In this document: in pieces, positions 1 to 64,000 of the stretch
Layout of the letters: every line of letters begins with the position of its first letter
Numbering within the stretch: the stretch's first letter is position 1
The notes under the pieces: model-generated
What the model was told of the DNA's origin: nothing
The model's database searches: none
Seen by the model: only the letters and a program-made list of their open reading frames with translations
Program-made: the position numbers and the translations under genes
NCBI GenBank assembly: GCA_041650935.1
Contig: JBAZKH010000008.1
Span: 8,825-72,824, forward strand
Direction of reading: 5' to 3'
Length of the DNA: 64,000 nt
Origin: Candidatus Omnitrophota bacterium
GTDB taxonomy: Bacteria; Omnitrophota; Gorgyraeia; 2-01-FULL-45-10

Positions 1-407
1 AACCGGTCCCGCGCTTACCAGGGCTTCTTTATTGGCAAGGGCGATACGCACCTTCTTTTTTGCGGCTTCCGCCAGCGGGACCAGCGCCGCCATGCCGGAG
101 ATCGCAAGCACGAGAACGTCAACGTCGCCCCTAGAGACAATCTCTTTCAAACCGTCCCGGCCCGAGACTATACGTATCCCCGACGGCAATGACCGCTTGA
201 GGTTTAAATTCTGTCTGCCGCGCCCTACGCATACGATTTTTGGCCTGAAACGCTGTGCCTGCCCGGCAAGGAGCCGGACATTCGACTCACAGGATAGCGC
301 CGTCACCTCAAATTCACCGTCCAACCGCGAAATAACATCGAGAGTGCTTGTGCCTATAGATCCCGTAGAACCGAGTATCGCTATTCGTTTCTTCACCCCG
401 TTAGACC
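1..407 (-). CDS. dxr: 1-deoxy-D-xylulose 5-phosphate reductoisomerase, N-terminal part; the gene continues past the window start
   Basis: The minus-strand translation from a GTG near 405-407 reads VKKRIAILGSTGSIGTSTLDV..., the canonical Dxr N-terminus (NADPH-binding GSTGSIG). A GGAGG Shine-Dalgarno sequence sits upstream. No stop codon is reached before coordinate 1. Confidence 0.85.
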
Positions 408-445
408 TCCAATAATCCCCGTTGACTCGAAAAGTCTAACGTGGT

Positions 446-1273
446 TCATCGTTTCATCAGCACCACAATATAAAAATAGAATATCGGGGTGGTAAAAAGA
501 AGGGAATCTATCAGGTCCAGCATCCCCCCGAACCCGGAAAGCGCCGAACCCGAATCCTTTACGCCGGAGTCCCTCTTAAGAAGCGACTCGGCAAGATCTC
601 CCACCTGCGCAAGTATCCCGAGAAGAACACCTAACACGATAAGATGACCATAAGGAAAATCGGGCAGAAAACTTTTGCTAGCCGCGGCGCTCATTACGCT
701 AAAGACCAACCCCCCCACGGTCCCTTCCACAGTCTTGTGCGGGCTTATCCTGGGGATGAGATTGTGCCTTCCAACAGCATTGCCGACAAGATAGGCCCCC
801 ACATCACCCATCTTTGTCACTAGAATCAGAAAAGCCACAAGCAAAGCGCCGTTATGCAGGAATTTCAGCTTTATGAAGAAGGAGAAGAACCACGCTATAT
901 AGAGAAGGCCGAATAATGTCACGGCAATGCTCATAAGCGCCTGGGAGCTGTCGCGGCGTATGAACTGCAATACAAAAATAAATAAACATGCTATGACTAT
1001 AAAGAACGGTTCAAGAGTAAAGTACCCTTCCCCGCCCATTTGAAAAAATATTATCAAAGGCACGCACATACCTATAACCACACCGAAGTGTTTATAAACG
1101 ACGATGCCCTTCCGCTCCGCCAGGCTGAAAAATTCCGCCAACCCTATCCCTATCATCACCATAGCAAGCGCAGCGAATACCCAGTTCGGGAAAAAGAATA
1201 TGACGAGCGCAACTAAAGTTACGATGAGAACGCTGGTCAATATCCGCTTGGTAAGGCTAAGATTATCCGCCAA
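446..1273 (-). CDS. cdsA: phosphatidate cytidylyltransferase (CDP-diglyceride synthase)
   Basis: The protein is multi-TM and carries PHKTVEG and GGMLDLIDS motifs. The ORF track extends it to 1483, overlapping uppS. A TTG at about 1273, just after the uppS stop and preceded by GGAGG, or an ATG at 1357, is a more plausible start. The uppS-cdsA-dxr order is a conserved arrangement. Confidence 0.8.
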   Translation of the reverse strand: MADNLSLTKRILTSVLIVTLVALVIFFFPNWVFAALAMVMIGIGLAEFFSLAERKGIVVYKHFGVVIGMCVPLIIFFQMGGEGYFTLEPFFIVIACLFIFVLQFIRRDSSQALMSIAVTLFGLLYIAWFFSFFIKLKFLHNGALLVAFLILVTKMGDVGAYLVGNAVGRHNLIPRISPHKTVEGTVGGLVFSVMSAAASKSFLPDFPYGHLIVLGVLLGILAQVGDLAESLLKRDSGVKDSGSALSGFGGMLDLIDSLLFTTPIFYFYIVVLMKR

Positions 1274-1970
1274 ATCTCCTCTCCCTCCTCTGGTATTCCA
1301 TAACGGCTTTCTTGAAATCCGCTTTTTTGAAATCCGGCCAGAATTTTTTCGTAACATAAAGTTCCGCATAGGCCATCTGCCATAACAAAAAATTCGACAC
1401 CCGGTATTCACCTGAAGTTCGTATAACAAGATCGGGATCCGGCAGATGGGCGGTATAGAGATGCCCCGCAAAGACGGCCTCATCTATATTTTGGGGGTCG
1501 ATACCGCCGGCGGCGGCTTCTTTAGCAATCTCGCGGGCCGCATGCACTATCTCCAGCCTCCCGCCGTAATTGAGCGCAAGGTTCAATGTCAGGGCGGTAT
1601 TGGCCGCTGTCGATTTCTCGACCCTCTCTACCCCGGCCCGGACAGCATCGGGAAGCCCGGCCCTGTCTCCCACCATAGAAAATCTTATATTATTTTCGTT
1701 AAGCCGCCGCTCCTCCCTGGCAAGATAATCCTCCAGTATTTTGAATAGAGCGCTCACTTCGCTCTTAGGCCTCTTCCAGTTCTCCGTGGAAAATGTATAG
1801 AGCGTCAATATCTTTACGCCCAGCTCTTTGGCGGCCGCTATTGCTTGTTCGACGCTCCGCGCGCCGGCGCGGTGGCCCGCGATCTTGGGCAGCCTGCGAG
1901 CAGCCGCCCATCTGCCGTTACCGTCCATTATAATCGCTACATGCTGAGGCGTATTGTTTGGATTATCCAC
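1263..1970 (-). CDS. uppS: undecaprenyl (isoprenyl) diphosphate synthase
   Basis: The HVAIIMDGNGRWA motif and the overall cis-prenyltransferase sequence are present. The gene starts with GTG. Confidence 0.9.
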   Translation of the reverse strand: MDNPNNTPQHVAIIMDGNGRWAAARRLPKIAGHRAGARSVEQAIAAAKELGVKILTLYTFSTENWKRPKSEVSALFKILEDYLAREERRLNENNIRFSMVGDRAGLPDAVRAGVERVEKSTAANTALTLNLALNYGGRLEIVHAAREIAKEAAAGGIDPQNIDEAVFAGHLYTAHLPDPDLVIRTSGEYRVSNFLLWQMAYAELYVTKKFWPDFKKADFKKAVMEYQRRERRFGG

Positions 1971-2153
1971 GGAATTCCCGAATAATATAATCCCAAATCC
2001 AACCTTACCTGGTATTATTTGTAATATTTGAAATTGGGATTTATTTGGTAGTATTTGGATTTTGTCATTTGATATTATCGCTAAATGGCAATGGGGGACT
2101 CTAACGATCCCCCATTGCCGTATTTCACATATTCACAAGTTTCCTGTATTCGA

Positions 2154-2837
2154 CTATTTAACGGCCTCCGTATCAGCCTGCGGAAGCTTGGATTCCTCCG
2201 CAGCTTTCGCCTCTTCGGAAACTTTCGTCTGTTCCTCTTCGTAGGACTTCTTAGTTACCTCTCGGGGTAGTATTATGATCTCGACCCTGCGGTTTTTGGA
2301 CCTGCCGGCCTTCGTCTCATTGGTATCGATCGGTTTATATTCACCGTAACCTATGGAAGACAATCTCTGCGGCTTCACGCTTTTGCCTATGAGATAATGC
2401 AGGACGTTTGTGGCGCGCGCGGAAGAGAGTTCCCAGTTAGACTTCCACCCCGAATGCTTTATCGGAACCGAATCGGTATGACCTTCTACGCCGATATCCC
2501 TGTCCGGGACCTCTTCATTAAGGACATTGGCGATCTTATCGAGGACGGGATACGCGTTCTTTTTAAGCTTTGCTTTGCCGGAATCGAATAATATGTCATT
2601 GGCCATTGTTATGACAAGGCCGCGTTTGGTCTGTTCCAACAGTATCTGGTTATCGCCTATCTCTTTGGCCAGCCTCTCTTCAAGCGACCGCTTGGCCTGC
2701 TCAAGCTCCTCGAGCTGGCTCGTAAGCTGCTTTATCTTGCGCTCCTGATCGGGCTTACCTTTGTAAAAATTGAGCGCACAACCATTCAGGCTGATCGCGA
2801 ATATTCCTATTAATAAAAATGCCGCAATTCTTTTCAT
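2154..2837 (-). CDS. OmpA/MotB-domain lipoprotein (Pal-like peptidoglycan-associated lipoprotein)
   Basis: An internal start MKRIAAFLLIGIFAISLNGC carries a lipobox. A coiled-coil is followed by an OmpA-like peptidoglycan-binding domain (NRRVEI). The track ORF 2154..2894 is over-extended at the 5' end. Confidence 0.75.
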   Translation of the reverse strand: MKRIAAFLLIGIFAISLNGCALNFYKGKPDQERKIKQLTSQLEELEQAKRSLEERLAKEIGDNQILLEQTKRGLVITMANDILFDSGKAKLKKNAYPVLDKIANVLNEEVPDRDIGVEGHTDSVPIKHSGWKSNWELSSARATNVLHYLIGKSVKPQRLSSIGYGEYKPIDTNETKAGRSKNRRVEIIILPREVTKKSYEEEQTKVSEEAKAAEESKLPQADTEAVK

Positions 2838-2974
2838 ACCTCTATCCCCCGATTTGTTGTAATTTAATTTTAGACAAACCGTCCCGGGCCGCAACTATTT
2901 CACCCCCCGCAGCGAGGGACTACCTTTATTTTTAAAATATTATCACTCGCCTAATTCAAAGTCAAGTAAAACCG

Positions 2975-4249
2975 CTAAGAGTCTTTGGAAAAGGTCTGTT
3001 TCCTGTCGCATCCGACCGAAATAAGTACTATCCTGGTCTTCAGCTCGCCCTGCATCCGCTTAAGGTAATTCCGCGCGTTCCTGGGCAGTTTCAGGTACGA
3101 GGTAACTTTTGTCGTATCCGCTTTCCAGCCCGGCAGTTCTTCGTATACGGGCTCGCATCCGGCCAGCACCCTGCTATTCGTCGGGAAATCCGTATACGTC
3201 CTGCCCTCGAACCTGTATGCCGTACATATCCTGATAGAATCGAGATCGTCTAATACGTCTAATTTTGTAACCACTATCTCATCGATACCGTTGACCATTA
3301 TAGAATGCCTTACGATCACGCTGTCGAAATGGCCGCACCGCCGCGGCCTGCCCGTCGTAGCGCCAAACTCCTTGCCTTTCTGCCGTATACGCTCCATCAG
3401 GTCCTTGCCAAACTCGGTGGGAAACGGCCCTTCGCCGACCCTTGTCGTATAAGCCTTCACAACCCCTATGACCTTGCCTATAGCGGTAGGCCCGACACCT
3501 GTCCCGGTGGAAGCGCCGCCGGCCGTAGAATTCGAGGATGTAACAAAGGGATATGTGCCGTGATCGACGTCGAGAAGCGTGCCCTGCGCGCCCTCGAATA
3601 ATATTTTTTTGCGCCGCTTTATGGCATCGTTAAGGACGACGGTCGTATTACACACGTATTTTTTTATCGCTTTGGCATAGGCGCGATACTCGCTATACAA
3701 TTCATCGAAAGAGTATCCCCCGACACCGTATATCTTATCAAATATGGCATTCTTCTCATCCAGATTTGCCGTCAATTTTTCCTTTAATACGGCATCGTCG
3801 AGCAAGTCCGCTACCCTTATGCCGGAACGCGCCACCTTATCGGCATAGCACGGGCCTATGCCTTTCTTGGTAGTGCCTATCTTTTTGCGCTTCGCTTCCT
3901 TAAGCTCGTCGAGCCGTTTATGGTACGGGAATATGACGTGGGCATTTTCGCTTACGAGTAATCTGCCGTCGACATCTATGCCGCGCTTCTTGAGTACATC
4001 GATCTCGTCGAGAAGCGCCTTGGGGTCGACCACAACACCGTTAGCTATTACGCATATCTTATGTTTGTGCAGTATTCCGGAAGGAATGAGATGAAGTATG
4101 AATTCGTCGTCATCGATCACAACCGTGTGGCCGGCATTGTTACCGCCCTGGTACCTTACAACATAGTCGACCTTCCGGGTAAATATGTCTATAACTTTAC
4201 CCTTGCCTTCATCACCCCACTGCGCACCCAGGATTACCAGATTTGCCAT
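2975..4249 (-). CDS. purA: adenylosuccinate synthetase
   Basis: The true start is MANLVILGAQWGDEGKGK, the PurA P-loop. The Arg-rich 40-aa N-terminal extension in the track ORF is spurious. Confidence 0.9.
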   Translation of the reverse strand: MANLVILGAQWGDEGKGKVIDIFTRKVDYVVRYQGGNNAGHTVVIDDDEFILHLIPSGILHKHKICVIANGVVVDPKALLDEIDVLKKRGIDVDGRLLVSENAHVIFPYHKRLDELKEAKRKKIGTTKKGIGPCYADKVARSGIRVADLLDDAVLKEKLTANLDEKNAIFDKIYGVGGYSFDELYSEYRAYAKAIKKYVCNTTVVLNDAIKRRKKILFEGAQGTLLDVDHGTYPFVTSSNSTAGGASTGTGVGPTAIGKVIGVVKAYTTRVGEGPFPTEFGKDLMERIRQKGKEFGATTGRPRRCGHFDSVIVRHSIMVNGIDEIVVTKLDVLDDLDSIRICTAYRFEGRTYTDFPTNSRVLAGCEPVYEELPGWKADTTKVTSYLKLPRNARNYLKRMQGELKTRIVLISVGCDRKQTFSKDS

Positions 4250-4259
4250 ACTTTTCATC

Positions 4260-4790
4260 CTATTTTTTCGGAGGCACCGGAGGCGCCTTCGGCGGCTGTG
4301 CCGGAACAGCAGGTGGCTGCGACGGGATAGTAACGGCGGGCGGTAACGCAGGCGGCGCGGGCGGTACATTCACCGCGGCAGCCTGCCGGGAAATCTGCTC
4401 GGCCCGTCTTATGTTCTCCAATTGCTTATTAAGTTTCTCCGTCCTTATACGCACCGCTTCAGTGCCGACTCTGGAAAATAACTTTGCCAACGCTTCCGCG
4501 TCCAGGTCTTCAAGCCTCTTACCGTTATAGGTATAAATTACATTACCTGCTGCGTCGGTCTCTTTCTTAAGTCCCTGAACGAAATTAATAATTTCGCCGG
4601 CTCGGTCCAAATTTTTCTTAATGCGCCCGAGCAACTCTTCTTTCGTCAATTCCGCCCGCGTTTGAGGTTTCCGGGCCGGTGTCTTATCCGCTGCGTCAGG
4701 TTTGACGGGTTCGGCAGAAAACAAATTCGCCGCCGCTAAGGCCGCGGCTATCATTACTCCCAAGACTATACTATTTTTTATTCCATTCAT
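4260..4790 (-). CDS. secreted hypothetical protein with a coiled-coil and a proline-rich C-terminal tail
   Basis: It has a signal-peptide-like start (MNGIKNSIVLGVMIAAALAAANLFSA) and a PPAPPALPPAV...PPKAPPVPPKK tail. No family was recognised. Confidence 0.5.
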   Translation of the reverse strand: MNGIKNSIVLGVMIAAALAAANLFSAEPVKPDAADKTPARKPQTRAELTKEELLGRIKKNLDRAGEIINFVQGLKKETDAAGNVIYTYNGKRLEDLDAEALAKLFSRVGTEAVRIRTEKLNKQLENIRRAEQISRQAAAVNVPPAPPALPPAVTIPSQPPAVPAQPPKAPPVPPKK

Positions 4791-4832
4791 CTCTACCTTA
4801 CGAACAACTAACAACGCACAACGAGCAGCGAA

Positions 4833-6071
4833 CTACGGCGCCATCGTAAATATCCTACGAGCTATCTCAGGATACTTAGCGATGAACCGCAGTTCATCCT
4901 CGGTAAGAGGCTGCTGCGTGTGGACATTTGCGTACCTGACCAGTTCGAGTATCTTTGCGGCATCCTTTTCGTTCTTAAACTTCACTTCGAGCTTATCGTA
5001 AACGTTCCTGAAACCCTTTATGCCGCTATATTCGCCCGCTGTAATCTGCCTGCCGGTATCGATTATCTCCGGTTCGCCCCTGCCAAGCTCCTCGAAATCG
5101 TAGAGCTCGTAGTTGCGCCTGTCTTTAAGGGCTCCGTCGGCGTGTATACCGGATTCGTGCGCAAACGCGTTAGCGCCTACGCCCGGCTGGTTTACCGGGA
5201 TCGGCACACCAAAAGCGTAAGAGGCGTATTTGGCGATCTTCCAGGCATGCGAAAGCTTCACTCTCTCGTCCAGCACATATTTCCCGCCGAACCCGCTGGA
5301 ATATTTAACCGCAAGTATGACGCTCACCAGGTCCGCGTTACCCGCACGTTCGCCCATGCCGTTCACGGTCGTATTTATGTAGGCATCCACACCCGCATCT
5401 ATGGCGGCTTTGGCACCCGCAACGGAGCATGCCACAACCATGCCCAGGTCGTTATGACAATGCAGTTCTATGGGCAACCTCACCTCTTCGGCCAATATCT
5501 TGACGCGCGCGTATATCGTGAAAGGATCGTCGTATCCCAGCGTGTCGCAGTATCTTACCCTCTCTGCACCGGCCTTCTTCGCTGCTCTCGAGAATTTTAT
5601 GAGATAATCGAGATGCGTCCTCGACGCGTCTTCGGCGTTCACGCCGACATATTTTACGCCGAGTTTCCTGGCCGTACGCACCGCCTCGACCATCTCTTTT
5701 ATAACGTCTTCTTTTGTATACTTACCCTGGAACTTGCCGTTTATCATCTGGTCCGATGTTGAAATAGAGAGATTAAGGTTTTCGATCTTTGTCATCTTAC
5801 AGGCCTTTTCAACATCATCTTTGATGGCCCTTATCCAGCCGCTGAGCATGATGGGCTTGAGAACTCCCATTTTTGCCAGCTCAAGGTTGGCGTTCAGGTA
5901 ATTTGTCTCGTGACGGGTCACAGGGAAACCGAATTCGGACTGTGCTACACCCATATCGTTCAGATACATGTTTATCATCGTCTTCTGGAGCTTTGCCAGA
6001 CCGAGTCTCGATGTCTGGACACCGTCTCTATTGGTAACGTCGACTATATAAATCTTATTTTGCTTTGCCAC
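4833..6071 (-). CDS. DRE-TIM metallolyase, LeuA/NifV family (short homocitrate/citramalate/2-isopropylmalate synthase-like paralogue)
   Basis: It carries an HCHNDLG metal-binding motif and an RDGVQ N-terminal motif. At 412 aa it lacks the LeuA C-terminal regulatory domain. Confidence 0.7.
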   Translation of the reverse strand: MAKQNKIYIVDVTNRDGVQTSRLGLAKLQKTMINMYLNDMGVAQSEFGFPVTRHETNYLNANLELAKMGVLKPIMLSGWIRAIKDDVEKACKMTKIENLNLSISTSDQMINGKFQGKYTKEDVIKEMVEAVRTARKLGVKYVGVNAEDASRTHLDYLIKFSRAAKKAGAERVRYCDTLGYDDPFTIYARVKILAEEVRLPIELHCHNDLGMVVACSVAGAKAAIDAGVDAYINTTVNGMGERAGNADLVSVILAVKYSSGFGGKYVLDERVKLSHAWKIAKYASYAFGVPIPVNQPGVGANAFAHESGIHADGALKDRRNYELYDFEELGRGEPEIIDTGRQITAGEYSGIKGFRNVYDKLEVKFKNEKDAAKILELVRYANVHTQQPLTEDELRFIAKYPEIARRIFTMAP

Positions 6072-6094
6072 CTGCGCACCTTCTTTCCGATCTG

Positions 6095-6150
6095 TAAAAT
6101 TTGAATTTCGTATTTGTTTAGAATTTCGATATTCGTATTTCGGGTTTAAA
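6095..6150. repeat. family 2 half-element, copy F4 (reverse orientation)
   Basis: Its reverse complement reads CTTTAAACCCGAAATACGAATATCGAAATTCTAAACAAATACGAAATTCAAATTTTAC. Confidence 0.7.
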
Positions 6151-7732
6151 GTTTTACCAATTTTAACTCGTATATGTTCTTCGACCCTCTTATCTCATCC
6201 AAAACCTTCTTCGGAACATTACTATCCACATTCCAAACACTTATGGCTTTACCGCCCTTCTCTTCGCGGCCGAACGATACGCTCGCCACGTTTATCTTAT
6301 TCTCGCCTAAGATGGTACCTATGTGGCCTATTATACCGGGCACATCCTTATTGAAGACGATGAGCATCGTCCCCTCGGGAACGCAGTCCACATAAAACTC
6401 GTCGATCTTCACGATACGCGGATCGACCTTTGTGAAGAGCGTCCCGCATAAGGAGCTCTTCATCTTGTCGGTCTCGACCTCGATCACTATAAGGCTGGCA
6501 AAATCCTGCAGTTCAGCCCTCTTCGAATCTATAACGGTTATACCGCGCTCTTTTGCCAGCACCATAGAATTCACGAAGTTTACCGTATCCTGCAGTATGG
6601 GCTTAAGCATGCCTTTTATTATCGTCGCGGTAAAAGGCGACAGGTCGTACTTCAAAAGGTCTCCCACGTACGTTATCTTAACCTTCTTTATATGCCCGTC
6701 GACAAGCTGCGCCTGGATAGCGCCCATATTTTCGGCCAGACGCAGATATGGTTCAAGGACCTTATACATTTCGGGATCGACGCACGGGACGTTAACCGCG
6801 TTCTTCACTCCACAGCCGAGGAGCGCGTCACGCACCGTATTCGCCACGTCTATTGCCACATTCATCTGCGCCTCTTCCGTAGAAGCACCGAGATGCGGGG
6901 TCAACACCACTTTCTCGAGCTTCGCCAGCTTTGAGTTCGTAGGCGGTTCCTCCTCGAATACGTCCAGCGCGGCGCCGGCCACCTTACCGGACTCTATGGC
7001 CCTGACAAGCGCCTCTTCATCTATTATACCGCCCCTCGCACAGTTGACGACCCTGACATTCCGCTTCATGACGGCGAATTCTTTATCCGATATTATATGC
7101 CTAGTCTCTTCCGTAAGAGGCGTATGGACCGTTATGTAGTCGGCATTTTTGTATATCGTCTTGAGGTCGACCAGCTCTATGCCAAGCTCCTTGGCCCTAT
7201 CGGCCGAGAGGAACGGATCATAAGCCAGCACCTTCATCCCGAAAGTAATGGCGCGCTTCGCTACCTCCGTGCCTATCCTGCCCAGACCCACTATGCCGAG
7301 CGTCTTGCCGTAGAGTTCCACGCCCATGAACTTTTTGCGCTCCCATTCGCCCCGCTTCACGGAAAGATCGGCCTGTGGTATATTACGGGAGAGGGCAAGT
7401 ATCATGGAAAAAGTATGCTCCGCCGTCGAAATAGTATTACCCGCGGGCGTATTGACGACGATTATCCCCTTCTTAGAGGCCGCCGCAACATCGACGTTGT
7501 CCAAACCGACCCCGGCCCTTCCTATTATTTTAAGCCTGGCGGCGGCGCCTATGACATCCTTGGTCACCTTGGTGGCGCTGCGCACCAGCAGGGCATCGTA
7601 ATCCTTGATCACCCGCTTAAGCTCTTCGGGCGTAAGTTTCGTATTAACGTCTACTTTGAATTCTTTCTCTTTCTCCAGTATTTCGACCGCTTCTTTCGAG
7701 AGCGAATCGCTGATCAAGACTTTGAATGACAT
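6146..7732 (-). CDS. serA: D-3-phosphoglycerate dehydrogenase
   Basis: The 528-aa protein has a 2-hydroxyacid dehydrogenase Rossmann motif (GLGRIG) and C-terminal ASB and ACT domains. Confidence 0.9.
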   Translation of the reverse strand: MSFKVLISDSLSKEAVEILEKEKEFKVDVNTKLTPEELKRVIKDYDALLVRSATKVTKDVIGAAARLKIIGRAGVGLDNVDVAAASKKGIIVVNTPAGNTISTAEHTFSMILALSRNIPQADLSVKRGEWERKKFMGVELYGKTLGIVGLGRIGTEVAKRAITFGMKVLAYDPFLSADRAKELGIELVDLKTIYKNADYITVHTPLTEETRHIISDKEFAVMKRNVRVVNCARGGIIDEEALVRAIESGKVAGAALDVFEEEPPTNSKLAKLEKVVLTPHLGASTEEAQMNVAIDVANTVRDALLGCGVKNAVNVPCVDPEMYKVLEPYLRLAENMGAIQAQLVDGHIKKVKITYVGDLLKYDLSPFTATIIKGMLKPILQDTVNFVNSMVLAKERGITVIDSKRAELQDFASLIVIEVETDKMKSSLCGTLFTKVDPRIVKIDEFYVDCVPEGTMLIVFNKDVPGIIGHIGTILGENKINVASVSFGREEKGGKAISVWNVDSNVPKKVLDEIRGSKNIYELKLVKL

Positions 7733-7752
7733 TACGCTATCTCCTTGCTTTC

Positions 7753-7881
7753 TTTAAATCCGAAATCCGAATATCGAAATTCTAAACAAATAAGAAATTC
7801 AAATTTTACAATTTTGAAACACTGGAGCTTGAAAAATTAGGATTTGTTTCGAATTTCGGATTTCGCGCTTCGGATTTATCC
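7753..7881. repeat. AT-rich palindromic intergenic element, family 2, copy F1
   Basis: The left half reads TTTAAATCCGAAATCCGAATATCGAAATTCTAAACAAATAAGAAATTCAAATTTTACAATTTTGAAA, and the inverted right half ends ...GATTTGTTTCGAATTTCGGATTT...CGGATTTATCC. Confidence 0.75.
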
Positions 7882-7886
7882 TTTTC

Positions 7887-9014
7887 TTATTGTAATATTT
7901 TTTCGGCCGCGGCCACACCCTTACCTGCACTGAACTTATATCCCAATTTCACGAGCGCCTGTTCCAGCGCCTTTATAGATTCGATCGTATGTTCCCTGTC
8001 TATTCCGCCCATGTGAGCAGCCCTGAATATCTTGCCCTTCAGGGTATCCTGTCCGCCGGCGAATGTAACGCCGAACTCCGTCTTCAGGAGCTTTATGATA
8101 TCGTCGGCGTTTATCCCCTCGGGGGCATTTATGCCGGTTACTGCGGCGGACGGGTGCCTGGAAAATACCGTAAGCCCCATCGTCTTACAAGCCTGGCGAA
8201 ATGCTTCCGACTGATTCACGTGCCGGGCGATGACCTTATCTATTCCCTCGGCATTGATCGTCTCCACCGCTTTCTTCAACCCGATGACCAAAGTTATCGC
8301 GGAAGTGAACGGCGTATCCGTATTGAGATAAGACTTCTGATATTTTTTGAAGTTAAAATAGAATTTCGGGAGCCGCGACGTTTCGACGGCTTTCCACGCC
8401 TTCTGGCTGACCGAACAGAACGACAGTCCCGGCGGTATCATCAGGCCCTTCTGCGAGCCGCAGACTGCTATATCGACTCCCCAGGCGTCGTTCTCGAAAT
8501 TATCAGCACCGAGACCGCTTATCACGTCGACGACAAATAATGCATCCGCCTTATTCACCACCCGGCCTATCGCCTTAATGTCGTATACTGTAGCGGTTGA
8601 TGTTTCGCAAAGCGTGGTATATACGCCCTTAACGCCGGGATTCTTCTTTAATAGTTCTTCGATCGTCTCCGGCTTCGGCGCGTCCCCCCATTCGACATCG
8701 AGCGCAATAACCTCGACTCCGTATGCCTTGGCGATGTCGCCGAACCTTTCGCCGAACTTACCGCCGCGCACCACTATTATCTTATCGCCGGCCGAGAGGC
8801 AGTTCACAATCGACGCTTCCATCGCCCCCGTCCCGCTCGAAGTAAACGTAAATAGATCCCCCGACGTTTTAAATATTTTCTTCAGGCCCTCGGTCGCGTC
8901 TTTGAATATGGCCTGATACTCTTTAGTCCGATGGTGTATCATCGGCCTGGCCATTTCGTTTCTTATCTCCTCGGGCACCGGCGTCGGTCCCGGCGTCATC
9001 AGATATTTCTTCAT
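7887..9014 (-). CDS. class V aminotransferase, probably phosphoserine aminotransferase of the AGXT-like type
   Basis: It has the class-V fold and a PLP-lysine region (SQKGLM). It lies adjacent to serA. The start is probably MKKYLMTPGPT. Confidence 0.8.
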   Translation of the reverse strand: MKKYLMTPGPTPVPEEIRNEMARPMIHHRTKEYQAIFKDATEGLKKIFKTSGDLFTFTSSGTGAMEASIVNCLSAGDKIIVVRGGKFGERFGDIAKAYGVEVIALDVEWGDAPKPETIEELLKKNPGVKGVYTTLCETSTATVYDIKAIGRVVNKADALFVVDVISGLGADNFENDAWGVDIAVCGSQKGLMIPPGLSFCSVSQKAWKAVETSRLPKFYFNFKKYQKSYLNTDTPFTSAITLVIGLKKAVETINAEGIDKVIARHVNQSEAFRQACKTMGLTVFSRHPSAAVTGINAPEGINADDIIKLLKTEFGVTFAGGQDTLKGKIFRAAHMGGIDREHTIESIKALEQALVKLGYKFSAGKGVAAAEKILQ

Positions 9015-9090
9015 GCTCAACCCCTTGTTAGTCACCAGTTACCAGTTGCCGGTTACCAGCCCACGTAAGCGCTGGCTGCTGGCAACCGAC

Positions 9091-9687
9091 TCATTTTTTC
9101 TTCGTTATATTCTCTACCACCTCGTCGACTATACCGTATTGCCTGGCCTCCACTGCCGACATGAAATAATCCCTGTCGGTATCTTTCTGTATCTTATCAA
9201 GAGACTGTTTGGTATGTTTGACGAATATCTCCTCTATCTTCGTGCGCAGGTGAAGTATCTCTTTGGCCTGTATGCTTATATCGGCCGCCTGGCCCTGGAC
9301 CCCGCCCCACGGCTGATGGATCATGATCCGCGCATGCGGAAGCGCATAACGCTTACCCGCCGTGCCGGCGGCCAGAAGTACCGCACCCATGCTAGAAGCC
9401 TGCCCCACGCAGTATGTATTGACATCCGGTTTCACGAACTGGATGGTATCGTATATTGCCAGGCCGCTCGTGACTGAGCCGCCGGGCGTATTTATATAGA
9501 TGTTTATATCCTTCTCCGGATCTTCCATCTGCAGGAATAACAGCTGGGCTATGATCAGGTTCGAAACGATATCGTCTATAGGCGTGCCGATAAAAATTAT
9601 CCTGTCTTTCAAAAGGCGCGAGTATATATCATAAGCCCTCTCGCCCCTCCCGGTCGACTCTATTACCATAGGAACCAATACACTCAT
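9091..9687 (-). CDS. clpP: ATP-dependent Clp protease proteolytic subunit
   Basis: It has the ClpP catalytic motifs ([11 protein letters not shown]). The start [10 protein letters not shown] is preceded by AGGAGG. Confidence 0.9.
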
Positions 9688-9834
9688 GGGAACCTCCTTT
9701 TTAAATGCCAAAGCTCAAATGTCAAATAAATCTCAAATTTTCAAATATTAACTATCCAAACTGATGTTTCGAGATTTGATATTTTGATTTTGAATTTCAT
9801 TTGTCATTTGGATTTTGTCATTTGTCATTACTAT

Positions 9835-11115
9835 CTAACCCTTCTCCGTCACTTCCGCGTTCGCGAGAAGGAACTGTATCACTTTTCCTTCTCTGATCTT
9901 AGCCTTAAGGTCCTCGACCATATCCTCTTTCTCATAAAAGCCGCGTACCTCATCCTCGCTCTTTCCACTACGCGCAGAGATGGCTTTATATGCTTCGACA
10001 AGATCCTTTTCACTTGCCGCGATCTTCTCCGCCTCGGCTATCGTATCGAGTATGAATAAAAGACGCACTTTCCGGACCGCTTCGTCTTTGAATTTTCCCC
10101 TCAGTTCTTCATTCTTTTTGTCAAGATCTTCTTTTTTAAATCCCTTCCTGAACAGCTGCTCCTTCGCGTCCTCGACCATGAAGTCGAGCTGCTTTGCCGT
10201 AAAACTCGCGGGAACAACAAATACATTATCGTCTATAAGCTTATTGAGGATCTGGTTCTCGAGAGCTATCTCGACGTTGGCTTTCGCGCGGGCTTCAAGC
10301 TCCCGCAATATTTCCGCCTTCAGGTCGGAGAGCTTCTCCTTTGCAAAAATCTTCGCGAATTCGTCGTTTAGGTCGGGCAGTTCCCGCCGCTTTATCTCCT
10401 TGGCCCTGATGTGGTATTTGGCGAGTTTTCCCGCAATCGTCTTGTCCGGGTGTTTTTCGGGAACGAGCGCTTCGATATCGCGTTCCTCGCCCTTATTCAT
10501 ACCTATCATCTTTTCGATAAGCACGGGAACGAGCGAATCTTTTTCGAGGAAGAGCCAGAGGTTCTGCCTCGTCTTGTGGGCGGGCTTTCCGTCTACCGAA
10601 CAGTCCAGATCGCTCACAACATAATCACCCATCTGCGCCGGCCTGTCTTCAACGGCAATGTACTTGGCATTCAGTTCGCGCAGGTTATTGAGCATCCTTT
10701 CGACTTCGTCATCGGCAACCCTGGGCTTGTTCTTTTCCACCTTAAGGCCCTTATAACTCTTTAACTTAAAGACAGGCCTGGTATCGACCTTTGCGCTAAA
10801 CGAGAGCGCGGTCTTGCCTTCGAATTTCACATCGCTTATCTCGGGCAATGCAGCCGGCAATATCTTATGTTCGACAACAGCGTCCCTGTAGGCTTCCGGG
10901 ATGAGACGTTTCAGGGCCTCTTCACTGGCGCTCTTGCCATAGTGCTTTTCCACCAGTTCTCGAGGCGCCCTGCCTGTCCTGAACCCCGGGATATTGGCAT
11001 ATTTCGTAATCTCGTCATAGACTTCGTCGAAAGCCTTCTCGATATTTTCCTGCGATACCGTGATCTCGAGAAGTAAAGCGCATTCCCCGATAGATTTTAT
11101 CTTTGATCCCACCAT
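9835..11115 (-). CDS. tig: trigger factor
   Basis: The 426-aa protein has trigger-factor architecture and lies immediately upstream of clpP. Confidence 0.85.
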   Translation of the reverse strand: MVGSKIKSIGECALLLEITVSQENIEKAFDEVYDEITKYANIPGFRTGRAPRELVEKHYGKSASEEALKRLIPEAYRDAVVEHKILPAALPEISDVKFEGKTALSFSAKVDTRPVFKLKSYKGLKVEKNKPRVADDEVERMLNNLRELNAKYIAVEDRPAQMGDYVVSDLDCSVDGKPAHKTRQNLWLFLEKDSLVPVLIEKMIGMNKGEERDIEALVPEKHPDKTIAGKLAKYHIRAKEIKRRELPDLNDEFAKIFAKEKLSDLKAEILRELEARAKANVEIALENQILNKLIDDNVFVVPASFTAKQLDFMVEDAKEQLFRKGFKKEDLDKKNEELRGKFKDEAVRKVRLLFILDTIAEAEKIAASEKDLVEAYKAISARSGKSEDEVRGFYEKEDMVEDLKAKIREGKVIQFLLANAEVTEKG

Positions 11116-11162
11116 TACTCCTTATTTTTCAAAAAAAAGATTATAGCATAATTGTTAAAAAA

Positions 11163-11885
11163 TTACATAGTGAATTTTTCACCGAGGTATATCTCGCGGG
11201 CTCTGGGATTCGATATGAGGTCCTCTTTGGGGCCGGATATCAGTATCTTTCCGTCGGCCATGAGGTAGGAACGATCCGTTATCGTCAGCGTCTCCCTTAC
11301 GTTATGGTCGGTCAAAAGGATGCCAAGCCCTTTGTTCCTGAGCTCCTTTATTATCTCCTGGCATTCCGCTACGGCTATAGGATCTATACCGCTGAAAGGC
11401 TCGTCAAGAAGGATGAACATCGGGTTCGTCACAAGCGCGCGCGTTATCTCCACCCTCCTCTTTTCACCTCCGGAAAGCGTATAAGCCTTGTTCCTGCGCA
11501 GATGCGCTATCTTAAGCTCGTTTAAGAGTTCGTCGCATCTTCTTCTGCGCTCCCTCGGGCAAAAACCGAGCGTCTCCAGGACGGCCATTATATTCTCCTC
11601 GACCGTGAGCTTGCGGAATATCGACGGTTCCTGTGAAAGATAGCCGATCCCGCACCTGGCGCGCGCGTGAAGCGGCATAGAGGTGATATCGCGTTTATCG
11701 AAGACGATCCGCCCCATATCGGGCTTGACTATTCCGGTAATCATGTAAAATGTCGTCGTCTTGCCGGCGCCGTTCGGGCCCAACAGTCCCACGACTTCGC
11801 CGCGCTTGACGTTTATATCTACGGAATTCACGACGCGTCTGGGGCCGTAAATCTTCACAAGTCCTGTTGTCTCTAGTAAATGCAT
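11163..11885 (-). CDS. lptB: LPS export ABC transporter ATP-binding protein
   Basis: It has Walker A (GPNGAGKTT), the signature LSGGEKRRVEI and Walker B motifs. The start is MHLLETTGLVKIY. Confidence 0.8.
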   Translation of the reverse strand: MHLLETTGLVKIYGPRRVVNSVDINVKRGEVVGLLGPNGAGKTTTFYMITGIVKPDMGRIVFDKRDITSMPLHARARCGIGYLSQEPSIFRKLTVEENIMAVLETLGFCPRERRRRCDELLNELKIAHLRRNKAYTLSGGEKRRVEITRALVTNPMFILLDEPFSGIDPIAVAECQEIIKELRNKGLGILLTDHNVRETLTITDRSYLMADGKILISGPKEDLISNPRAREIYLGEKFTM

Positions 11886-11892
11886 CCTCTTC

Positions 11893-12726
11893 TCATTTTT
11901 TATCCAGGGACAGAAAGTCGTCCTGAGCCTTGCCTTCCTGGTACAGGACAAGTTTGGGCTGTCCGGCCAGGATTATCTTCTTCTCTGTGGCAAGATATGT
12001 CGCCTTTTCACTGAAGGTCATATTCTCGCCGCGCTGAATTTTTACGCTGCCTTCGCAAACTATCGTCTTCACCGTCTTAGTCTCGGGATCGAGATAGACC
12101 GTGATCTTGTCAGCATCTATCGTACCTTCATCGTTTATAACATGGACATTCTTATTGAAGTATCCTTCGCCTTTTTCATAATTAAATTCAACCTCCGCAT
12201 CGCAGGTAATAATCGTCTTTGTCATCCTGGATTTATCCGCGGCGCGCGGCGGCCTCTCGGTTTTAGGCGAGCTTTCGACTACAAGCGGGAGGGCGATGAT
12301 ATCCCCGGAACTTTTAGGGGTATTCTCTATGACCGCCTTGACATTCTGTTCCAGCCTGACATTATTTTTAGACTTTGTATACAATCCCGTATCAGCCGTT
12401 ATCGTTGCGTTGGAATCCTTGCCGTAGGTAGCAGCCGTAATATTATTAATCCTTACCTCATCCTCGGAGAGCGACTCCGCCGACTGCCCCTTGACGTCCC
12501 ACTTCTTCGAGCCGTCATCCGCCAGTCCCTCAAGGTCGAAGGCCGTAACCGCATGCTTTACCTGGTCCGTCGTCGCGGCACTTTCGCCGGGCGCTGCCGG
12601 AGAATCCGACGAAACGCCTGCCGCCGGCTTTACCGTCTCTACGGCCTGCGCAACCGCTTCTCTCTTCCCGCAACCCGTGACGGCAAAACTAAGTATCACT
12701 GCCGCAATTATAAAAATATTTTTCAT
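11893..12726 (-). CDS. OstA-like LPS transport periplasmic protein (LptC/LptA-family lipoprotein)
   Basis: It has a lipobox (VTGC) and an OstA/LptA-like beta-jellyroll C-terminal region. It lies directly upstream of lptB. Confidence 0.55.
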   Translation of the reverse strand: MKNIFIIAAVILSFAVTGCGKREAVAQAVETVKPAAGVSSDSPAAPGESAATTDQVKHAVTAFDLEGLADDGSKKWDVKGQSAESLSEDEVRINNITAATYGKDSNATITADTGLYTKSKNNVRLEQNVKAVIENTPKSSGDIIALPLVVESSPKTERPPRAADKSRMTKTIITCDAEVEFNYEKGEGYFNKNVHVINDEGTIDADKITVYLDPETKTVKTIVCEGSVKIQRGENMTFSEKATYLATEKKIILAGQPKLVLYQEGKAQDDFLSLDKK

Positions 12727-12732
12727 ATGTTT

Positions 12733-13635
12733 TTAATTTTGATTTTTACGTTTTTTTGTCTTCCACCTGCGATGCATCCATACCCACTGATCGGGATACC
12801 GCCTGACGTATGATTCTACCACATTTGACCATTTCTGGGTATTGGAAATTAGATCCGCCTCTTTATTCCCGGTATCGACAAGTTCGACCGGTTCCTCTAT
12901 CGCTATCGTATGCCGCGCGCCCTCTCTTACGATGAAGACGGGAAGGAGGGCGGCGCCGCTTGCCCTTGCAAGCACAACCGGCCCGGAAGGCGTATATGCC
13001 TGGGCGCCGAAAAAATCGACAAAGACACCGTCGACGGAATCGACGTCCTGGTCGGCCACTATGCCCACGATCCAGTTCCGCTTTAACGTCTTCAGCATCT
13101 TCCTGGGCGACTCGTCGCGGTAGATGACTTCGACATCGCGCGATTTCCGCAGCTGATTCAAGAAATCGTCGTACTTTTTGAAGTATATCCGCCTGCCTAT
13201 CGTAACGCCGGGGCAGTCGTTCTCCCTGAGGGCGGCGGCCATAAGCTCCCAGCTTCCGAAATGGGCAGTCAACACAATTACGCCCCGCCCTTTTGCGTAC
13301 GCCGCATCGAGCCGTTCGCGGTTCCTAAAACCCACGAGACGATCCATCCTCGGCTTATCGAACCGCGGCAGGTTCACAAGCTCAACGGCATTCTTGCCGA
13401 GATTCTGAAAAACGCGCCTGGCTATCGCGTTAAGCTCGGTATCCGATTTTTCGGTGCCGAATACTGTCTTCAGGTTATCTATGGTAAGGCGTCTGTAACG
13501 CGGAAGCATATGGAAGGCGATCGTCCCAAATACGGACGCGAGCGCCAACCCGGTTTGCAGAGGGATTAACGTAAAGACAAAAGCGACGGCCCGGCCGATA
13601 TAATAAAGGTAGTAACGCCTTAATTTGAATTTCAT
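12733..13635 (-). CDS. lipid A biosynthesis (Kdo2-lipid IVA) acyltransferase, LpxL/LpxM family
   Basis: It has an N-terminal TM segment and an HFGSWE (HX4E) acyltransferase motif. Confidence 0.75.
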   Translation of the reverse strand: MKFKLRRYYLYYIGRAVAFVFTLIPLQTGLALASVFGTIAFHMLPRYRRLTIDNLKTVFGTEKSDTELNAIARRVFQNLGKNAVELVNLPRFDKPRMDRLVGFRNRERLDAAYAKGRGVIVLTAHFGSWELMAAALRENDCPGVTIGRRIYFKKYDDFLNQLRKSRDVEVIYRDESPRKMLKTLKRNWIVGIVADQDVDSVDGVFVDFFGAQAYTPSGPVVLARASGAALLPVFIVREGARHTIAIEEPVELVDTGNKEADLISNTQKWSNVVESYVRRYPDQWVWMHRRWKTKKRKNQN

Positions 13636-13678
13636 GATGTACGGTTATGCTTAGAACTCGCGTGCAATCAATTATACC

Positions 13679-16600
13679 TCATCTTGTTACTGTAATAGTA
13701 ACAACTTCCTCATCGGTAGCATCCATGATATCGCTGACCCGGAACTTGACATTGTAAGTGCCTACCTGATTTTTATTAGGCTTCCACGAAAAAACTCCGC
13801 TTAAGCTCATCCGAGGCGCCCCGAACGGCGCATTAATAACGTTGAACTTCAAATTATTCAGGTCGATAGGATCAGGATCGGTGGCGCTAAGCCTGATTGA
13901 CAGCTTTTCCCCGATCAATACCGCCTTGGGCCCTATCGGATTCAACACCGGCGGAGAATTCGGCACTTTTATCGTTATCGTTTCCGAAGACTGATTATTC
14001 TTTGAGTCTTTGGCCACAAAAAGCACCTTGAAATTTCCCACTTGGTACTTTGTGGGGCACCATGAAAATGCACCTGTCTGGCTATTCATATTGGCATTCG
14101 ATGGAGCATTATACATCTGATACGACACGGCATCGCCGTCCGGATCGGTAGCTTTTACCGTAAACTTGAGCGTCTCGCCCCTGTTGACGTTTTTATCACC
14201 TATGGGCGTTATTGCGGGAGAACCGTTCACGTTATTTACGGTTAAGATAACCTTTTCGGAATCGGTAAACGTGCCGTCTGAAGCTTTAAACGTCACATTA
14301 TAAATTCCCGCCTGCGTATAGCTTGGAGTCCAACCGAACACAGCCGCGCTCGAGCCGCCGAATATCGATTGACGTATCCCCAGTAGTCTAGCTCCGGCGG
14401 GCATGTTATCCACCGAAAATTGGAGCGCAGTTCCCTCGGGATCGGTAGCCGCGATCCTGAAGGTGAGAGATTTTCCTTCATCGATACTCTTGTTACCTAT
14501 GGGGGCTAAGAATGGCGGCAGTCCTTTATAACCATACCATCCCGTTAACTGAGGATCGTGGTGGAATGAGGGCCATGGCATTGGATTGAACGTGATACCG
14601 CTTTGCGCCGTACCGGGAATAAAGATCTCACCGTTTTTATCAATGCAATAAAGTTCGCCGTCGGTTCCATATCTAGTGCCAATCAATACCTCTAAATTAC
14701 CGTCACCATCCAGATCCGCCACTGCAGGGGTAGGCATAGGCGGGTAATAAGGCTGGAGTAGCGCCGTGTCGATGGCGCGCATCCATTTCCCCTGACCGTT
14801 CTTATCGATACAGCAAAGGTATACATTGTCATTCGAAAGACCGGTAAACAGTATCTCTGAAGAGCCGTCGCCGTCCATATCCGCGATTACAGCCGATGAA
14901 AGATCGATATAGCCAATCTTATATTCCCACTTCTTGCTGCCGTCTTTATTAAGGCAGTAAAGGCTACCCTGCACACTTGTTATTATTTCCAGCGAACCGT
15001 CTCCGTCCAAGTCCGCCACCGCCGGGCAATCGGAGACGCTCTCTTCTATATGGGTAAGCTTCTGGTCGGGATACGGATCATATACCCAACGCACACTTCC
15101 ATCATTAGCAAGACAGTACAGCTTTCTGCTCATGGAACCTACTATTATCTCGATTTTACCGTCACCGTCTAAATCGGCTGCGACCGAAGGGCTGCAGGGA
15201 GCGATTGTCTGCTGCTGCCATACCAATCCGCCATCCTTATTTATACAGTAAATCCCGTTACCGTTTACGGTGCTAACACTCACTATAATTTCCAATTTGC
15301 CGTCGTCGTTTACATCCGCTACCGTAGGCAATAAGAAAAGACTCCCATCAAGCCCTACCGTATGTTTCCATACAAGCTGCCCATCCTTATTCAAGCAGTG
15401 TATATCCGAGCCCGCGCACAATATTATCTCCTTGCTTCCATTTCCATCCAAATCCGCCATTACCGGCGACGCACAGTCCGTCTGTCCTGTGCTGTATTCC
15501 CATCTTTTCTCTCCATTAGCGGTAATGCAATAGATCCGCCCTGCACTGCCGGCGACAACAAGCACATCTCTTGCCGGAGGAGTAGCTCCCCTCCCGTTTA
15601 AATCCGTAACTACCGGCGATGAGCCCATAAGGAAACAATTAGGGTTTGAGCCTATAGATACAGACGGGCCTTCGGTCTGATATTCCCATATTTTTTTTCC
15701 TGCCTTATCAAGGCAGTAAAGCTTTCCTTCGTAAAATGTGCCGAATAATACTTCGAGAGCGCCATCCACATTTAAATCGGCTATAACCGGGGACATAGCG
15801 ATACTGTCGCCGGAACGGAACGGCCATCCCCAATGCGCGTAAACCGAATCATAGGCGGTATAGTTCGAAGAGTGCACTCCAAGACGTAATATATAATCGC
15901 CCCAAAGACCTTCGGCATCCCATGTACCCAGCGTTCCTTGTTCGACCGCGGAAAAACCTTCACTAATGGGGATCCAACTACCGTATGTCGTTTGGCCGCT
16001 TATAAGAATCTTTTTCTGACGATACTCTAATTCGTAATACCCAAAAGACTCCGCCGTCGCTGTGCCTTCTATGGTAACGTTATCGGTAAGGTACGACGCG
16101 CCTGATGCCGGAAATGTTATATCGGCCGTAGCAGCGGCAGGCGGGGTTACGATATTCATCGCGGCATGGGCGTTTATTCGTCCATATCCCAGCTCGGGGA
16201 TCCCTAAATCATCCGCGGAGACCTGTATAGTCCTCCTGATAACGTTATTTGTAAATTCCGGATGCTTCGATAGTATAAGCGCGGCTAGGCCGGCTACGTG
16301 CGGACATGCCATACTTGTCCCCTTGCACCTGAAATACCCGGCGTTTGAATCTCCGCGCGGCACAAAATAAATACCGCCGCCATACATATCCGTCCCGGCG
16401 GCTCTCAAAGAAAGAATATCGATTCCCGGCGCGGAAACATCTATTTTAGACCCCCAGTTCGAAAACGAAGCTTTTTTGTCATTGACATCCGTTGCGGCAA
16501 CGGCCATTACCGTATCGATGCCGGCGGGAATAAAAGTACTTGCGTCCGCGTTGTCGTTTCCGGCCGCGACAACACATACACAACCTTTCGAATCGGCATA

Positions 16601-17713
16601 GTGAAAAGCGTCTGTTAAAATCTGGCTGGGATCCGGGCCGCCCCACGAAGCACTGATTATGCCTGCGCCGTTATTGGCCGCGTAATAGATACAATCCGCA
16701 AGACTGGTGTCGTACCCGTCTCCATTATCATCCAATCCTTTTAACGCCATAACCTTCGCTTTCGGCGCTACTCCGATTATACCTACATTATTGTTCCCGA
16801 CAGCGGCAATCGTACCCGCGCAGTGTGTCCCATGGCCATAGTTATCCAAAGGGTCATTATCATTATAAGCAAAGTCCCAGCCTCTTATATCATCGACATA
16901 ACCGTTCCCATCATCATCAACGCCTGCAGCGCCATTCAACTCCGCCTTGTTTATCCATATATTCGCGGCTAAATCCGGGTGATTATAATCCACTCCCGTA
17001 TCTATAACAGCCGCCACCGCGCCTTCTCCCTGCGATATATCCCACGCCGCTTCGCACTGCATCTTCTTCAAACCCCACAGGTCGTCATAAGACTGCCCCC
17101 AGCTTCCGCGTGATAAATAATAAAGGTCGTTAGGGACCATTTGAGCCCTACGGATATAGTTAGGCTCGGCGTATTCTACGTTAGGATCCTCTTTAAGGCT
17201 ATTACAGGTAGTCAAAACATCCGCGGTTGTCTTCAGCACGTAAACAGAAAAAAGATCTCCGGCTGCTTCCGACGACGCTGCCGAAGCGGTAGATAGGGCT
17301 GCCTTACCGCTCGCCGTAATTGCCGCGGCCTTTTCGGCCAGTTTGGCCTGGCTTAAATTACGGGGTTTTAACTGATTGTGAAGGGACTGGAACACCGGCC
17401 TTTCTTCTTTCAAATTATACTTGGCTTTCAGGCCTGAAAGAAGACTCGTATCGCCGCTCGATCTTGCGGCATAGGTCATAGTATATAGCGTTTTTGACGG
17501 CTCTTTATGTTTAAGTTTTACGATAATTTCGTTAGCGGCAAAGTTTTGGGTTTTGGCAGTAGTCTGGTTATTCTGGCTAACGCTATTCGATGCCCTTTTG
17601 GCAACCGTTCCATCTTTACCCAGCATAACCGCACCGGCGGTCCCTATAAAAGACAACAAAACTACCAGGCAAAGCTGAAAAATGACAAATTTCAGAATAT
17701 TTTTTGTTTTCAT
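13679..17713 (-). CDS. secreted S8 subtilisin-family peptidase with an 8-bladed FG-GAP beta-propeller and tandem Ig/cadherin-like domains
   Basis: It has a signal peptide and an I9-like propeptide. The catalytic residues are D (AVIDTGVD), H (HGTHCAGT) and S (GTSMACPH). Eight xADLDGDGxxE FG-GAP repeats and four or more C-terminal Ig-like repeats follow. Confidence 0.85.
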   Translation of the reverse strand: MKTKNILKFVIFQLCLVVLLSFIGTAGAVMLGKDGTVAKRASNSVSQNNQTTAKTQNFAANEIIVKLKHKEPSKTLYTMTYAARSSGDTSLLSGLKAKYNLKEERPVFQSLHNQLKPRNLSQAKLAEKAAAITASGKAALSTASAASSEAAGDLFSVYVLKTTADVLTTCNSLKEDPNVEYAEPNYIRRAQMVPNDLYYLSRGSWGQSYDDLWGLKKMQCEAAWDISQGEGAVAAVIDTGVDYNHPDLAANIWINKAELNGAAGVDDDGNGYVDDIRGWDFAYNDNDPLDNYGHGTHCAGTIAAVGNNNVGIIGVAPKAKVMALKGLDDNGDGYDTSLADCIYYAANNGAGIISASWGGPDPSQILTDAFHYADSKGCVCVVAAGNDNADASTFIPAGIDTVMAVAATDVNDKKASFSNWGSKIDVSAPGIDILSLRAAGTDMYGGGIYFVPRGDSNAGYFRCKGTSMACPHVAGLAALILSKHPEFTNNVIRRTIQVSADDLGIPELGYGRINAHAAMNIVTPPAAATADITFPASGASYLTDNVTIEGTATAESFGYYELEYRQKKILISGQTTYGSWIPISEGFSAVEQGTLGTWDAEGLWGDYILRLGVHSSNYTAYDSVYAHWGWPFRSGDSIAMSPVIADLNVDGALEVLFGTFYEGKLYCLDKAGKKIWEYQTEGPSVSIGSNPNCFLMGSSPVVTDLNGRGATPPARDVLVVAGSAGRIYCITANGEKRWEYSTGQTDCASPVMADLDGNGSKEIILCAGSDIHCLNKDGQLVWKHTVGLDGSLFLLPTVADVNDDGKLEIIVSVSTVNGNGIYCINKDGGLVWQQQTIAPCSPSVAADLDGDGKIEIIVGSMSRKLYCLANDGSVRWVYDPYPDQKLTHIEESVSDCPAVADLDGDGSLEIITSVQGSLYCLNKDGSKKWEYKIGYIDLSSAVIADMDGDGSSEILFTGLSNDNVYLCCIDKNGQGKWMRAIDTALLQPYYPPMPTPAVADLDGDGNLEVLIGTRYGTDGELYCIDKNGEIFIPGTAQSGITFNPMPWPSFHHDPQLTGWYGYKGLPPFLAPIGNKSIDEGKSLTFRIAATDPEGTALQFSVDNMPAGARLLGIRQSIFGGSSAAVFGWTPSYTQAGIYNVTFKASDGTFTDSEKVILTVNNVNGSPAITPIGDKNVNRGETLKFTVKATDPDGDAVSYQMYNAPSNANMNSQTGAFSWCPTKYQVGNFKVLFVAKDSKNNQSSETITIKVPNSPPVLNPIGPKAVLIGEKLSIRLSATDPDPIDLNNLKFNVINAPFGAPRMSLSGVFSWKPNKNQVGTYNVKFRVSDIMDATDEEVVTITVTR

Positions 17714-18036
17714 TTTACCCTCCCGGGAGACCTGCTTTAACAGACGTTAAAAACAATTTTGCATACGCAATTCAAATGAAGCTCTCCGGCCTAAAGGCCG
17801 GAGTTTCCATTAGCCTGTTGGCGGAATTCTCCGAAGCAGAAAACCCTGTAATTCGACGTTCGTCACCGCCGCGACCTCACGCATTCATCTTTGAGCTTGA
17901 AAGCTCGGGGTTTTCTGCGAAGGAGGATAGATCTAATGTCTTCTACTGTATAACAATTATATAGCATAACGAAAGAGCTGGCAAGGCCAAATAGCTTAAT
18001 TTTTTATGCCTTAACAAAAAATTAGGAATATATCTT

Positions 18037-18567
18037 TTATTGGAAATACTCCGACGTAACTTCGTCCCACTTGTTCTGGGACTTGAGGATAATATCGCAG
18101 ATCTCGCGTACGGCGCCGCGGCCGCCTTTATTGACAGTGACGTAATGCGCGCAGGACTTTACCTCTTCGACCGCGTTAGAAACCGCGACGGCAAGGCCCA
18201 CGCGTTTCAATACGGGCAAATCTATGAGATCGTCTCCCATAAAACAGACCTCCGCCGCGGTAACGTTGAAACGCTTCAAAAGATCGTTAAAAGGCGTGAG
18301 CTTGTCCAGAAAACCCTGGTAGGCCCGCGCAACCCTGAGATCACGCGCCCTGTGTTTCACGATCTTCGATTTCTTCGCGGTGATTATAATCGTCCTCACC
18401 CCGCCCGTGGCCAGGAGAGTTATGCCGAAACCGTCCTGCACGTCGAAAAACTTCAGCTCTTCGCCGTAGCCGCTATATACTATGCGGCCGTCCGTCATAA
18501 CGCCGTCTATGTCAACGACAAGCATCTTTATACATTTTGCTTTCTCTAGAACGCTCTGATCTATCAT
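18037..18567 (-). CDS. kdsC: 3-deoxy-D-manno-octulosonate 8-phosphate phosphatase (HAD family)
   Basis: It has the VVDIDGVMTDG HAD motif, a length of 176 aa, and kds-operon context. Confidence 0.8.
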   Translation of the reverse strand: MIDQSVLEKAKCIKMLVVDIDGVMTDGRIVYSGYGEELKFFDVQDGFGITLLATGGVRTIIITAKKSKIVKHRARDLRVARAYQGFLDKLTPFNDLLKRFNVTAAEVCFMGDDLIDLPVLKRVGLAVAVSNAVEEVKSCAHYVTVNKGGRGAVREICDIILKSQNKWDEVTSEYFQ

Positions 18568-18606
18568 CTTTTTCGTCTTTCACCTTTCACGATATACGAA
18601 CAAGGA

Positions 18607-19566
18607 CTATACAAGCCCTGCCTTTAAAAGATCCTGGACATCCAGCAAGCCTACGGGGCGGCCCTTGCCGTCAACGACCGGAAGCTCGTCTATCTTCTTC
18701 GACCGGAGTATGTCAAAGGCCTCTGCGGCGAGCCTCTCCGCCCGTATGGTCGAGGGATTCCGCGTCATCACGTCCCGCACTCTCTTTTCGATCAGCCGCG
18801 GCTCGGTCTCGAGATGGCGCCTCAGGTCGCCGTCGGTAAATATCCCGACGAGCCGGCCTCTGGAATCGACAACGCCCGCCGAGCCCGCGCGCGCCTTAGT
18901 TATGGCAAGCAGTACCCGCTTTACGGGCGTATTCTCTTTCACTACCGGGTTCGCGGAACCGCTTCTCATAATATCGCCGACCTTGAGTATGAGACGCTTA
19001 CCGAGTATCCCGCCGGGATGGAAAAACGCAAAGTCCCTCTCCTTAAAACCTTTCTTCTCCAGAAGCGCCACGGCCAACGCATCGCCCATTGCGAGCATAG
19101 CCGTCGTAGATGCGGTGGGCGCGAGCCCCAGCGAACAGGCCTCCTTCTTTACGGAGACATCGATGGAAAAGTCCGCGAATCTTCCCAGGCTCGACTTAAC
19201 ATTGCCCGTAATGGCAACGAGCCTGGCCCCCATCTTCTTTATAATGGGCAGAAACTTCACGATCTCTTCGGTCTCACCGCTATTAGAGAGCGCGAGTATA
19301 AGGTCGTCCTTCGTCACGCGGCCGAGGTCGCCGTGGAGCGCCTCCGCCGGATGAAGGTATAGAGACGGTGTCCCTGTGGATGAGAGCGTCGCGGATATCT
19401 TCTGCGCGATGAAACCGGGTTTGCCCATCCCTGTGACTATAACGCGTCCCCTGATCCTGCAGATAACATTTACTATCCTGTCAAAATCAGGGCCCACCCT
19501 CGACACAAGACTTGAGAGCGCATCGCGTTCTATCTTAAGCACTTCTCTCGCTATATTTTTTGACAT
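18607..19566 (-). CDS. kdsD: arabinose 5-phosphate isomerase (SIS domain plus two CBS domains)
   Basis: It has the SIS domain (VIVTGMGKPG) followed by tandem CBS domains. Confidence 0.85.
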   Translation of the reverse strand: MSKNIAREVLKIERDALSSLVSRVGPDFDRIVNVICRIRGRVIVTGMGKPGFIAQKISATLSSTGTPSLYLHPAEALHGDLGRVTKDDLILALSNSGETEEIVKFLPIIKKMGARLVAITGNVKSSLGRFADFSIDVSVKKEACSLGLAPTASTTAMLAMGDALAVALLEKKGFKERDFAFFHPGGILGKRLILKVGDIMRSGSANPVVKENTPVKRVLLAITKARAGSAGVVDSRGRLVGIFTDGDLRRHLETEPRLIEKRVRDVMTRNPSTIRAERLAAEAFDILRSKKIDELPVVDGKGRPVGLLDVQDLLKAGLV

Positions 19567-19569
19567 ATA

Positions 19570-20388
19570 TTATCTGACCGCCTTCTCTATCCGCTTCAAT
19601 TTAAGAAGCAGTTCTTCAAGATCCTTTAACCTAACCATGTTCGGCCCGTCGCTTAAGGCAGCGTCCGGGTCCTCATGAACCTCCATAAAGATACCGTCGG
19701 CCGCGCAGGCAATCGCCGCCGCCGCAAGATATGGAATAAAGCGCCTGTCTCCTGCCGACTTATCGCCGAGCCCGCCCGGCATCTGGACCGAATGAGTGGC
19801 ATCATAGACCACGGGATAGCCGAAATCTCTCATTATAGGTATGGACCGGAAGTCGCTTACGAGATTATTGTATCCGAAGCTTACACCGCGGTCGGTAAGG
19901 ATTATCTTCTTATTTCCCGTCGACTCTATCTTTTTAATGACGTTCTTCATGTCCCATGGCGCCAGGAACTGGCCCTTCTTTATATTGATGACCCTGCCAG
20001 ATTCCGCCGCCGCAACAATGAGATCGGTCTGCCGGGACAGGAAGGCCGGTATCTGGATTATATCGAGTACTTTCGCGGCGGCTTTTATATCGGCCCTGCA
20101 ATGGACATCAGAGACCACCGGCACGCGCAGTTCCGTCTTGACCCTCTCCAGTATGGCAAGCCCTTTCCTGAGTCCGGGGCCGCGAAAAGAATCTATCGAC
20201 GTCCTGTTGGCTTTATCGAAGCTCGTCTTATAAACAAACGGGATACCGAGTTTCGCGGTTATTGCCTTCAGCGATTTTGCATGGCGCAGGGCGCTAGACT
20301 CCGACTCTATCACGCAGGGCCCCGCTATCAGGACAAACGGATTATCGCCGCCTAATTTAATATTGCCTATTTGGACATCCCGCATCAT
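19570..20388 (-). CDS. kdsA: 3-deoxy-8-phosphooctulonate synthase
   Basis: The N-terminus is IAGPCVIES, typical of the KDO8P synthase family. Confidence 0.9.
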   Translation of the reverse strand: MMRDVQIGNIKLGGDNPFVLIAGPCVIESESSALRHAKSLKAITAKLGIPFVYKTSFDKANRTSIDSFRGPGLRKGLAILERVKTELRVPVVSDVHCRADIKAAAKVLDIIQIPAFLSRQTDLIVAAAESGRVINIKKGQFLAPWDMKNVIKKIESTGNKKIILTDRGVSFGYNNLVSDFRSIPIMRDFGYPVVYDATHSVQMPGGLGDKSAGDRRFIPYLAAAAIACAADGIFMEVHEDPDAALSDGPNMVRLKDLEELLLKLKRIEKAVR

Positions 20389-21137
20389 AACTGTTCCCGC
20401 TCTTTTAACAATGCGTCTTCGGCCCTCTTCAAGTCCTCGGGCCTGTCGATCCCGATCGTATCGAGCTTCGTCTCGACTATCTTTATCTTGTAACCGTTTT
20501 CGATAACTCTCAGCTGTTCGAGCTTCTCTGCGTTTTCAAGCGTAGACTTGGGAAGGTTCCTGAATGTAAAGAGAAAGTCCTTGGTAAACGCATATAGTCC
20601 TATGTGCTTATAGTAGACCGGGCGCTTCGACTCGTCAACCTCGCTGGTCCTGTTATATGGGATGGCATAACGCGAGAAATATATCGCGTAACCGTTCTTG
20701 TCGAATACCACCTTAACGACGTTCGAATTCGTAAGCTCGGCATCGTCTTCCACTTTTTTTATCACCGTCGCCATCTGGGCCGTCTTCTCGTCCTGGAGCG
20801 CTATGACAAGACTGTCGATGATAAGGGGTTTGACAAGCGGTTCGTCTCCCTGTATATTCACCGCTATATCTACCGGCAGCGGGTTAACGACCTCGGCCAG
20901 CCTATCCGTTCCCGACGGCTGGTCGGGCGAGGTGTATACGGCTTTGCCGCCGAAGCCTTCCACAACTTTCATTATGCGTTCGTCATCGCAGGCAACTATG
21001 AGATCATCCAGCGTCTTCGACTTCTTAGCATTCTCCCACACGTGCTGTATGACCGGCTTCCCCAGAAGGTTGGCCAGCACTTTTCCCTCAAACCTCGTTG
21101 CGCCCCAACGCGCCGGTATTACTCCTATTACCCTCAT
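20385..21137 (-). CDS. kdsB: 3-deoxy-manno-octulosonate cytidylyltransferase (CMP-Kdo synthetase)
   Basis: The N-terminus is MRVIGVIPARWGATRF. It overlaps kdsA by 4 nt (ATGA). Confidence 0.9.
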   Translation of the reverse strand: MRVIGVIPARWGATRFEGKVLANLLGKPVIQHVWENAKKSKTLDDLIVACDDERIMKVVEGFGGKAVYTSPDQPSGTDRLAEVVNPLPVDIAVNIQGDEPLVKPLIIDSLVIALQDEKTAQMATVIKKVEDDAELTNSNVVKVVFDKNGYAIYFSRYAIPYNRTSEVDESKRPVYYKHIGLYAFTKDFLFTFRNLPKSTLENAEKLEQLRVIENGYKIKIVETKLDTIGIDRPEDLKRAEDALLKEREQL

Positions 21138-21140
21138 TTA

Positions 21141-22187
21141 TCAGGCTCCTTCAGAGTTCGACTTTTGACGCGCGTAGTAGAACTCCCTCTTTATCCTATC
21201 TAAAAGTTCATCCGGCGTCACTACCGCTATCCCCACTTTCCCCACGACGATACCGGCCGCGCAATTAGCTATATGCGCCGACATTACCGGGTCGGCGCCC
21301 GCCGCAAGCGCCAGTGTATAGGTTGCGATAACGGTATCGCCCGCGCCGGAGACATCGAAGACCTCCTGCGCTACCGTAGGTATCTGTTCCATCGGTTTAG
21401 ATTTCTGGAAAACGGCCATGCCGTTCTCGCCCAGCGTAATGAGCACGATCTTGCAATCGAGCCTGGTCAATAATGCCGCTCCCGCCCTGCGCAGTGTAGC
21501 GCCGTCTTTGATCTCGAACCCGACTGCCCTTGAGGCCTCGTGATTGTTCGGGGTGATTACGCTTACCCCTTTATAATACTTGAAATTTTCCTCTTTGGGG
21601 TCGACCGATATGATCTTACCGTACCGCTTGGCCACGGGGACCACTTTGCTGAGGAGCTTCGATGTTATAACGCCCTTTCCGTAATCCTCTATTATGACGG
21701 CATCGACCTTCTGCATAAGACTCCCGATATATTTGACAAGCCTGGATAGTATATCGCTGCTGAGCGGCTCGATATGCTCCTTATCGATCCTCACGACCTG
21801 CTGGTGCTGGGCCACAACACGCGTTTTGAGTATCGTCGGCCTGGAATCGTCCGTCAGGATACCGTCGGTATGGATACCTTTCTGCTCGAGTTCGCTCTTC
21901 AGGATCGCCCCGCGCTCATCGTCGCCGATTACGCCGGCCAGGTAGACGTTCGCGCCGAGAGAGCGCAGGTTACTGGCGACATTCGATGCTCCTCCCGGCA
22001 TAAAGCTCTCCTTCCTGACCCAGACGACCGGCACGGGAGCTTCCGGCGATATGCGGGAGACATCGCCCCACAGGAATTCATCCAGTATCAGGTCACCGAT
22101 AACGAGAACGCGTGTCCGCGAAAAATTCCTTATCTTCTTCAGTATTTTATCGAAGTTTACTGTATGCATGGCATCATATCTTTTCAA
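21141..22187 (-). CDS. hldA: D-glycero-beta-D-manno-heptose 7-phosphate kinase (PfkB family; HldE domain I / HldA-like)
   Basis: It has ribokinase-like motifs (GGASNVA, DVSGAGDT). It lies between the kds genes and the heptosyltransferases. Confidence 0.8.
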   Translation of the reverse strand: MKRYDAMHTVNFDKILKKIRNFSRTRVLVIGDLILDEFLWGDVSRISPEAPVPVVWVRKESFMPGGASNVASNLRSLGANVYLAGVIGDDERGAILKSELEQKGIHTDGILTDDSRPTILKTRVVAQHQQVVRIDKEHIEPLSSDILSRLVKYIGSLMQKVDAVIIEDYGKGVITSKLLSKVVPVAKRYGKIISVDPKEENFKYYKGVSVITPNNHEASRAVGFEIKDGATLRRAGAALLTRLDCKIVLITLGENGMAVFQKSKPMEQIPTVAQEVFDVSGAGDTVIATYTLALAAGADPVMSAHIANCAAGIVVGKVGIAVVTPDELLDRIKREFYYARQKSNSEGA

Positions 22188-23112
22188 TAATAGAACGGTA
22201 GAGCAGCGGGAACATTATCTCGTGATGGCCGATAATATTGTAACCCTTGCCGCCGGAAGACGTAGGCCGCGAAAGTATATTCTGGTAGGGCCTGTACTGG
22301 CTTATCATGTCGAAGTTGGCGGCGGTAAAGTCGTCAAGCTTATGACCAAGGTTCCGCGCCACCGTTACCGCTTTTAAAAATACTTCGGGCAATATAACCG
22401 CCGAACCGAAATTTATAAGCACGCCTTTTTCAAGCCTGCCCACGCTATAAATAAAGTTCCTGAAATCGAGAAGCGACCCCTCGCCCAGGGCCTCGCCGTT
22501 AGCTGAAGGATGCTGGTGAATGATGTCTGTACCTATCGCTACATGAACGGTCACCGGGATATTCAGCTTGCTGCCGGTCGCCAGTATGCTTAAATCCCTG
22601 TGCGGCTGGCGCGTCTTTACTATCCTGCCGCCGACGGCCTCGCCGATGCCTATGCCTTTACCGAACCCGTCATTTATCGCGCCGTTTATGAAGCTCGCCG
22701 TCTCCTTAGCCATTCCGAAGGAGCCGTCGAGTATGCCCTCCCCGACGTCCTCGCTCGTCCTGCCTATCAGGGCTATCTCGGTATCGTGGATTACTCCGGC
22801 ACCGTTCAAGGCAACCGCCTTTATGACGCCGCGCCTCATAAGGTCGACAACAAGCGGCGAAAGGCCGCACTTTATCACATGCGCGCCCATCATCAGGATC
22901 ACCATCCGCCGGCCCTTATAAGCGCGGACTATTTTATCGACCAACGTCTGAAAATTCCGGCTGACAAGGATGTCCGGCAGCGAGGCATAAAACTCCTTAA
23001 ACGATGCCCCTTTCCGGCCCGGCCTAGCAAAATCTTTTATCGATACCTTGCATTTTCGCGCATCGAGGGATATTGTCTTTATCTTAGCGAGGTCTACCCT
23101 CTCTCTTTTCAT
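22174..23112 (-). CDS. deoxyhypusine synthase-like (DHS family) protein
   Basis: The segments GAHVIKCGLSPLVVDLMRRGVIKAVALNGAGVIHDTEIAL and NIPVTVHVAIGTDII resemble the DHS core (TTAGGVEEDLIK and NIPVF...G). The match is recalled from memory, so it is tentative. Confidence 0.45.
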   Translation of the reverse strand: MKRERVDLAKIKTISLDARKCKVSIKDFARPGRKGASFKEFYASLPDILVSRNFQTLVDKIVRAYKGRRMVILMMGAHVIKCGLSPLVVDLMRRGVIKAVALNGAGVIHDTEIALIGRTSEDVGEGILDGSFGMAKETASFINGAINDGFGKGIGIGEAVGGRIVKTRQPHRDLSILATGSKLNIPVTVHVAIGTDIIHQHPSANGEALGEGSLLDFRNFIYSVGRLEKGVLINFGSAVILPEVFLKAVTVARNLGHKLDDFTAANFDMISQYRPYQNILSRPTSSGGKGYNIIGHHEIMFPLLYRSIIEKI

Positions 23113-23172
23113 CTGCGCACCTTCCTTTCAGCATAAAAGGGATATTTTAACATGAAGAGGAAAAAGCCGCTA

Positions 23173-23637
23173 CTACTTTTTATTGCGCTTCAGCTCTCCA
23201 TGGATATCTATTTCGATAACTTCCTCCAGCTTCACCTCAAATATGACAAATTTTTCGCTGATAAGTATTTCGAACGTATCATGGGTAGGGTGACCGCGGA
23301 CCTCATCTATAATATGCTGGGTCGTAAGGCGGACTTCCTTATCCATCATCTCTTTGCGCATCTTATTGTACAGCTTCCCCCGGGACATTATCTTTACCTT
23401 GCCATTGAGCTGGTACCCTTTTAAAGTCCTTGTATCGACGATCGACATCGATACTTGCGGGTTAGCTTTGAGATTCTTCCATGTCATTCCTATGACATAG
23501 TCTACAAGGTATATGTAATTACCTTCTCTCTTCAGGATGAATTTCGGCGCTGCGCTGGGATGCCCATCAAAATCGCAGGTAGCGACGCTGATGAACTCTC
23601 TTGTCTCCAAGAGATCGGCAAGCTCTTTAGGAAGCAT
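23173..23637 (-). CDS. pyridoxamine 5'-phosphate oxidase-like FMN-binding split-barrel protein
   Basis: At 154 aa it fits the PNPOx-like family pattern, with a conserved FISVAT segment. Confidence 0.55.
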   Translation of the reverse strand: MLPKELADLLETREFISVATCDFDGHPSAAPKFILKREGNYIYLVDYVIGMTWKNLKANPQVSMSIVDTRTLKGYQLNGKVKIMSRGKLYNKMRKEMMDKEVRLTTQHIIDEVRGHPTHDTFEILISEKFVIFEVKLEEVIEIDIHGELKRNKK

Positions 23638-23735
23638 ATTCCCTCTCAGGTTGTTCGTTTAGTGGATAGCATATAGCGCACGGCAAGCAGCGTTAAACTT
23701 TCCTATACCCTATCTACTATTATATACCGCATACC

Positions 23736-24809
23736 CTACACGCTGAACCTTACGTTAATAATGTCTCCGTCTTCTACTATATAATCTTTGCCTTTCAGAT
23801 AGAATTTTCCCGCGTTCTTCACCTTATCTTCTCCGCCCAGGGCCACGAGATCTCCGTACTTCATCACCTCTGCCCTTATAAAGCCCTTCTGAAGGTCCGA
23901 GTGTATCACGCCGGCCGCTTCCGGGGCGCTAGACCCCTTCCGTACGAGCCACTGCCGCACTTCGTCTTCGCCAACGGTGAAGAATGATATTAGATTTAAT
24001 GCCCTGGTCAGGGCGCGCGTAAGCATATCTATCGCGGACTCTTCTATGCCGAGCGAGCCCATAAATTCCCGCTTCTCCTCATCCGACTCAAGACCCGCTA
24101 TCTCCGTTTCGACTTTTGCCGAGACCTGCATAATTTCTATCCTGACGGGCGCAAATTCCGCCTTCAACCCGCCGGCGAATTTAGTCTCTTTTATTTCGCC
24201 TTCGGAAACGTTCAGGACGATCACCATATCCTTAAGCGTCACGAAAGGATAGCTTGTTATCAGCTTCCGCTCATCGGCGCTTAAGCTAAGGAGCCTCAAC
24301 GGCAAGGTCTTATCGAGATGGGCCTTAAGCCGCGAAAGCAGCTCGCGCTCCTTTATCGCCGCGTCCTCTTTTGTCTGCTTTATCTTCTGGTCCAGCCGCT
24401 CCATGCGTTTCTCTACAAAGATGAGGTCGTGAAGCAAGAGCTCCGAATTCACGGAATCTATGTCTCGCCTGGGATCGACGGAACCGTCCGCATGATATAC
24501 GGAATCGTCCTTAAAGACCCTGACAACATGGCATATGGCATCGAGTTCGTTTATGTCCGTAAATATCTCACCCTGCGCGATCGTATCCTTTTCGAGTTTC
24601 GGCAGTGTCTCTATATCAATCCGCGCCCGCACCTCTTTCCGCGGTTTATACATCCCCGCGAGCCTGTCGAAACGCGGATCTTTTATCTCGGCGACACCTT
24701 TGATCGGCTTGCCGGAAATGATCTCCTTCTCCGACGGCTTGTGGTTCGTGAGCAATTCGAAGAGCGTCTTCTTTCCCACCTGCGGCAAGCCTATTATTCC
24801 TATCTTCAC
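23736..24809 (-). CDS. ychF: ribosome-binding ATPase YchF
   Basis: The N-terminus is VKIGIIGLPQVGKKTLF, the YchF/Obg-like G domain. It has a C-terminal TGS domain. The gene starts with GTG. Confidence 0.9.
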   Translation of the reverse strand: MKIGIIGLPQVGKKTLFELLTNHKPSEKEIISGKPIKGVAEIKDPRFDRLAGMYKPRKEVRARIDIETLPKLEKDTIAQGEIFTDINELDAICHVVRVFKDDSVYHADGSVDPRRDIDSVNSELLLHDLIFVEKRMERLDQKIKQTKEDAAIKERELLSRLKAHLDKTLPLRLLSLSADERKLITSYPFVTLKDMVIVLNVSEGEIKETKFAGGLKAEFAPVRIEIMQVSAKVETEIAGLESDEEKREFMGSLGIEESAIDMLTRALTRALNLISFFTVGEDEVRQWLVRKGSSAPEAAGVIHSDLQKGFIRAEVMKYGDLVALGGEDKVKNAGKFYLKGKDYIVEDGDIINVRFSV

Positions 24810-24949
24810 GCGCGCACTTTCTCCTTCCGTATTCTGTTTAACAAATGATTAAAAAAATGCTCTCCATCTATTGCCTTTTCCCGTTTCCTGTGGCATACTT
24901 GATATAGATAAAAGAGGGATACGATAGCGAAAGCCATCGAGGCCTATCA

Positions 24950-24990
24950 CCTCCAAAAGAGACCCCGCAATTGAGGTCTTTTTTGTTATC
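24950..24990. terminator. putative bidirectional intrinsic terminator
   Basis: AGACCCCGCAATTGAGGTCTTTTTTGTT has a hairpin followed by a T-run on the plus strand. On the minus strand the hairpin is followed by TCTTTTGG, downstream of the GT9 operon. Confidence 0.35.
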
Positions 24991-24994
24991 TACT

Positions 24995-25030
24995 CCGTAG
25001 TCACATCACAGTAGACTGATACGAAAAATT
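24995..25030. repeat. family 1 end fragment E plus the conserved 3' tail
   Basis: The sequence TCACATCACAGTAGACTGATACGAAAAATT matches the right inverted repeat of copy A plus its flank (TAGACTGATACGAAAAATT), and it abuts a stop codon. Confidence 0.55.
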
Positions 25031-26101
25031 TTACCTCCCTAAAATTTTCGCGGCCGCCGCAAGCACCTCATCGACCGTTACCGCCTCGAGACACTGAAAA
25101 CCTTTCGCGCAGTCATGCGCGAGACATTCTATGCAGCCGACATCCTTATGGAGCACCACATCGCGCTTGCCTGTCGGCCCCCAGCGCTGCGGCGAAAGCC
25201 CTCTGTCGTGCCTGCCGAATATCGCGATCACAGGCGTACCGACGGCGCACGCTATATGGACCGGTCCGGAATCGTTCGATATGAATAGCCGCGCGCGCCT
25301 CAATACGCTTGCCACATCCGCAACGCTCGTCCTGCCCGCGAGGTTCAGACAATTTTTCTTTAAGCGATTCGATACTCTATCGCCCAGTTCTTTATCCGCG
25401 GCGGAGGCTACAACTATTATCTTTACGCCGTATCGCTCGATCAAGGCCTGCGCGGCCCTGGCAAACTTATCGGGGCTCCACCTCTTCGAAGGGCAGCTGG
25501 CGCCGGGGTTTATTGCCACACAAAGATCGTCTTTACCGATACCCCCCTCGCGCAGCATCTCATCCACCCTCACTTCGGAATGGCCGTTCACGGGCATATA
25601 AAGAGGCTTATCTTTCGGTTCCAGGCCTGTATACCGCAATATATCGAGGGTATAATCGATCTCGTGCTTTAAGCCGTATTGCTTGGTATGCGGCAGGCGG
25701 GTGGTGAGCAAAAACCCCCATTTCCTGTTATACCCTACCGTCTCTGGGATCCCGGCCAGTGAAACCAGAAGGTGCGTCCTCTTCGTCGGGTGCAGGATAA
25801 GGGCTATGTCGAATTTTTTACGGCGTAACGAGCGGATGAAACCCAAATTTCTCAACAGCCCCTTCTCCCGCCCGTTCTTATCGTAGACTATGATTTCATC
25901 GAGGTAAGGATTGCCTTCCAGTATATCCTTGGCATATCTCCTCACCATAAAAGCGATATAGCCATCGGGGCAGACGTCGCGGACAGCCTTGATCACGGGA
26001 GTCGAGAGCAAGACATCCCCTATCCTGTCGAGCCTCACGATCAACACCCGCTTCCCTTCATGCCTTTGGATTTTGGATTTTGGATTTTGGATTTTATTCA
26101 T
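25031..26101 (-). CDS. ADP-heptose:LPS heptosyltransferase (GT9)
   Basis: It has the GT9 N-terminus (RVLIVRLDRIGDVLL) and C-terminal motifs. An alternative GTG start at about 26047 would place the GGATTTT x4 repeat in the 5' UTR. Confidence 0.8.
   Translation of the reverse strand: MNKIQNPKSKIQRHEGKRVLIVRLDRIGDVLLSTPVIKAVRDVCPDGYIAFMVRRYAKDILEGNPYLDEIIVYDKNGREKGLLRNLGFIRSLRRKKFDIALILHPTKRTHLLVSLAGIPETVGYNRKWGFLLTTRLPHTKQYGLKHEIDYTLDILRYTGLEPKDKPLYMPVNGHSEVRVDEMLREGGIGKDDLCVAINPGASCPSKRWSPDKFARAAQALIERYGVKIIVVASAADKELGDRVSNRLKKNCLNLAGRTSVADVASVLRRARLFISNDSGPVHIACAVGTPVIAIFGRHDRGLSPQRWGPTGKRDVVLHKDVGCIECLAHDCAKGFQCLEAVTVDEVLAAAAKILGR
26068..26095. repeat. heptanucleotide tandem repeat (GGATTTT) of 4 units at the 5' end of a GT9 gene
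   Basis: The sequence ggatttt x4 encodes codons 2 to 11 (KIQNPKSKIQ) if the gene starts at ATG 26101. With a GTG start at 26047 it lies in the 5' leader. Confidence 0.8.
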
Positions 26102-27071
26102 ATCCTTCGATCATCATCCTGGCGGTATCGAATACAAGATCGGGAGAGATAAGACGCATACATTCATAGTTCCGCACACATTGCGCCTTTTCGCATGGCG
26201 CGCACGAAAGTTTCTCTTTTATAACAACATCGAATTCGCCCATCGGTCCGTACTTGCGCGGATCCGTGGGACCGAACAGCGCCACCACCTTCACGCCTAC
26301 CGCCGATCCGAGATGGAGCGGCGCGCTGTCATTCGTTATTAGCAGTTTGGCGCGTTTCAGGAGTCCGGCCAGCTGTCTGACGTTGGTCCTGCCGACAAAG
26401 TCGTGGCCCTTATGTTTCATCCGCGCGGTTATCTCCTTTACTATCGCCTCATCTTCTTTAAGTCCGACGAAGACGACGCTTACGCCGCATTCCGCTATCA
26501 ACCTGTCGGCAACCTGCGCGAACCCGTCGGTCGTCCACCTTTTCAAATGACTCTTTGCGCCGGCGTTTATCACGACAACAGGGCCGGTAACACCGCTGTC
26601 TTTAAGGAGTCTGTCGATATGCGCATCGTCTTCGCTTGTAATGTGTATATAGGGAGATTCTTTAAGATTATCTATCCCTACGGATTTCAGTCTGTAGAGA
26701 TGGTGCTCTGTCTTATGCATAAGACTGCGCGGAAATTTTTGTATCGTCGCGGTCCTGAACCGCGGCCCGATGAGCAGAGGAAATACGGTATTACGTATAT
26801 CCACAACCAGGTCGTATTTCAATTTTTTAAGCTTGATCTGCAGCCGCCTCTTCTGGATAATCGGCATATGCTTATCATATATAATGACCTTGAATATATG
26901 AGGGTCCTTCTCGAATATCTCTTTACCCTGCGGACCGACCATCACATCACACCGCGCGCCCGGGAACTCGCCCGAAAGCGCCTTGATGACGGGCGTAGTA
27001 AGGATGATATCGCCTATGTTACTCAAGGTTATTACAAGCATTCTCTTTACTTGTGTTTTGTCGATTATCAT
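26094..27071 (-). CDS. ADP-heptose:LPS heptosyltransferase (GT9), second paralogue
   Basis: It has GT9 motifs (MLVITLSNIGDIILTTP). The probable start is MIIDKTQVKRM. The track ORF is over-extended to 27170. Confidence 0.8.
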   Translation of the reverse strand: MIIDKTQVKRMLVITLSNIGDIILTTPVIKALSGEFPGARCDVMVGPQGKEIFEKDPHIFKVIIYDKHMPIIQKRRLQIKLKKLKYDLVVDIRNTVFPLLIGPRFRTATIQKFPRSLMHKTEHHLYRLKSVGIDNLKESPYIHITSEDDAHIDRLLKDSGVTGPVVVINAGAKSHLKRWTTDGFAQVADRLIAECGVSVVFVGLKEDEAIVKEITARMKHKGHDFVGRTNVRQLAGLLKRAKLLITNDSAPLHLGSAVGVKVVALFGPTDPRKYGPMGEFDVVIKEKLSCAPCEKAQCVRNYECMRLISPDLVFDTARMMIEGYE

Positions 27072-28078
27072 ATCCGGAACCCCGCCGCTTCTTTTAAAAC
27101 ATCCCCGACCTTTATGGCCGCCATACAGCGGTTGTCGGTACATGTAAGATCGTAGCATGGTATGTCGCACATATCGTTCTTCGATATAACCTTATAATTC
27201 CCTTCGCCATATGGTCCCGTAAGGGCGGACGCAGTCGGCCCGAAGAGGCCTATAGTCCGTGCCCTCATGGCGATCGCAAGATGCATCGGCCCGGTATCGT
27301 TGGCTATGACGAGAGCCGCTTTCGAAAATAACGCCCCGAGTTCCTTCAGCGTCGTAGCGCCGGCAGTTACCACGGCGGGGGATTTCATTATACTTTTTAT
27401 CTCTCCGGCAAGCTTTACGTCTTTCTTGGCGCCCGATATCACAATCTTAACGCCGTACAATTCCACCAGTTTATCCGCAAGCGCCGCAAAATTCTCCTTC
27501 GGCCACCGCTTAGGATCCCAGTTGCCGCCGGGGCACAAGACGACTATCCTGTCTTTTTCCGAAATACCCGATGCCCTGAGCAAAACCTCCACATTCCGCC
27601 TGTGCGCTTCGTCTATGAAAAATTCATAGGAGATGCTTTTGGGAACCATCCCGCATGCTCTGGCAATGTTAAGAAAATATTCGACTTTATGCTCTTCTTC
27701 GAGCGGCGTTTCGACAACCTTCGTCAGAAGCGCCGCCCTCTTCTTTGTGGGATAACCTATGCGCTCCCGTATGCCGGCTAGAAACGTTATAAGCGCCTTC
27801 GTAAACGACCTGTGCAGGAGATAGGCCGTATCAAACCTCTTCTTGCGAAGCGCAATGATGAGCCGAAGTTTCCCTAAAAGGCTCCTGTGCGCGCCCTCTT
27901 CGTCATATATGATTATTTCGTCAAGCCTCGGATTGAGTTCCAGCATCTCGGCGCACCGCGGGTGGAGGAGACAGGCAATGTAGCTGTCGGGATATGCGTC
28001 CCTGACGGCGCGTATAAACGGCGTCGAAAAGAGCGTATCGCCTATCCAGTTAACGTTGACTATAAGTATACGTTTCAT
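27068..28078 (-). CDS. ADP-heptose:LPS heptosyltransferase (GT9), third paralogue
   Basis: It has GT9 motifs (MKRILIVNVNWIGDTLF). Confidence 0.8.
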   Translation of the reverse strand: MKRILIVNVNWIGDTLFSTPFIRAVRDAYPDSYIACLLHPRCAEMLELNPRLDEIIIYDEEGAHRSLLGKLRLIIALRKKRFDTAYLLHRSFTKALITFLAGIRERIGYPTKKRAALLTKVVETPLEEEHKVEYFLNIARACGMVPKSISYEFFIDEAHRRNVEVLLRASGISEKDRIVVLCPGGNWDPKRWPKENFAALADKLVELYGVKIVISGAKKDVKLAGEIKSIMKSPAVVTAGATTLKELGALFSKAALVIANDTGPMHLAIAMRARTIGLFGPTASALTGPYGEGNYKVISKNDMCDIPCYDLTCTDNRCMAAIKVGDVLKEAAGFRI

Positions 28079-28090
28079 CGTAATCTTTCT

Positions 28091-28879
28091 CTATTTGAAA
28101 AATGCGTATAATCCCGTCGTCTCCGCCCAGAATACCAGGAGATTATCCGATGAGCGGGAGATCCTGACACGTTTAAGGGCATAGACATCTTCCGCTGACG
28201 CGCTCTCCGAAGGCGTCGATACGGCACAAACGTAACCTGCCGCCGCCGCCGCGGCCTTAGCCCTTCCGTCGAATGCGCCCATCGGGTAGCAAAAGGAGCT
28301 CACCCGCCTGCCGGTCCGCTCCTCCAGGATCCGCCTGGACCACCCCAACTCCTGTTTAAGGATATCATCGCTCGAGTTCAGGAGCCAATGGTGCTCTTTC
28401 GAATGGCTGCCTATCGCAATAATGCCGGAATCGGCCATCTCCCTTATCTCGTCCCAATTCATAAAATTCGGCGAAGTGCCGACCCAGTCTACAACGATAA
28501 ACATGGTAGCCGGTAATCCGTACTTCTTCAGAACAGGATACGCATACAGGTAATTATTGCGAAATCCGTCGTCGAATGTTATCGCCACGGTCTTTCGCGG
28601 CGGCATATCCTTCCGCTTGATATAGGCGGCGGCCTTTTCTAAAGAGACGACGTTGTAATGATTCTTATATAGAAACTCCATCTGCCTGGCAAAGCTCTCT
28701 GGAGAAACGGAGAGTTTGGTATCCTTATTGCCGCTATCGATCGAATGATACATCAGTATGGGAACGACATAAGCGGACTTTACGGCTATGACGGCCGCAA
28801 CGGCTGCCGCGGCAATCATTACCGCGACACCCGCCCATAACAGCCATCGGGGAAATCTTCTACCGTTTTTTCCGGGCAT
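28091..28879 (-). CDS. polysaccharide deacetylase (CE4 / NodB homology domain), membrane-anchored
   Basis: It has an N-terminal TM segment and the CE4 motifs ITFDDG and HS..H. Confidence 0.75.
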   Translation of the reverse strand: MPGKNGRRFPRWLLWAGVAVMIAAAAVAAVIAVKSAYVVPILMYHSIDSGNKDTKLSVSPESFARQMEFLYKNHYNVVSLEKAAAYIKRKDMPPRKTVAITFDDGFRNNYLYAYPVLKKYGLPATMFIVVDWVGTSPNFMNWDEIREMADSGIIAIGSHSKEHHWLLNSSDDILKQELGWSRRILEERTGRRVSSFCYPMGAFDGRAKAAAAAAGYVCAVSTPSESASAEDVYALKRVRISRSSDNLLVFWAETTGLYAFFK

Positions 28880-29969
28880 CGGCTACCTCTTTATACAACT
28901 GTATGACACCATCTGCCATCGCGTCAAGCGAAAAGTTCCCGCTCACGATCCGCCGCGCTTTATCGCCCATATCTTCTCTTAAAGCATCGTTAAGGAGAAG
29001 TTTTGCCGTCTCATCCGCCATAGCCTTGATATCACCCACGCCGACAAGTATTCCGTACGAGGGCGCCTTGATTATGTCGCTTATTCCCCCTATATCGGAA
29101 GCCACGCACGCCTTACCTGCGGCCATCGCTTCCAATAACGCGATGCCCAGCCCTTCCTTAACCGACGGAAAGACAAAGACATCCATAATCGAAAGTATTC
29201 TCGGGGTATTGATATCCGAAGGAATTATATGGATTGCATCCGTGATGTTTAACGCCCTTGCCAGGTTCTCGAGGGCAAGGGCCTCTTCGCCGCCGCCAAC
29301 GATAATACACTGGACACCGTTAACCTTATCGGCGATATAGGCCATGGCCTGGATCAGGTACCTCTGTCCCTTCACCTGCGAAAGTCTCCCGATCGTCCCG
29401 ACGATAGGGGCATCCCCCACCCCCAGTTCCTCTCTTACCGCGTTCTTTTCAGCCTCGGAATAGCGCCGCGCGAACCTGGCAATATCCACACCGCTGTATA
29501 TGAGCTTTATCCTCTCTTCGCTTACGCCGAGATCGCGCCTTAAGTGATCCTTGACAGCAGCGCTTATTGCGATCACCTTATTCCCCCAGGTATCGAAGAG
29601 TCTCCTCGAGCGTAACTTAAAGTATCCATGGCAGGTGGTAACATACGGCACGCCCGTAAGCATCGATGCCAGACAGGCGGCAACCTGCGACACTCTCGTG
29701 TGCGCATGTATAATATCGACATTCTCCGCCCTTATGATCCCGGCCAGGTGGAAGGCCGCCATTATCACTTTGGGCCCGAACTCGAATTTCGTCCTTATAT
29801 CCAGAAACTTATGCGGTATCTTTTTTGACAGGAGTTCGTTGCACAGCGTACCGCCGCTCGACGCCACTATTACATCCGCGCCCCTTACCTTAAGCGCCTC
29901 GGACAGGTTGAGGATATAATTCGCTATACCTCCTATATTTATATGCGTCGTCACCTGCAATACTTTCAT
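28860..29969 (-). CDS. glycosyltransferase family 4 (GT-B)
   Basis: The N-terminus is MKVLQVTTHINIGG. It has the C-terminal GT4 EX7E region (FPSVKEGLGIALLEAMA). Confidence 0.8.
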   Translation of the reverse strand: MKVLQVTTHINIGGIANYILNLSEALKVRGADVIVASSGGTLCNELLSKKIPHKFLDIRTKFEFGPKVIMAAFHLAGIIRAENVDIIHAHTRVSQVAACLASMLTGVPYVTTCHGYFKLRSRRLFDTWGNKVIAISAAVKDHLRRDLGVSEERIKLIYSGVDIARFARRYSEAEKNAVREELGVGDAPIVGTIGRLSQVKGQRYLIQAMAYIADKVNGVQCIIVGGGEEALALENLARALNITDAIHIIPSDINTPRILSIMDVFVFPSVKEGLGIALLEAMAAGKACVASDIGGISDIIKAPSYGILVGVGDIKAMADETAKLLLNDALREDMGDKARRIVSGNFSLDAMADGVIQLYKEVADARKKR

Positions 29970-29982
29970 CGCGTGCACCTTC

Positions 29983-32070
29983 CTATAGATACGGCCGCAT
30001 GGCCTCAAGTACTTCGTCGACCGTTATCCGCTTCATACATATAAAATTCTTTGCGCAGTTGGGACTGTAACACGGGCTGCATTTAAGTTCATCCTTCTTC
30101 GTTATGACCACGCAGTTCCCCGACGGCGGCGCATGCCGCGCGGGATCTGTGGGGCCGAAAAGCGCTATGCACGGAGTACCCACAGCCGCGGCTATGTGCA
30201 TCGGCGCGGAGTCCGGCGTAATATAGACCTTGAAATGCCCGATGAGGCCGGCGAGTTCCAGTATACTCGTCCGCCCTGCGGCTACGAGCGGCCGCGACTT
30301 AGCAGCCCTGGCTATGGCCCGGGCAAACTCCGCATCCTCTTCGGCTCCGGTCAGGACCGTCCGCAAATTGAACTCTTTGGCGAGCCTGTCGGATAGTTCG
30401 ACGATATTCAGGCTCGGCCAATTCTTCGTCACCCATCTGGATGACGCCCTGACATTCACTCCTACTAGCCCGGCAGACGGTGTCATCCATCCTTCCGCCA
30501 GCAGCTTATCGGCATGTTCCTTTTCCGATCCGGAGGGCCACAGCTCCAGGCGTTTATCCTGCGGCTTTATGGCTGCCATCCGCAGCGTCCTGAACTGGTG
30601 CTCGATCGGGTCGAGGTACGGCGCATCGTCCCGGAGGCGTTTGTTCAGAAGAAACGACAGTTTTTTATTGTCGTATCCGTAGCGAAGCGGCGCCAGGCTC
30701 AGTGCGGCAAGTATATGGCTGCGCTTCGAGTTCTGGAGATCGATAACGATATCAAAACAATGCTGCCGCAGTTCCCTGCCAAGGCGCCATAGTCCGGCAA
30801 TGCCGTGGTTTTTGCCGTTAAAATCGCAGACTATCCTTTCGTTTATATACGGGCACCTGTCGAGCGCCTCCTGTGATTGGACGCCGACCAGGACCTTTAT
30901 ATTGGCTTTCGGGTACCTGGCGCGTATCGCCCTGAGCGACGGCACGCTCAAAATAACGTCGCCTATAGCGCTCATCTTTATGACGAGGATATTCAGCGTC
31001 GCGACCGCCTCCTCATAGACCGCGAGCGTACGCCCCATCATCCTGTCGAGATTGAAATACGTTTCGACGCGCCGCCTCGATTCTATGGCTATATTTACCC
31101 AGAGCGTCCTCGCCCCGTAAAGCTCGGATATCTTAGCGGCTATATCTTTCGGATTTTGAGGCGCGCACAAAAGGCCCGTCTTCTTATCTTCAATGATGTC
31201 GACAACGCCGCCGACCTGCGTGGCAACCACCGGCACACCCGAGGCCTGGGCTTCTATAATAACCCTGCCGAATGCTTCCGGCGTTATTGTCGCGGATACC
31301 AGGACGTCGAGCCGGCTCATCACTTTCGGCACATCGTTGGTTGCCGGCAGAAAATCGATGACACTGGTCAACCCCAGCCTTCTTATCAAAAGCTCAAGGT
31401 CTTCTCTATATTTCTCCTTAGGCGCCGCGCCGGCTATTACAACCTTCAGATTCGGTATCTGGCGGCTCAGGATCGATATCGCTTTGATAAAATCAGCATG
31501 CCCTTTAAGCGGCGTTATCCTGGAGATCATGCCTACCGTAAAATATTCCGGCGAATGTGTCGACGGGTCCCTGAACGTAAACCTGTTCAGGTCCACGCCG
31601 CGCGGTATCAGGCGTATCCTGTCATACGGGACATTGAAATTGCTCACCATGTGCTTCGCCATTATGTTCGAAGCAACGATGACGTATTTGCCCCACCCCA
31701 TCGCCTCGCTCATCAGATGTTTCTTGTAATAGCCGTGGGCCGTCGTTATAAATGTCCTATTCGTCGACTTGCACGCGATATAGGCTATTAAAGCGGGTAC
31801 ACGCGAGCGCGCGTGGACAATGTCGATATCTTCCCTGCGGATTATTTCGCAGAGCGCTTTTATCATCCGCATCATACTAAAAACGGACTTTTTCCCGACA
31901 GGCAGATTGTAATGGCGAGCGCCTACGGCATCGAGTTCCCTCACGAGCCGGCCCCCGGCAGAGACCGTAATGGCCTTATGCCCATGCGCGACAAGGTACT
32001 TCGCGAGGTCTATAGTGCCGGTCTCGACTCCGCCGACATCCAGCGATGGAAGTATCTGCAGTATATTCAT
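29983..32070 (-). CDS. bifunctional glycosyltransferase: N-terminal GT4 fused to a C-terminal GT9 heptosyltransferase-like domain
   Basis: The first roughly 340 aa are paralogous to the neighbouring GT4 (VSATITPEAFGRVIIEAQA). The last roughly 340 aa have GT9 motifs (LNILVIKMSAIGDVILSVPS). Confidence 0.75.
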   Translation of the reverse strand: MNILQILPSLDVGGVETGTIDLAKYLVAHGHKAITVSAGGRLVRELDAVGARHYNLPVGKKSVFSMMRMIKALCEIIRREDIDIVHARSRVPALIAYIACKSTNRTFITTAHGYYKKHLMSEAMGWGKYVIVASNIMAKHMVSNFNVPYDRIRLIPRGVDLNRFTFRDPSTHSPEYFTVGMISRITPLKGHADFIKAISILSRQIPNLKVVIAGAAPKEKYREDLELLIRRLGLTSVIDFLPATNDVPKVMSRLDVLVSATITPEAFGRVIIEAQASGVPVVATQVGGVVDIIEDKKTGLLCAPQNPKDIAAKISELYGARTLWVNIAIESRRRVETYFNLDRMMGRTLAVYEEAVATLNILVIKMSAIGDVILSVPSLRAIRARYPKANIKVLVGVQSQEALDRCPYINERIVCDFNGKNHGIAGLWRLGRELRQHCFDIVIDLQNSKRSHILAALSLAPLRYGYDNKKLSFLLNKRLRDDAPYLDPIEHQFRTLRMAAIKPQDKRLELWPSGSEKEHADKLLAEGWMTPSAGLVGVNVRASSRWVTKNWPSLNIVELSDRLAKEFNLRTVLTGAEEDAEFARAIARAAKSRPLVAAGRTSILELAGLIGHFKVYITPDSAPMHIAAAVGTPCIALFGPTDPARHAPPSGNCVVITKKDELKCSPCYSPNCAKNFICMKRITVDEVLEAMRPYL

Positions 32071-32201
32071 AAGTCATTCCGCAATAAATTTTTCGCCGTC
32101 AGTCCGGCGCTTTTTCCGGCGGCCTGCAATTGATATGTTTAAGATTTTATGTCCCGCCTTTTATTTCCCGTTTCCCTGGCCAAATTTTTCGAAAACTCAG
32201 G

Positions 32202-32335
32202 AATATTATTTGGCGATGTGGCGAGCTTAGGCGTAAAAATTGCGAGGCAGCGTCCGAGCAATTTTTCTCGAGCGTAAATTTTACATGGTTAAAATTTACG
32301 CGTCCTAAGCTCACCACATCGCCAAATAATATTAG
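32202..32335. repeat. structured intergenic element with terminal inverted repeats, family 1, copy A (complete)
   Basis: It has terminal inverted repeats (GAATATTATTTGGCGATGTGGCGAGC and GCTCACCACATCGCCAAATAATATT) and two internal hairpins, AAAAATTGC[GAGGCAGCGTCCGA]GCAATTTTT and GCGTAAATTTTA[CATGGT]TAAAATTTACGC. Confidence 0.8.
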
Positions 32336-32357
32336 ACTGATACGAAAAATTATCTCC

Positions 32358-34301
32358 TTATATCAATTTTCGAACTGCCTCGAAAATCTTCTCCGCATCC
32401 TGCGGAAGTTTCACCGGGATCGTATCGCGCCATGCCTTTTCCAGCGCGGACGATAAACCGAATGCCTCGACGATAGTAATGTAACCCCTGTCCGACAAAC
32501 CCTTCAACGCCCGCTCATGCTTCGTCATAGAGTCTTTTTTCTTCGCAAGCTTGAAGACTACCACCTTCTTGCCGGCGCTGATCGCTTCGGAGATCATCGA
32601 GATCGATTCTTCCGAGACTACGGCAACCTTGCTGAGCGCGAGCATCCCGCTCACCGCTCCGTCAAGGTTTCGCTCGTTCGCAATGATTAGCAGTTTGCAC
32701 GCGGGATTACCCTGCAGCCTCTTCTTCAAAATATCTTCGACTGCCGGAGAGGTGCGTCTCGATGTCGTAACCAAAAGCTCTACGCCGCGAGACCCGATAA
32801 AGGATGTTAAACCATCGAGCGCCAAATTTATATTCTCTGCCGTCAGGGAAAATTCCGGGTTGCCGCCTCCTACAAACAGGCTTACCGCTTTGTCTGTCCC
32901 GATACCGGTGCTGCCCTTCAACTTTTCGCCGTCCCTTTTAAGGGACTCGTCGTCTACAAGGTTAGGCGCGAGATCAGTAGTAATAACGTTCTTTGCCTTC
33001 AAAAGATTGTCGTGTTTTGGGATGACCGCTAGATCGAATTTCCTAAGGCTCATCGGTATACCGGGCTTCATAACGACTATATTCCGCGCGCAATTCTCCT
33101 TCGACATGAATATATTCACCGGCGCAAGGCTCGACCCGCACGAGACGACAAATTCCGAATACGTCTTCATAAGCGTATCATACGTCTCTGCGGCAAGGCA
33201 TGATCTCATTATCCCCATACGGCCGTGGCACCGCCAGGTCGCGAAGACCGATGCGGCAGCAAGAAGCGCTCGGGAAAATCCGCTCTTATATTTCACATCT
33301 ACGACGACGACCCGCGTATCCGCTATCTTATACCCCTGGGTCGCCCGGGCGCGCTTTAACTGCCGCACAACAGCCATGGACTGGTTCAGGTGGCCGGCCT
33401 TGCCGTCATTAAGCACAAGTACCGTCCTGACCGGCGTCGATTTCCACCGCTTGTGGAGCCAGAGCCACTGGTCGGGATATTTCCTTATATACGCCTCAAG
33501 AAGCCGCGCGAACTTCTGGACGTTCTCCCTTACATCGCCGGGACTTTGAGTCTTCTGAAAATCTATATACTCTTCAAGGTAAAGTTTATGGTACGGCCCG
33601 CCCGTCCGCACGATGAAATTCGGCAATATCAGGGAGCCGGAGTGCTTGGCTATCTCGAAGGCTCCCGTATGATAAGACGCGGGTCTGCCGAAAAAATCTA
33701 CGAAGATACCGTTCTTGCCGGCGTCCTGGTCGGAGAGTATACCGACTATATTTTTATCACGGAGCGCCTTCAATATATTTTTGACCTCCATCCCCTTCCT
33801 TATTACCTTACAGCCGTTCGATTCCCGCAAAAGGTTCAAGAGCTCGTTCAAACGCTTCATCTTCTGCTCTCTGACAAGGACAAGGATAGGAAAACCTTCG
33901 ACGGAACTGACCAAGCTGGAGAGTTCCCAGTCGCCGAAGTGCGCGGTAAGGAGTATCGTCCCCCTGCCGGATTTGGCGGCGTTACGGATACGCTCCATAT
34001 TCATAACCTCGACATATCTGTCGACGTACCGCCGGTTGACCTTCGTAAGGTTCAGGATCTCGATGAAGGTCTGGACCATATTGCGGTAAACGTTTTTGGT
34101 AATGCGCCTCAGTTCTGCCGGAGACTTCTCTTTTGCGAATGCACTCTTCAGATTTGCGTACGCGACGACCCGCCTCGCCTTATTAAAGAAAAATACGGCA
34201 TCCCCGATGCGCCTGCCAAACCACAGCGACGCGCTGACCGGCACAAGGCCTAGTATCTTATTAAGCGCCCTTACGGCTATATAGGCTGCGTAATCTATCA
34301 A
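32358..34301 (-). CDS. fusion protein: LpxL-like lipid A acyltransferase domain plus ELM1/DUF1022 (GT-B-like) domain
   Basis: The N-terminal roughly 300 aa form a Lip_A_acyltransferase domain (HFGDWE). The C-terminal roughly 340 aa form an ELM1-family domain. It overlaps the 3' end of lpxK by about 40 nt. Confidence 0.7.
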   Translation of the reverse strand: MIDYAAYIAVRALNKILGLVPVSASLWFGRRIGDAVFFFNKARRVVAYANLKSAFAKEKSPAELRRITKNVYRNMVQTFIEILNLTKVNRRYVDRYVEVMNMERIRNAAKSGRGTILLTAHFGDWELSSLVSSVEGFPILVLVREQKMKRLNELLNLLRESNGCKVIRKGMEVKNILKALRDKNIVGILSDQDAGKNGIFVDFFGRPASYHTGAFEIAKHSGSLILPNFIVRTGGPYHKLYLEEYIDFQKTQSPGDVRENVQKFARLLEAYIRKYPDQWLWLHKRWKSTPVRTVLVLNDGKAGHLNQSMAVVRQLKRARATQGYKIADTRVVVVDVKYKSGFSRALLAAASVFATWRCHGRMGIMRSCLAAETYDTLMKTYSEFVVSCGSSLAPVNIFMSKENCARNIVVMKPGIPMSLRKFDLAVIPKHDNLLKAKNVITTDLAPNLVDDESLKRDGEKLKGSTGIGTDKAVSLFVGGGNPEFSLTAENINLALDGLTSFIGSRGVELLVTTSRRTSPAVEDILKKRLQGNPACKLLIIANERNLDGAVSGMLALSKVAVVSEESISMISEAISAGKKVVVFKLAKKKDSMTKHERALKGLSDRGYITIVEAFGLSSALEKAWRDTIPVKLPQDAEKIFEAVRKLI

Positions 34302-35307
34302 CCAGCTGCTCCTTCCCTGAAATAATATCCATTTCTATGACAAGCGTCATCACGGGATAGTCCCCAAAAGATAACGACATCCTGCGTAATTTGACTTCGT
34401 CCTTCTCGGTCGTAAGGATAAAATCGAACGATCTCTCATCGCATCTCTTCACGATAGGTCCGGTATCGGCCTGGCTGTAATTATAGTGATCGGCGAAGAC
34501 GATCTCTTCGGCGATGTCGGCGCCCAGGCGGCGGGCAGTATCGCTAAAGTAGCCCGGATCGCCTATACTCGACAAAAGAATTACGCGCTTACCCTTAAGA
34601 AAGTTTAAAGCGAGCTCCTTCCGCGCCTTCAGGTCGTAGAGACAGACGGGCTTGTGAAGCGCTTCGAGAAAGACGAGTGCGCCATTCAGTCTCTTTAACT
34701 CATCCTTCACCTGCACCAGCGCCGGACCCGGCTTATCGACTTTTGTAAAGACTATTACCGATGCGCGCTTTACGGCCTCCACAGGCTCCCTCAATATGCC
34801 CCGAGGGAAGAGCCGGCCGTTGCCGAACGGGTTGCGGGAATCGACCAGAATTATATCGAGATTGCGCTCGAGCTCCCAGTGCTGGAAACCGTCATCCAGC
34901 ACCGCGGTATCGCTGCCATAAAGCTTTATCGCCTTGTGCGCCGACTTCGTACGGTCTTCGCCGACAAGGATGGGCGTATCGGCAAGTTTGCGCCTGAGAA
35001 GAGTCTGTTCGTCCCAGCCGTAACCGCGGATAAGAACGCTCGCCTTCTTGCCAAGCTCCTCGTCGAGCAGCTTCACCAGCCGTATCACAAATGGTGTCTT
35101 GCCGGTACCGCCCAGAGTCAGGTTCCCGACGGATATTATCTTAAGCGGCACCCGGACGGATTTGAATATATGCGTCTTGTAAGCCAACCGCCGCAGTATA
35201 AGAGCAGCCCCGTACGCAAACGACAGGATGTAGAGAAAGAATTTTATAGGCGCATATATAGCGTCGTCACGCCTATCGGTCATCAATGAATATATGAATT
35301 CACGCAT
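34261..35307 (-). CDS. lpxK: tetraacyldisaccharide 4'-kinase
   Basis: It has the LpxK P-loop (ISVGNLTLGGTGKTP). The start is probably MREFIYSLM, 2 nt after the waaA stop. Confidence 0.85.
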   Translation of the reverse strand: MREFIYSLMTDRRDDAIYAPIKFFLYILSFAYGAALILRRLAYKTHIFKSVRVPLKIISVGNLTLGGTGKTPFVIRLVKLLDEELGKKASVLIRGYGWDEQTLLRRKLADTPILVGEDRTKSAHKAIKLYGSDTAVLDDGFQHWELERNLDIILVDSRNPFGNGRLFPRGILREPVEAVKRASVIVFTKVDKPGPALVQVKDELKRLNGALVFLEALHKPVCLYDLKARKELALNFLKGKRVILLSSIGDPGYFSDTARRLGADIAEEIVFADHYNYSQADTGPIVKRCDERSFDFILTTEKDEVKLRRMSLSFGDYPVMTLVIEMDIISGKEQLVDRLRSLYSRKGA

Positions 35308-36577
35308 TGAGGAATACCGCCATTTCGCCCAAGACCCGTCCCGTAGCGCCCATATTGTCGACGACAACCTGTTTGGCGGCTCTGCCCATCTCAAGGCGCC
35401 GCTTTTCATCCGTCAGCAGGTTGTAGAGGGCGGGTACCAGGTCATCACCGCTATCGACCTGCGCGGCCGCGGATGAGGCCAGAAAGGCCTCGGCTATATC
35501 CTTAAAATTGAACATATGCTGGCCGAATATTACGGGCTTCTCATGGACAGCAGGCTCTATCGGGTTCTGTCCGCCGTGTTTTATAAGGCTGCCTCCGACG
35601 AAGACTATGGTCGCTATAGAATAGAAGTCTCCCAGGCGGCCGATGGTGTCGAGAATGTAGATCCGTCGTTCGTCGTTCGTCGTTCGTCGTTCGTCGGAGC
35701 CGGATAACCGGACCGGCTGGAAGCCGAGTTTCTTTGCGGCCTCGGCGACCTCGCCCGCTCTTTCGATATGGCGGGGAGCGATCAGCAGTTTAAGCTTCGG
35801 GAAATCTTCGATTAAATCTTTATATGCAGCGATAACGGCGCATTCTTCGCCCGGATGCGTCGACCCTGCCACTATAAGCTCGTCTCCCGTAGCCATCCCC
35901 AGCTCTTTTTTTAATACGTCGCCGCTTATCCTGCCCGCCTTGACCCGGATATCGAATTTCATATTCCCGGCGACCTTTACTCTTTCGGGCCTGGCGCCAA
36001 GAGCTATTATCCTGTCCGCGTCCATCTTCGACTGCATGCAAAGAACGTTAATGTTCCGCAATATCTTCCTTAAGAACCGGCTTACCATCTCGTACTTCCC
36101 AAAAGACCTGTCCGATATCCTGCCGTTGATGAGTATGGCCGGTATGGCGCGGCGTTCTATCTCTTTTAAAAAATTAGGCCATATCTCAGTCTCGACCATG
36201 ATGTACATATTAGGCCTCACTATACCTATAACTTTCTTCACTATAAATGAAAAATCGAGCGGAAAATATATCACAACGGCATCATCCGCAAATAACTTCT
36301 TTGCCAGGTCGCCGCCCGTCTTAGTTATCGTCGAAAAAACTATCGGCCGCGAGGGGAACTTCTCGCGCATAAGCGGGATAAGGCTCCTGCATAACGCAAC
36401 CTCCCCTACGCTCACCGCCTGAATCCATATCGCGCCGCGCGCCTTCGCAAGCGCCGCGCGCTTCGCCCTGCCGTATACGCCGAACCGCTCGAGAAAATCC
36501 CTGTGCAGTTTGCCTTTGAATATCAGCGTCGGTAGATAGAAGATCGAGAATAACGCGAATCCTATGTCGTACAACAT
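35300..36577 (-). CDS. waaA: 3-deoxy-D-manno-octulosonic acid transferase
   Basis: The 425-aa protein is of the KdtA family (GT30). It contains the GTCGTTC heptamer repeat. Confidence 0.85.
   Translation of the reverse strand: MLYDIGFALFSIFYLPTLIFKGKLHRDFLERFGVYGRAKRAALAKARGAIWIQAVSVGEVALCRSLIPLMREKFPSRPIVFSTITKTGGDLAKKLFADDAVVIYFPLDFSFIVKKVIGIVRPNMYIMVETEIWPNFLKEIERRAIPAILINGRISDRSFGKYEMVSRFLRKILRNINVLCMQSKMDADRIIALGARPERVKVAGNMKFDIRVKAGRISGDVLKKELGMATGDELIVAGSTHPGEECAVIAAYKDLIEDFPKLKLLIAPRHIERAGEVAEAAKKLGFQPVRLSGSDERRTTNDERRIYILDTIGRLGDFYSIATIVFVGGSLIKHGGQNPIEPAVHEKPVIFGQHMFNFKDIAEAFLASSAAAQVDSGDDLVPALYNLLTDEKRRLEMGRAAKQVVVDNMGATGRVLGEMAVFLNA
35665..35696. repeat. heptanucleotide tandem repeat (GTCGTTC) of about 4.6 units inside the waaA coding sequence
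   Basis: The sequence is gtcgttc gtcgttc gtcgttc gtcgttc gtcg. In the reading frame it encodes DERRTTNDERR. Confidence 0.85.
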
Positions 36578-36854
36578 CTTACTCCTAAATTTTTACGGGT
36601 CCTGCCGCAAATTTATGGGTCCTGTCCTCGGTCGCCTTTCGGTGCTCCTTCGGCCTCGCGGGTTTACAATATCGTGAGAAACTAGGCGCGTATCTAAGTG
36701 CCGCCAGAATTGCTTACGATATTTTAAGTCTTAAGCAGTGTCGCCCTGACAATGGCAATTCTAAGCGGCGGCACCCCATCCGCTTCGGCCTTGTGCGCAC
36801 CTCAAGGCTGGACCTCGGCCACCCATAAATTTGCCTAGCCTAGTTATCCATAAC

Positions 36855-36880
36855 GTAGCTACCGTTTAAACGTCAGCTAC
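36855..36880. repeat. GTAG-N6-TTTAAA-N6-CTAC palindrome P1, at the 3' end of the HNH gene
   Basis: The sequence is GTAGCTACCGTTTAAACGTCAGCTAC. Confidence 0.6.
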
Positions 36881-36883
36881 TTA

Positions 36884-37555
36884 TTACTTGCTTGCTTTGA
36901 AATGTTTTTCTAGCGGTATTTCATCAAGTATTTCGGATAACAAATTCCGTTTTTTCCTATTGCAATCAAAGCAAAGCAATCGTAAGTTATCAACAGATGT
37001 CGTACCGCCTTTCGAAAATGGAATAAGATGATCAAATTCCATCTTATTGTCAGGTACGGGCTTAAAACATTTTTGACAAATCTGCCCATCTCTTCGAACC
37101 ACTTTCAACATAACATCCCTAGGAATCTCTCGTGATAGACGCCTTATTTCTTTTGTTTCTGTGAATGGTTCGGCGTTAAAATATACGGGACAAATATGTC
37201 CAAAGATTCTACAACTAATTTCTTTTAATATTCCAGAGATTTCAACAGGGTAATCACTCGTCTTAAAATCCAAAATACATTTAATAAAAAATTTCTTACG
37301 ATTTTTATCTAATTTTTTACCACCTTGAAGTCTTCCCGTAGAAATACACTCTTTTAAGTATTCATTATGCTCAATAGCCTCACTACGTATAGGAGGAATT
37401 ATAGGGAATTGTTCAACTAAAGGTCCATAAGGACAGTATTTTATTTCCCAGCACGGTTTACAAACTAGCGATTGTTTATATCTTACTATTTTAACAATCT
37501 CTGTCGAGGGTGTTTGTATGGAGAATCCCAGAACTTTTTTTAGACACTTTTCCAT
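36884..37555 (-). CDS. HNH endonuclease with a Cys-rich N-terminal region (orphan, in an AT-rich islet)
   Basis: It has a C-terminal HNH motif (DHLIPFSKGGTTSVDNLRLLCFDCNRKK). The gene is about 35% GC, against a neighbourhood well above 50%. Confidence 0.7.
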   Translation of the reverse strand: MEKCLKKVLGFSIQTPSTEIVKIVRYKQSLVCKPCWEIKYCPYGPLVEQFPIIPPIRSEAIEHNEYLKECISTGRLQGGKKLDKNRKKFFIKCILDFKTSDYPVEISGILKEISCRIFGHICPVYFNAEPFTETKEIRRLSREIPRDVMLKVVRRDGQICQKCFKPVPDNKMEFDHLIPFSKGGTTSVDNLRLLCFDCNRKKRNLLSEILDEIPLEKHFKASK

Positions 37556-37610
37556 ATTTTACGAACGCTTTCCACTCTTGTTTTCCCAGTAAAATTTTTC
37601 GCATCCGTTG

Positions 37611-37742
37611 AAATGTGATGTGGCGATGTGGTGAGCAGGGCGTTAAAAGTTCGAGGCAGCGTACGAGAACTTTTATCGAGCGAAATTTTCACATGGCTGA
37701 AAATTTCGCGTCCTAAGCGAGCCACATTGACACAGCACATTT
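37611..37742. repeat. structured intergenic element, family 1, copy B
   Basis: It has the same architecture as copy A, with hairpins TAAAAGTTC[GAGGCAGCGTACGA]GAACTTTTA and GCGAAATTTTCA[CATGGC]TGAAAATTTCGC, and compensatory stem changes relative to copy A. Confidence 0.8.
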
Positions 37743-37772
37743 ACTGCTACATCGAAAAATTTTACGCACTCC

Positions 37773-38645
37773 TTACGCCCGCGGATGAGCTTTGTCGTAT
37801 ACCGTCTTCAGGCGGTCCATCGTCACGTGCGTATATATCTGCGTCGTCGACAAATTCGCGTGCCCCAGAAGCTCCTGAACGCTGCGCAAGTCCGCGCCGC
37901 GGTCGAGCATATGCGTCGCAAACGAATGGCGCAAGCTATGCGGCGATATGTGCTCCGACATACTGCATAGTTTTATATACTTATCGAGTATGCGCCGCAC
38001 ACTCCTGTCCCAGAGGCGCGTCCCGTTCTTCCCGAGAAAGACCGCTTCCTTATCCTTAACCTTCATCCCTTCGCGTTTATCGATATACCGCCTGAGCGCC
38101 GAAACGGCGGGTGAACCTATCGGCACCATCCGCTCCTTCGAGCCCTTACCGAAGACCTTTATGACCTCGCCGATCAGATCGACATTCCTCATATTCAGCC
38201 CTACAAGCTCGCTCACCCGGATGCCGCCCGAGTATATTGTTTCGAGGATAGCCGTGTCCCTGAGGGCGAAGACGTCATCCCCTCCGGGGCATTGGAGCAG
38301 TCTCGCCACCGCTTTTTCGTCCAGGACCACGGGCAGCCTCTTATCCAGTTTGGGAGTAGAGACGGCGGTAATCGGATTCGCCTTGATATGCCCTTCGCGG
38401 TACAGGAACCTGAAGAAGCTCCGTAAACTCGCGAGTTTGCGCGCTATCGTCCTCTTCGCGTAGTTCCGCCCGCGCAATTCCGCAAGAAATTTGCGCAATA
38501 GAAGATGGTCGATCGCCGAGACGTCCTTATCGCCGAGAAACCGGCTGAAAGATTCCAGATCTATCCGGTAATTCAGGATAGTATGCGGCGACGAATTTCT
38601 CTCGACATCGAGATAATTTATGAACTTTTCGATAAATCTCTGCAT
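37773..38645 (-). CDS. xerC: tyrosine site-specific recombinase XerC/XerD family
   Basis: It has the catalytic region (HSLRHSFATHMLDRGADLRSVQELLGHANLSTTQIYTHV). It lies immediately downstream of topA, as in dprA-topA-codV neighbourhoods. Confidence 0.8.
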   Translation of the reverse strand: MQRFIEKFINYLDVERNSSPHTILNYRIDLESFSRFLGDKDVSAIDHLLLRKFLAELRGRNYAKRTIARKLASLRSFFRFLYREGHIKANPITAVSTPKLDKRLPVVLDEKAVARLLQCPGGDDVFALRDTAILETIYSGGIRVSELVGLNMRNVDLIGEVIKVFGKGSKERMVPIGSPAVSALRRYIDKREGMKVKDKEAVFLGKNGTRLWDRSVRRILDKYIKLCSMSEHISPHSLRHSFATHMLDRGADLRSVQELLGHANLSTTQIYTHVTMDRLKTVYDKAHPRA

Positions 38646-40655
38646 CTATAGTACGACTTCGCCTTCCTTCTCTTTTTCGGGGAGCTTCTTTGAGGTGAAT
38701 GTGCATTTGGGATATTTGGTGCATCCGAAGAACATACCCCGCGTCGAGCGCCTCTGGACAAGCTCACCGCCGCAGCCCGTCGGGCACTTCACGCCGGAAG
38801 TTATCGATTTCGCATTTTTACATTCGGGGTAACCGGAACAGCTCAAGAACTTGCCGCGCCTGCCCCATTTGATGATCATGGGCCTGCCGCACAGCTCACA
38901 TACCTGGTCGGTGGCTTCTATCTCCTTCTTCACGTCCTTCATCTCAAGTTTCGCGGCCTCGACCGAGTGCATAAACGGCGAATAGAACGCTTTTAGGACC
39001 GTGAGCCAGTCCGCCTCCCCCTCTTCTATCCCGTCGAGTTCGTCTTCCATCCTCGCCGTAAATTCGACGTCGAGTATCTTGGGAAAATGCTTCATCAGGA
39101 GCTCGATGACTATGGTGCCGAGCTCCGTCGGATAGAAATAGCCCGATTCGCGCCTGACGTAGTCCCTGGCCGTTATCGTTTGGATGATCGGTGCGTATGT
39201 CGACGGGCGGCCGATACCCAGTTCTTCGAGCGTCTTAACAAGGCTCGCGTCCGAATATCTCGGAGGAGCCTTGGTAAAATGCTGCGCCGGTATCAGGTTG
39301 AGGAGGTCGAGCGCTAATCCTATCGAAAGTGCCGGTAATTTCGTCTTCGCCTCGCCGCCGTCTTCTTTTTCTTTCTCCTTTTCGGCTTCATATACCGCAG
39401 TATAGCCGTCGAAGACCACGGTCGCGGCGCCCGCTTTAAAGAGATAATCCCCGGCCTTTATATCGACCGTCGTCTGCGAATAGATAGCAGGAGACATCTG
39501 GCTGGCGACGAACCGGTTCCATATAAGCTGGTAAAGCTTTAGCTGCTCTCCCGAGAGATACTGTTTTATAGAATCAGGGCTTCGCAGAGGAAGCGTAGGC
39601 CTTATCGCCTCGTGCGCCTCCTGCGCGCTCTTTCTCGCTTTATAGAAATTCGGCGTATCCGGGTAATACTTATTACCGTAGGTCGCCAGTATATAATCTT
39701 TGACCGCGGCCTGCGCGTCCTTGGAGATGCGCACCGAATCCGTCCTCATGTACGTTATAAGACCGACTGAACCTTCGTCTCCGATCTCGACGCCTTCGTA
39801 AAGGACCTGCGCGACATGCATCGTCTTGGCTCCGGAAAATCTCAATTTATTGAACGCCTCCTGCTGGAGTTTGCTCGTTGTAAACGGCGGGTAAGGGTTT
39901 TTCCGCTTCCGCGACTCGCGCAGGTCGCTTACCACGAAGGACTCTTTCTTCAGGTGTTCCACGATCCTGTCCGCGTCATGTTTATGTTTTACCTCTATAT
40001 CCGCGTTTTTATACTTATCCAGCTTGGCCGTAAACTTATCTTTGGGGTGGTCGGCTTTGCGTTTAAGCTCCGCCTCTACGCTCCAGTATTCCTGCGGGAC
40101 GAATTTATTTATCTCCTTCTCGCGCTCGACTATCAGACGTACCGCCACCGACTGTACGCGTCCGGCAGAGAGTCCCCGCGCTACCTTCTTCCAGAGTATC
40201 GGGCTTATCGAATAACCGACGATGCGGTCAAGGATACGGCGCGCCTGCTGGGCGTTTACAAGGCTCATATTTATGTCGCGCGGATGTTTGAACGCGGCGA
40301 CGACCGCGTCTTTGGTTATCTCATCGAATTCTACCCTGTAACATTTCTTATTCTCGCCGCTCAACTGGTTCTTAAGGTGCCAGCTTATCGCTTCGCCTTC
40401 ACGATCAGGGTCGGCGGCCAGGTATATGGTCGTCTTTGTTTTGGCCTCTTTCTTAAGCATCGACAGGTTCTTCTTCCTGTCTGACATAACGATATATTGC
40501 GGAGTAAAGTCATTCTCCACATCGACACCAAGCTTCGATTTGGGCAGGTCTATGATATGGCCCATGCTCGCGACGACTTTATAGTGTGAGCCAAGGAACT
40601 TATTTATCGTCTTTGCTTTGGCCGGCGACTCGACTATTACCAGATTTTTTGCCAT
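38646..40655 (-). CDS. topA: DNA topoisomerase I
   Basis: It has a Toprim N-terminus (LVIVESPAKAKTINKFLG) and C-terminal C4 zinc ribbons. Confidence 0.85.
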   Translation of the reverse strand: MAKNLVIVESPAKAKTINKFLGSHYKVVASMGHIIDLPKSKLGVDVENDFTPQYIVMSDRKKNLSMLKKEAKTKTTIYLAADPDREGEAISWHLKNQLSGENKKCYRVEFDEITKDAVVAAFKHPRDINMSLVNAQQARRILDRIVGYSISPILWKKVARGLSAGRVQSVAVRLIVEREKEINKFVPQEYWSVEAELKRKADHPKDKFTAKLDKYKNADIEVKHKHDADRIVEHLKKESFVVSDLRESRKRKNPYPPFTTSKLQQEAFNKLRFSGAKTMHVAQVLYEGVEIGDEGSVGLITYMRTDSVRISKDAQAAVKDYILATYGNKYYPDTPNFYKARKSAQEAHEAIRPTLPLRSPDSIKQYLSGEQLKLYQLIWNRFVASQMSPAIYSQTTVDIKAGDYLFKAGAATVVFDGYTAVYEAEKEKEKEDGGEAKTKLPALSIGLALDLLNLIPAQHFTKAPPRYSDASLVKTLEELGIGRPSTYAPIIQTITARDYVRRESGYFYPTELGTIVIELLMKHFPKILDVEFTARMEDELDGIEEGEADWLTVLKAFYSPFMHSVEAAKLEMKDVKKEIEATDQVCELCGRPMIIKWGRRGKFLSCSGYPECKNAKSITSGVKCPTGCGGELVQRRSTRGMFFGCTKYPKCTFTSKKLPEKEKEGEVVL

Positions 40656-40678
40656 TAAACTCTCCTAAGTTTTTGATG

Positions 40679-41584
40679 CTAATCTTCCGTTCTTATATAC
40701 TGCTTCCCGGGTAACTGTTTAACCAGCTTCTTCAACTCCAGGCTCAAAAGCATCTGCGATACCTTCGCATGCTCCATGCCGGATATCCTCAGGATCTCGT
40801 CTATGTAAAGAGGCGTTTCGGATAAGCTCTTATAAATTTTCCGCTCGTCTTCGGTCAGCGAATTATAGACATACGCTTTCGTCTGCCGGAATATCTTCGC
40901 ATCCAGGAGCTCCCTCTCATCCGCCGAGGCAGGTTCTGTCTTTATAGCCAGCTCCTCCAGTATGTCGTCGACAGACTGTATCAGGCACGCACCGTCCTTT
41001 ATGAGCTCGTTGGCGCCGGAACTCCTGCTTGACGATACTTTGCCGGGGACCGCGAATACGGTGCGCCCCTGTTCGGCCGCGAAGTTCGCGGTGATGAGCG
41101 CGCCCGAATTGCGCGCGGCCTCGACCACAACGACGCCGAGAGAAAGCCCGCTTATGATGCGGTTGCGGGCCGGGAAATGCTGCGCAAGCGGCGGCGCGTC
41201 ATCACCGTATTCCGTAATAACCGCGCCCGACCTTGCGATTTCTCCGTACATATCCTTGTTCTGCGGCGGGTAGATGATATTATGACCGCTGCCCATAACC
41301 GCGATCGTCCTGCCCCGCGCCTTAAGCGCTCCGCGGTGCGCCGCCGAATCTATACCCACAGCCATTCCGCTTACGACCGTCACGCCGCGCGCGGCAAGCT
41401 CGAAGCCGAACCGTTCGCTCGTCTCAAGCCCGTATTGCGTCGCCCGCCGGGAGCCCACTATCGCCACCGCCATCTCATCACGCTCGAGCAGCGCGCCGTT
41501 GACATATAATGCCTTCGGCGGCGTGTGGATATTCTTCAGATTCTTCGGATACTCCGCATCCGTCAGTTCAATTTTACGTATCAT
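40679..41584 (-). CDS. dprA: DNA processing protein A (Smf)
   Basis: The 301-aa protein has a Rossmann-like DprA core (GSRRATQYG, GMAVGIDSAAH). Confidence 0.85.
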   Translation of the reverse strand: MIRKIELTDAEYPKNLKNIHTPPKALYVNGALLERDEMAVAIVGSRRATQYGLETSERFGFELAARGVTVVSGMAVGIDSAAHRGALKARGRTIAVMGSGHNIIYPPQNKDMYGEIARSGAVITEYGDDAPPLAQHFPARNRIISGLSLGVVVVEAARNSGALITANFAAEQGRTVFAVPGKVSSSRSSGANELIKDGACLIQSVDDILEELAIKTEPASADERELLDAKIFRQTKAYVYNSLTEDERKIYKSLSETPLYIDEILRISGMEHAKVSQMLLSLELKKLVKQLPGKQYIRTED

Positions 41585-41632
41585 ATCTTTCTGTATCGAA
41601 ATTTATTAGTCCTGTCCCCTTCTATCATCTCC

Positions 41633-41700
41633 CGAGCGCAATTTTCACATGGCTGAAAATTACGCATCCCTGCGAGATGCCAACCCCGAGAGGGGATTCC
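41633..41700. repeat. family 1 partial copy D plus an adjacent GC-rich hairpin
   Basis: The partial copy reads GCGCAATTTTCACATGGCTGAAAATTACGC and is followed by CCCCGAGAGGGGATTCCCCTCGGG. Confidence 0.6.
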
Positions 41701-41717
41701 CCTCGGGATCGAAAAAA

Positions 41718-42035
41718 TTATTTCCTCTTTATGCCGATAAGGCCGAACAGGGTCCAACTGCCTATTATTATAAGCGCCGTCAGGCTGACCGCATTCAGAA
41801 CTATGATCTTCCGCGTTATAGTCTCTTTTTCGCGCCTGAATATATCGAGTATATAATCTTCTTCCGATGAGTTTCTCAGCGCGTTACCGGACTTTATCTT
41901 CGTCATCATCATCGTCGTCGCCTTATCGTTAAGCGACATCGCTTTCCTGATGAGCGGCATACCGATAACGCCGTAATTGAATGCGAGAATAAGTACGAGC
42001 GTCGCCCCGATCCAGATTCTGGCTTTTAAAGTCAT
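41718..42035 (-). CDS. small two-TM membrane protein, hypothetical
   Basis: The ORF has two hydrophobic helices and no recognisable family. The start is uncertain. Confidence 0.4.
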   Translation of the reverse strand: MTLKARIWIGATLVLILAFNYGVIGMPLIRKAMSLNDKATTMMMTKIKSGNALRNSSEEDYILDIFRREKETITRKIIVLNAVSLTALIIIGSWTLFGLIGIKRK

Positions 42036-42111
42036 ATATAGCCTTTCCGCAATTTCAAATTTCAAATACTGCAAATACTACCAGGGAAGGTTGGGATTTG
42101 GAATTTTGAAT

Positions 42112-42624
42112 TTATTTGTCATTACACTTCGCTATCTTTATTATCTCTTCGACAGCCTGCCGCGCCGTAAGTTTGCCCGTGTCTATAGAATGATCTGCTT
42201 TTGCATATAGAGGCGCCCTTTTAGCAAGGAGCGTCCGTATCTTCAGCTTCGGATCCTCGACGTTAAGGAGCGGCCTGTGCTTATATTTCTTCGTCCGCGC
42301 CATTATCGCTTCTTCATCGGCCGTGAGGCATATAACGATACCGCCGGACTTCAAGCTCTCCATATTCTCCGGCCTTATAACCACCCCTCCGCCCGTATCG
42401 ATTACGAGGTTATCCTGGACGGAAAGATCGCGCACAACCGCGCTTTCGACATCGCGGAAATAATCTTCACCCTCTTTGGTAAATATCTCATTTATCGTCC
42501 GCCGTTCCCTCTTTTCGATAAGGTCATCGATCGAGACGTAGCGAAGCCCGAGCTCATTTGCGATCTTTATCGCGATCGTCGTCTTGCCCGTGCCCATAAA
42601 ACCGATCAGAACAATGTTACGCAT
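42112..42624 (-). CDS. aroK: shikimate kinase
   Basis: It has the motif MRNIVLIGFMGTGKTT. Confidence 0.85.
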   Translation of the reverse strand: MRNIVLIGFMGTGKTTIAIKIANELGLRYVSIDDLIEKRERRTINEIFTKEGEDYFRDVESAVVRDLSVQDNLVIDTGGGVVIRPENMESLKSGGIVICLTADEEAIMARTKKYKHRPLLNVEDPKLKIRTLLAKRAPLYAKADHSIDTGKLTARQAVEEIIKIAKCNDK

Positions 42625-42771
42625 AAATTTCTTGAAGGTTAAGGTTACTACACTTAAATAAGCTTAAGGTTACAGGCACAAACCGACTTAAGTTAAGGCC
42701 CTAGCCTCAACCTTACCTATATCTCACTCGGCAGCCTAAACCTTAACTCCGCCTCACTCTGCAACCTCGTC

Positions 42772-43896
42772 TCAGAATTTCCTAATTTGGCTCAGGTACC
42801 CGTCGAAATTACGGCGCATCTCGGATACGGAATCGCCGCCGAACTTCCCGATCATGGCGTTCGCGATCTCTATGGCGGTAACGGCCTCGGCTATTACGCC
42901 GGCGGCCGGCACTGCGCACGTATCCGATCGCTCAACCGCCGCCTTAAACGCCTTTCGCGTCTTTATGTTAACGCTGGCGAGCGGCTTACGCAGTGTCGCT
43001 ATCGGTTTCATATACGCGCGTATCCTTATATCCTCACCGTTCGTCATCCCGCCTTCTATACCGCCCGCGTTATTCGTCCGCCTGTAATACCCCTTTTTCT
43101 TCGAGTAAAATATCTCATCATGAGCGCCGGAGCCGCGCATACCGGCGAGCCCCTGTCCTGCTCCGAACCCAACCGCCTTTACCGCCTGTATCGACATGAC
43201 AGCCTGCGCGAGTATACCGCCTATGCGCCTGTCCCACTGCGTGTAACTGCCGAGCCCGGCCGGAACACCGCCTACGATCACTTCGAACGCGCCGCCAAGA
43301 GTATCGCCTTCCGCCTGCGCCCTGGCTATCTCTCTGCACATGAGTACCGACGCGGCGCTGTCGGCGCATCTTACCGGAGATTTTTCCGAAAACGTAATTA
43401 TCTGTTTATATCCGAGGTTGTTTGACCGCGATTCCACCTTACCGATCGCCGTTACGTGGCTGGTTATGCGAATACCGAATTCCGACAGGAGTATCTTACA
43501 GACTGCCCCTACGCCGACCCTGGCGGCGGTCTCCCTGGCGCTCGCGCGCTCAAGGACGTCCCTGACATCATCGAGGCCGTACTTCATCGCGCCCGCAAGG
43601 TCCGCGTGCCCGGGCCTGGGCTGGAGGACAACCGGCAGCCTGTCTATAGACTGGTCGACATTTTTGATCATGATGGTTATCGGACTGCCTATCGTGCGCA
43701 GGCGGCGCAACCCGGAGAGGATCTCGGCGCTATCGCGCTCTATCTTCATGCGGCCGCCGCGGCCGTAGCCGGCCATCCGCCTGCAAAGCTCTTCGTTAAT
43801 GAGCGAGCTCTCCACCTTCAGTCCTGCCGGCATACCGTCGAGTATCGCGAGCATGCACTTTCCGTGCGACTCACCGCTGGTCAAATACCTGAGCAT
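42772..43896 (-). CDS. aroC: chorismate synthase
   Basis: The N-terminus is MLRYLTSGESHGK. Confidence 0.9.
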   Translation of the reverse strand: MLRYLTSGESHGKCMLAILDGMPAGLKVESSLINEELCRRMAGYGRGGRMKIERDSAEILSGLRRLRTIGSPITIMIKNVDQSIDRLPVVLQPRPGHADLAGAMKYGLDDVRDVLERASARETAARVGVGAVCKILLSEFGIRITSHVTAIGKVESRSNNLGYKQIITFSEKSPVRCADSAASVLMCREIARAQAEGDTLGGAFEVIVGGVPAGLGSYTQWDRRIGGILAQAVMSIQAVKAVGFGAGQGLAGMRGSGAHDEIFYSKKKGYYRRTNNAGGIEGGMTNGEDIRIRAYMKPIATLRKPLASVNIKTRKAFKAAVERSDTCAVPAAGVIAEAVTAIEIANAMIGKFGGDSVSEMRRNFDGYLSQIRKF

Positions 43897-43932
43897 AAAT
43901 GCCTCCTGGTTAAATCGAATTTCGATTTAAAT

Positions 43933-44709
43933 TCAAAACAATCCTCCAAACAAAAGACTTATAATCTTATTTCCGAAAAATATCGAAACCAAAGCCGCCG
44001 CCGAAAGGAACGGGCCGTAAGGAATGATCTCCGCGCCTTTTCTCAATTTTAAGATTATGCCGGGCACTGCGCCCAGGAAAGGCGCAATGAAGAATGTCAA
44101 AATGACCAGCTTCAACCCTATAAAAGAACCGATCATAGCCATCAGCTTGACGTCCCCGCCGCCCATCGCCTCTTTTTTGAATGCCGCCTTTCCTATCGCT
44201 CCCATAAAGTATATACTCCCTGCCCCGGCGAGCGCACCCGCAGCCGAGCCTATTATGGCGCGGGAGCGCATCGTCTCATTGAGGATAGACGGAAAGATAA
44301 AAGCGAGTAAAAACCCCGCCGCGAGCCCGCCAAGCGATATCTCGTCGGGTATCTCCTGTATCTCGAAATCGACAAAGGTCGCGACTATCAGGCCGCAGGT
44401 CATTATAGAGTATGTAAAAAATTTCGGTGTAATACAGAACTTTAAAAAGAGCGCTGTAAGCACAAGGGCCGTCAACGCCTCGACTACCGGATACCTTAAC
44501 CGTATCCGCGCTTTACACGACCTGCATTTGCCGCCCAGCGCGGCGTAGCTAAAAACAGGGATATTGTCATACCAGGCGATGGCCTTCTTGCACTTCGGAC
44601 AATGGGACGCGGGAACGACTATGGATTCCCCTTTAGGCATCCTGTAGATGCATACGTTAAGGAAACTGCCGAGAACCAGTCCGAACAGAAAAACCGCCAT
44701 TACTGCCAT
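43933..44709 (-). CDS. prepilin (type IV leader) peptidase, A24 family
   Basis: It has an N-terminal C4 zinc site (CPKC...CRSC) and multiple TM segments with the A24 architecture. Confidence 0.8.
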   Translation of the reverse strand: MAVMAVFLFGLVLGSFLNVCIYRMPKGESIVVPASHCPKCKKAIAWYDNIPVFSYAALGGKCRSCKARIRLRYPVVEALTALVLTALFLKFCITPKFFTYSIMTCGLIVATFVDFEIQEIPDEISLGGLAAGFLLAFIFPSILNETMRSRAIIGSAAGALAGAGSIYFMGAIGKAAFKKEAMGGGDVKLMAMIGSFIGLKLVILTFFIAPFLGAVPGIILKLRKGAEIIPYGPFLSAAALVSIFFGNKIISLLFGGLF

Positions 44710-44714
44710 AGATT

Positions 44715-44807
44715 ATTAAATCCGAAATTCGAATATCGAAATTCTAAACAAATACGAAATCCTAAATTCCAATTTGGAAAATTCAGATTTCGCGATTCGG
44801 ATTTATC
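44715..44807. repeat. family 2, copy F2
   Basis: It reads TTAAATCCGAAATTCGAATATCGAAATTCTAAACAAATACGAAATCCTAAATTCCAATTTGGAAAATTCAGATTTCGCGATTCGGATTTATCC. Confidence 0.75.
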
Positions 44808-44821
44808 CTCCCTTTTCCAGT

Positions 44822-44848
44822 TTGTAGGGCAGGTTTAAACCTGCCCTA
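44822..44848. repeat. GTAG-N6-TTTAAA-N6-CTAC palindrome P2, overlapping the aroE stop codon
   Basis: The sequence GTAGGGCAGGTTTAAACCTGCCCTAC is a perfect palindrome. Confidence 0.65.
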
Positions 44849-45709
44849 CTGCTGCGCACTACTCTTTAGCGCCTCTTTCAGCGCCTTCTTCATTACGCTC
44901 ACAGGTGAGCGCGCGCCCGTCCATATCTCAAAAGCCATCGCGCCCTGGTATAAGAGCATACCCATACCTGTCACTGCGTGGAGTTTAAGCGCGGACGCCG
45001 CCCTCACAAGCTCCGTCCACGGCCTGTTATAGACGCAATCGTAAATATATAGCCCGTAATGCAGGAGCGCCGGGTCGACAGGCGATGGATCGCCCTGCTT
45101 CATCCCTATCGGCGTAGCGTTTATTAAAAGCTCGGATCCCTTTAAAGCGCTTTTGAAATCCCCGGTATGGATTACCGCGAGCCGCTTATCATCAAAGTAC
45201 TTCTTGTAGTGCTCTTTCAAATCATCCGTCTTTGCGGTATCGATATCGAAAACGGATATCCTCCTCGGTGAATTGCCCAGATACATTATAACCGCCCTGG
45301 CGGCGCCGCCCGCGCCCAGGACGAAGATATTCTTTCCTTCAGGCTCGAACTTCATGTCCTCTACAAGGGAACGGTAGAAGCCGGGTCCGTCCGTATTGTA
45401 CCCGCAGAGCAAGCCGTCCTCGGCAAATTTTATAGTGTTGACCGCGCCGAGGCGCCGCGCATTCTCATCAATGGTGCCTTTACGCTCCAGAAGCTCCTTA
45501 GCTTTTATCTTGTGCGGGATCGTAACGTTAAGGCCGGAGATATTATTGGCCCTGGCGTTCTTCAAAAAGTCATCCAGCTTTCCGGGCTCGACGTCGTATA
45601 GAAGATATTCCGCATCGATGCCAAGCGCGGAGAAAGCCGCATTTTGCATCGCGGGTGAAAGCGAATGCTTCACTGGATGGCCGATAAGTCCGTATTTAAG
45701 TCTTGCCAT
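44846..45709 (-). CDS. aroE: shikimate dehydrogenase
   Basis: It has the AroE fold motifs (GAGGAARA). Confidence 0.85.
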   Translation of the reverse strand: MARLKYGLIGHPVKHSLSPAMQNAAFSALGIDAEYLLYDVEPGKLDDFLKNARANNISGLNVTIPHKIKAKELLERKGTIDENARRLGAVNTIKFAEDGLLCGYNTDGPGFYRSLVEDMKFEPEGKNIFVLGAGGAARAVIMYLGNSPRRISVFDIDTAKTDDLKEHYKKYFDDKRLAVIHTGDFKSALKGSELLINATPIGMKQGDPSPVDPALLHYGLYIYDCVYNRPWTELVRAASALKLHAVTGMGMLLYQGAMAFEIWTGARSPVSVMKKALKEALKSSAQQ

Positions 45710-45757
45710 AGTTATTACGCGATCAGGCGATCTTACTTAATCGCCAAATCGCTTCCG

Positions 45758-47272
45758 TTATCTACGCTTATAGACTAGCTTATTCGCGGCGTTCAGATAC
45801 GCCTTGACGCTCGCTTCTATAATATCGGTCGACGCGCCGCGGCCCGAAACAATGCCGCCTTTGGAGGCGATCTTTACAGAGACCTCTCCAAGCGCATCTT
45901 TGCCGCTTGTAACGGATCTTATCTGGTAATCTATAAGCTTGCCGGTCTGCCCGGTAATCTTATCGATCGCTTTGTAGCAGGCATCGACAGGCCCGTCGCC
46001 GGCAGAGGTTGCCGCCAGGACCCTGCCGTTAAATTTAAGTTTTATCGTCGCGGTAGGCTTAACTTCGTCCCCGGAGGCGGTGTAAAAATGGGCCAGATGG
46101 AACTTTTCCGGGATCCTCGATATCTCTTCATCGACTATCGTCTCGAGATCCTCGTCGAAGATCTCCTTCTTCTTATCCGCCAGTTTCTTGAAACGGTCAA
46201 AGGCAATATCGATCTGTTCCTTCGTCAAATCGAATCCCATCTTCTTCAGCCGCTCCGCGAACGCGTGACGGCCGGAATGCTTGCCCAGCACCAGGCGTGT
46301 CTCTTCGAAACCGACATCCTCAGGTTTCATTATTTCGTATGTGATACGCTCCTTCAAGACCCCGTCCTGATGGATGCCGGCTTCATGGCTGAAGGCGTTC
46401 GATCCGATGATCGCCTTGTTCGGCTGCACTATCATGCCTGTCAGCTTCGATACGAGCCGGCTCGTCTTATACAGCTCTTTTGTATTTACTCCTGTAGAAA
46501 TGCCCCTGAAGATGTCGTTCCTCGTCCTGATCGCCATCACTATCTCCTCCAGCGAGGCATTGCCGGCCCTCTCTCCCAGGCCGTTTACCGTACATTCTAC
46601 CTGGCGCGCGCCGTTTAGCACGGCGGCAAGAGAATTCGACACGCCCAACCCCAGATCATTATGGCAATGGACGGATATGACACACTTACCGATATTGGGC
46701 ACGTTATCTTTTATGCCCTTTATGATACCGGCGAATTCGAACGGCGTCGTATACCCGACCGTATCCGGAATGTTGACGGTTGAGGCGCCGGCCGCGATTA
46801 CGGATTCGACCACCTTATAAAGAAAGTCCATATCCGTCCTCGATGCATCCTCAGGCGAAAACTCTATATCGCCGCACCTGGCCCTGGCGTACTTTACACT
46901 TGCAACGGCCAGCTTCAATATCTCGTCTTCGGCTTTTTTCAGCTTATACTTCATATGTATCTTCGACGTAGCCAGGAAGACGTGTATTCGCGGCCGCGCG
47001 GCGTTCTTTAAGGCATCGTGGGCAGCGTCTATATCCTTCTCGATCGCCCTCGCCAGGCCGCAGATAATGGGCCGCCTGACGGCCTTTGCGACGCTCTTCA
47101 CGGCCTCGAAGTCACCCGGGCTCGATATGGGAAATCCCGCCTCAATAACGTCCACACCCAGGACGGCCAGCTGTCTGGCTATCTCGAGTTTCTCGTTGAT
47201 ATTGAGGCTCGCTCCCGGCGATTGTTCCCCGTCGCGCAGTGTTGTGTCGAATATTATAATTTTCCCGTCCAT
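45758..47272 (-). CDS. leuA: 2-isopropylmalate synthase
   Basis: It has the N-terminal TLRDGEQ motif, an HCHND motif and a C-terminal LeuA dimerisation/regulatory domain. It lies downstream of the ilv genes. Confidence 0.85.
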   Translation of the reverse strand: MDGKIIIFDTTLRDGEQSPGASLNINEKLEIARQLAVLGVDVIEAGFPISSPGDFEAVKSVAKAVRRPIICGLARAIEKDIDAAHDALKNAARPRIHVFLATSKIHMKYKLKKAEDEILKLAVASVKYARARCGDIEFSPEDASRTDMDFLYKVVESVIAAGASTVNIPDTVGYTTPFEFAGIIKGIKDNVPNIGKCVISVHCHNDLGLGVSNSLAAVLNGARQVECTVNGLGERAGNASLEEIVMAIRTRNDIFRGISTGVNTKELYKTSRLVSKLTGMIVQPNKAIIGSNAFSHEAGIHQDGVLKERITYEIMKPEDVGFEETRLVLGKHSGRHAFAERLKKMGFDLTKEQIDIAFDRFKKLADKKKEIFDEDLETIVDEEISRIPEKFHLAHFYTASGDEVKPTATIKLKFNGRVLAATSAGDGPVDACYKAIDKITGQTGKLIDYQIRSVTSGKDALGEVSVKIASKGGIVSGRGASTDIIEASVKAYLNAANKLVYKRR

Positions 47273-47305
47273 AGTCTCACCTCAAAATAAATTTTTCGCT
47301 GTAAC

Positions 47306-47440
47306 AATAATATGATATGTCAATGTGGTTCGTTCAGGACGCACAATTTTCAGCCATGTGAAAATTGTGCTCCGTAAAAGTTCTCGTACGCTGCCTCGAA
47401 CTTTTAAGGCCTGCGCTCACCACATCGCCATATCACATTC
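47306..47440. repeat. structured intergenic element, family 1, copy C (core inverted)
   Basis: It is the reverse complement of copy B over about 125 bp. Its second hairpin is GCACAATTTTCA[GCCATG]TGAAAATTGTGC. Confidence 0.8.
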
Positions 47441-47457
47441 CTGACTTGTAGAAAAAT

Positions 47458-48450
47458 TTATTTTTCCATCCAAGGCATCATCTTCCTCAAGTCCGAGCCG
47501 ACCTTCTCGATCTGGTGAGCGCACTCTTTGTCCAGTATCGCTTTATAGTTGGGCCTGCCCGCCTCATTCTCCTTGATCCATTCGCGCGCGAACTTACCCG
47601 ACTTTATCTCTTTGAGAATCTTCTGCATCACTTTACGCGTCCTGTCGGTTATTATCTTCTTGCCGCGGGTGATATCGCCGTAACACGCGGTATTCGAAAC
47701 CCTGCATCTCATCCCGCTTATGCCGTACTGCTGGATAAGGTCCGTGATGAGTTTGAGCTCATGCAGCACCTCGAAGTACGCGATCTCCGGCTGGTAACCG
47801 GCCGCGATCAGCGTATCGAATCCCGCCTTGATAAGTTCCGACGCGCCGCCGCAGAGGACCGCCTGTTCGCCGAAAAGATCTGTCTCCGTCTCCTCGTCGA
47901 ATGTCGTCTCGATAACGCCTGCTCTCGTCCCGCCGATGCCTTTGGCATACGCAAGCGCTATATTCCGCGCGTTGCCGGTAGCATCCTGATAGACCGCTAC
48001 CAGGCACGGGACACCTTTACCTTCCTCGTACATCCTGCGCACAAGCGCGCCCGGGCCTTTTGGAGCGACCATGATGACGTCGATCTTCTTCGAAGGTTTA
48101 ATCTGTTTGAATCTTATATTGAACCCGTGCGAAAAGAGGAGCGCCTTGCCCTTCGTCATATTTTCGGCGATCTCGTCCTTGTAGACCTTCGCCTGGACAT
48201 GGTCCTCAGTCAGCACCTGGATAATATCAGCCTGCGCCGAGGCCTCTTTAGCGGAAACAGGGTTAAAGCCGTCCTTCTTCGCCTGCTCATAATTTTTCGT
48301 ACCGGGAAGTTCGCTCACGATAACACTGCACCCCGAGTCGCGTAAATTCAGGCTCTGGCTCCGGCCCTGTATGCCGTATCCGATAACGGCGATCTTTTTG
48401 CCCTTCAACAAATTCAAATCCGCATCCTTTTCATAATAGATCTTTGCCAT
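47458..48450 (-). CDS. ilvC: ketol-acid reductoisomerase
   Basis: It has the class I KARI motif (GYGIQG). Confidence 0.9.
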
Positions 48451-48475
48451 TTCTTTTAACCCCTTTCTTTGTTTT

Positions 48476-48580
48476 GACTTTAAATTCGAAACTCTAAATC
48501 CGAAATCCTAAACAAATACCAATTTTCAAAATTCGAATTTGTGATTTGTTTCGAATTTCGATATTTGAATTTCGTGCTTA
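48476..48580. repeat. family 2, copy F3
   Basis: It contains CTAAATCCGAAATCCTAAACAAATACCAATTTTCAAAATTCGAATTTGTGATTTGTTTCGAATTTCGATATTTGAATTTCG. Confidence 0.7.
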
Positions 48581-49093
48581 TTCATTTACTTCCGGTTTTC
48601 CCTCAACCTTCAGTCCTTTATCCTCCGTGCTCATCGCAACCCTGCCGGTCCTCACCACCTCCAATATCCCGAAAGGACGCAGGAGTTCGAGAAGCCCATG
48701 GATCTTTGTCTGGTCGCCTACGACCACGATACTGATCGACTTAGCCCCGGCGTTCTCTATCCCTGCCCCGGCCGATTCTATGGCCTCCAGGACCTCTTTC
48801 CTGTTCTTTGCCGTCACGGAGACCTTTAAAAGAATGAGCTCCCTGTCTATAAATTCGCCGTCCTTGAAATCGACGACCTTTATGACATCGATAAGCTTAT
48901 TGAGCTGTTTCTTTATCTGTTCGAGCGTCCGGTCGTCGCCCTCGACGACTATCGTCATCCTGGAGACGGTCGGATCCTCTGTCTCGCCGACAGCGAGCGA
49001 GCTGATATTGAATCCGCGCGCGCTGAATAGCCCGGATATACGCGCCAGGACGCCGAACTTGTTCTCGACTAAGACTGATATTGTATGCTTCAT
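48578..49093 (-). CDS. ilvN: acetolactate synthase small (regulatory) subunit
   Basis: It has an ACT domain. The start MKHTISVLVENKFGVL is preceded by GAGGG. Confidence 0.85.
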   Translation of the reverse strand: MKHTISVLVENKFGVLARISGLFSARGFNISSLAVGETEDPTVSRMTIVVEGDDRTLEQIKKQLNKLIDVIKVVDFKDGEFIDRELILLKVSVTAKNRKEVLEAIESAGAGIENAGAKSISIVVVGDQTKIHGLLELLRPFGILEVVRTGRVAMSTEDKGLKVEGKPEVNE

Positions 49094-49195
49094 ATCCCTC
49101 GCTAACTGGGTTTTAGGTCTTAGCTCATAGGTCATAGCTCATAGGCGTTGGGAAACGCGGCCCTATGACCTAAGAGCTATGAACTAAGAGCTAAC

Positions 49196-50878
49196 TTACG
49201 CCAGCCCTCCGTCCATCATCTTATTTATCGCCTGTCCCGCAGGCACCATCGGGAAGACATTCTCCTCTTCCTCAACGTGAAAATCGATAAAAACACAATT
49301 ATCAATCTTGAGCGCGCGTTCGATGGCCGGACGCACCTCTTCGGTCTTCGTGACCCTTATACCTGCCGCACCGTAGCTCTCCGCCAGCTTTACAAAGTCG
49401 GGGCATGTTCCTCCCAGGCACGTGTAAGAATAACGTTTGCCGTAGAATAACTCCTGCCACTGCCTGACCATTCCGAGATAAGAGTTATTCAGTATCGCAA
49501 CTTTGACGGGCAGTTTATTGATAACCGCCGTCGCGAGTTCCTGGATATTCATCTGTATCGAACCGTCACCTGCGATGTCGAAGACCACCGCCTTGGGCTT
49601 GCCTATCTGGGCGCCGATTGCCGCGGGGAAACCATAGCCCATCGTCCCCAACCCGCCGGATGAAAGCATCGTCCTGGGTTTAAGGAACTTGTAGAATTGC
49701 GCGGCCCACATCTGGTGCTGGCCAACTTCCGTACAGATTATCGCCTCACCCTTCGTGGCGCGCCATATCTCTTCCAGGACATACTGCGGCTTGATCTTAC
49801 CGCCGGTCTTATATTTCAGCGGATGTTTCGCCTTCCAATCCTCGACCCGCTTTATCCAATCTTTCGTATCCGGCCTCTTGACGGCTTTATTAAGACGCTT
49901 CAACACCATTTTAGCATCACCGACTATCGGGATATCGACTTCGACCGACTTCGAAACGCTGGCAGGGTCGATATCTATGTGGATGACCTTGGCATGCGGG
50001 GCAAATTCATCGACTTTACCGGTAACCCTGTCGTCGAATCTCGCGCCCACGGAAATTATCAGGTCCGACTCCATTATCGAATGGTTCGCATAGGCCGTGC
50101 CGTGCATGCCGAGCATGCCGAGTGACAATTCATGGTCCTGCGGGAAAACGCCCAGCCCAAGGAGCGTCATCGTCACCGGTATCTCGTTCTTTATCGCGAG
50201 CTCACGCACCTCTTCCGACGCGCCGGATATGACAGCGCCGCCGCCTACGTAAAGTATCGGCCGCCTCGATTCGGAGATAGCTTTCGCCGCCCGTTTTATC
50301 TGGCCCGGGTGACCCTCATAAGTGGGCTTGTACCCGCGGATATTAACGCTATCGGGGTAGATAAATTCGGTCTCCTGCATCTGGATATCGGAGGGCAGGT
50401 CTATCAATACCGGGCCCGGCCGGCCTGTGGACGCTATATGAAACGCCTCTTTTATGATCCGGGCAAGGCCCTTTATGTCTTCGATAAGATAATTATGCTT
50501 CGTTATCGGCCTGGTTATGCCGGTTATATCGGCTTCCTGGAACGCATCGTTGCCTATTAAGAACGACTTTACCTGGCCGGTTATCGCAACCATCGGGACC
50601 GAATCCATATAAGCCGTGGCAATGCCTGTGACGAGGTTAGTCGCTCCCGGTCCGGAAGTTGCCAGGCAGACGCCGACCTTACCGGTCGCTCGGGCATAAC
50701 CGTCCGCAGCATGAGCGGCGGCCTGCTCGTGACGCGTCAGTATCAGCTTTATCGGCGCGTTATAAAGCGCGTCGAAAATAGGCAGTACCTGACCGCCGGG
50801 ATAGCCGAATATGACGTCGACACCCTCTTTCCTCAAGCATTCGATCAGTATGCGCGCACCAGTCATTTTCATAGTCAA
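49196..50878 (-). CDS. ilvB: acetolactate synthase large subunit
   Basis: The 560-aa protein has thiamine-diphosphate enzyme motifs. Confidence 0.9.
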
Positions 50879-50931
50879 ACCACCATTTCGTCATTCGTGA
50901 AACGTGAAGCGATAAAATCCTACAGCTTCTT

Positions 50932-51020
50932 TATTTGGTGTTTTTATAGACGTCGACAACTAATTCTTTTCCTAGTTTCCATACATCAAGATCTCTGAAG
51001 TTTACTATTTTCCCGTCCAT
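50932..51020 (-). pseudogene. 29-aa remnant matching the N-terminus of four-helix-bundle proteins of the 23S rRNA intervening-sequence protein family
   Basis: The short ORF MDGKIVNFRDLDVWKLGKELVVDVYKNTK* resembles the family N-terminus (FEDLEVWQKA.EL...IYK.T). It lies in the ilvD-ilvB spacer. Confidence 0.35.
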
Positions 51021-51047
51021 AACGCTTCACTCTTCACGTACGACGCT

Positions 51048-52703
51048 TCACGCCTTCAGCACAGCTCCTCCGCTCGCCGACAAAACCATCTTCGCATAAC
51101 GCGCTAAATACCCTTCGCGCTCTTTCGGCTCCGGAGCCCTCCACGTAGACATCCGTTTCTTTATCTCATCATTGCTGACTAAAAGTTCCAGCTTCCTGGC
51201 CGGGATGTCTATCTCTATTTCATCGCCATCACGCACGATCGCTATGACGCCTCCGGCTTGTGCCTCTGGCGCAATGTGTCCTATGCACGGCCCCTGTGTA
51301 CCACCCGAGAACCGTCCGTCCGTAATCAAAGCAACATCATCGGCTAAGCCCATCCCCACTATAGCGGCGGTCGGTGAGAGCATCTCCCTCATGCCGGGGC
51401 CGCCCTTCGGCCCTTCGTAACGGATAACAACGCAGTCGCCCTTCTTTATCTTACCTTCCATAATCGCCTGCATCGAAGCCTCTTCGGAATCGAAGACACG
51501 CGCTTTTCCTTTAAACTTCATCATCGCGTCGGAGACGGCCGTCTGTTTTACGACGGCGCCTTCGGGCGCAAGATTGCCCTTTAAAACCGCAATACCGCCC
51601 TCTTTGTGATAAGCATTTTTGTAATCCCTAATAACGTTCTCGTCCAGGATCTGCGCGTCATTGGCTATCTGGCTTATCATCTTGGAGCTACAGGTCATGA
51701 CGTCGTTAAGCTGATTCCTCATCCGCTTGATTATCGCCGGTATCCCGCCTGCTGAATCCAGGTCTTCCATGAAATGTTCGCCTCCGGGAAGAATATTTGC
51801 GATGTGCGGCGTATGTTTCGAGATCTCATCGAACATCTCGATCGGGACATCGACGCCGAACTCTTTTGCGACCGCTATGATGTGCAGGACCGTATTCGTC
51901 GAGCCGCCGAGCGCCATATCTACCTTAATAGCGTTCTCGAACGCCTCTTTCCTGCAGATCGTCCGCGGCAGGATGTTACGGCGGACGAGATTGACGATCC
52001 TCTCTCCGGATTCCTGCGCGATCCTATCCTTCTTTGCCGAAACCGCCAGAGCCGTCGCGCATCCCGGAACGCTCATCCCGAGCGCCTCGGTCACGCACGC
52101 CATCGAGTTTGCCGTGTAGAGCCCCTGGCAGGCGCCCGCGCCCGGGCATGCGCACATCTCTAGGGCACTCAACTCGTCCTGTGAAATGTCACCCTTCTTA
52201 AATCGTCCGACCGCTTCAAACGTATCCTTGACCAGAGAAAGCCTCCGACCCCTCAAATTCCCGCTCATCATGGGCCCTGCCGTAACGACGACCGTCGGTA
52301 CGTTCAGTCGCCCCGAAGCCATGAGCATACCGGGGGTAATCTTATCGCAGTTCGTCAGGCAGACAAGGCCATCGAATTGATGCGCCTTCATGATGCATTC
52401 GATCATATCTGCAATGAGCTCACGCGTAGCAAGCGAATACTTCATACCCGTATGCCCCATAGCTATACCATCGCACACACCAGGTATACCAAAGAAGAAC
52501 GGCACCCCGCCCGCGGCGGCTATCCCGCGTTCTATAAAGCGCTCGAGCCTGGCCATGTGTATGTGGCCGGGTATGATATCGGTCCTGGACGTAGCAACGG
52601 CTATAAAGGGCTTAGCCATATCCTCTTTGGATATGCCTGTTGCGTACAAAAGACTCCGCGCCCCTGCGCGTTCAACACCTTTTTTAATCTTATCGCTTCT
52701 CAT
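51048..52703 (-). CDS. ilvD: dihydroxy-acid dehydratase
   Basis: The 551-aa protein is of the IlvD/EDD family (CDKITPG). Confidence 0.9.
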
Positions 52704-52793
52704 ATAGAGGTACCTCCAAATAGAGTAAGATTATATAATAATATAAGCTATATTGTCAAAAGAATTACGGTAATAGGTAGTATACTCTATTGT

Positions 52794-52819
52794 GTAGCCG
52801 ACATTTAAATGTCGGCTAC
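52794..52819. repeat. GTAG-N6-TTTAAA-N6-CTAC palindrome P3, about 90 nt 3' of the giant gene
   Basis: The sequence GTAGCCGACATTTAAATGTCGGCTAC is a perfect palindrome. Confidence 0.65.
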
Positions 52820-52909
52820 GACGGAGAGCTTCTTTTGGCTAAACTGTTGCGAATTACGCAGATCTGAGGAGGGTTTCCTGTAGGACACGCTGACAGATAT
52901 CTTGCCGGT

Positions 52910-55900
52910 TTACGCAGCCCTTAGAAGAACTTCCTGTAAATGCTTAAGGCGGATTTGTTCGCCGGTATCGGCCGGTATGATAGGTTTGAGGATAAAGTTC
53001 AGCTTATTTATGAAGTCGACGGGGTTCTCTTTAAGCTCTCTTAATGGGATATACCTGCTTGCGCAACGCTGGGTCAAAAGACTATATAACCTGTAGAAAG
53101 ATTCGTTGTCATCGTTCAGGTAGGCCCTGCCCACCCCTATCAATCCTTCCAGATTGGTCAGGTTCCCCGCCTTAACCCTCTGACCATCAAGATTGATATA
53201 AATAACCCTGGCCTTTAATCTGTTAAGTTCTTTTATCTGGGCTTCGTTCAAACGCTCCAGGGGCAGGATCGTAACGGTGTTGTCGTCTATATTCTCACGG
53301 GCAAAAGATACAAGTTCGTCTATATTATCCTCGAAACTCACCCTGTCTTTTGTCAGCTTCGATATCTCCGTAAGGAATGGCTCCTGGCCGGGCGCGGCAT
53401 ACCCCGACCATGCTTTAATCGTGTAATCCTTTTCCGAGAGGCTCGCCTTTCCATATAGATAATCGACTATATGAAGCTTGATTGCTTCTCCGGCAAACGG
53501 GCATATCGCCGGAGGGATATTGCCCTGGCGCAATAACGGCTTATCATCTCCTTTGCCGGTCTTCAGTTTTACGCTGATCGCCACGTTAATTAAATTACGG
53601 GCATGTTCCCGCGTCTTATTATTAAGGTCTATCATCATATCGGAAAATTTATACTTTCCGTTTACATTCACAAATATACCGAGTTCCACCAAAGGCTTGA
53701 CCGCCTGATTATAAACCCTGGCCGCAAAATGTCGCTTGCCGCGGGGCTCGGTCATGCCGGGGCAGATATCGCTTTTAATGCTGAATCCTTCGCCCAGCGC
53801 CTTCTCAAGCAGCCCCCCGGGCCCGTTATCATATTTTATCATCATCAAAAACTCCGCCGGGTTACCCATTAGCCATCGGGAAACCGCGGGATCTTGAGTT
53901 GCGGAATCTTTCGCGGGATCTTGCCGGGTTATGTCATGTGGTCTTCCCGGAATCTTACCCGGCAAGGGCACGCTGCCCGGAATCTTACCCGGCAAAGGCA
54001 TGAGTTGCGGAATCTTGCCGGGTAAGGTCATGTGGTCTTCCCGGATCTTACCCGGCAAGGGCATGTCACCCGGCGCAGGCGCATCTGTGGACTTTTCACC
54101 AAAACGATCTAAGCGTATATACATTTCATCGATCAAACCCTCAGACTCTTTGATATCGACTGCGCCGGGATACATTGCCGCAAACTGCCGGTGAAATTTC
54201 TGAGCATCGCCGGTCGACGCCGGATGAGTGCGGTAATATTTCCCATCTCCGTTTTTCTTCATCTCTAAAATAGCCGCGCTCATAAGTGAATAGGCAACCC
54301 ACCGGTATTGTCTTCTTACATACATACCGTTCGACTCAAAATGATCGCCAATTAGTTTATAATCATAAAGCCCGACCGGCTCATCACCGTAATATCCGAT
54401 GACCGCAATATATTCTCCGATATCCCATTCCCGCTTTGTTTCGCTCGGCTTCTGCGCAGCCTCATGCGAAAGAGCGGCAAACCAGGCATTGCATTCTTCG
54501 ATCAACGAATCCAACCGCACGTCAGATTTTTGTTCGTCTGACAGGTTTTTATACAAGCGGAATGTTACTGATGGAAGAACCTTTTTAGAGGTATCCGAGA
54601 TTAGTCCATTCTGCTGCGCCTGCCCACCGCTCGCAAAATACGGTTCGCCGCCGGCTTGCTTGATTACAGACATCTGACGCTCATCTGCCAGCGTCTTGCC
54701 GGGTACCGGCATGAGTGTAGCTTCGGCATCCGCGGAATCTTTCGCGGAATCTTGCTGTGCGGAATCTTGCCGGGTAAGGTCATGTTGCCTTCCCGGAATC
54801 TTACCCGGCAAGGGCACGCTGCCCGGAATCTTGCCGGGTAAGGTCATGTTGTCTTCCCGGATCTTACCCGGCAAGGGCATGTTGGTATCCAGAGCGTCAC
54901 GTTTTGCGTCCCCATCTTCCTGCGGGCATTCTCCTGCAAGCGTTGCTAACCTTGCTTCAAAAGAAGATTCACTTAAGTTTTCCAATAGATAGGTCAGCTG
55001 TAAATTGTTCGGATGCCGCACAAGCTCTTTTCTGATTGCCGTTTCGACTTCGCGAGGAAATATCTTAGCGATCTCGACAAGGGCCGAATACGCACAACTG
55101 CTCGCATGATCTGGAGGATAACCTACGGCAAATATTAAATCATCTATCGCAGATCTGCCGAGAGCTATTATCTGCTTTTTCAGGCCTAATCTCTTATCTG
55201 CATCAGCATTATCCAACTTACTAAGTAGATCTTCCGTTTTCAGGGACGTGCCACTTTGGGACATTTCGCTATCCGCGTCGGCCGCACCTTCATCTAGCGC
55301 AACCTTTGTCCCATCGGATTGGACGGCACCCACTGCAGAAATCAGCTCCCATTTATACTCGTTTTTCCTTACTTCCTTAAAATCAAATGCCGCGGCAATT
55401 TTGCCGATCCATCCTCCATCCGAAGTATCTATAGCTTCCACAGATCGCAATTCCGGCAATGCTCTTAACCACGATAAAGCAGCAGCAAATAGCTTTGTGC
55501 CTACGCCCGCCTTTTGATAAGATCCCCGCACCGTCATTTCATCTATAAACCCTTCCCCCGCGTCATCTGTATGGCTTACTATCGCATATCCTATAACCTC
55601 ATTATTATTTCTCGCCACAAAAACTTTCCCCGGCCTCATCCACTTGCCATCCATTATCGACCTAAGGTAACGATTAGAAGATTCTGCGTAGGAAGGATGC
55701 ATATTACCGCCCGTAAGATAACCTTCTTCCCAAATTTTAGTAATTGCACCTATGTCGCCCGGATTTGCCGGTTCTATAATAGGCTCTGCGGGTCCTAGGG
55801 ACGGCTCTACCGGTCGCGCGCCTTGCTGTACGGCTGGGATGGCACCTTCTGGACCGTCCTTGTATTCCGCACCGCTCGCAAAATGTGGCTGGCCGCCGGC

Positions 55901-58900
55901 TTGCTTGATTACAGACATCTGACGCTCATCTGCCAGCGTCTTGCCGGGTACCGGCATGAGTGTAGCTTCGGCATCCGCGGAATCTTTCGCGGAATCTTGC
56001 TGTGCGGAATCTTGCCGGGTAAGGTCATGTTGCCTTCCCGGAATCTTACCCGGCAAGGGCATGTCACCCGGCGCGTCCATTTTTGACACGTCCCCTTTGT
56101 CAGCAACCCCGTCGTTTCTAACCTGGTTAGATTTGTCAGGTTGCGCGGGTTGCTGCGCCATCCTCTTATTTCTCTCGTTAAGATATTTCCACCGTTTAAG
56201 CATTTCGGTATCGACATGGGGGATAATTCCATTTATACTATACCGTATATCAGGATAGGGGCGGAATATGTCCGATTTCACTCTAAAAATATCAAACTTA
56301 GAGATGCTTTTCAAAACATCGGGCGAGGCATTTTTTATAAAAAATTTCAGGCTCATGCCCGAATCGCCATATAACATAAGCATTGCCAGGGACACAAATG
56401 TCATCCCATAACCATGCTGCCGGGGCAGATTTGGATATATTTGGTTAATTTTCACAACGCAGCCTTGTGGTGTTATTATTCTAAGCGGACAAGATAATCT
56501 TCCGCCGTCCCGGAATTTATTTTTATCAGAATTATGTACAAAAACGGCAAACTTTGTATTCTTATCATATTTAATCCTATCTCTTTCATCTTCCGATAGA
56601 GGCAAATCGTCATCATCTTCCCATCTCGCAAAACTTATATAATAACCCTGGGCAAAAAATTCTTCTATCCTTTGATTTAAGAGTGCTCTTTGTACTAGAT
56701 ACAAATCTGAAGGTGAAACTGTCCCTATTCCTGAGATTAAACCTGTCCCCCGGGCCGGATATAACAGCGGTTCCGAACTACGCGGAATGGTTTCGCCTTC
56801 GTCCTTCGGCGCTACGATGCTCTGCTTAGGCTGATTGGACCTGGCATCCGTACGATCACAACGGCTACCCACAATTCCCGAATAACGATATTCCTTAAGA
56901 GGCTCGGCGCTAAAGTATTTCTTCATAACATATGGAATAAAATGGAATCCGTCCGGCGCATACACCTCTTCGGTGGCAATCGCTTCTACACTCCATCCCG
57001 TATAATTCCGCTCGAGCGTATTTGCCAAATTCCCGAAAAATTTCGATACCAGACGGGATCCCTGCATACCTTCATCGATGGAAAGCCTGTCGATTTCCAT
57101 CATCTCCATGTCGGCATGCACCCTGAGAGCAAATACGAACTTAAGGCTTTCGTTAGCCGGGCGATAATGCCATATAAAATCTGCCCTGGGGTCAATGCGT
57201 TCGGCTTTGTCTATGACTATCTTATAGTCGATGACAGCGCCTCCCTCCGAAACGGTGGAAATGGCCGCTGCTACATACTCACCGGCAGGCACTTCGGCCA
57301 ATGCCTTCTTAAACTCCGGCAGACCCTGGCCTATCTTTTCCTGGATGCTGATGATTCGCACCTCTCTGCCATCGTTAAGATCGCTAAATCGTTTTAACAA
57401 CTCTGTTCCGGCAAGAAGCGATGTCAGGTTTATGCCTTCCTCCGGAGGCACGATGCTCTGCTTCCGCTGGTTAAACCTGGCACTCGACTGGCTCCGGCCA
57501 TGGCGGCCGCCTCCGAACTGCCTCTGCCACGGCTCCGGCGAAACATTCCGCGCACCCGCTATCTCTAAGTCCAGCGGTTCGATTTCCGGAGTAACGCCTC
57601 GTTGTACGGGCGGTGTCGCAAGAGTCTTCTGCGCAGGCGCATCGGCCGCATTTGTAGCAACATCCTTATTTCTAACCTGGTTAGATTCGCCGGGTTGCGC
57701 GGGTTGACCCGGAACATTGCCGGGCAAGGGCATGTCGGCATCCGCGGAATCTTGCCGGGTTATGTCATGCTGTCTTCCCGAAATCTTACCCGGCAAGGGC
57801 ATGTCACCCGGCGCGTCCCTTTTTGACACGTCCCCGCTAACTATGCGCTCTCCTTGCTCAAAAACGCAACCTGTTTCAGCGAATGATTTTAACAATGATC
57901 TGGTTATCTTGTTTTTTGTCTTTGGAATCAAATATTTCGGAATAGGCCTAGTCTCGGAGTATGTAAAATTGATAGCAACGGGTTCTATTCCAAAGTTAAA
58001 AAGCATGCCAACAAGTTCAACAACCCTGCGATTAATAGCCGGATCGGTAACCTCCCCCTCCTCAATAGGCGCGATAGCGTCATAGTCGATCGTAATTACC
58101 GCCGGCCCGGTTACCCTGCCCCTTAACGCTTTTATCGAATCAAAGATATTGGTTTTGCCGTAACATTCTATATCTTCCGGATTGGGGCGATATAACAGGG
58201 TCGTTCCGTCATCAACAGCCCTGACCCATATTCGGCGACCCGTGCTAAATCCGCCTTTCCAAAGCCTGCGCATCCAGTTACCGCAACTCAAAAGCTTAAC
58301 ACTCGGAGCATTTGCAGAATCCGGATGATGGTCAATATTTATTATAGTGGTATTTTTATCGGCAATGCCTTGTTTCTGCAGTTTCTTAACCCATCCAAAC
58401 ATCTCACGGTGGTTATTACACACCTTTACCGGTATAGTAACATCACCACGCCTTAACCACTTGACCTTCCCAAATTCTTTCACCTGCATAGCGGAATCTT
58501 TCGCGGAATCTTGCCGGGTTATGTCATGTGGTCTTTCCGGAATCTTGCCCGGCAAAGGCATGAGTTGCGGAATCTTGCCGGGTAAGGTCATGTTGTCTTC
58601 CCGGATCTTACCCGGCAAGGGCATGTCACCCGGCGCGTCCATTTTTGGCACGTCCCCATCACCCCTTTTATTCCCGCTGTTCTGCCTCTTCCATGCCTCG
58701 AGAGTATCTTTATCTACGGGAGGAAGCGCGCAATGGATATCATGCGTATTATCAAAATCCTCCCGGCTGTTGATCTCGATAGCATCCATTTCGGATAAAC
58801 TCTGGTACAATTTCGGCCTTGCGCAATAGATCGAAAATCTCTGTCTCACGTTCTCTTTGCCGGTAAGCAGGAATAACGCTACAGCCAGTGCGATTCGGCC

Positions 58901-61900
58901 GAATTGTTTGCCGTCCCGCAGCATTTGCGGAGAAAAACCTTTCAGCACTACGCTTCCGTCGCGCCTTACAAGCAGGTCAAAGCTTCCTTCCCAAGAGGTA
59001 TCCCTGAAATATTTCCCCGCTTCCGACTTTGACGATCTATAGTGCCTGACATATACCGGATTCCATACTCCGGGCTTCTGGATAGCGCCCCCTTCCGTTT
59101 CGATATAATAGCCGCTGCCTAAAAATGCCTCGACCTTGCTTCGCAGTGGTACAGGCGGAGGTGCCGCCGTTTTGCGCTCGTCAACAGGGGATAAGCTCAA
59201 AATACCTCTGCGGTTTTTTCCTTTCCGTCTATCTTTGACACTTCGCGCTTCAGATATAACCTTTACCCTATCGATCGCAAGATTGACAAAATCATTATGG
59301 TTAGCATAAAGGATAGGCCTGTTTCCATGAAAATCGACCATTAGCCACCTGGCGTTTTCGACATATTTCCCTGCCGGCCGCGGTTCCGGCAATTTCTGAT
59401 ACTCTTTCCTGGTAAGATGAATGTGCCTCACCACAGTTTCTATCCATGCATTGTCCGTATTCCTGGCGTCATCTACATACCCGCGGTATAATTCGACCGC
59501 CTTACCGGCATCGATCTTTATGCCGGTCTTCTTCTCGAGTTGTGCGGAGAGCGCCGCTACTATATCATTTTCAGCCGCCATCATTCCTCCGGGTATCGCC
59601 CATTGGCCGCAGTCGGCGCGTTTTATAGAGAGCATCTGCACCCTGCCGGGCTCGCCGTATGTCACGATCAGATCGACTGCAAAATTCGCACCCCATTTCC
59701 CGAGGACACCCCGGCCTCTAAGACCCGTCCTCCCGCGCGGATTGAGCGGACGTTTTTTATCATCCTCACGCACCGGCCCTTCATAGCTGGTAAGCACGCG
59801 CCCTATCTTAGTAATATCCTCAGGGTCGGCGTAACCGTCCGGATTACGGGTCACGTCATTCGCTAACACTTCCCTATCTACATAATATTCAGGGTTATAT
59901 TCCTTAAACGGGAAATCCCACGACACCGCATGCGAAGGGACAGGATAGCGGAAAGGATAGATAAAAGGGTTTTCACGCGCTTCCTTTAGCATTAATGCGG
60001 CAGACCTGCGTACATCTTTAAGGAATTCCCTGCGCCCGGTGTCGCGTTCCAACGTATCAAGCACGCCAAGTGTGCAATTTACCTCTCTCACAATATATGC
60101 AAGCGTTTCGTTCGCCAATCGCCTCATGTAACGCACCTGGTATTCCTGGTCCTCGGCGCTGACATGCCGGCATACGGGCATGCTGGATCCCGTAAGGTAT
60201 CTGCAAAGATTTTCGATAAACATGTACGGATCTCCGCGCCATAGTTCCATCAGGACCAGCTTCCGCTGGAGATGGACCGGCAGGACCCCTGTCTCGCTAT
60301 GTTGAACGGCAATTACGCACTCTTCGGTCCGCGAAAAACAGTCTTTAGCCTCCTGGGGACTATTATTTATATTGAACCAGATGCCGAGCAGTTCAAATAT
60401 TTCGGCAGTTTCTCTAAAAGCAGCCTGCGCATTAACATCTCCGGGCGGATAGGCGGACGGGTATCGCTTCCTTAATTCATCATAGCTTCTTTTAGTTTCC
60501 GCATATTTTTTGTTCAATATCATACGAAGCGCTCCGCTTCTTCCAAGCATGCCAACAACTTTTTTAGCCCGCCGGGGCGGGATAATCTCTTCTATCGCCT
60601 TAACCCTGTTCAGGTCGCCGGCATCAAGCCCCAGGTCTTTCTTCAGTGTCTCAAATAGGCGGGCGCCGGGAACTTCACCTCTATGCTCTAGCGAATACGG
60701 CTTGACGTAACTCCAGAGTTCCGATATCCTTTCTTCCCGCGTCTGTTTTCTATGCGCAGCTTCAGGTTTTTTCGTTACAGAGCCGGAAAGTATTGCGCTG
60801 GGGGCGTCGAGCGGCTTCACACTATGAGACGCGTCTTTTTTGGCCTCACTTTTCGCGGAATCCTGCTGCGCGGAATCTTTCGCGGAATCTTGCCGGGTTA
60901 TGTCATGTGGTCTTTCCGAGATATTACCAGGCAAGGGCACGGTGCCCGGAATCTTGCCGGGTAAGGTCATGTTGTCTTCCCGGATCTTACCCGGCAAGGG
61001 CATGTCACCCGGCGTGTCCATTTTTGGCACGTCCTTCTCATCGCTGCCATCACGTTTATAATGCACCACGAGCGGCGCCCAAAACGCGAACATGTTGTAA
61101 AAACCGTGGGTAATAATATTCGCTAGAAGGTGTATCCTGAAGGCGTATACGGCACTACCCGCGGCCGCCGCCAGCATGATTATATTGGGAGCGTCAAAAT
61201 AGATAAAAACAAGATACGGTATTCCCGCCAGGACAGCGGGCATCGATAACCATATAACACATATCCCCGTAAAACGGGTCAGCCAGTGATACCATCTCTC
61301 GTTCTTATGTTTTTTAAAAAGGCTCGGTAGATTGAAGATATTGGCCAATTCATCGCACTCGACAACCGCCGCGTACCAGCTAACCAGGAACCTCTTGGTT
61401 AGCTTCGAGCGATCTTGCCATCTCCAGGATGGGTAAGTCCTAAAGAATCGTACGACACGCCTTAGAGGAGATTGTAAAACCGGGCTGGCAGCGCCTTTCG
61501 CTTTAATCAAACCTTCTTGAGTTCTTCTTTCTTCGTCATACCTGCCGGGATGGAGAACTATCTCCGTAAGGTCCCGCATAAACTTCCGGCATTCCAGGCG
61601 GTTCGATACGCCATCCAATTTATAGTTATCGAAATGTTTCAATATTTCGGGCTCTGGGACACTGTCGCCTATGAGAGCCTCCAGGCCTTCTACAAAATGC
61701 TTCTCGAACGATTTCCTGCCGTCACCGCCATTACGCGACAAGATAAGATTACTTATAAGCTGGCAGCGTCTATATGGGTCGCTGCTGCTGCGCGCGATCT
61801 TAAGGTAAACATTCATAAGGCCTTCATTCTTTATATCGTAGTCTATATCCGAGATCCGTTCGTAGAGACTGAATGCCATCCTTAGGGTAAACGGGTCGTC

Positions 61901-64000
61901 CGAGGTATCCAGTATCCTCTCCAAGGCTGCGACATAATCTTTCCCGCAGCCGCCCAGTTTCGAATCGAAGGTATCGACGGGGTAAGGGTCTTCGCTTTTG
62001 ATACCTGCGCGCTCCAGCTTTCGCGCCAATACGTTCAACGCTACAAAAGCTTCTTCGTCATTGCCATCCAGCCCGGCAATAAGCATATCGGACGACATAC
62101 CGTACATTTTTCTTTGCCTATTATACAAAGAAAAATCAGCAATCTCTCCCGCGAACGAATTAAATAGAGTCGGCCCATAGCTAAACTCGGGCCTGTCGCG
62201 CCTATGGCTGTATATGAGCCTTAATAATAGCGACCTCCTTGCTCCTCTTATAGCAGAGCTAACCCGCTGCGCGAGATCTGCCTCCGGATCATTTTCCAGC
62301 TCCAGCATACTGAGAAATTCTATAACCGAATCCTCGTTCATATCCAACAGGTATTCTACGACTCTCATCTCCAGTATTCTCATATGGCGGCTTAACGACC
62401 AATCTTTGCCGCGCTGTTTGGAGTCTGGTATAGTGTAATATACGGCTTTAATGACATCTTCTTCGTATTTTTTCGGCAAATTGTCCAGGAAGAAAAGATC
62501 GCCTACGCGGTGTTTAACCATTTTCCTCCATCCTATCCCGCTAAAATTCCGTTCGATTTCGTCCAAGAAATAAAAATATTTGAATGTAGCCCGGGCAACA
62601 ACGCGGCTGTCGCAGTGGACCAAGAAATTATTTATCGGATCCCCTCGCGTATCCGGGCCGGCGGTTGAGGAAAGAGCGGCATGCCTGGTAACTTCGATAA
62701 GCGCTTCGAAGACCTGGTCCTCCAGACGAGCTTCGAGGTCTTCTTCAGTTTCGCTATTCGTGTCGCCGCCTGCCGGAACGCTACCGCCGGAGACGTCCCA
62801 GAGCCTTACAAACATCCTTGCGAGAGGACTCAACACCGCCGCGAGATACGTCGCGGCCGGGATACCGCTCCACGCATACCGGCCGAGCGGCGCGAATGCG
62901 CTGCCGCCCAGAAGCGGGCCGCCGGAAGAAAGATTAGCGCTACGTTTATCGCCCCGATTACGATAATCATAGTATTTCCTTATTACTTCTGCCGCCTTTT
63001 TATAAAGATCGGATGTTATCCCTGCTTCGAAGGTCTCCAGTCCGTGCATTAAATCGATAATGCTTTTCATGGCTTCACTGAACTTGTTGTAACGAAATGG
63101 TTTTAGGATAAACCAACCCCGCTGGACATCCAGTATATACGCCATAGCATCAAGCGCTTCATCAACTGCAATTACCTTTTCCGCCGCTTTTAAAAAACGT
63201 TCGATAGCGCCGTTTTTGAAATCGATGCCGGAAGATAATATCGCTTTGCTGATCGCTTTATCAATGTTGGAAAATTCTTTCGTAAGCGCACTACCCAGGC
63301 CAGTCTTCACCTGATGAGATTCAACTATAACTATGAATGAGCATAATATTACATCCCAAATTATGCCGAAGGGAAAAACCCAGGCCAGGTGCGCTATGTA
63401 AACAATTAAAACGAGCGACAGGATCGATAGCGACATATTAAACAATGCGGCTGAAAAAGATAACCATATTTGCGCACGCACCCATCTTTTGTTTAAATAA
63501 GCCGGTTCATAGTCTTCAAGACCCGGCTCATCGCCTTCAAGACCTGTAGGACCTGCCGCGATATTGACGTCACCCGTGTCTTCGCTGTCGAAGATCGAGC
63601 CGGATTCGATATAGGCCTTATGAAGCTCTTCCCAATTCAGGAGGTATTTATACTTTTTGAAAAGATGCGTCAAGTCGCGGGAATTTGTGTGGTAATCGTA
63701 CGCAAGTTCTTTGGCTTCGGGGTTACCTTTGACCCAGACATCTTTGAAGACCTTGGGATCCGGAGGAATAACCGAGCTCTGGAGAAGTTCCAGCCGCTTG
63801 GCTTCCCACTTACCTATCTCGTCCTTTTCGTGGGAAATTATTTCTTTCGAGGCCTTATAGTCCGCAGCTGCATAACGGCCGGCATCGTCCAGCTTATCCT
63901 GGTCATAATAAAATTTTTCATCGATAAATATGACGGGCAAATCGTTCCATTTCCACAGGCCAACTTTCGCAAACTGCCCCCTATTCGCGAACATGCCCGG
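52910..64000 (-). CDS. giant modular protein of at least 3694 aa: an N-terminal multi-TM region, then a NUDT9-like degenerate Nudix domain, an arginase/deacetylase-fold domain, four to five GNAT-like domains, a HEAT-like region and a C-terminal domain of unknown family, joined by six near-identical PLPGKIP linkers
   Basis: A single ORF runs from 63994, or from beyond the window, to 52910. See the findings for the individual domains and linkers. Confidence 0.8.
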   Translation of the reverse strand, partial: PGMFANRGQFAKVGLWKWNDLPVIFIDEKFYYDQDKLDDAGRYAAADYKASKEIISHEKDEIGKWEAKRLELLQSSVIPPDPKVFKDVWVKGNPEAKELAYDYHTNSRDLTHLFKKYKYLLNWEELHKAYIESGSIFDSEDTGDVNIAAGPTGLEGDEPGLEDYEPAYLNKRWVRAQIWLSFSAALFNMSLSILSLVLIVYIAHLAWVFPFGIIWDVILCSFIVIVESHQVKTGLGSALTKEFSNIDKAISKAILSSGIDFKNGAIERFLKAAEKVIAVDEALDAMAYILDVQRGWFILKPFRYNKFSEAMKSIIDLMHGLETFEAGITSDLYKKAAEVIRKYYDYRNRGDKRSANLSSGGPLLGGSAFAPLGRYAWSGIPAATYLAAVLSPLARMFVRLWDVSGGSVPAGGDTNSETEEDLEARLEDQVFEALIEVTRHAALSSTAGPDTRGDPINNFLVHCDSRVVARATFKYFYFLDEIERNFSGIGWRKMVKHRVGDLFFLDNLPKKYEEDVIKAVYYTIPDSKQRGKDWSLSRHMRILEMRVVEYLLDMNEDSVIEFLSMLELENDPEADLAQRVSSAIRGARRSLLLRLIYSHRRDRPEFSYGPTLFNSFAGEIADFSLYNRQRKMYGMSSDMLIAGLDGNDEEAFVALNVLARKLERAGIKSEDPYPVDTFDSKLGGCGKDYVAALERILDTSDDPFTLRMAFSLYERISDIDYDIKNEGLMNVYLKIARSSSDPYRRCQLISNLILSRNGGDGRKSFEKHFVEGLEALIGDSVPEPEILKHFDNYKLDGVSNRLECRKFMRDLTEIVLHPGRYDEERRTQEGLIKAKGAASPVLQSPLRRVVRFFRTYPSWRWQDRSKLTKRFLVSWYAAVVECDELANIFNLPSLFKKHKNERWYHWLTRFTGICVIWLSMPAVLAGIPYLVFIYFDAPNIIMLAAAAGSAVYAFRIHLLANIITHGFYNMFAFWAPLVVHYKRDGSDEKDVPKMDTPGDMPLPGKIREDNMTLPGKIPGTVPLPGNISERPHDITRQDSAKDSAQQDSAKSEAKKDASHSVKPLDAPSAILSGSVTKKPEAAHRKQTREERISELWSYVKPYSLEHRGEVPGARLFETLKKDLGLDAGDLNRVKAIEEIIPPRRAKKVVGMLGRSGALRMILNKKYAETKRSYDELRKRYPSAYPPGDVNAQAAFRETAEIFELLGIWFNINNSPQEAKDCFSRTEECVIAVQHSETGVLPVHLQRKLVLMELWRGDPYMFIENLCRYLTGSSMPVCRHVSAEDQEYQVRYMRRLANETLAYIVREVNCTLGVLDTLERDTGRREFLKDVRRSAALMLKEARENPFIYPFRYPVPSHAVSWDFPFKEYNPEYYVDREVLANDVTRNPDGYADPEDITKIGRVLTSYEGPVREDDKKRPLNPRGRTGLRGRGVLGKWGANFAVDLIVTYGEPGRVQMLSIKRADCGQWAIPGGMMAAENDIVAALSAQLEKKTGIKIDAGKAVELYRGYVDDARNTDNAWIETVVRHIHLTRKEYQKLPEPRPAGKYVENARWLMVDFHGNRPILYANHNDFVNLAIDRVKVISEARSVKDRRKGKNRRGILSLSPVDERKTAAPPPVPLRSKVEAFLGSGYYIETEGGAIQKPGVWNPVYVRHYRSSKSEAGKYFRDTSWEGSFDLLVRRDGSVVLKGFSPQMLRDGKQFGRIALAVALFLLTGKENVRQRFSIYCARPKLYQSLSEMDAIEINSREDFDNTHDIHCALPPVDKDTLEAWKRQNSGNKRGDGDVPKMDAPGDMPLPGKIREDNMTLPGKIPQLMPLPGKIPERPHDITRQDSAKDSAMQVKEFGKVKWLRRGDVTIPVKVCNNHREMFGWVKKLQKQGIADKNTTIINIDHHPDSANAPSVKLLSCGNWMRRLWKGGFSTGRRIWVRAVDDGTTLLYRPNPEDIECYGKTNIFDSIKALRGRVTGPAVITIDYDAIAPIEEGEVTDPAINRRVVELVGMLFNFGIEPVAINFTYSETRPIPKYLIPKTKNKITRSLLKSFAETGCVFEQGERIVSGDVSKRDAPGDMPLPGKISGRQHDITRQDSADADMPLPGNVPGQPAQPGESNQVRNKDVATNAADAPAQKTLATPPVQRGVTPEIEPLDLEIAGARNVSPEPWQRQFGGGRHGRSQSSARFNQRKQSIVPPEEGINLTSLLAGTELLKRFSDLNDGREVRIISIQEKIGQGLPEFKKALAEVPAGEYVAAAISTVSEGGAVIDYKIVIDKAERIDPRADFIWHYRPANESLKFVFALRVHADMEMMEIDRLSIDEGMQGSRLVSKFFGNLANTLERNYTGWSVEAIATEEVYAPDGFHFIPYVMKKYFSAEPLKEYRYSGIVGSRCDRTDARSNQPKQSIVAPKDEGETIPRSSEPLLYPARGTGLISGIGTVSPSDLYLVQRALLNQRIEEFFAQGYYISFARWEDDDDLPLSEDERDRIKYDKNTKFAVFVHNSDKNKFRDGGRLSCPLRIITPQGCVVKINQIYPNLPRQHGYGMTFVSLAMLMLYGDSGMSLKFFIKNASPDVLKSISKFDIFRVKSDIFRPYPDIRYSINGIIPHVDTEMLKRWKYLNERNKRMAQQPAQPDKSNQVRNDGVADKGDVSKMDAPGDMPLPGKIPGRQHDLTRQDSAQQDSAKDSADAEATLMPVPGKTLADERQMSVIKQAGGQPHFASGAEYKDGPEGAIPAVQQGARPVEPSLGPAEPIIEPANPGDIGAITKIWEEGYLTGGNMHPSYAESSNRYLRSIMDGKWMRPGKVFVARNNNEVIGYAIVSHTDDAGEGFIDEMTVRGSYQKAGVGTKLFAAALSWLRALPELRSVEAIDTSDGGWIGKIAAAFDFKEVRKNEYKWELISAVGAVQSDGTKVALDEGAADADSEMSQSGTSLKTEDLLSKLDNADADKRLGLKKQIIALGRSAIDDLIFAVGYPPDHASSCAYSALVEIAKIFPREVETAIRKELVRHPNNLQLTYLLENLSESSFEARLATLAGECPQEDGDAKRDALDTNMPLPGKIREDNMTLPGKIPGSVPLPGKIPGRQHDLTRQDSAQQDSAKDSADAEATLMPVPGKTLADERQMSVIKQAGGEPYFASGGQAQQNGLISDTSKKVLPSVTFRLYKNLSDEQKSDVRLDSLIEECNAWFAALSHEAAQKPSETKREWDIGEYIAVIGYYGDEPVGLYDYKLIGDHFESNGMYVRRQYRWVAYSLMSAAILEMKKNGDGKYYRTHPASTGDAQKFHRQFAAMYPGAVDIKESEGLIDEMYIRLDRFGEKSTDAPAPGDMPLPGKIREDHMTLPGKIPQLMPLPGKIPGSVPLPGKIPGRPHDITRQDPAKDSATQDPAVSRWLMGNPAEFLMMIKYDNGPGGLLEKALGEGFSIKSDICPGMTEPRGKRHFAARVYNQAVKPLVELGIFVNVNGKYKFSDMMIDLNNKTREHARNLINVAISVKLKTGKGDDKPLLRQGNIPPAICPFAGEAIKLHIVDYLYGKASLSEKDYTIKAWSGYAAPGQEPFLTEISKLTKDRVSFEDNIDELVSFARENIDDNTVTILPLERLNEAQIKELNRLKARVIYINLDGQRVKAGNLTNLEGLIGVGRAYLNDDNESFYRLYSLLTQRCASRYIPLRELKENPVDFINKLNFILKPIIPADTGEQIRLKHLQEVLLRAA

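What the first reader, a model, noticed from the sequence alone, without database searches (positions are those of the whole stretch)
59400..59750. NUDT9-like Nudix domain with a degenerate catalytic box inside the giant protein
The segment [30 protein letters not shown]...SIKRADCGQWAIPGGMMAAENDIVAALSAQLEKKTG...YRGYVDDARNTDNAWIETV matches the ADP-ribose pyrophosphatase NUDT9 ([76 protein letters not shown]) block for block. The Nudix box REFGEE is replaced by AQLEKK. The TRPM2 NUDT9-H domain shows the same kind of degeneration and binds ADP-ribose without hydrolysing it. I therefore expect an ADP-ribose or O-acetyl-ADP-ribose binding module rather than a hydrolase.
Basis: partly seen in the sequence, partly recalled or inferred. 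Interest (0 to 1): 0.7.

Follow-up and report, generated by a model that had tools for sequence, protein, structure and literature searches.

The report
Catalytically dead NUDT9-like domain, Omnitrophota protein
A 3,817-residue membrane-anchored protein of an uncultured Omnitrophota bacterium contains a well-preserved copy of the ADP-ribose-cleaving enzyme NUDT9 in which every catalytic residue has been replaced while the ligand-holding residues remain, so it most likely binds an ADP-ribose-type nucleotide without cutting it.

Summary
Residues 1346-1585 of the ORF at 52910-63994(-) form a complete NUDT9-type domain with cap and Nudix core. Support: phmmer to human NUDT9 gives E=2e-28; the AF2 model has pLDDT 94.6; Foldseek's top hit is NUDT9 (E=9e-21), followed by TRPM2 NUDT9-H.

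All 120 closest homologues are standalone bacterial ADP-ribose pyrophosphatases of 212-435 aa, and all keep RExxEE. This domain has AQLEKK. It has also lost the upstream Glu (to Asn), Asp218 (to Ala) and the catalytic base Asp305 (to Tyr). There is no RE..EE anywhere in the protein.

Of 70 family-conserved positions, 57 are kept. These include the ribose and phosphate contacts (NUDT9 D172, R204, D271, R273). All 8 catalytic positions are replaced (Fisher p=1e-7).

The host protein is NCBI MFA5144223.1, annotated only as "GNAT family N-acetyltransferase". It is a string of modules joined by six near-identical linkers.

Similar dead NUDT9 domains, often with E234K, recur in other long bacterial proteins, including NAD-salvage mega-fusions.

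Loss of hydrolysis is well supported. ADP-ribose binding is inferred, not shown. I rate this a new variant of a known kind (TRPM2 NUDT9-H, NrtR, DBC1) and of moderate interest.

The parts
52910..63994 (-). Host gene. It encodes 3,694 aa within the window and continues past the window end. The full protein is 3,817 aa and equals NCBI MFA5144223.1, 'GNAT family N-acetyltransferase', Candidatus Omnitrophota MAG.
   Evidence: ORF list and translation. P0121 is 100% identical over all 3,694 aa and adds 123 N-terminal aa with signal peptide MKRAIAAILAAVFLFNDIAFA|GD. The phylum is also indicated by the N-terminal relative L001.
59240..59959 (-). Complete NUDT9-like domain, aa 1346-1585. Cap subdomain is about aa 1346-1428 (59711-59959). 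Nudix core is about aa 1429-1585 (59240-59710).
   Evidence: phmmer to NUDT9 E=2.3e-28, covering chain residues 19-276. AF2 pLDDT 94.6, pTM 0.90. Foldseek top hit NUDT9 1qvj, E=9.2e-21, TM 0.73. It is the only such domain in the window.
59519..59587 (-). Degenerate Nudix box, aa 1470-1492: G-MMAAE-N-DIVAALS-AQLEKK-TGI. The family consensus is G-MVDxG-E-x7-RE[LF]xEE-TGV.
   Evidence: All 120 nearest homologues keep RExxEE. In NUDT9 numbering the changes are D218A, G220E, E221N, R229A, E230Q, E233K, E234K. No RE..EE occurs anywhere in the protein.
59360..59374 (-). Loop that carries the catalytic base in active relatives. The consensus AGDDA is AGKYV here (aa 1541-1545), so D304 becomes K and D305 becomes Y.
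   Evidence: Column analysis. The equivalent residue D1460 is the catalytic base in the srTRPM2 chanzyme and is replaced by Ser in inactive human TRPM2 (PMC11479946).
59438..59479 (-). Retained ligand-contact motif YVDDARNTDNAWIE, aa 1506-1519 (equivalents of NUDT9 D270, D271, R273, N274, D276, W279, E281).
   Evidence: The query matches the consensus at every one of these columns, each of which holds one residue in 91-100% of the 232 intact-box homologues. D1426/R1428 of srTRPM2 (= D271/R273) bind the terminal ribose and beta-phosphate.
59660..59692 (-). [11 protein letters not shown], aa 1435-1445, with D1441 (= NUDT9 D172, a terminal-ribose contact). R1459 (= R204, a beta-phosphate contact) lies at 59618-59620.
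   Evidence: Both columns hold the same residue in every intact-box homologue and are kept in the query. The mapping runs through srTRPM2 D1330 and R1360.
59960..60634 (-). Upstream helical domain of module B, aa ~1121-1345. It has no known family and recurs with a dead NUDT9 domain in two other Omnitrophota proteins.
   Evidence: The domain on its own matches only P0175 (E=3e-12) and P0257 (E=2e-10) among 270 collected proteins. There is no significant Pfam hit. There is no hhalign relationship to TCAD9/APH kinase-like domains.
58670..59137 (-). Downstream domain of module B, aa ~1620-1775. It is probably GNAT-fold and is paralogous to aa ~2420-2610.
   Evidence: Internal blastp E=5e-8. The AF2 model is of low confidence (pLDDT 67). 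Its Foldseek hits are weak (E ~1e-3, TM 0.4-0.5), and nearly all are GNAT-fold acyl-CoA acyltransferases or GNAT-like domains. The word search found no homologues.
60713..61039 (-). Linker 1, aa 986-1094, which bounds module B on its N-terminal side. It holds (D/N)M(P/T)LPGKI repeats followed by RPHDITRQDSAKDSA.
   Evidence: Motif mapping. DNA-level repeat families.
58484..58669 (-). Linker 2, aa 1776-1837, which bounds module B on its C-terminal side.
   Evidence: The stretch 58483-58666 is 89% identical in DNA to 60862-61045.

Best explanation
The segment is a full NUDT9-type domain (cap plus Nudix core). It descends from a bacterial ADP-ribose pyrophosphatase and has been turned into a non-catalytic nucleotide-binding module.

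Shown:
- It has the fold and family of NUDT9.
- Every residue needed for Mg2+ binding and water activation is replaced.
- The residues that grip the terminal ribose 5-phosphate and the beta-phosphate of ADP-ribose are kept.

Inferred:
- It binds ADP-ribose or a close derivative (2'-deoxy-ADPR, O-acetyl-ADPR) without hydrolysing it.
- The two new lysines (K1488, K1489) and Q1485 on the Nudix helix replace the metal cluster in neutralising the diphosphate.
- Ligand-driven cap/core closure is passed to the neighbouring domains of the same module, namely an upstream helical domain and a downstream GNAT-like domain.

On this reading the domain acts as a metabolite sensor or reader inside a membrane-anchored multi-module protein. 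That protein contains one Pfam-level GNAT, further GNAT-like domains and a weak arginase/deacetylase-like module.
For: Homology and fold:
- Sequence matches to NUDT9 and TRPM2.
- 246 homologues, the best at 53% identity.
- AF2 pLDDT 94.6.
- Foldseek ranks NUDT9 first, then TRPM2.

Selective loss of catalysis:
- All 120 nearest homologues keep RExxEE; the query has AQLEKK.
- The query keeps 57 of 70 family-conserved columns. All 8 catalytic columns are changed against 5 of the other 62 (Fisher p=1.4e-7).
- The catalytic base changes from D to Y (its role from PMC11479946).
- No RE..EE exists anywhere in the protein.

Precedent that box loss leaves binding intact:
- NUDT9 E230I/F231L is inactive but binds ADPR with a Kd of 16 nM, and NUDT9 changes conformation when it binds ligand (PMC7612441).
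- The TRPM2 NUDT9-H Nudix box does not support catalysis, yet the domain binds ADPR (PMC4974056).

Recurrence:
- 28 of 272 other NUDT9-like domains have lost E230 or E234, and 17 of them carry K at position 234.
- These dead domains keep D172 (26/28), R204 (27/28), D271 (28/28) and R273 (28/28).
- They sit in long multidomain proteins, including NAD-salvage fusions, which links the class to NAD/ADPR metabolism.
- Two other Omnitrophota proteins share the unit of helical domain plus dead NUDT9 at only 33-34% identity. This argues for long-term maintenance.
Against: - No binding or activity data exist, and I could not dock a ligand or inspect the model coordinates.
- D218 (to A), R177 (to Y) and W110 (to Y) also differ from the family consensus, so the pocket is not identical to that of NUDT9.
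- In human TRPM2 the ligand pose is reversed relative to the active enzymes (PMC11479946), so conserved residues do not guarantee the same pose.
- No close ortholog was found (best 50-53% identity), so purifying selection on this particular copy could not be measured.
- With catalytic columns excluded, the nearest sequences are intact enzymes. The inactivation may therefore be lineage-specific and of unknown age.
- Membrane topology is ambiguous. If the module is extracytoplasmic, a free-nucleotide sensor is less plausible.
- No NAD-consuming enzyme lies nearby in the window.
Confidence: 0.55

Rival explanations
1. The domain is a structural or protein-interaction relic. It lost catalysis and no longer binds any small molecule, and it is kept only as a folded spacer or docking surface in the modular protein.
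For: - No orthologue data demonstrate selection on the pocket.
- Several non-box conserved residues have changed (W110Y, G145K, R177Y, D218A).
- Many domains of Omnitrophota long proteins are reported to be highly divergent (bioRxiv 10.1101/2023.11.21.568195).
Against: - 57 of the 62 non-catalytic conserved positions are retained although overall identity to any relative is only about 50%.
- Those retained positions include every mapped ribose and phosphate contact.
- The same contacts are kept in 26-28 of 28 other dead NUDT9-like domains.
- A relic with no pocket constraint should lose these positions at the background rate.
Confidence: 0.2
2. The domain binds a different ADP-containing ligand, not ADPR. 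Candidates are CoA or acetyl-CoA (given the GNAT neighbours), NAD(P), an ADP-sugar such as ADP-heptose or ADP-glucose, or a cyclic or glycosylated ADPR signalling isomer.
For: - The domain directly downstream looks GNAT-fold, and the protein carries at least one Pfam-level GNAT.
- D218 and the whole metal site are remodelled, with two new Lys and new acidic residues E1475 and E1487. This could retune specificity.
- LPS core and heptosyltransferase genes lie in the same window.
Against: - The residues specific for the terminal ribose 5-phosphate (D172, D271 and R273 equivalents) are unchanged.
- No CoA-type Nudix signature was detected by Pfam or NCBIfam.
Confidence: 0.15
3. The domain is still an enzyme with non-canonical chemistry. 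It would be a hydrolase or transferase that uses the re-positioned acidic residues (E1475, D1477, E1487) or the lysines in place of the classical Nudix glutamates.
For: - New acidic residues lie one position away from the lost ones within the box, in GGMMAAENDI and AQLEKK.
- The Nudix clan includes non-hydrolase chemistries (PMC5389931).
Against: - E230 alone is worth about 10^3-fold in NUDT9 and NUDT5, and the base is worth about 10^2-fold (PMC11479946).
- Here E221, R229, E230, E233, E234 and D305 are all gone.
- Two lysines in the metal site should repel Mg2+.
Confidence: 0.07

Closest known systems
Human NUDT9 and the bacterial standalone NUDT9-type ADP-ribose pyrophosphatases (PF00293 + PF25969; e.g. 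P0003, P0005)
   Same: - The two-subdomain architecture (cap plus Nudix core) is the same.
- Identity is 49-53% to the bacterial enzymes and about 30% to NUDT9.
- 57 of 70 family-conserved positions are shared, including the D172, R204, D271, R273 and Y321 equivalents.
   Different: - All metal-binding and catalytic residues are replaced (E221N, R229A, E230Q, E233K, E234K, D305Y).
- The domain is embedded at residue ~1470 (full-length numbering) of a 3,817-aa membrane protein rather than being a ~270-aa soluble enzyme.
NUDT9-H domain of vertebrate TRPM2
   Same: It is a NUDT9 homologue whose Nudix box and catalytic base degenerated, turning an ADPR hydrolase into an ADPR-binding regulatory domain fused to another machine (PMC4974056, PMC11479946).
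   Different: - It is an independent bacterial event, with no TRPM channel and no MHR1/2 domain.
- Degeneration is more complete: TRPM2 has RILRQE and keeps R229 and E234, whereas here the box is AQLEKK.
- TRPM2 also replaced D172 by Tyr, which reverses the ligand pose. Here D172 is kept, so an enzyme-like pose is more likely.
NrtR (Nudix-related transcriptional regulator)
   Same: It is a bacterial, catalytically inactive ADPRase-like Nudix domain that uses ADPR as an effector. Foldseek finds it (3gz8, E=3.6e-9; PMC6800001).
   Different: - It belongs to a different Nudix subfamily: there is no NUDT9 cap and sequence identity is about 16%.
- NrtR is fused to a winged-helix DNA-binding domain, and none was detected here.
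DBC1/CCAR2-type noncatalytic Nudix domain (PF14443)
   Same: It is a dead Nudix domain predicted to bind NAD metabolites and to regulate a (de)acetylation enzyme (PMC5389931). This is conceptually close to a dead Nudix placed among GNAT and deacetylase-like modules.
   Different: It is eukaryotic and not of NUDT9 type. No sequence match was seen here, and the regulatory role is itself only a prediction.
Other bacterial dead NUDT9-like domains found here (P0130/P0144/P0183/P0265: isochorismatase-kinase-like-Nudix; P0137/P0145/P0165/P0122/P0124: radical SAM-Nudix-HAD within NAD-salvage fusions; P0175/P0257: Omnitrophota helical domain plus Nudix)
   Same: - The box is lost, with E234K recurring.
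- The D172, R204, D271 and R273 equivalents are retained.
- They sit in long multidomain proteins.
- P0175 and P0257 also share the upstream helical domain.
   Different: - Identity to these is only 33-44%, whereas intact standalone enzymes are closer at 49-53%.
- The domain partners differ: here they are GNAT-like modules, not NAD-salvage enzymes.
- I found no publication describing this class.

Membership tests
NUDT9 family (homology) | Significant sequence similarity over both the cap and the Nudix core | tested here: met
   phmmer to 1q33 gives E=2.3e-28 over chain residues 19-276. There are 246 homologues down to E=1e-3.
NUDT9 family (homology) | NUDT9 two-subdomain fold | tested here: met
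   AF2 pLDDT 94.6. Foldseek places 1qvj first, E=9.2e-21, TM 0.73.
NUDT9-type ADP-ribose pyrophosphatase (enzyme) | Nudix box Gx5Ex7REUxEExGU | tested here: not met
   The sequence is G-MMAAE-N-DIVAALS-AQLEKK-TGI. The changes are E221N, R229A, E230Q, E233K and E234K, whereas all 120 nearest homologues keep RExxEE. No RE..EE occurs in the protein.
NUDT9-type ADP-ribose pyrophosphatase (enzyme) | Catalytic base Asp in the loop after the Nudix helix (NUDT9 D305, srTRPM2 D1460) | tested here: not met
   The residue is Tyr1544, and the neighbouring D304 is Lys. Its role is taken from PMC11479946.
NUDT9-type ADP-ribose pyrophosphatase (enzyme) | ADPR hydrolysis to AMP plus ribose 5-phosphate | not testable with these tools
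   This needs a biochemical assay.
NUDT9-H-type ADPR-binding pseudoenzyme (as in vertebrate TRPM2) | NUDT9 homologue with an inactivated Nudix box and a lost catalytic base | tested here: met
NUDT9-H-type ADPR-binding pseudoenzyme (as in vertebrate TRPM2) | Conserved ribose and phosphate contact residues (NUDT9 D172, R204, D271, R273) | tested here: met
   D1441, R1459, D1509 and R1511 are present. Human TRPM2 itself has Tyr at the D172 position.
NUDT9-H-type ADPR-binding pseudoenzyme (as in vertebrate TRPM2) | Fusion to a TRPM channel (MHR domains, six-TM pore) | tested here: not met
   The TRPM2 matches cover only the NUDT9-H part. Pfam finds no TRP or MHR domains.
NUDT9-H-type ADPR-binding pseudoenzyme (as in vertebrate TRPM2) | Demonstrated ADPR binding | not testable with these tools
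   This needs ITC, DSF or a structure.
NrtR | Inactive ADPRase-like Nudix domain fused to a C-terminal winged-helix DNA-binding domain | tested here: not met
   Pfam and NCBIfam find no HTH or wHTH domain. Fold similarity to 3gz8 covers only the generic Nudix core.
Omnitrophota 'giant gene' proteins (Archaeovorin type, West-Roberts et al. 2023 preprint) | Gene longer than 90 kb, with glycosyltransferase, methyltransferase, glycosyl hydrolase, peptidase and NUDIX domains and SecA-like domains | tested here: not met
   The gene is 11.5 kb (3,817 aa). Pfam finds only GNAT, NUDIX and a weak UPF0489/arginase hit. It shares the phylum, the N-terminal signal peptide, the TM anchors and the presence of NUDIX plus GNAT.

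The most novel reading that the evidence does not exclude
Bacteria have repeatedly converted NUDT9-type ADP-ribose hydrolases into metal-free ADPR or O-acetyl-ADPR sensors. The typical route swaps the last Nudix glutamate for lysine. This parallels the vertebrate TRPM2 NUDT9-H conversion but is independent of it.

In this Omnitrophota protein, such a sensor would allosterically couple NAD-derived nucleotide levels to a chain of acyltransferase and deacetylase-like modules. In other lineages the same kind of sensor is wired into single-polypeptide NAD-salvage pathways and kinase-like proteins.
Probability: 0.3. Interest if true: 0.65.

Novelty: new variant of a known kind. Interest (0 to 1): 0.42.

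Why it matters
Dead Nudix domains reused as ligand sensors are known from a handful of cases: vertebrate TRPM2, NrtR and, by prediction, DBC1. A bacterial NUDT9-type example would be a clean, soluble, independently evolved model for how an ADPR hydrolase becomes an ADPR receptor. It shows complete and selective replacement of the catalytic set, and it belongs to a wider group in which Glu234-to-Lys recurs. It could also serve as a natural scaffold for ADPR biosensors.

The finding also gives a first functional handle on one module of a long Omnitrophota protein that is currently annotated only as "GNAT family N-acetyltransferase". It points as well to an apparently undescribed class of dead NUDT9 domains embedded in NAD-salvage mega-fusions.

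The practical value is limited until binding is measured.

Tried and rejected
- **Plus strand:** the three plus-strand frames of 59400-59750 hold nothing relevant; the feature is on the minus strand.
- **Whole-protein homologue search:** it timed out.
- **Exact look-ups:** neither the window's IlvC nor P0121 is on record, so no contig context could be fetched.
- **Word-index search with the Nudix domain:** it did not return the protein's own database entry. That entry surfaced only in the exhaustive search, where the "92% identity" figure is an artefact; the true identity is 100%.
- **Genome-collection scan with the N-terminal module:** it found only two short Omnitrophota contig ends (L001, L002), neither reaching the Nudix region.
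- **Metagenome scan with the Nudix module:** no orthologue above 50% identity. The apparent 66% hit, L067, is a short segment of an intron-containing eukaryotic gene. No dN/dS analysis was therefore possible.
- **PADLOC defence models:** no hit, so a known anti-phage system is not supported.
- **Upstream helical domain as the C-lobe of a TCAD9/APH kinase-like domain:** rejected, hhalign probability 0.1%.
- **Downstream domain Bc:** the homologue search found nothing. Its AF2 model is of low confidence (pLDDT 67), so the GNAT-fold assignment is tentative.
- **Common origin of all dead NUDT9 domains:** not supported. With catalytic columns excluded, the query's nearest neighbours are intact enzymes. 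The NJ tree is only a rough guide.
- **ADPR source in the window:** I looked for a nearby sirtuin, ART, TIR or macro domain and found only housekeeping genes.
Full report
**Observation**

The quoted peptides are not on the plus strand. They lie on the minus strand, inside one very long ORF at 52910-63994(-), which encodes 3,694 aa within the window. The three blocks map to aa 1416-1445, 1456-1491 and 1503-1521, which is 59432-59749. AQLEKK is aa 1484-1489.

The ORF has no upstream stop before the window ends. The exhaustive protein search returned P0121, which is NCBI MFA5144223.1, [quoted passage not shown], 3,817 aa. It is 100% identical over all 3,694 residues and adds 123 N-terminal residues that begin with a Sec-type signal peptide. 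An N-terminal relative on an Omnitrophota MAG contig agrees. The neighbouring genes are ordinary chromosomal genes: ilvD, ilvB, ilvC, leuA, aroE, pilD, aroC, aroK, dprA, topA, LPS genes, purA and serA.

**Is it a NUDT9 homologue?**

Yes, and a complete one.
- phmmer of aa 1339-1598 against PDB sequences gives human NUDT9 at E=2.3e-28. The alignment runs from the cap (chain residue 19) to the C-terminal helix (residue 276). Nematostella TRPM2 follows at 2.8e-25, human TRPM2 at 2e-20 and the choanoflagellate TRPM2 chanzyme at 7e-18.
- A search of 5.8 billion proteins found 246 homologues. All 120 listed are 212-435 aa proteins, many named ADP-ribose pyrophosphatase, and the best is 53% identical.
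- An AlphaFold2 model built on 69 sequences has pLDDT 94.6 and pTM 0.90.
- Foldseek against the PDB ranks NUDT9 first (1qvj, E=9e-21, TM 0.73). The TRPM2 NUDT9-H domains come next, and other Nudix proteins, including NrtR, appear only much further down.
- The Pfam NUDIX model scores only 21.7 bits against a threshold of 21.1, because the signature box is missing.
It is the only NUDT9-like domain in the window.

**Is the box really degenerate, and selectively so?**

All 120 nearest homologues read GGMVDxGE-x7-RE[LF]xEExG. The window reads GGMMAAEN-DIVAALS-AQLEKKTG.

I aligned 275 NUDT9-like domains to a family HMM and numbered the columns through the NUDT9 residues of the alignment. That numbering reproduces the published E230/F231.
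- 70 columns are at least 85% conserved among the 232 intact-box domains.
- The query keeps 57 of these 70.
- Ten of the 13 losses cluster in the Nudix box or in the catalytic-base loop: V217M, D218A, G220E, E221N, R229A, E230Q, E233K, E234K, D305Y and A306V.
- Taking 8 catalytic-site columns against the other 62, the split is 8/8 changed versus 5/62 changed (Fisher p=1.4e-7).
- The retained positions are D172, R204, D206, M216, D270, D271, R273, N274, D276, W279, E281, Y321 and H324 (NUDT9 numbering). In the window protein these include D1441, R1459, M1471, D1509, R1511 and Y1563.
- No RE..EE or E..EE motif exists anywhere in the 3,694 residues.

**What the residues mean**

In the TRPM2 chanzyme structures (PMC11479946):
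- E1386 and E1390 (= NUDT9 E230 and E234) hold the three Mg2+ ions.
- D1460 (= D305) deprotonates the attacking water.
- D1330, D1426 and R1428 (= D172, D271, R273) bind the terminal ribose.
- R1360 and R1428 (= R204, R273) bind the beta-phosphate.
- F1372 (= M216) stacks on the adenine.

Human TRPM2 is inactive because E1386 became Ile and D1460 became Ser. It also changed D1330 to Tyr, which flips the ligand.

In NUDT9 itself, E230I/F231L abolishes hydrolysis but leaves a Kd of 16 nM for ADPR, and ligand binding causes large conformational changes (PMC7612441). Only the NUDT9-type box supports catalysis (PMC4974056).

The window domain has lost more of the catalytic set than TRPM2 has. It keeps all mapped ribose and phosphate contacts, including the Asp that TRPM2 lost. 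Canonical hydrolysis is therefore very unlikely. Retained, enzyme-like binding of an ADPR-type ligand is the most economical inference, with K1488 and K1489 plausibly replacing the metals at the diphosphate. That last step is inference only.

**Context in the protein**

The protein is a chain of modules separated by six near-identical linkers. Each linker has (D/N)M(P/T)LPGKI repeats followed by RxHD(I/L)TRQDSAKDSA. Some linker copies are 89-96% identical at the DNA level.

- The N-terminal ~1,100 residues carry the signal peptide and two clusters of TM helices. Topology is ambiguous.
- Module B (aa ~1095-1775) has three parts.
  - A helical domain of unknown family.
  - The dead NUDT9 domain.
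  - A domain paralogous to aa ~2420-2610. Its low-confidence model (pLDDT 67) hits nearly only GNAT-fold proteins, and only weakly.
- Elsewhere there is a Pfam-level GNAT at aa 2785-2853.
- There is also a weak UPF0489/arginase-like module at aa ~1856-1990.
- PADLOC finds nothing.

**Relatives with the same trick**

In the exhaustive search (2,201 hits, 150 listed), 28 of 272 other NUDT9-like domains have lost E230 or E234.
- 17 of them carry Lys at position 234.
- They keep D172 (26/28), R204 (27/28), D271 (28/28) and R273 (28/28).
- They occur in longer proteins, with a median of 883 aa against 351 aa.

Their domain partners fall into three groups.
- Isochorismatase plus an APH/TCAD9 kinase-like domain (P0130, P0144, P0183, P0265).
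- A radical SAM-Nudix-HAD cassette (P0137, P0145, P0165).
- The same cassette inside 2,927-aa and 4,008-aa fusions of NAD-salvage and NAD-synthesis enzymes: NAPRTase, isochorismatase, NadE and, in the 4,008-aa fusion only, an NMNAT-like (cytidylyltransferase-family) domain (P0122, P0124).

This association with NAD metabolism supports an ADPR-type or NAD-metabolite ligand for the class.

Two Omnitrophota proteins, P0175 and P0257, share both the upstream helical domain (E=3e-12 and 2e-10) and a dead NUDT9 domain. Like the query, both have lost E221, R229, E230, E234 and D305. This suggests an old, maintained unit of helical domain plus dead NUDT9. However, their Nudix parts are only 33-34% identical to the query, while intact standalone enzymes are 49-53% identical and are its nearest neighbours when catalytic columns are excluded. 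Whether there was one inactivation or several therefore remains open.

**Comparison with what is known**

NUDIX and GNAT domains in Omnitrophota giant or long proteins have been noted at the Pfam level (bioRxiv 10.1101/2023.11.21.568195 and 10.64898/2026.06.07.730766). Neither preprint mentions NUDT9, ADP-ribose or a degenerate box. This 11.5-kb gene is also far below the 90-kb "giant gene" definition used there.

Non-catalytic Nudix domains are an established category: TRPM2, NrtR and DBC1 (PMC5389931; PMC6800001). I found no description of bacterial dead NUDT9-type domains, although my literature search was limited.

By descent the domain belongs to the NUDT9 family. By function it fails the enzyme's defining features and should not be annotated as an ADP-ribose pyrophosphatase.

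**Limits**

- There are no orthologues of this copy, so selection could not be measured.
- I had no access to model coordinates and no docking.
- Membrane topology is unresolved.
- The ligand is unproven.

**Verdict**

The finding is a new variant of a known kind and of moderate interest.

Noticed in passing
window 52910-63994 (-); linkers at about 60713-61039, 58484-58669, 57578-57829, 55853-56119, 54623-54904, 53882-54094: The long protein is built from about seven modules separated by six near-identical Pro/Gly/Lys-rich linkers: (D/N)M(P/T)LPGKI repeats followed by RxHD(I/L)TRQDSAKDSA. Some linker copies are 89-96% identical at the DNA level over 184-202 nt. This implies recent duplication or gene conversion. 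The linkers could be flexible tethers or processing sites.
   Followed up: partly
window 63994-64000 and beyond the window end: The ORF runs off the window. The full-length protein (MFA5144223.1, 3,817 aa) has 123 more N-terminal residues with a Sec signal peptide (AFA|GD). It has TM helices at about 299-349 and 1031-1082, with a possible short one at 1086-1100. The side of the membrane on which the C-terminal 2,700 residues lie could not be decided.
   Followed up: partly
window 57830-58483 (-), aa 1838-2055: This module gives weak hits to UPF0489 (E=0.002) and Arginase (E=0.002) and has an IINIDHHPD motif. It may be an arginase/deacetylase-fold hydrolase sitting among GNAT-like modules.
   Followed up: no
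window 58670-59137 (-) and 56120-56737 (-): Two paralogous domains of about 170 aa (25% identity, E=5e-8) have no detectable homologues by word search. A low-confidence AF2 model resembles GNAT-fold proteins, including the acetyl-CoA-binding regulatory domain of M. tuberculosis ICL2.
   Followed up: partly
P0122 (2,927 aa) and P0124 (4,008 aa), proteins from the exhaustive search: These are single polypeptides that fuse most of an NAD salvage and synthesis pathway: NAPRTase, isochorismatase/nicotinamidase-like, CN-hydrolase plus NAD synthase and, in P0124 only, a cytidylyltransferase-family (NMNAT-like) domain. Each also carries a radical SAM - dead NUDT9 - HAD cassette and an additional NUDT9-like domain with an intact RExxEE box. 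In P0124 the upstream Gx5E glutamate of that domain is Gln.
   Followed up: partly
P0130, P0144, P0183, P0265, P0220 (454-886 aa): A recurrent architecture of isochorismatase + APH/TCAD9 kinase-like domain + NUDT9-like domain, with E230 changed to A/S/V and E234 changed to K while the ribose and phosphate contacts are kept. It appears to be an uncharacterised family of probable ADPR-sensing kinase-like proteins. One is annotated 'phosphotransferase [Deltaproteobacteria bacterium]'.
   Followed up: partly
P0123, P0135, P0139, P0167 (proteins from the exhaustive search): These carry tandem pairs of NUDT9-like domains in one polypeptide, in which at least one copy has a degenerate box. This may be a pseudo-dimer arrangement.
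   Followed up: no
window 13679-17713 (-): A 1,344-aa secreted-type protein with an S8 subtilase domain followed by beta-propeller/FG-GAP and Ig-like domains. An LPS core and lipid A gene cluster (LpxK, KdtA, lipid A acyltransferase, heptosyltransferase/GT4 fusion) lies at about 29983-36577.
   Followed up: no
tool behaviour: The word-index homologue search did not return the query's own database entry (P0121), although that entry is in the collection. The exhaustive search reported it as 92% identical when it is 100% identical. Very long proteins may be under-reported by the word-index tool, so the absence of long relatives is not evidence that none exist.
   Followed up: yes
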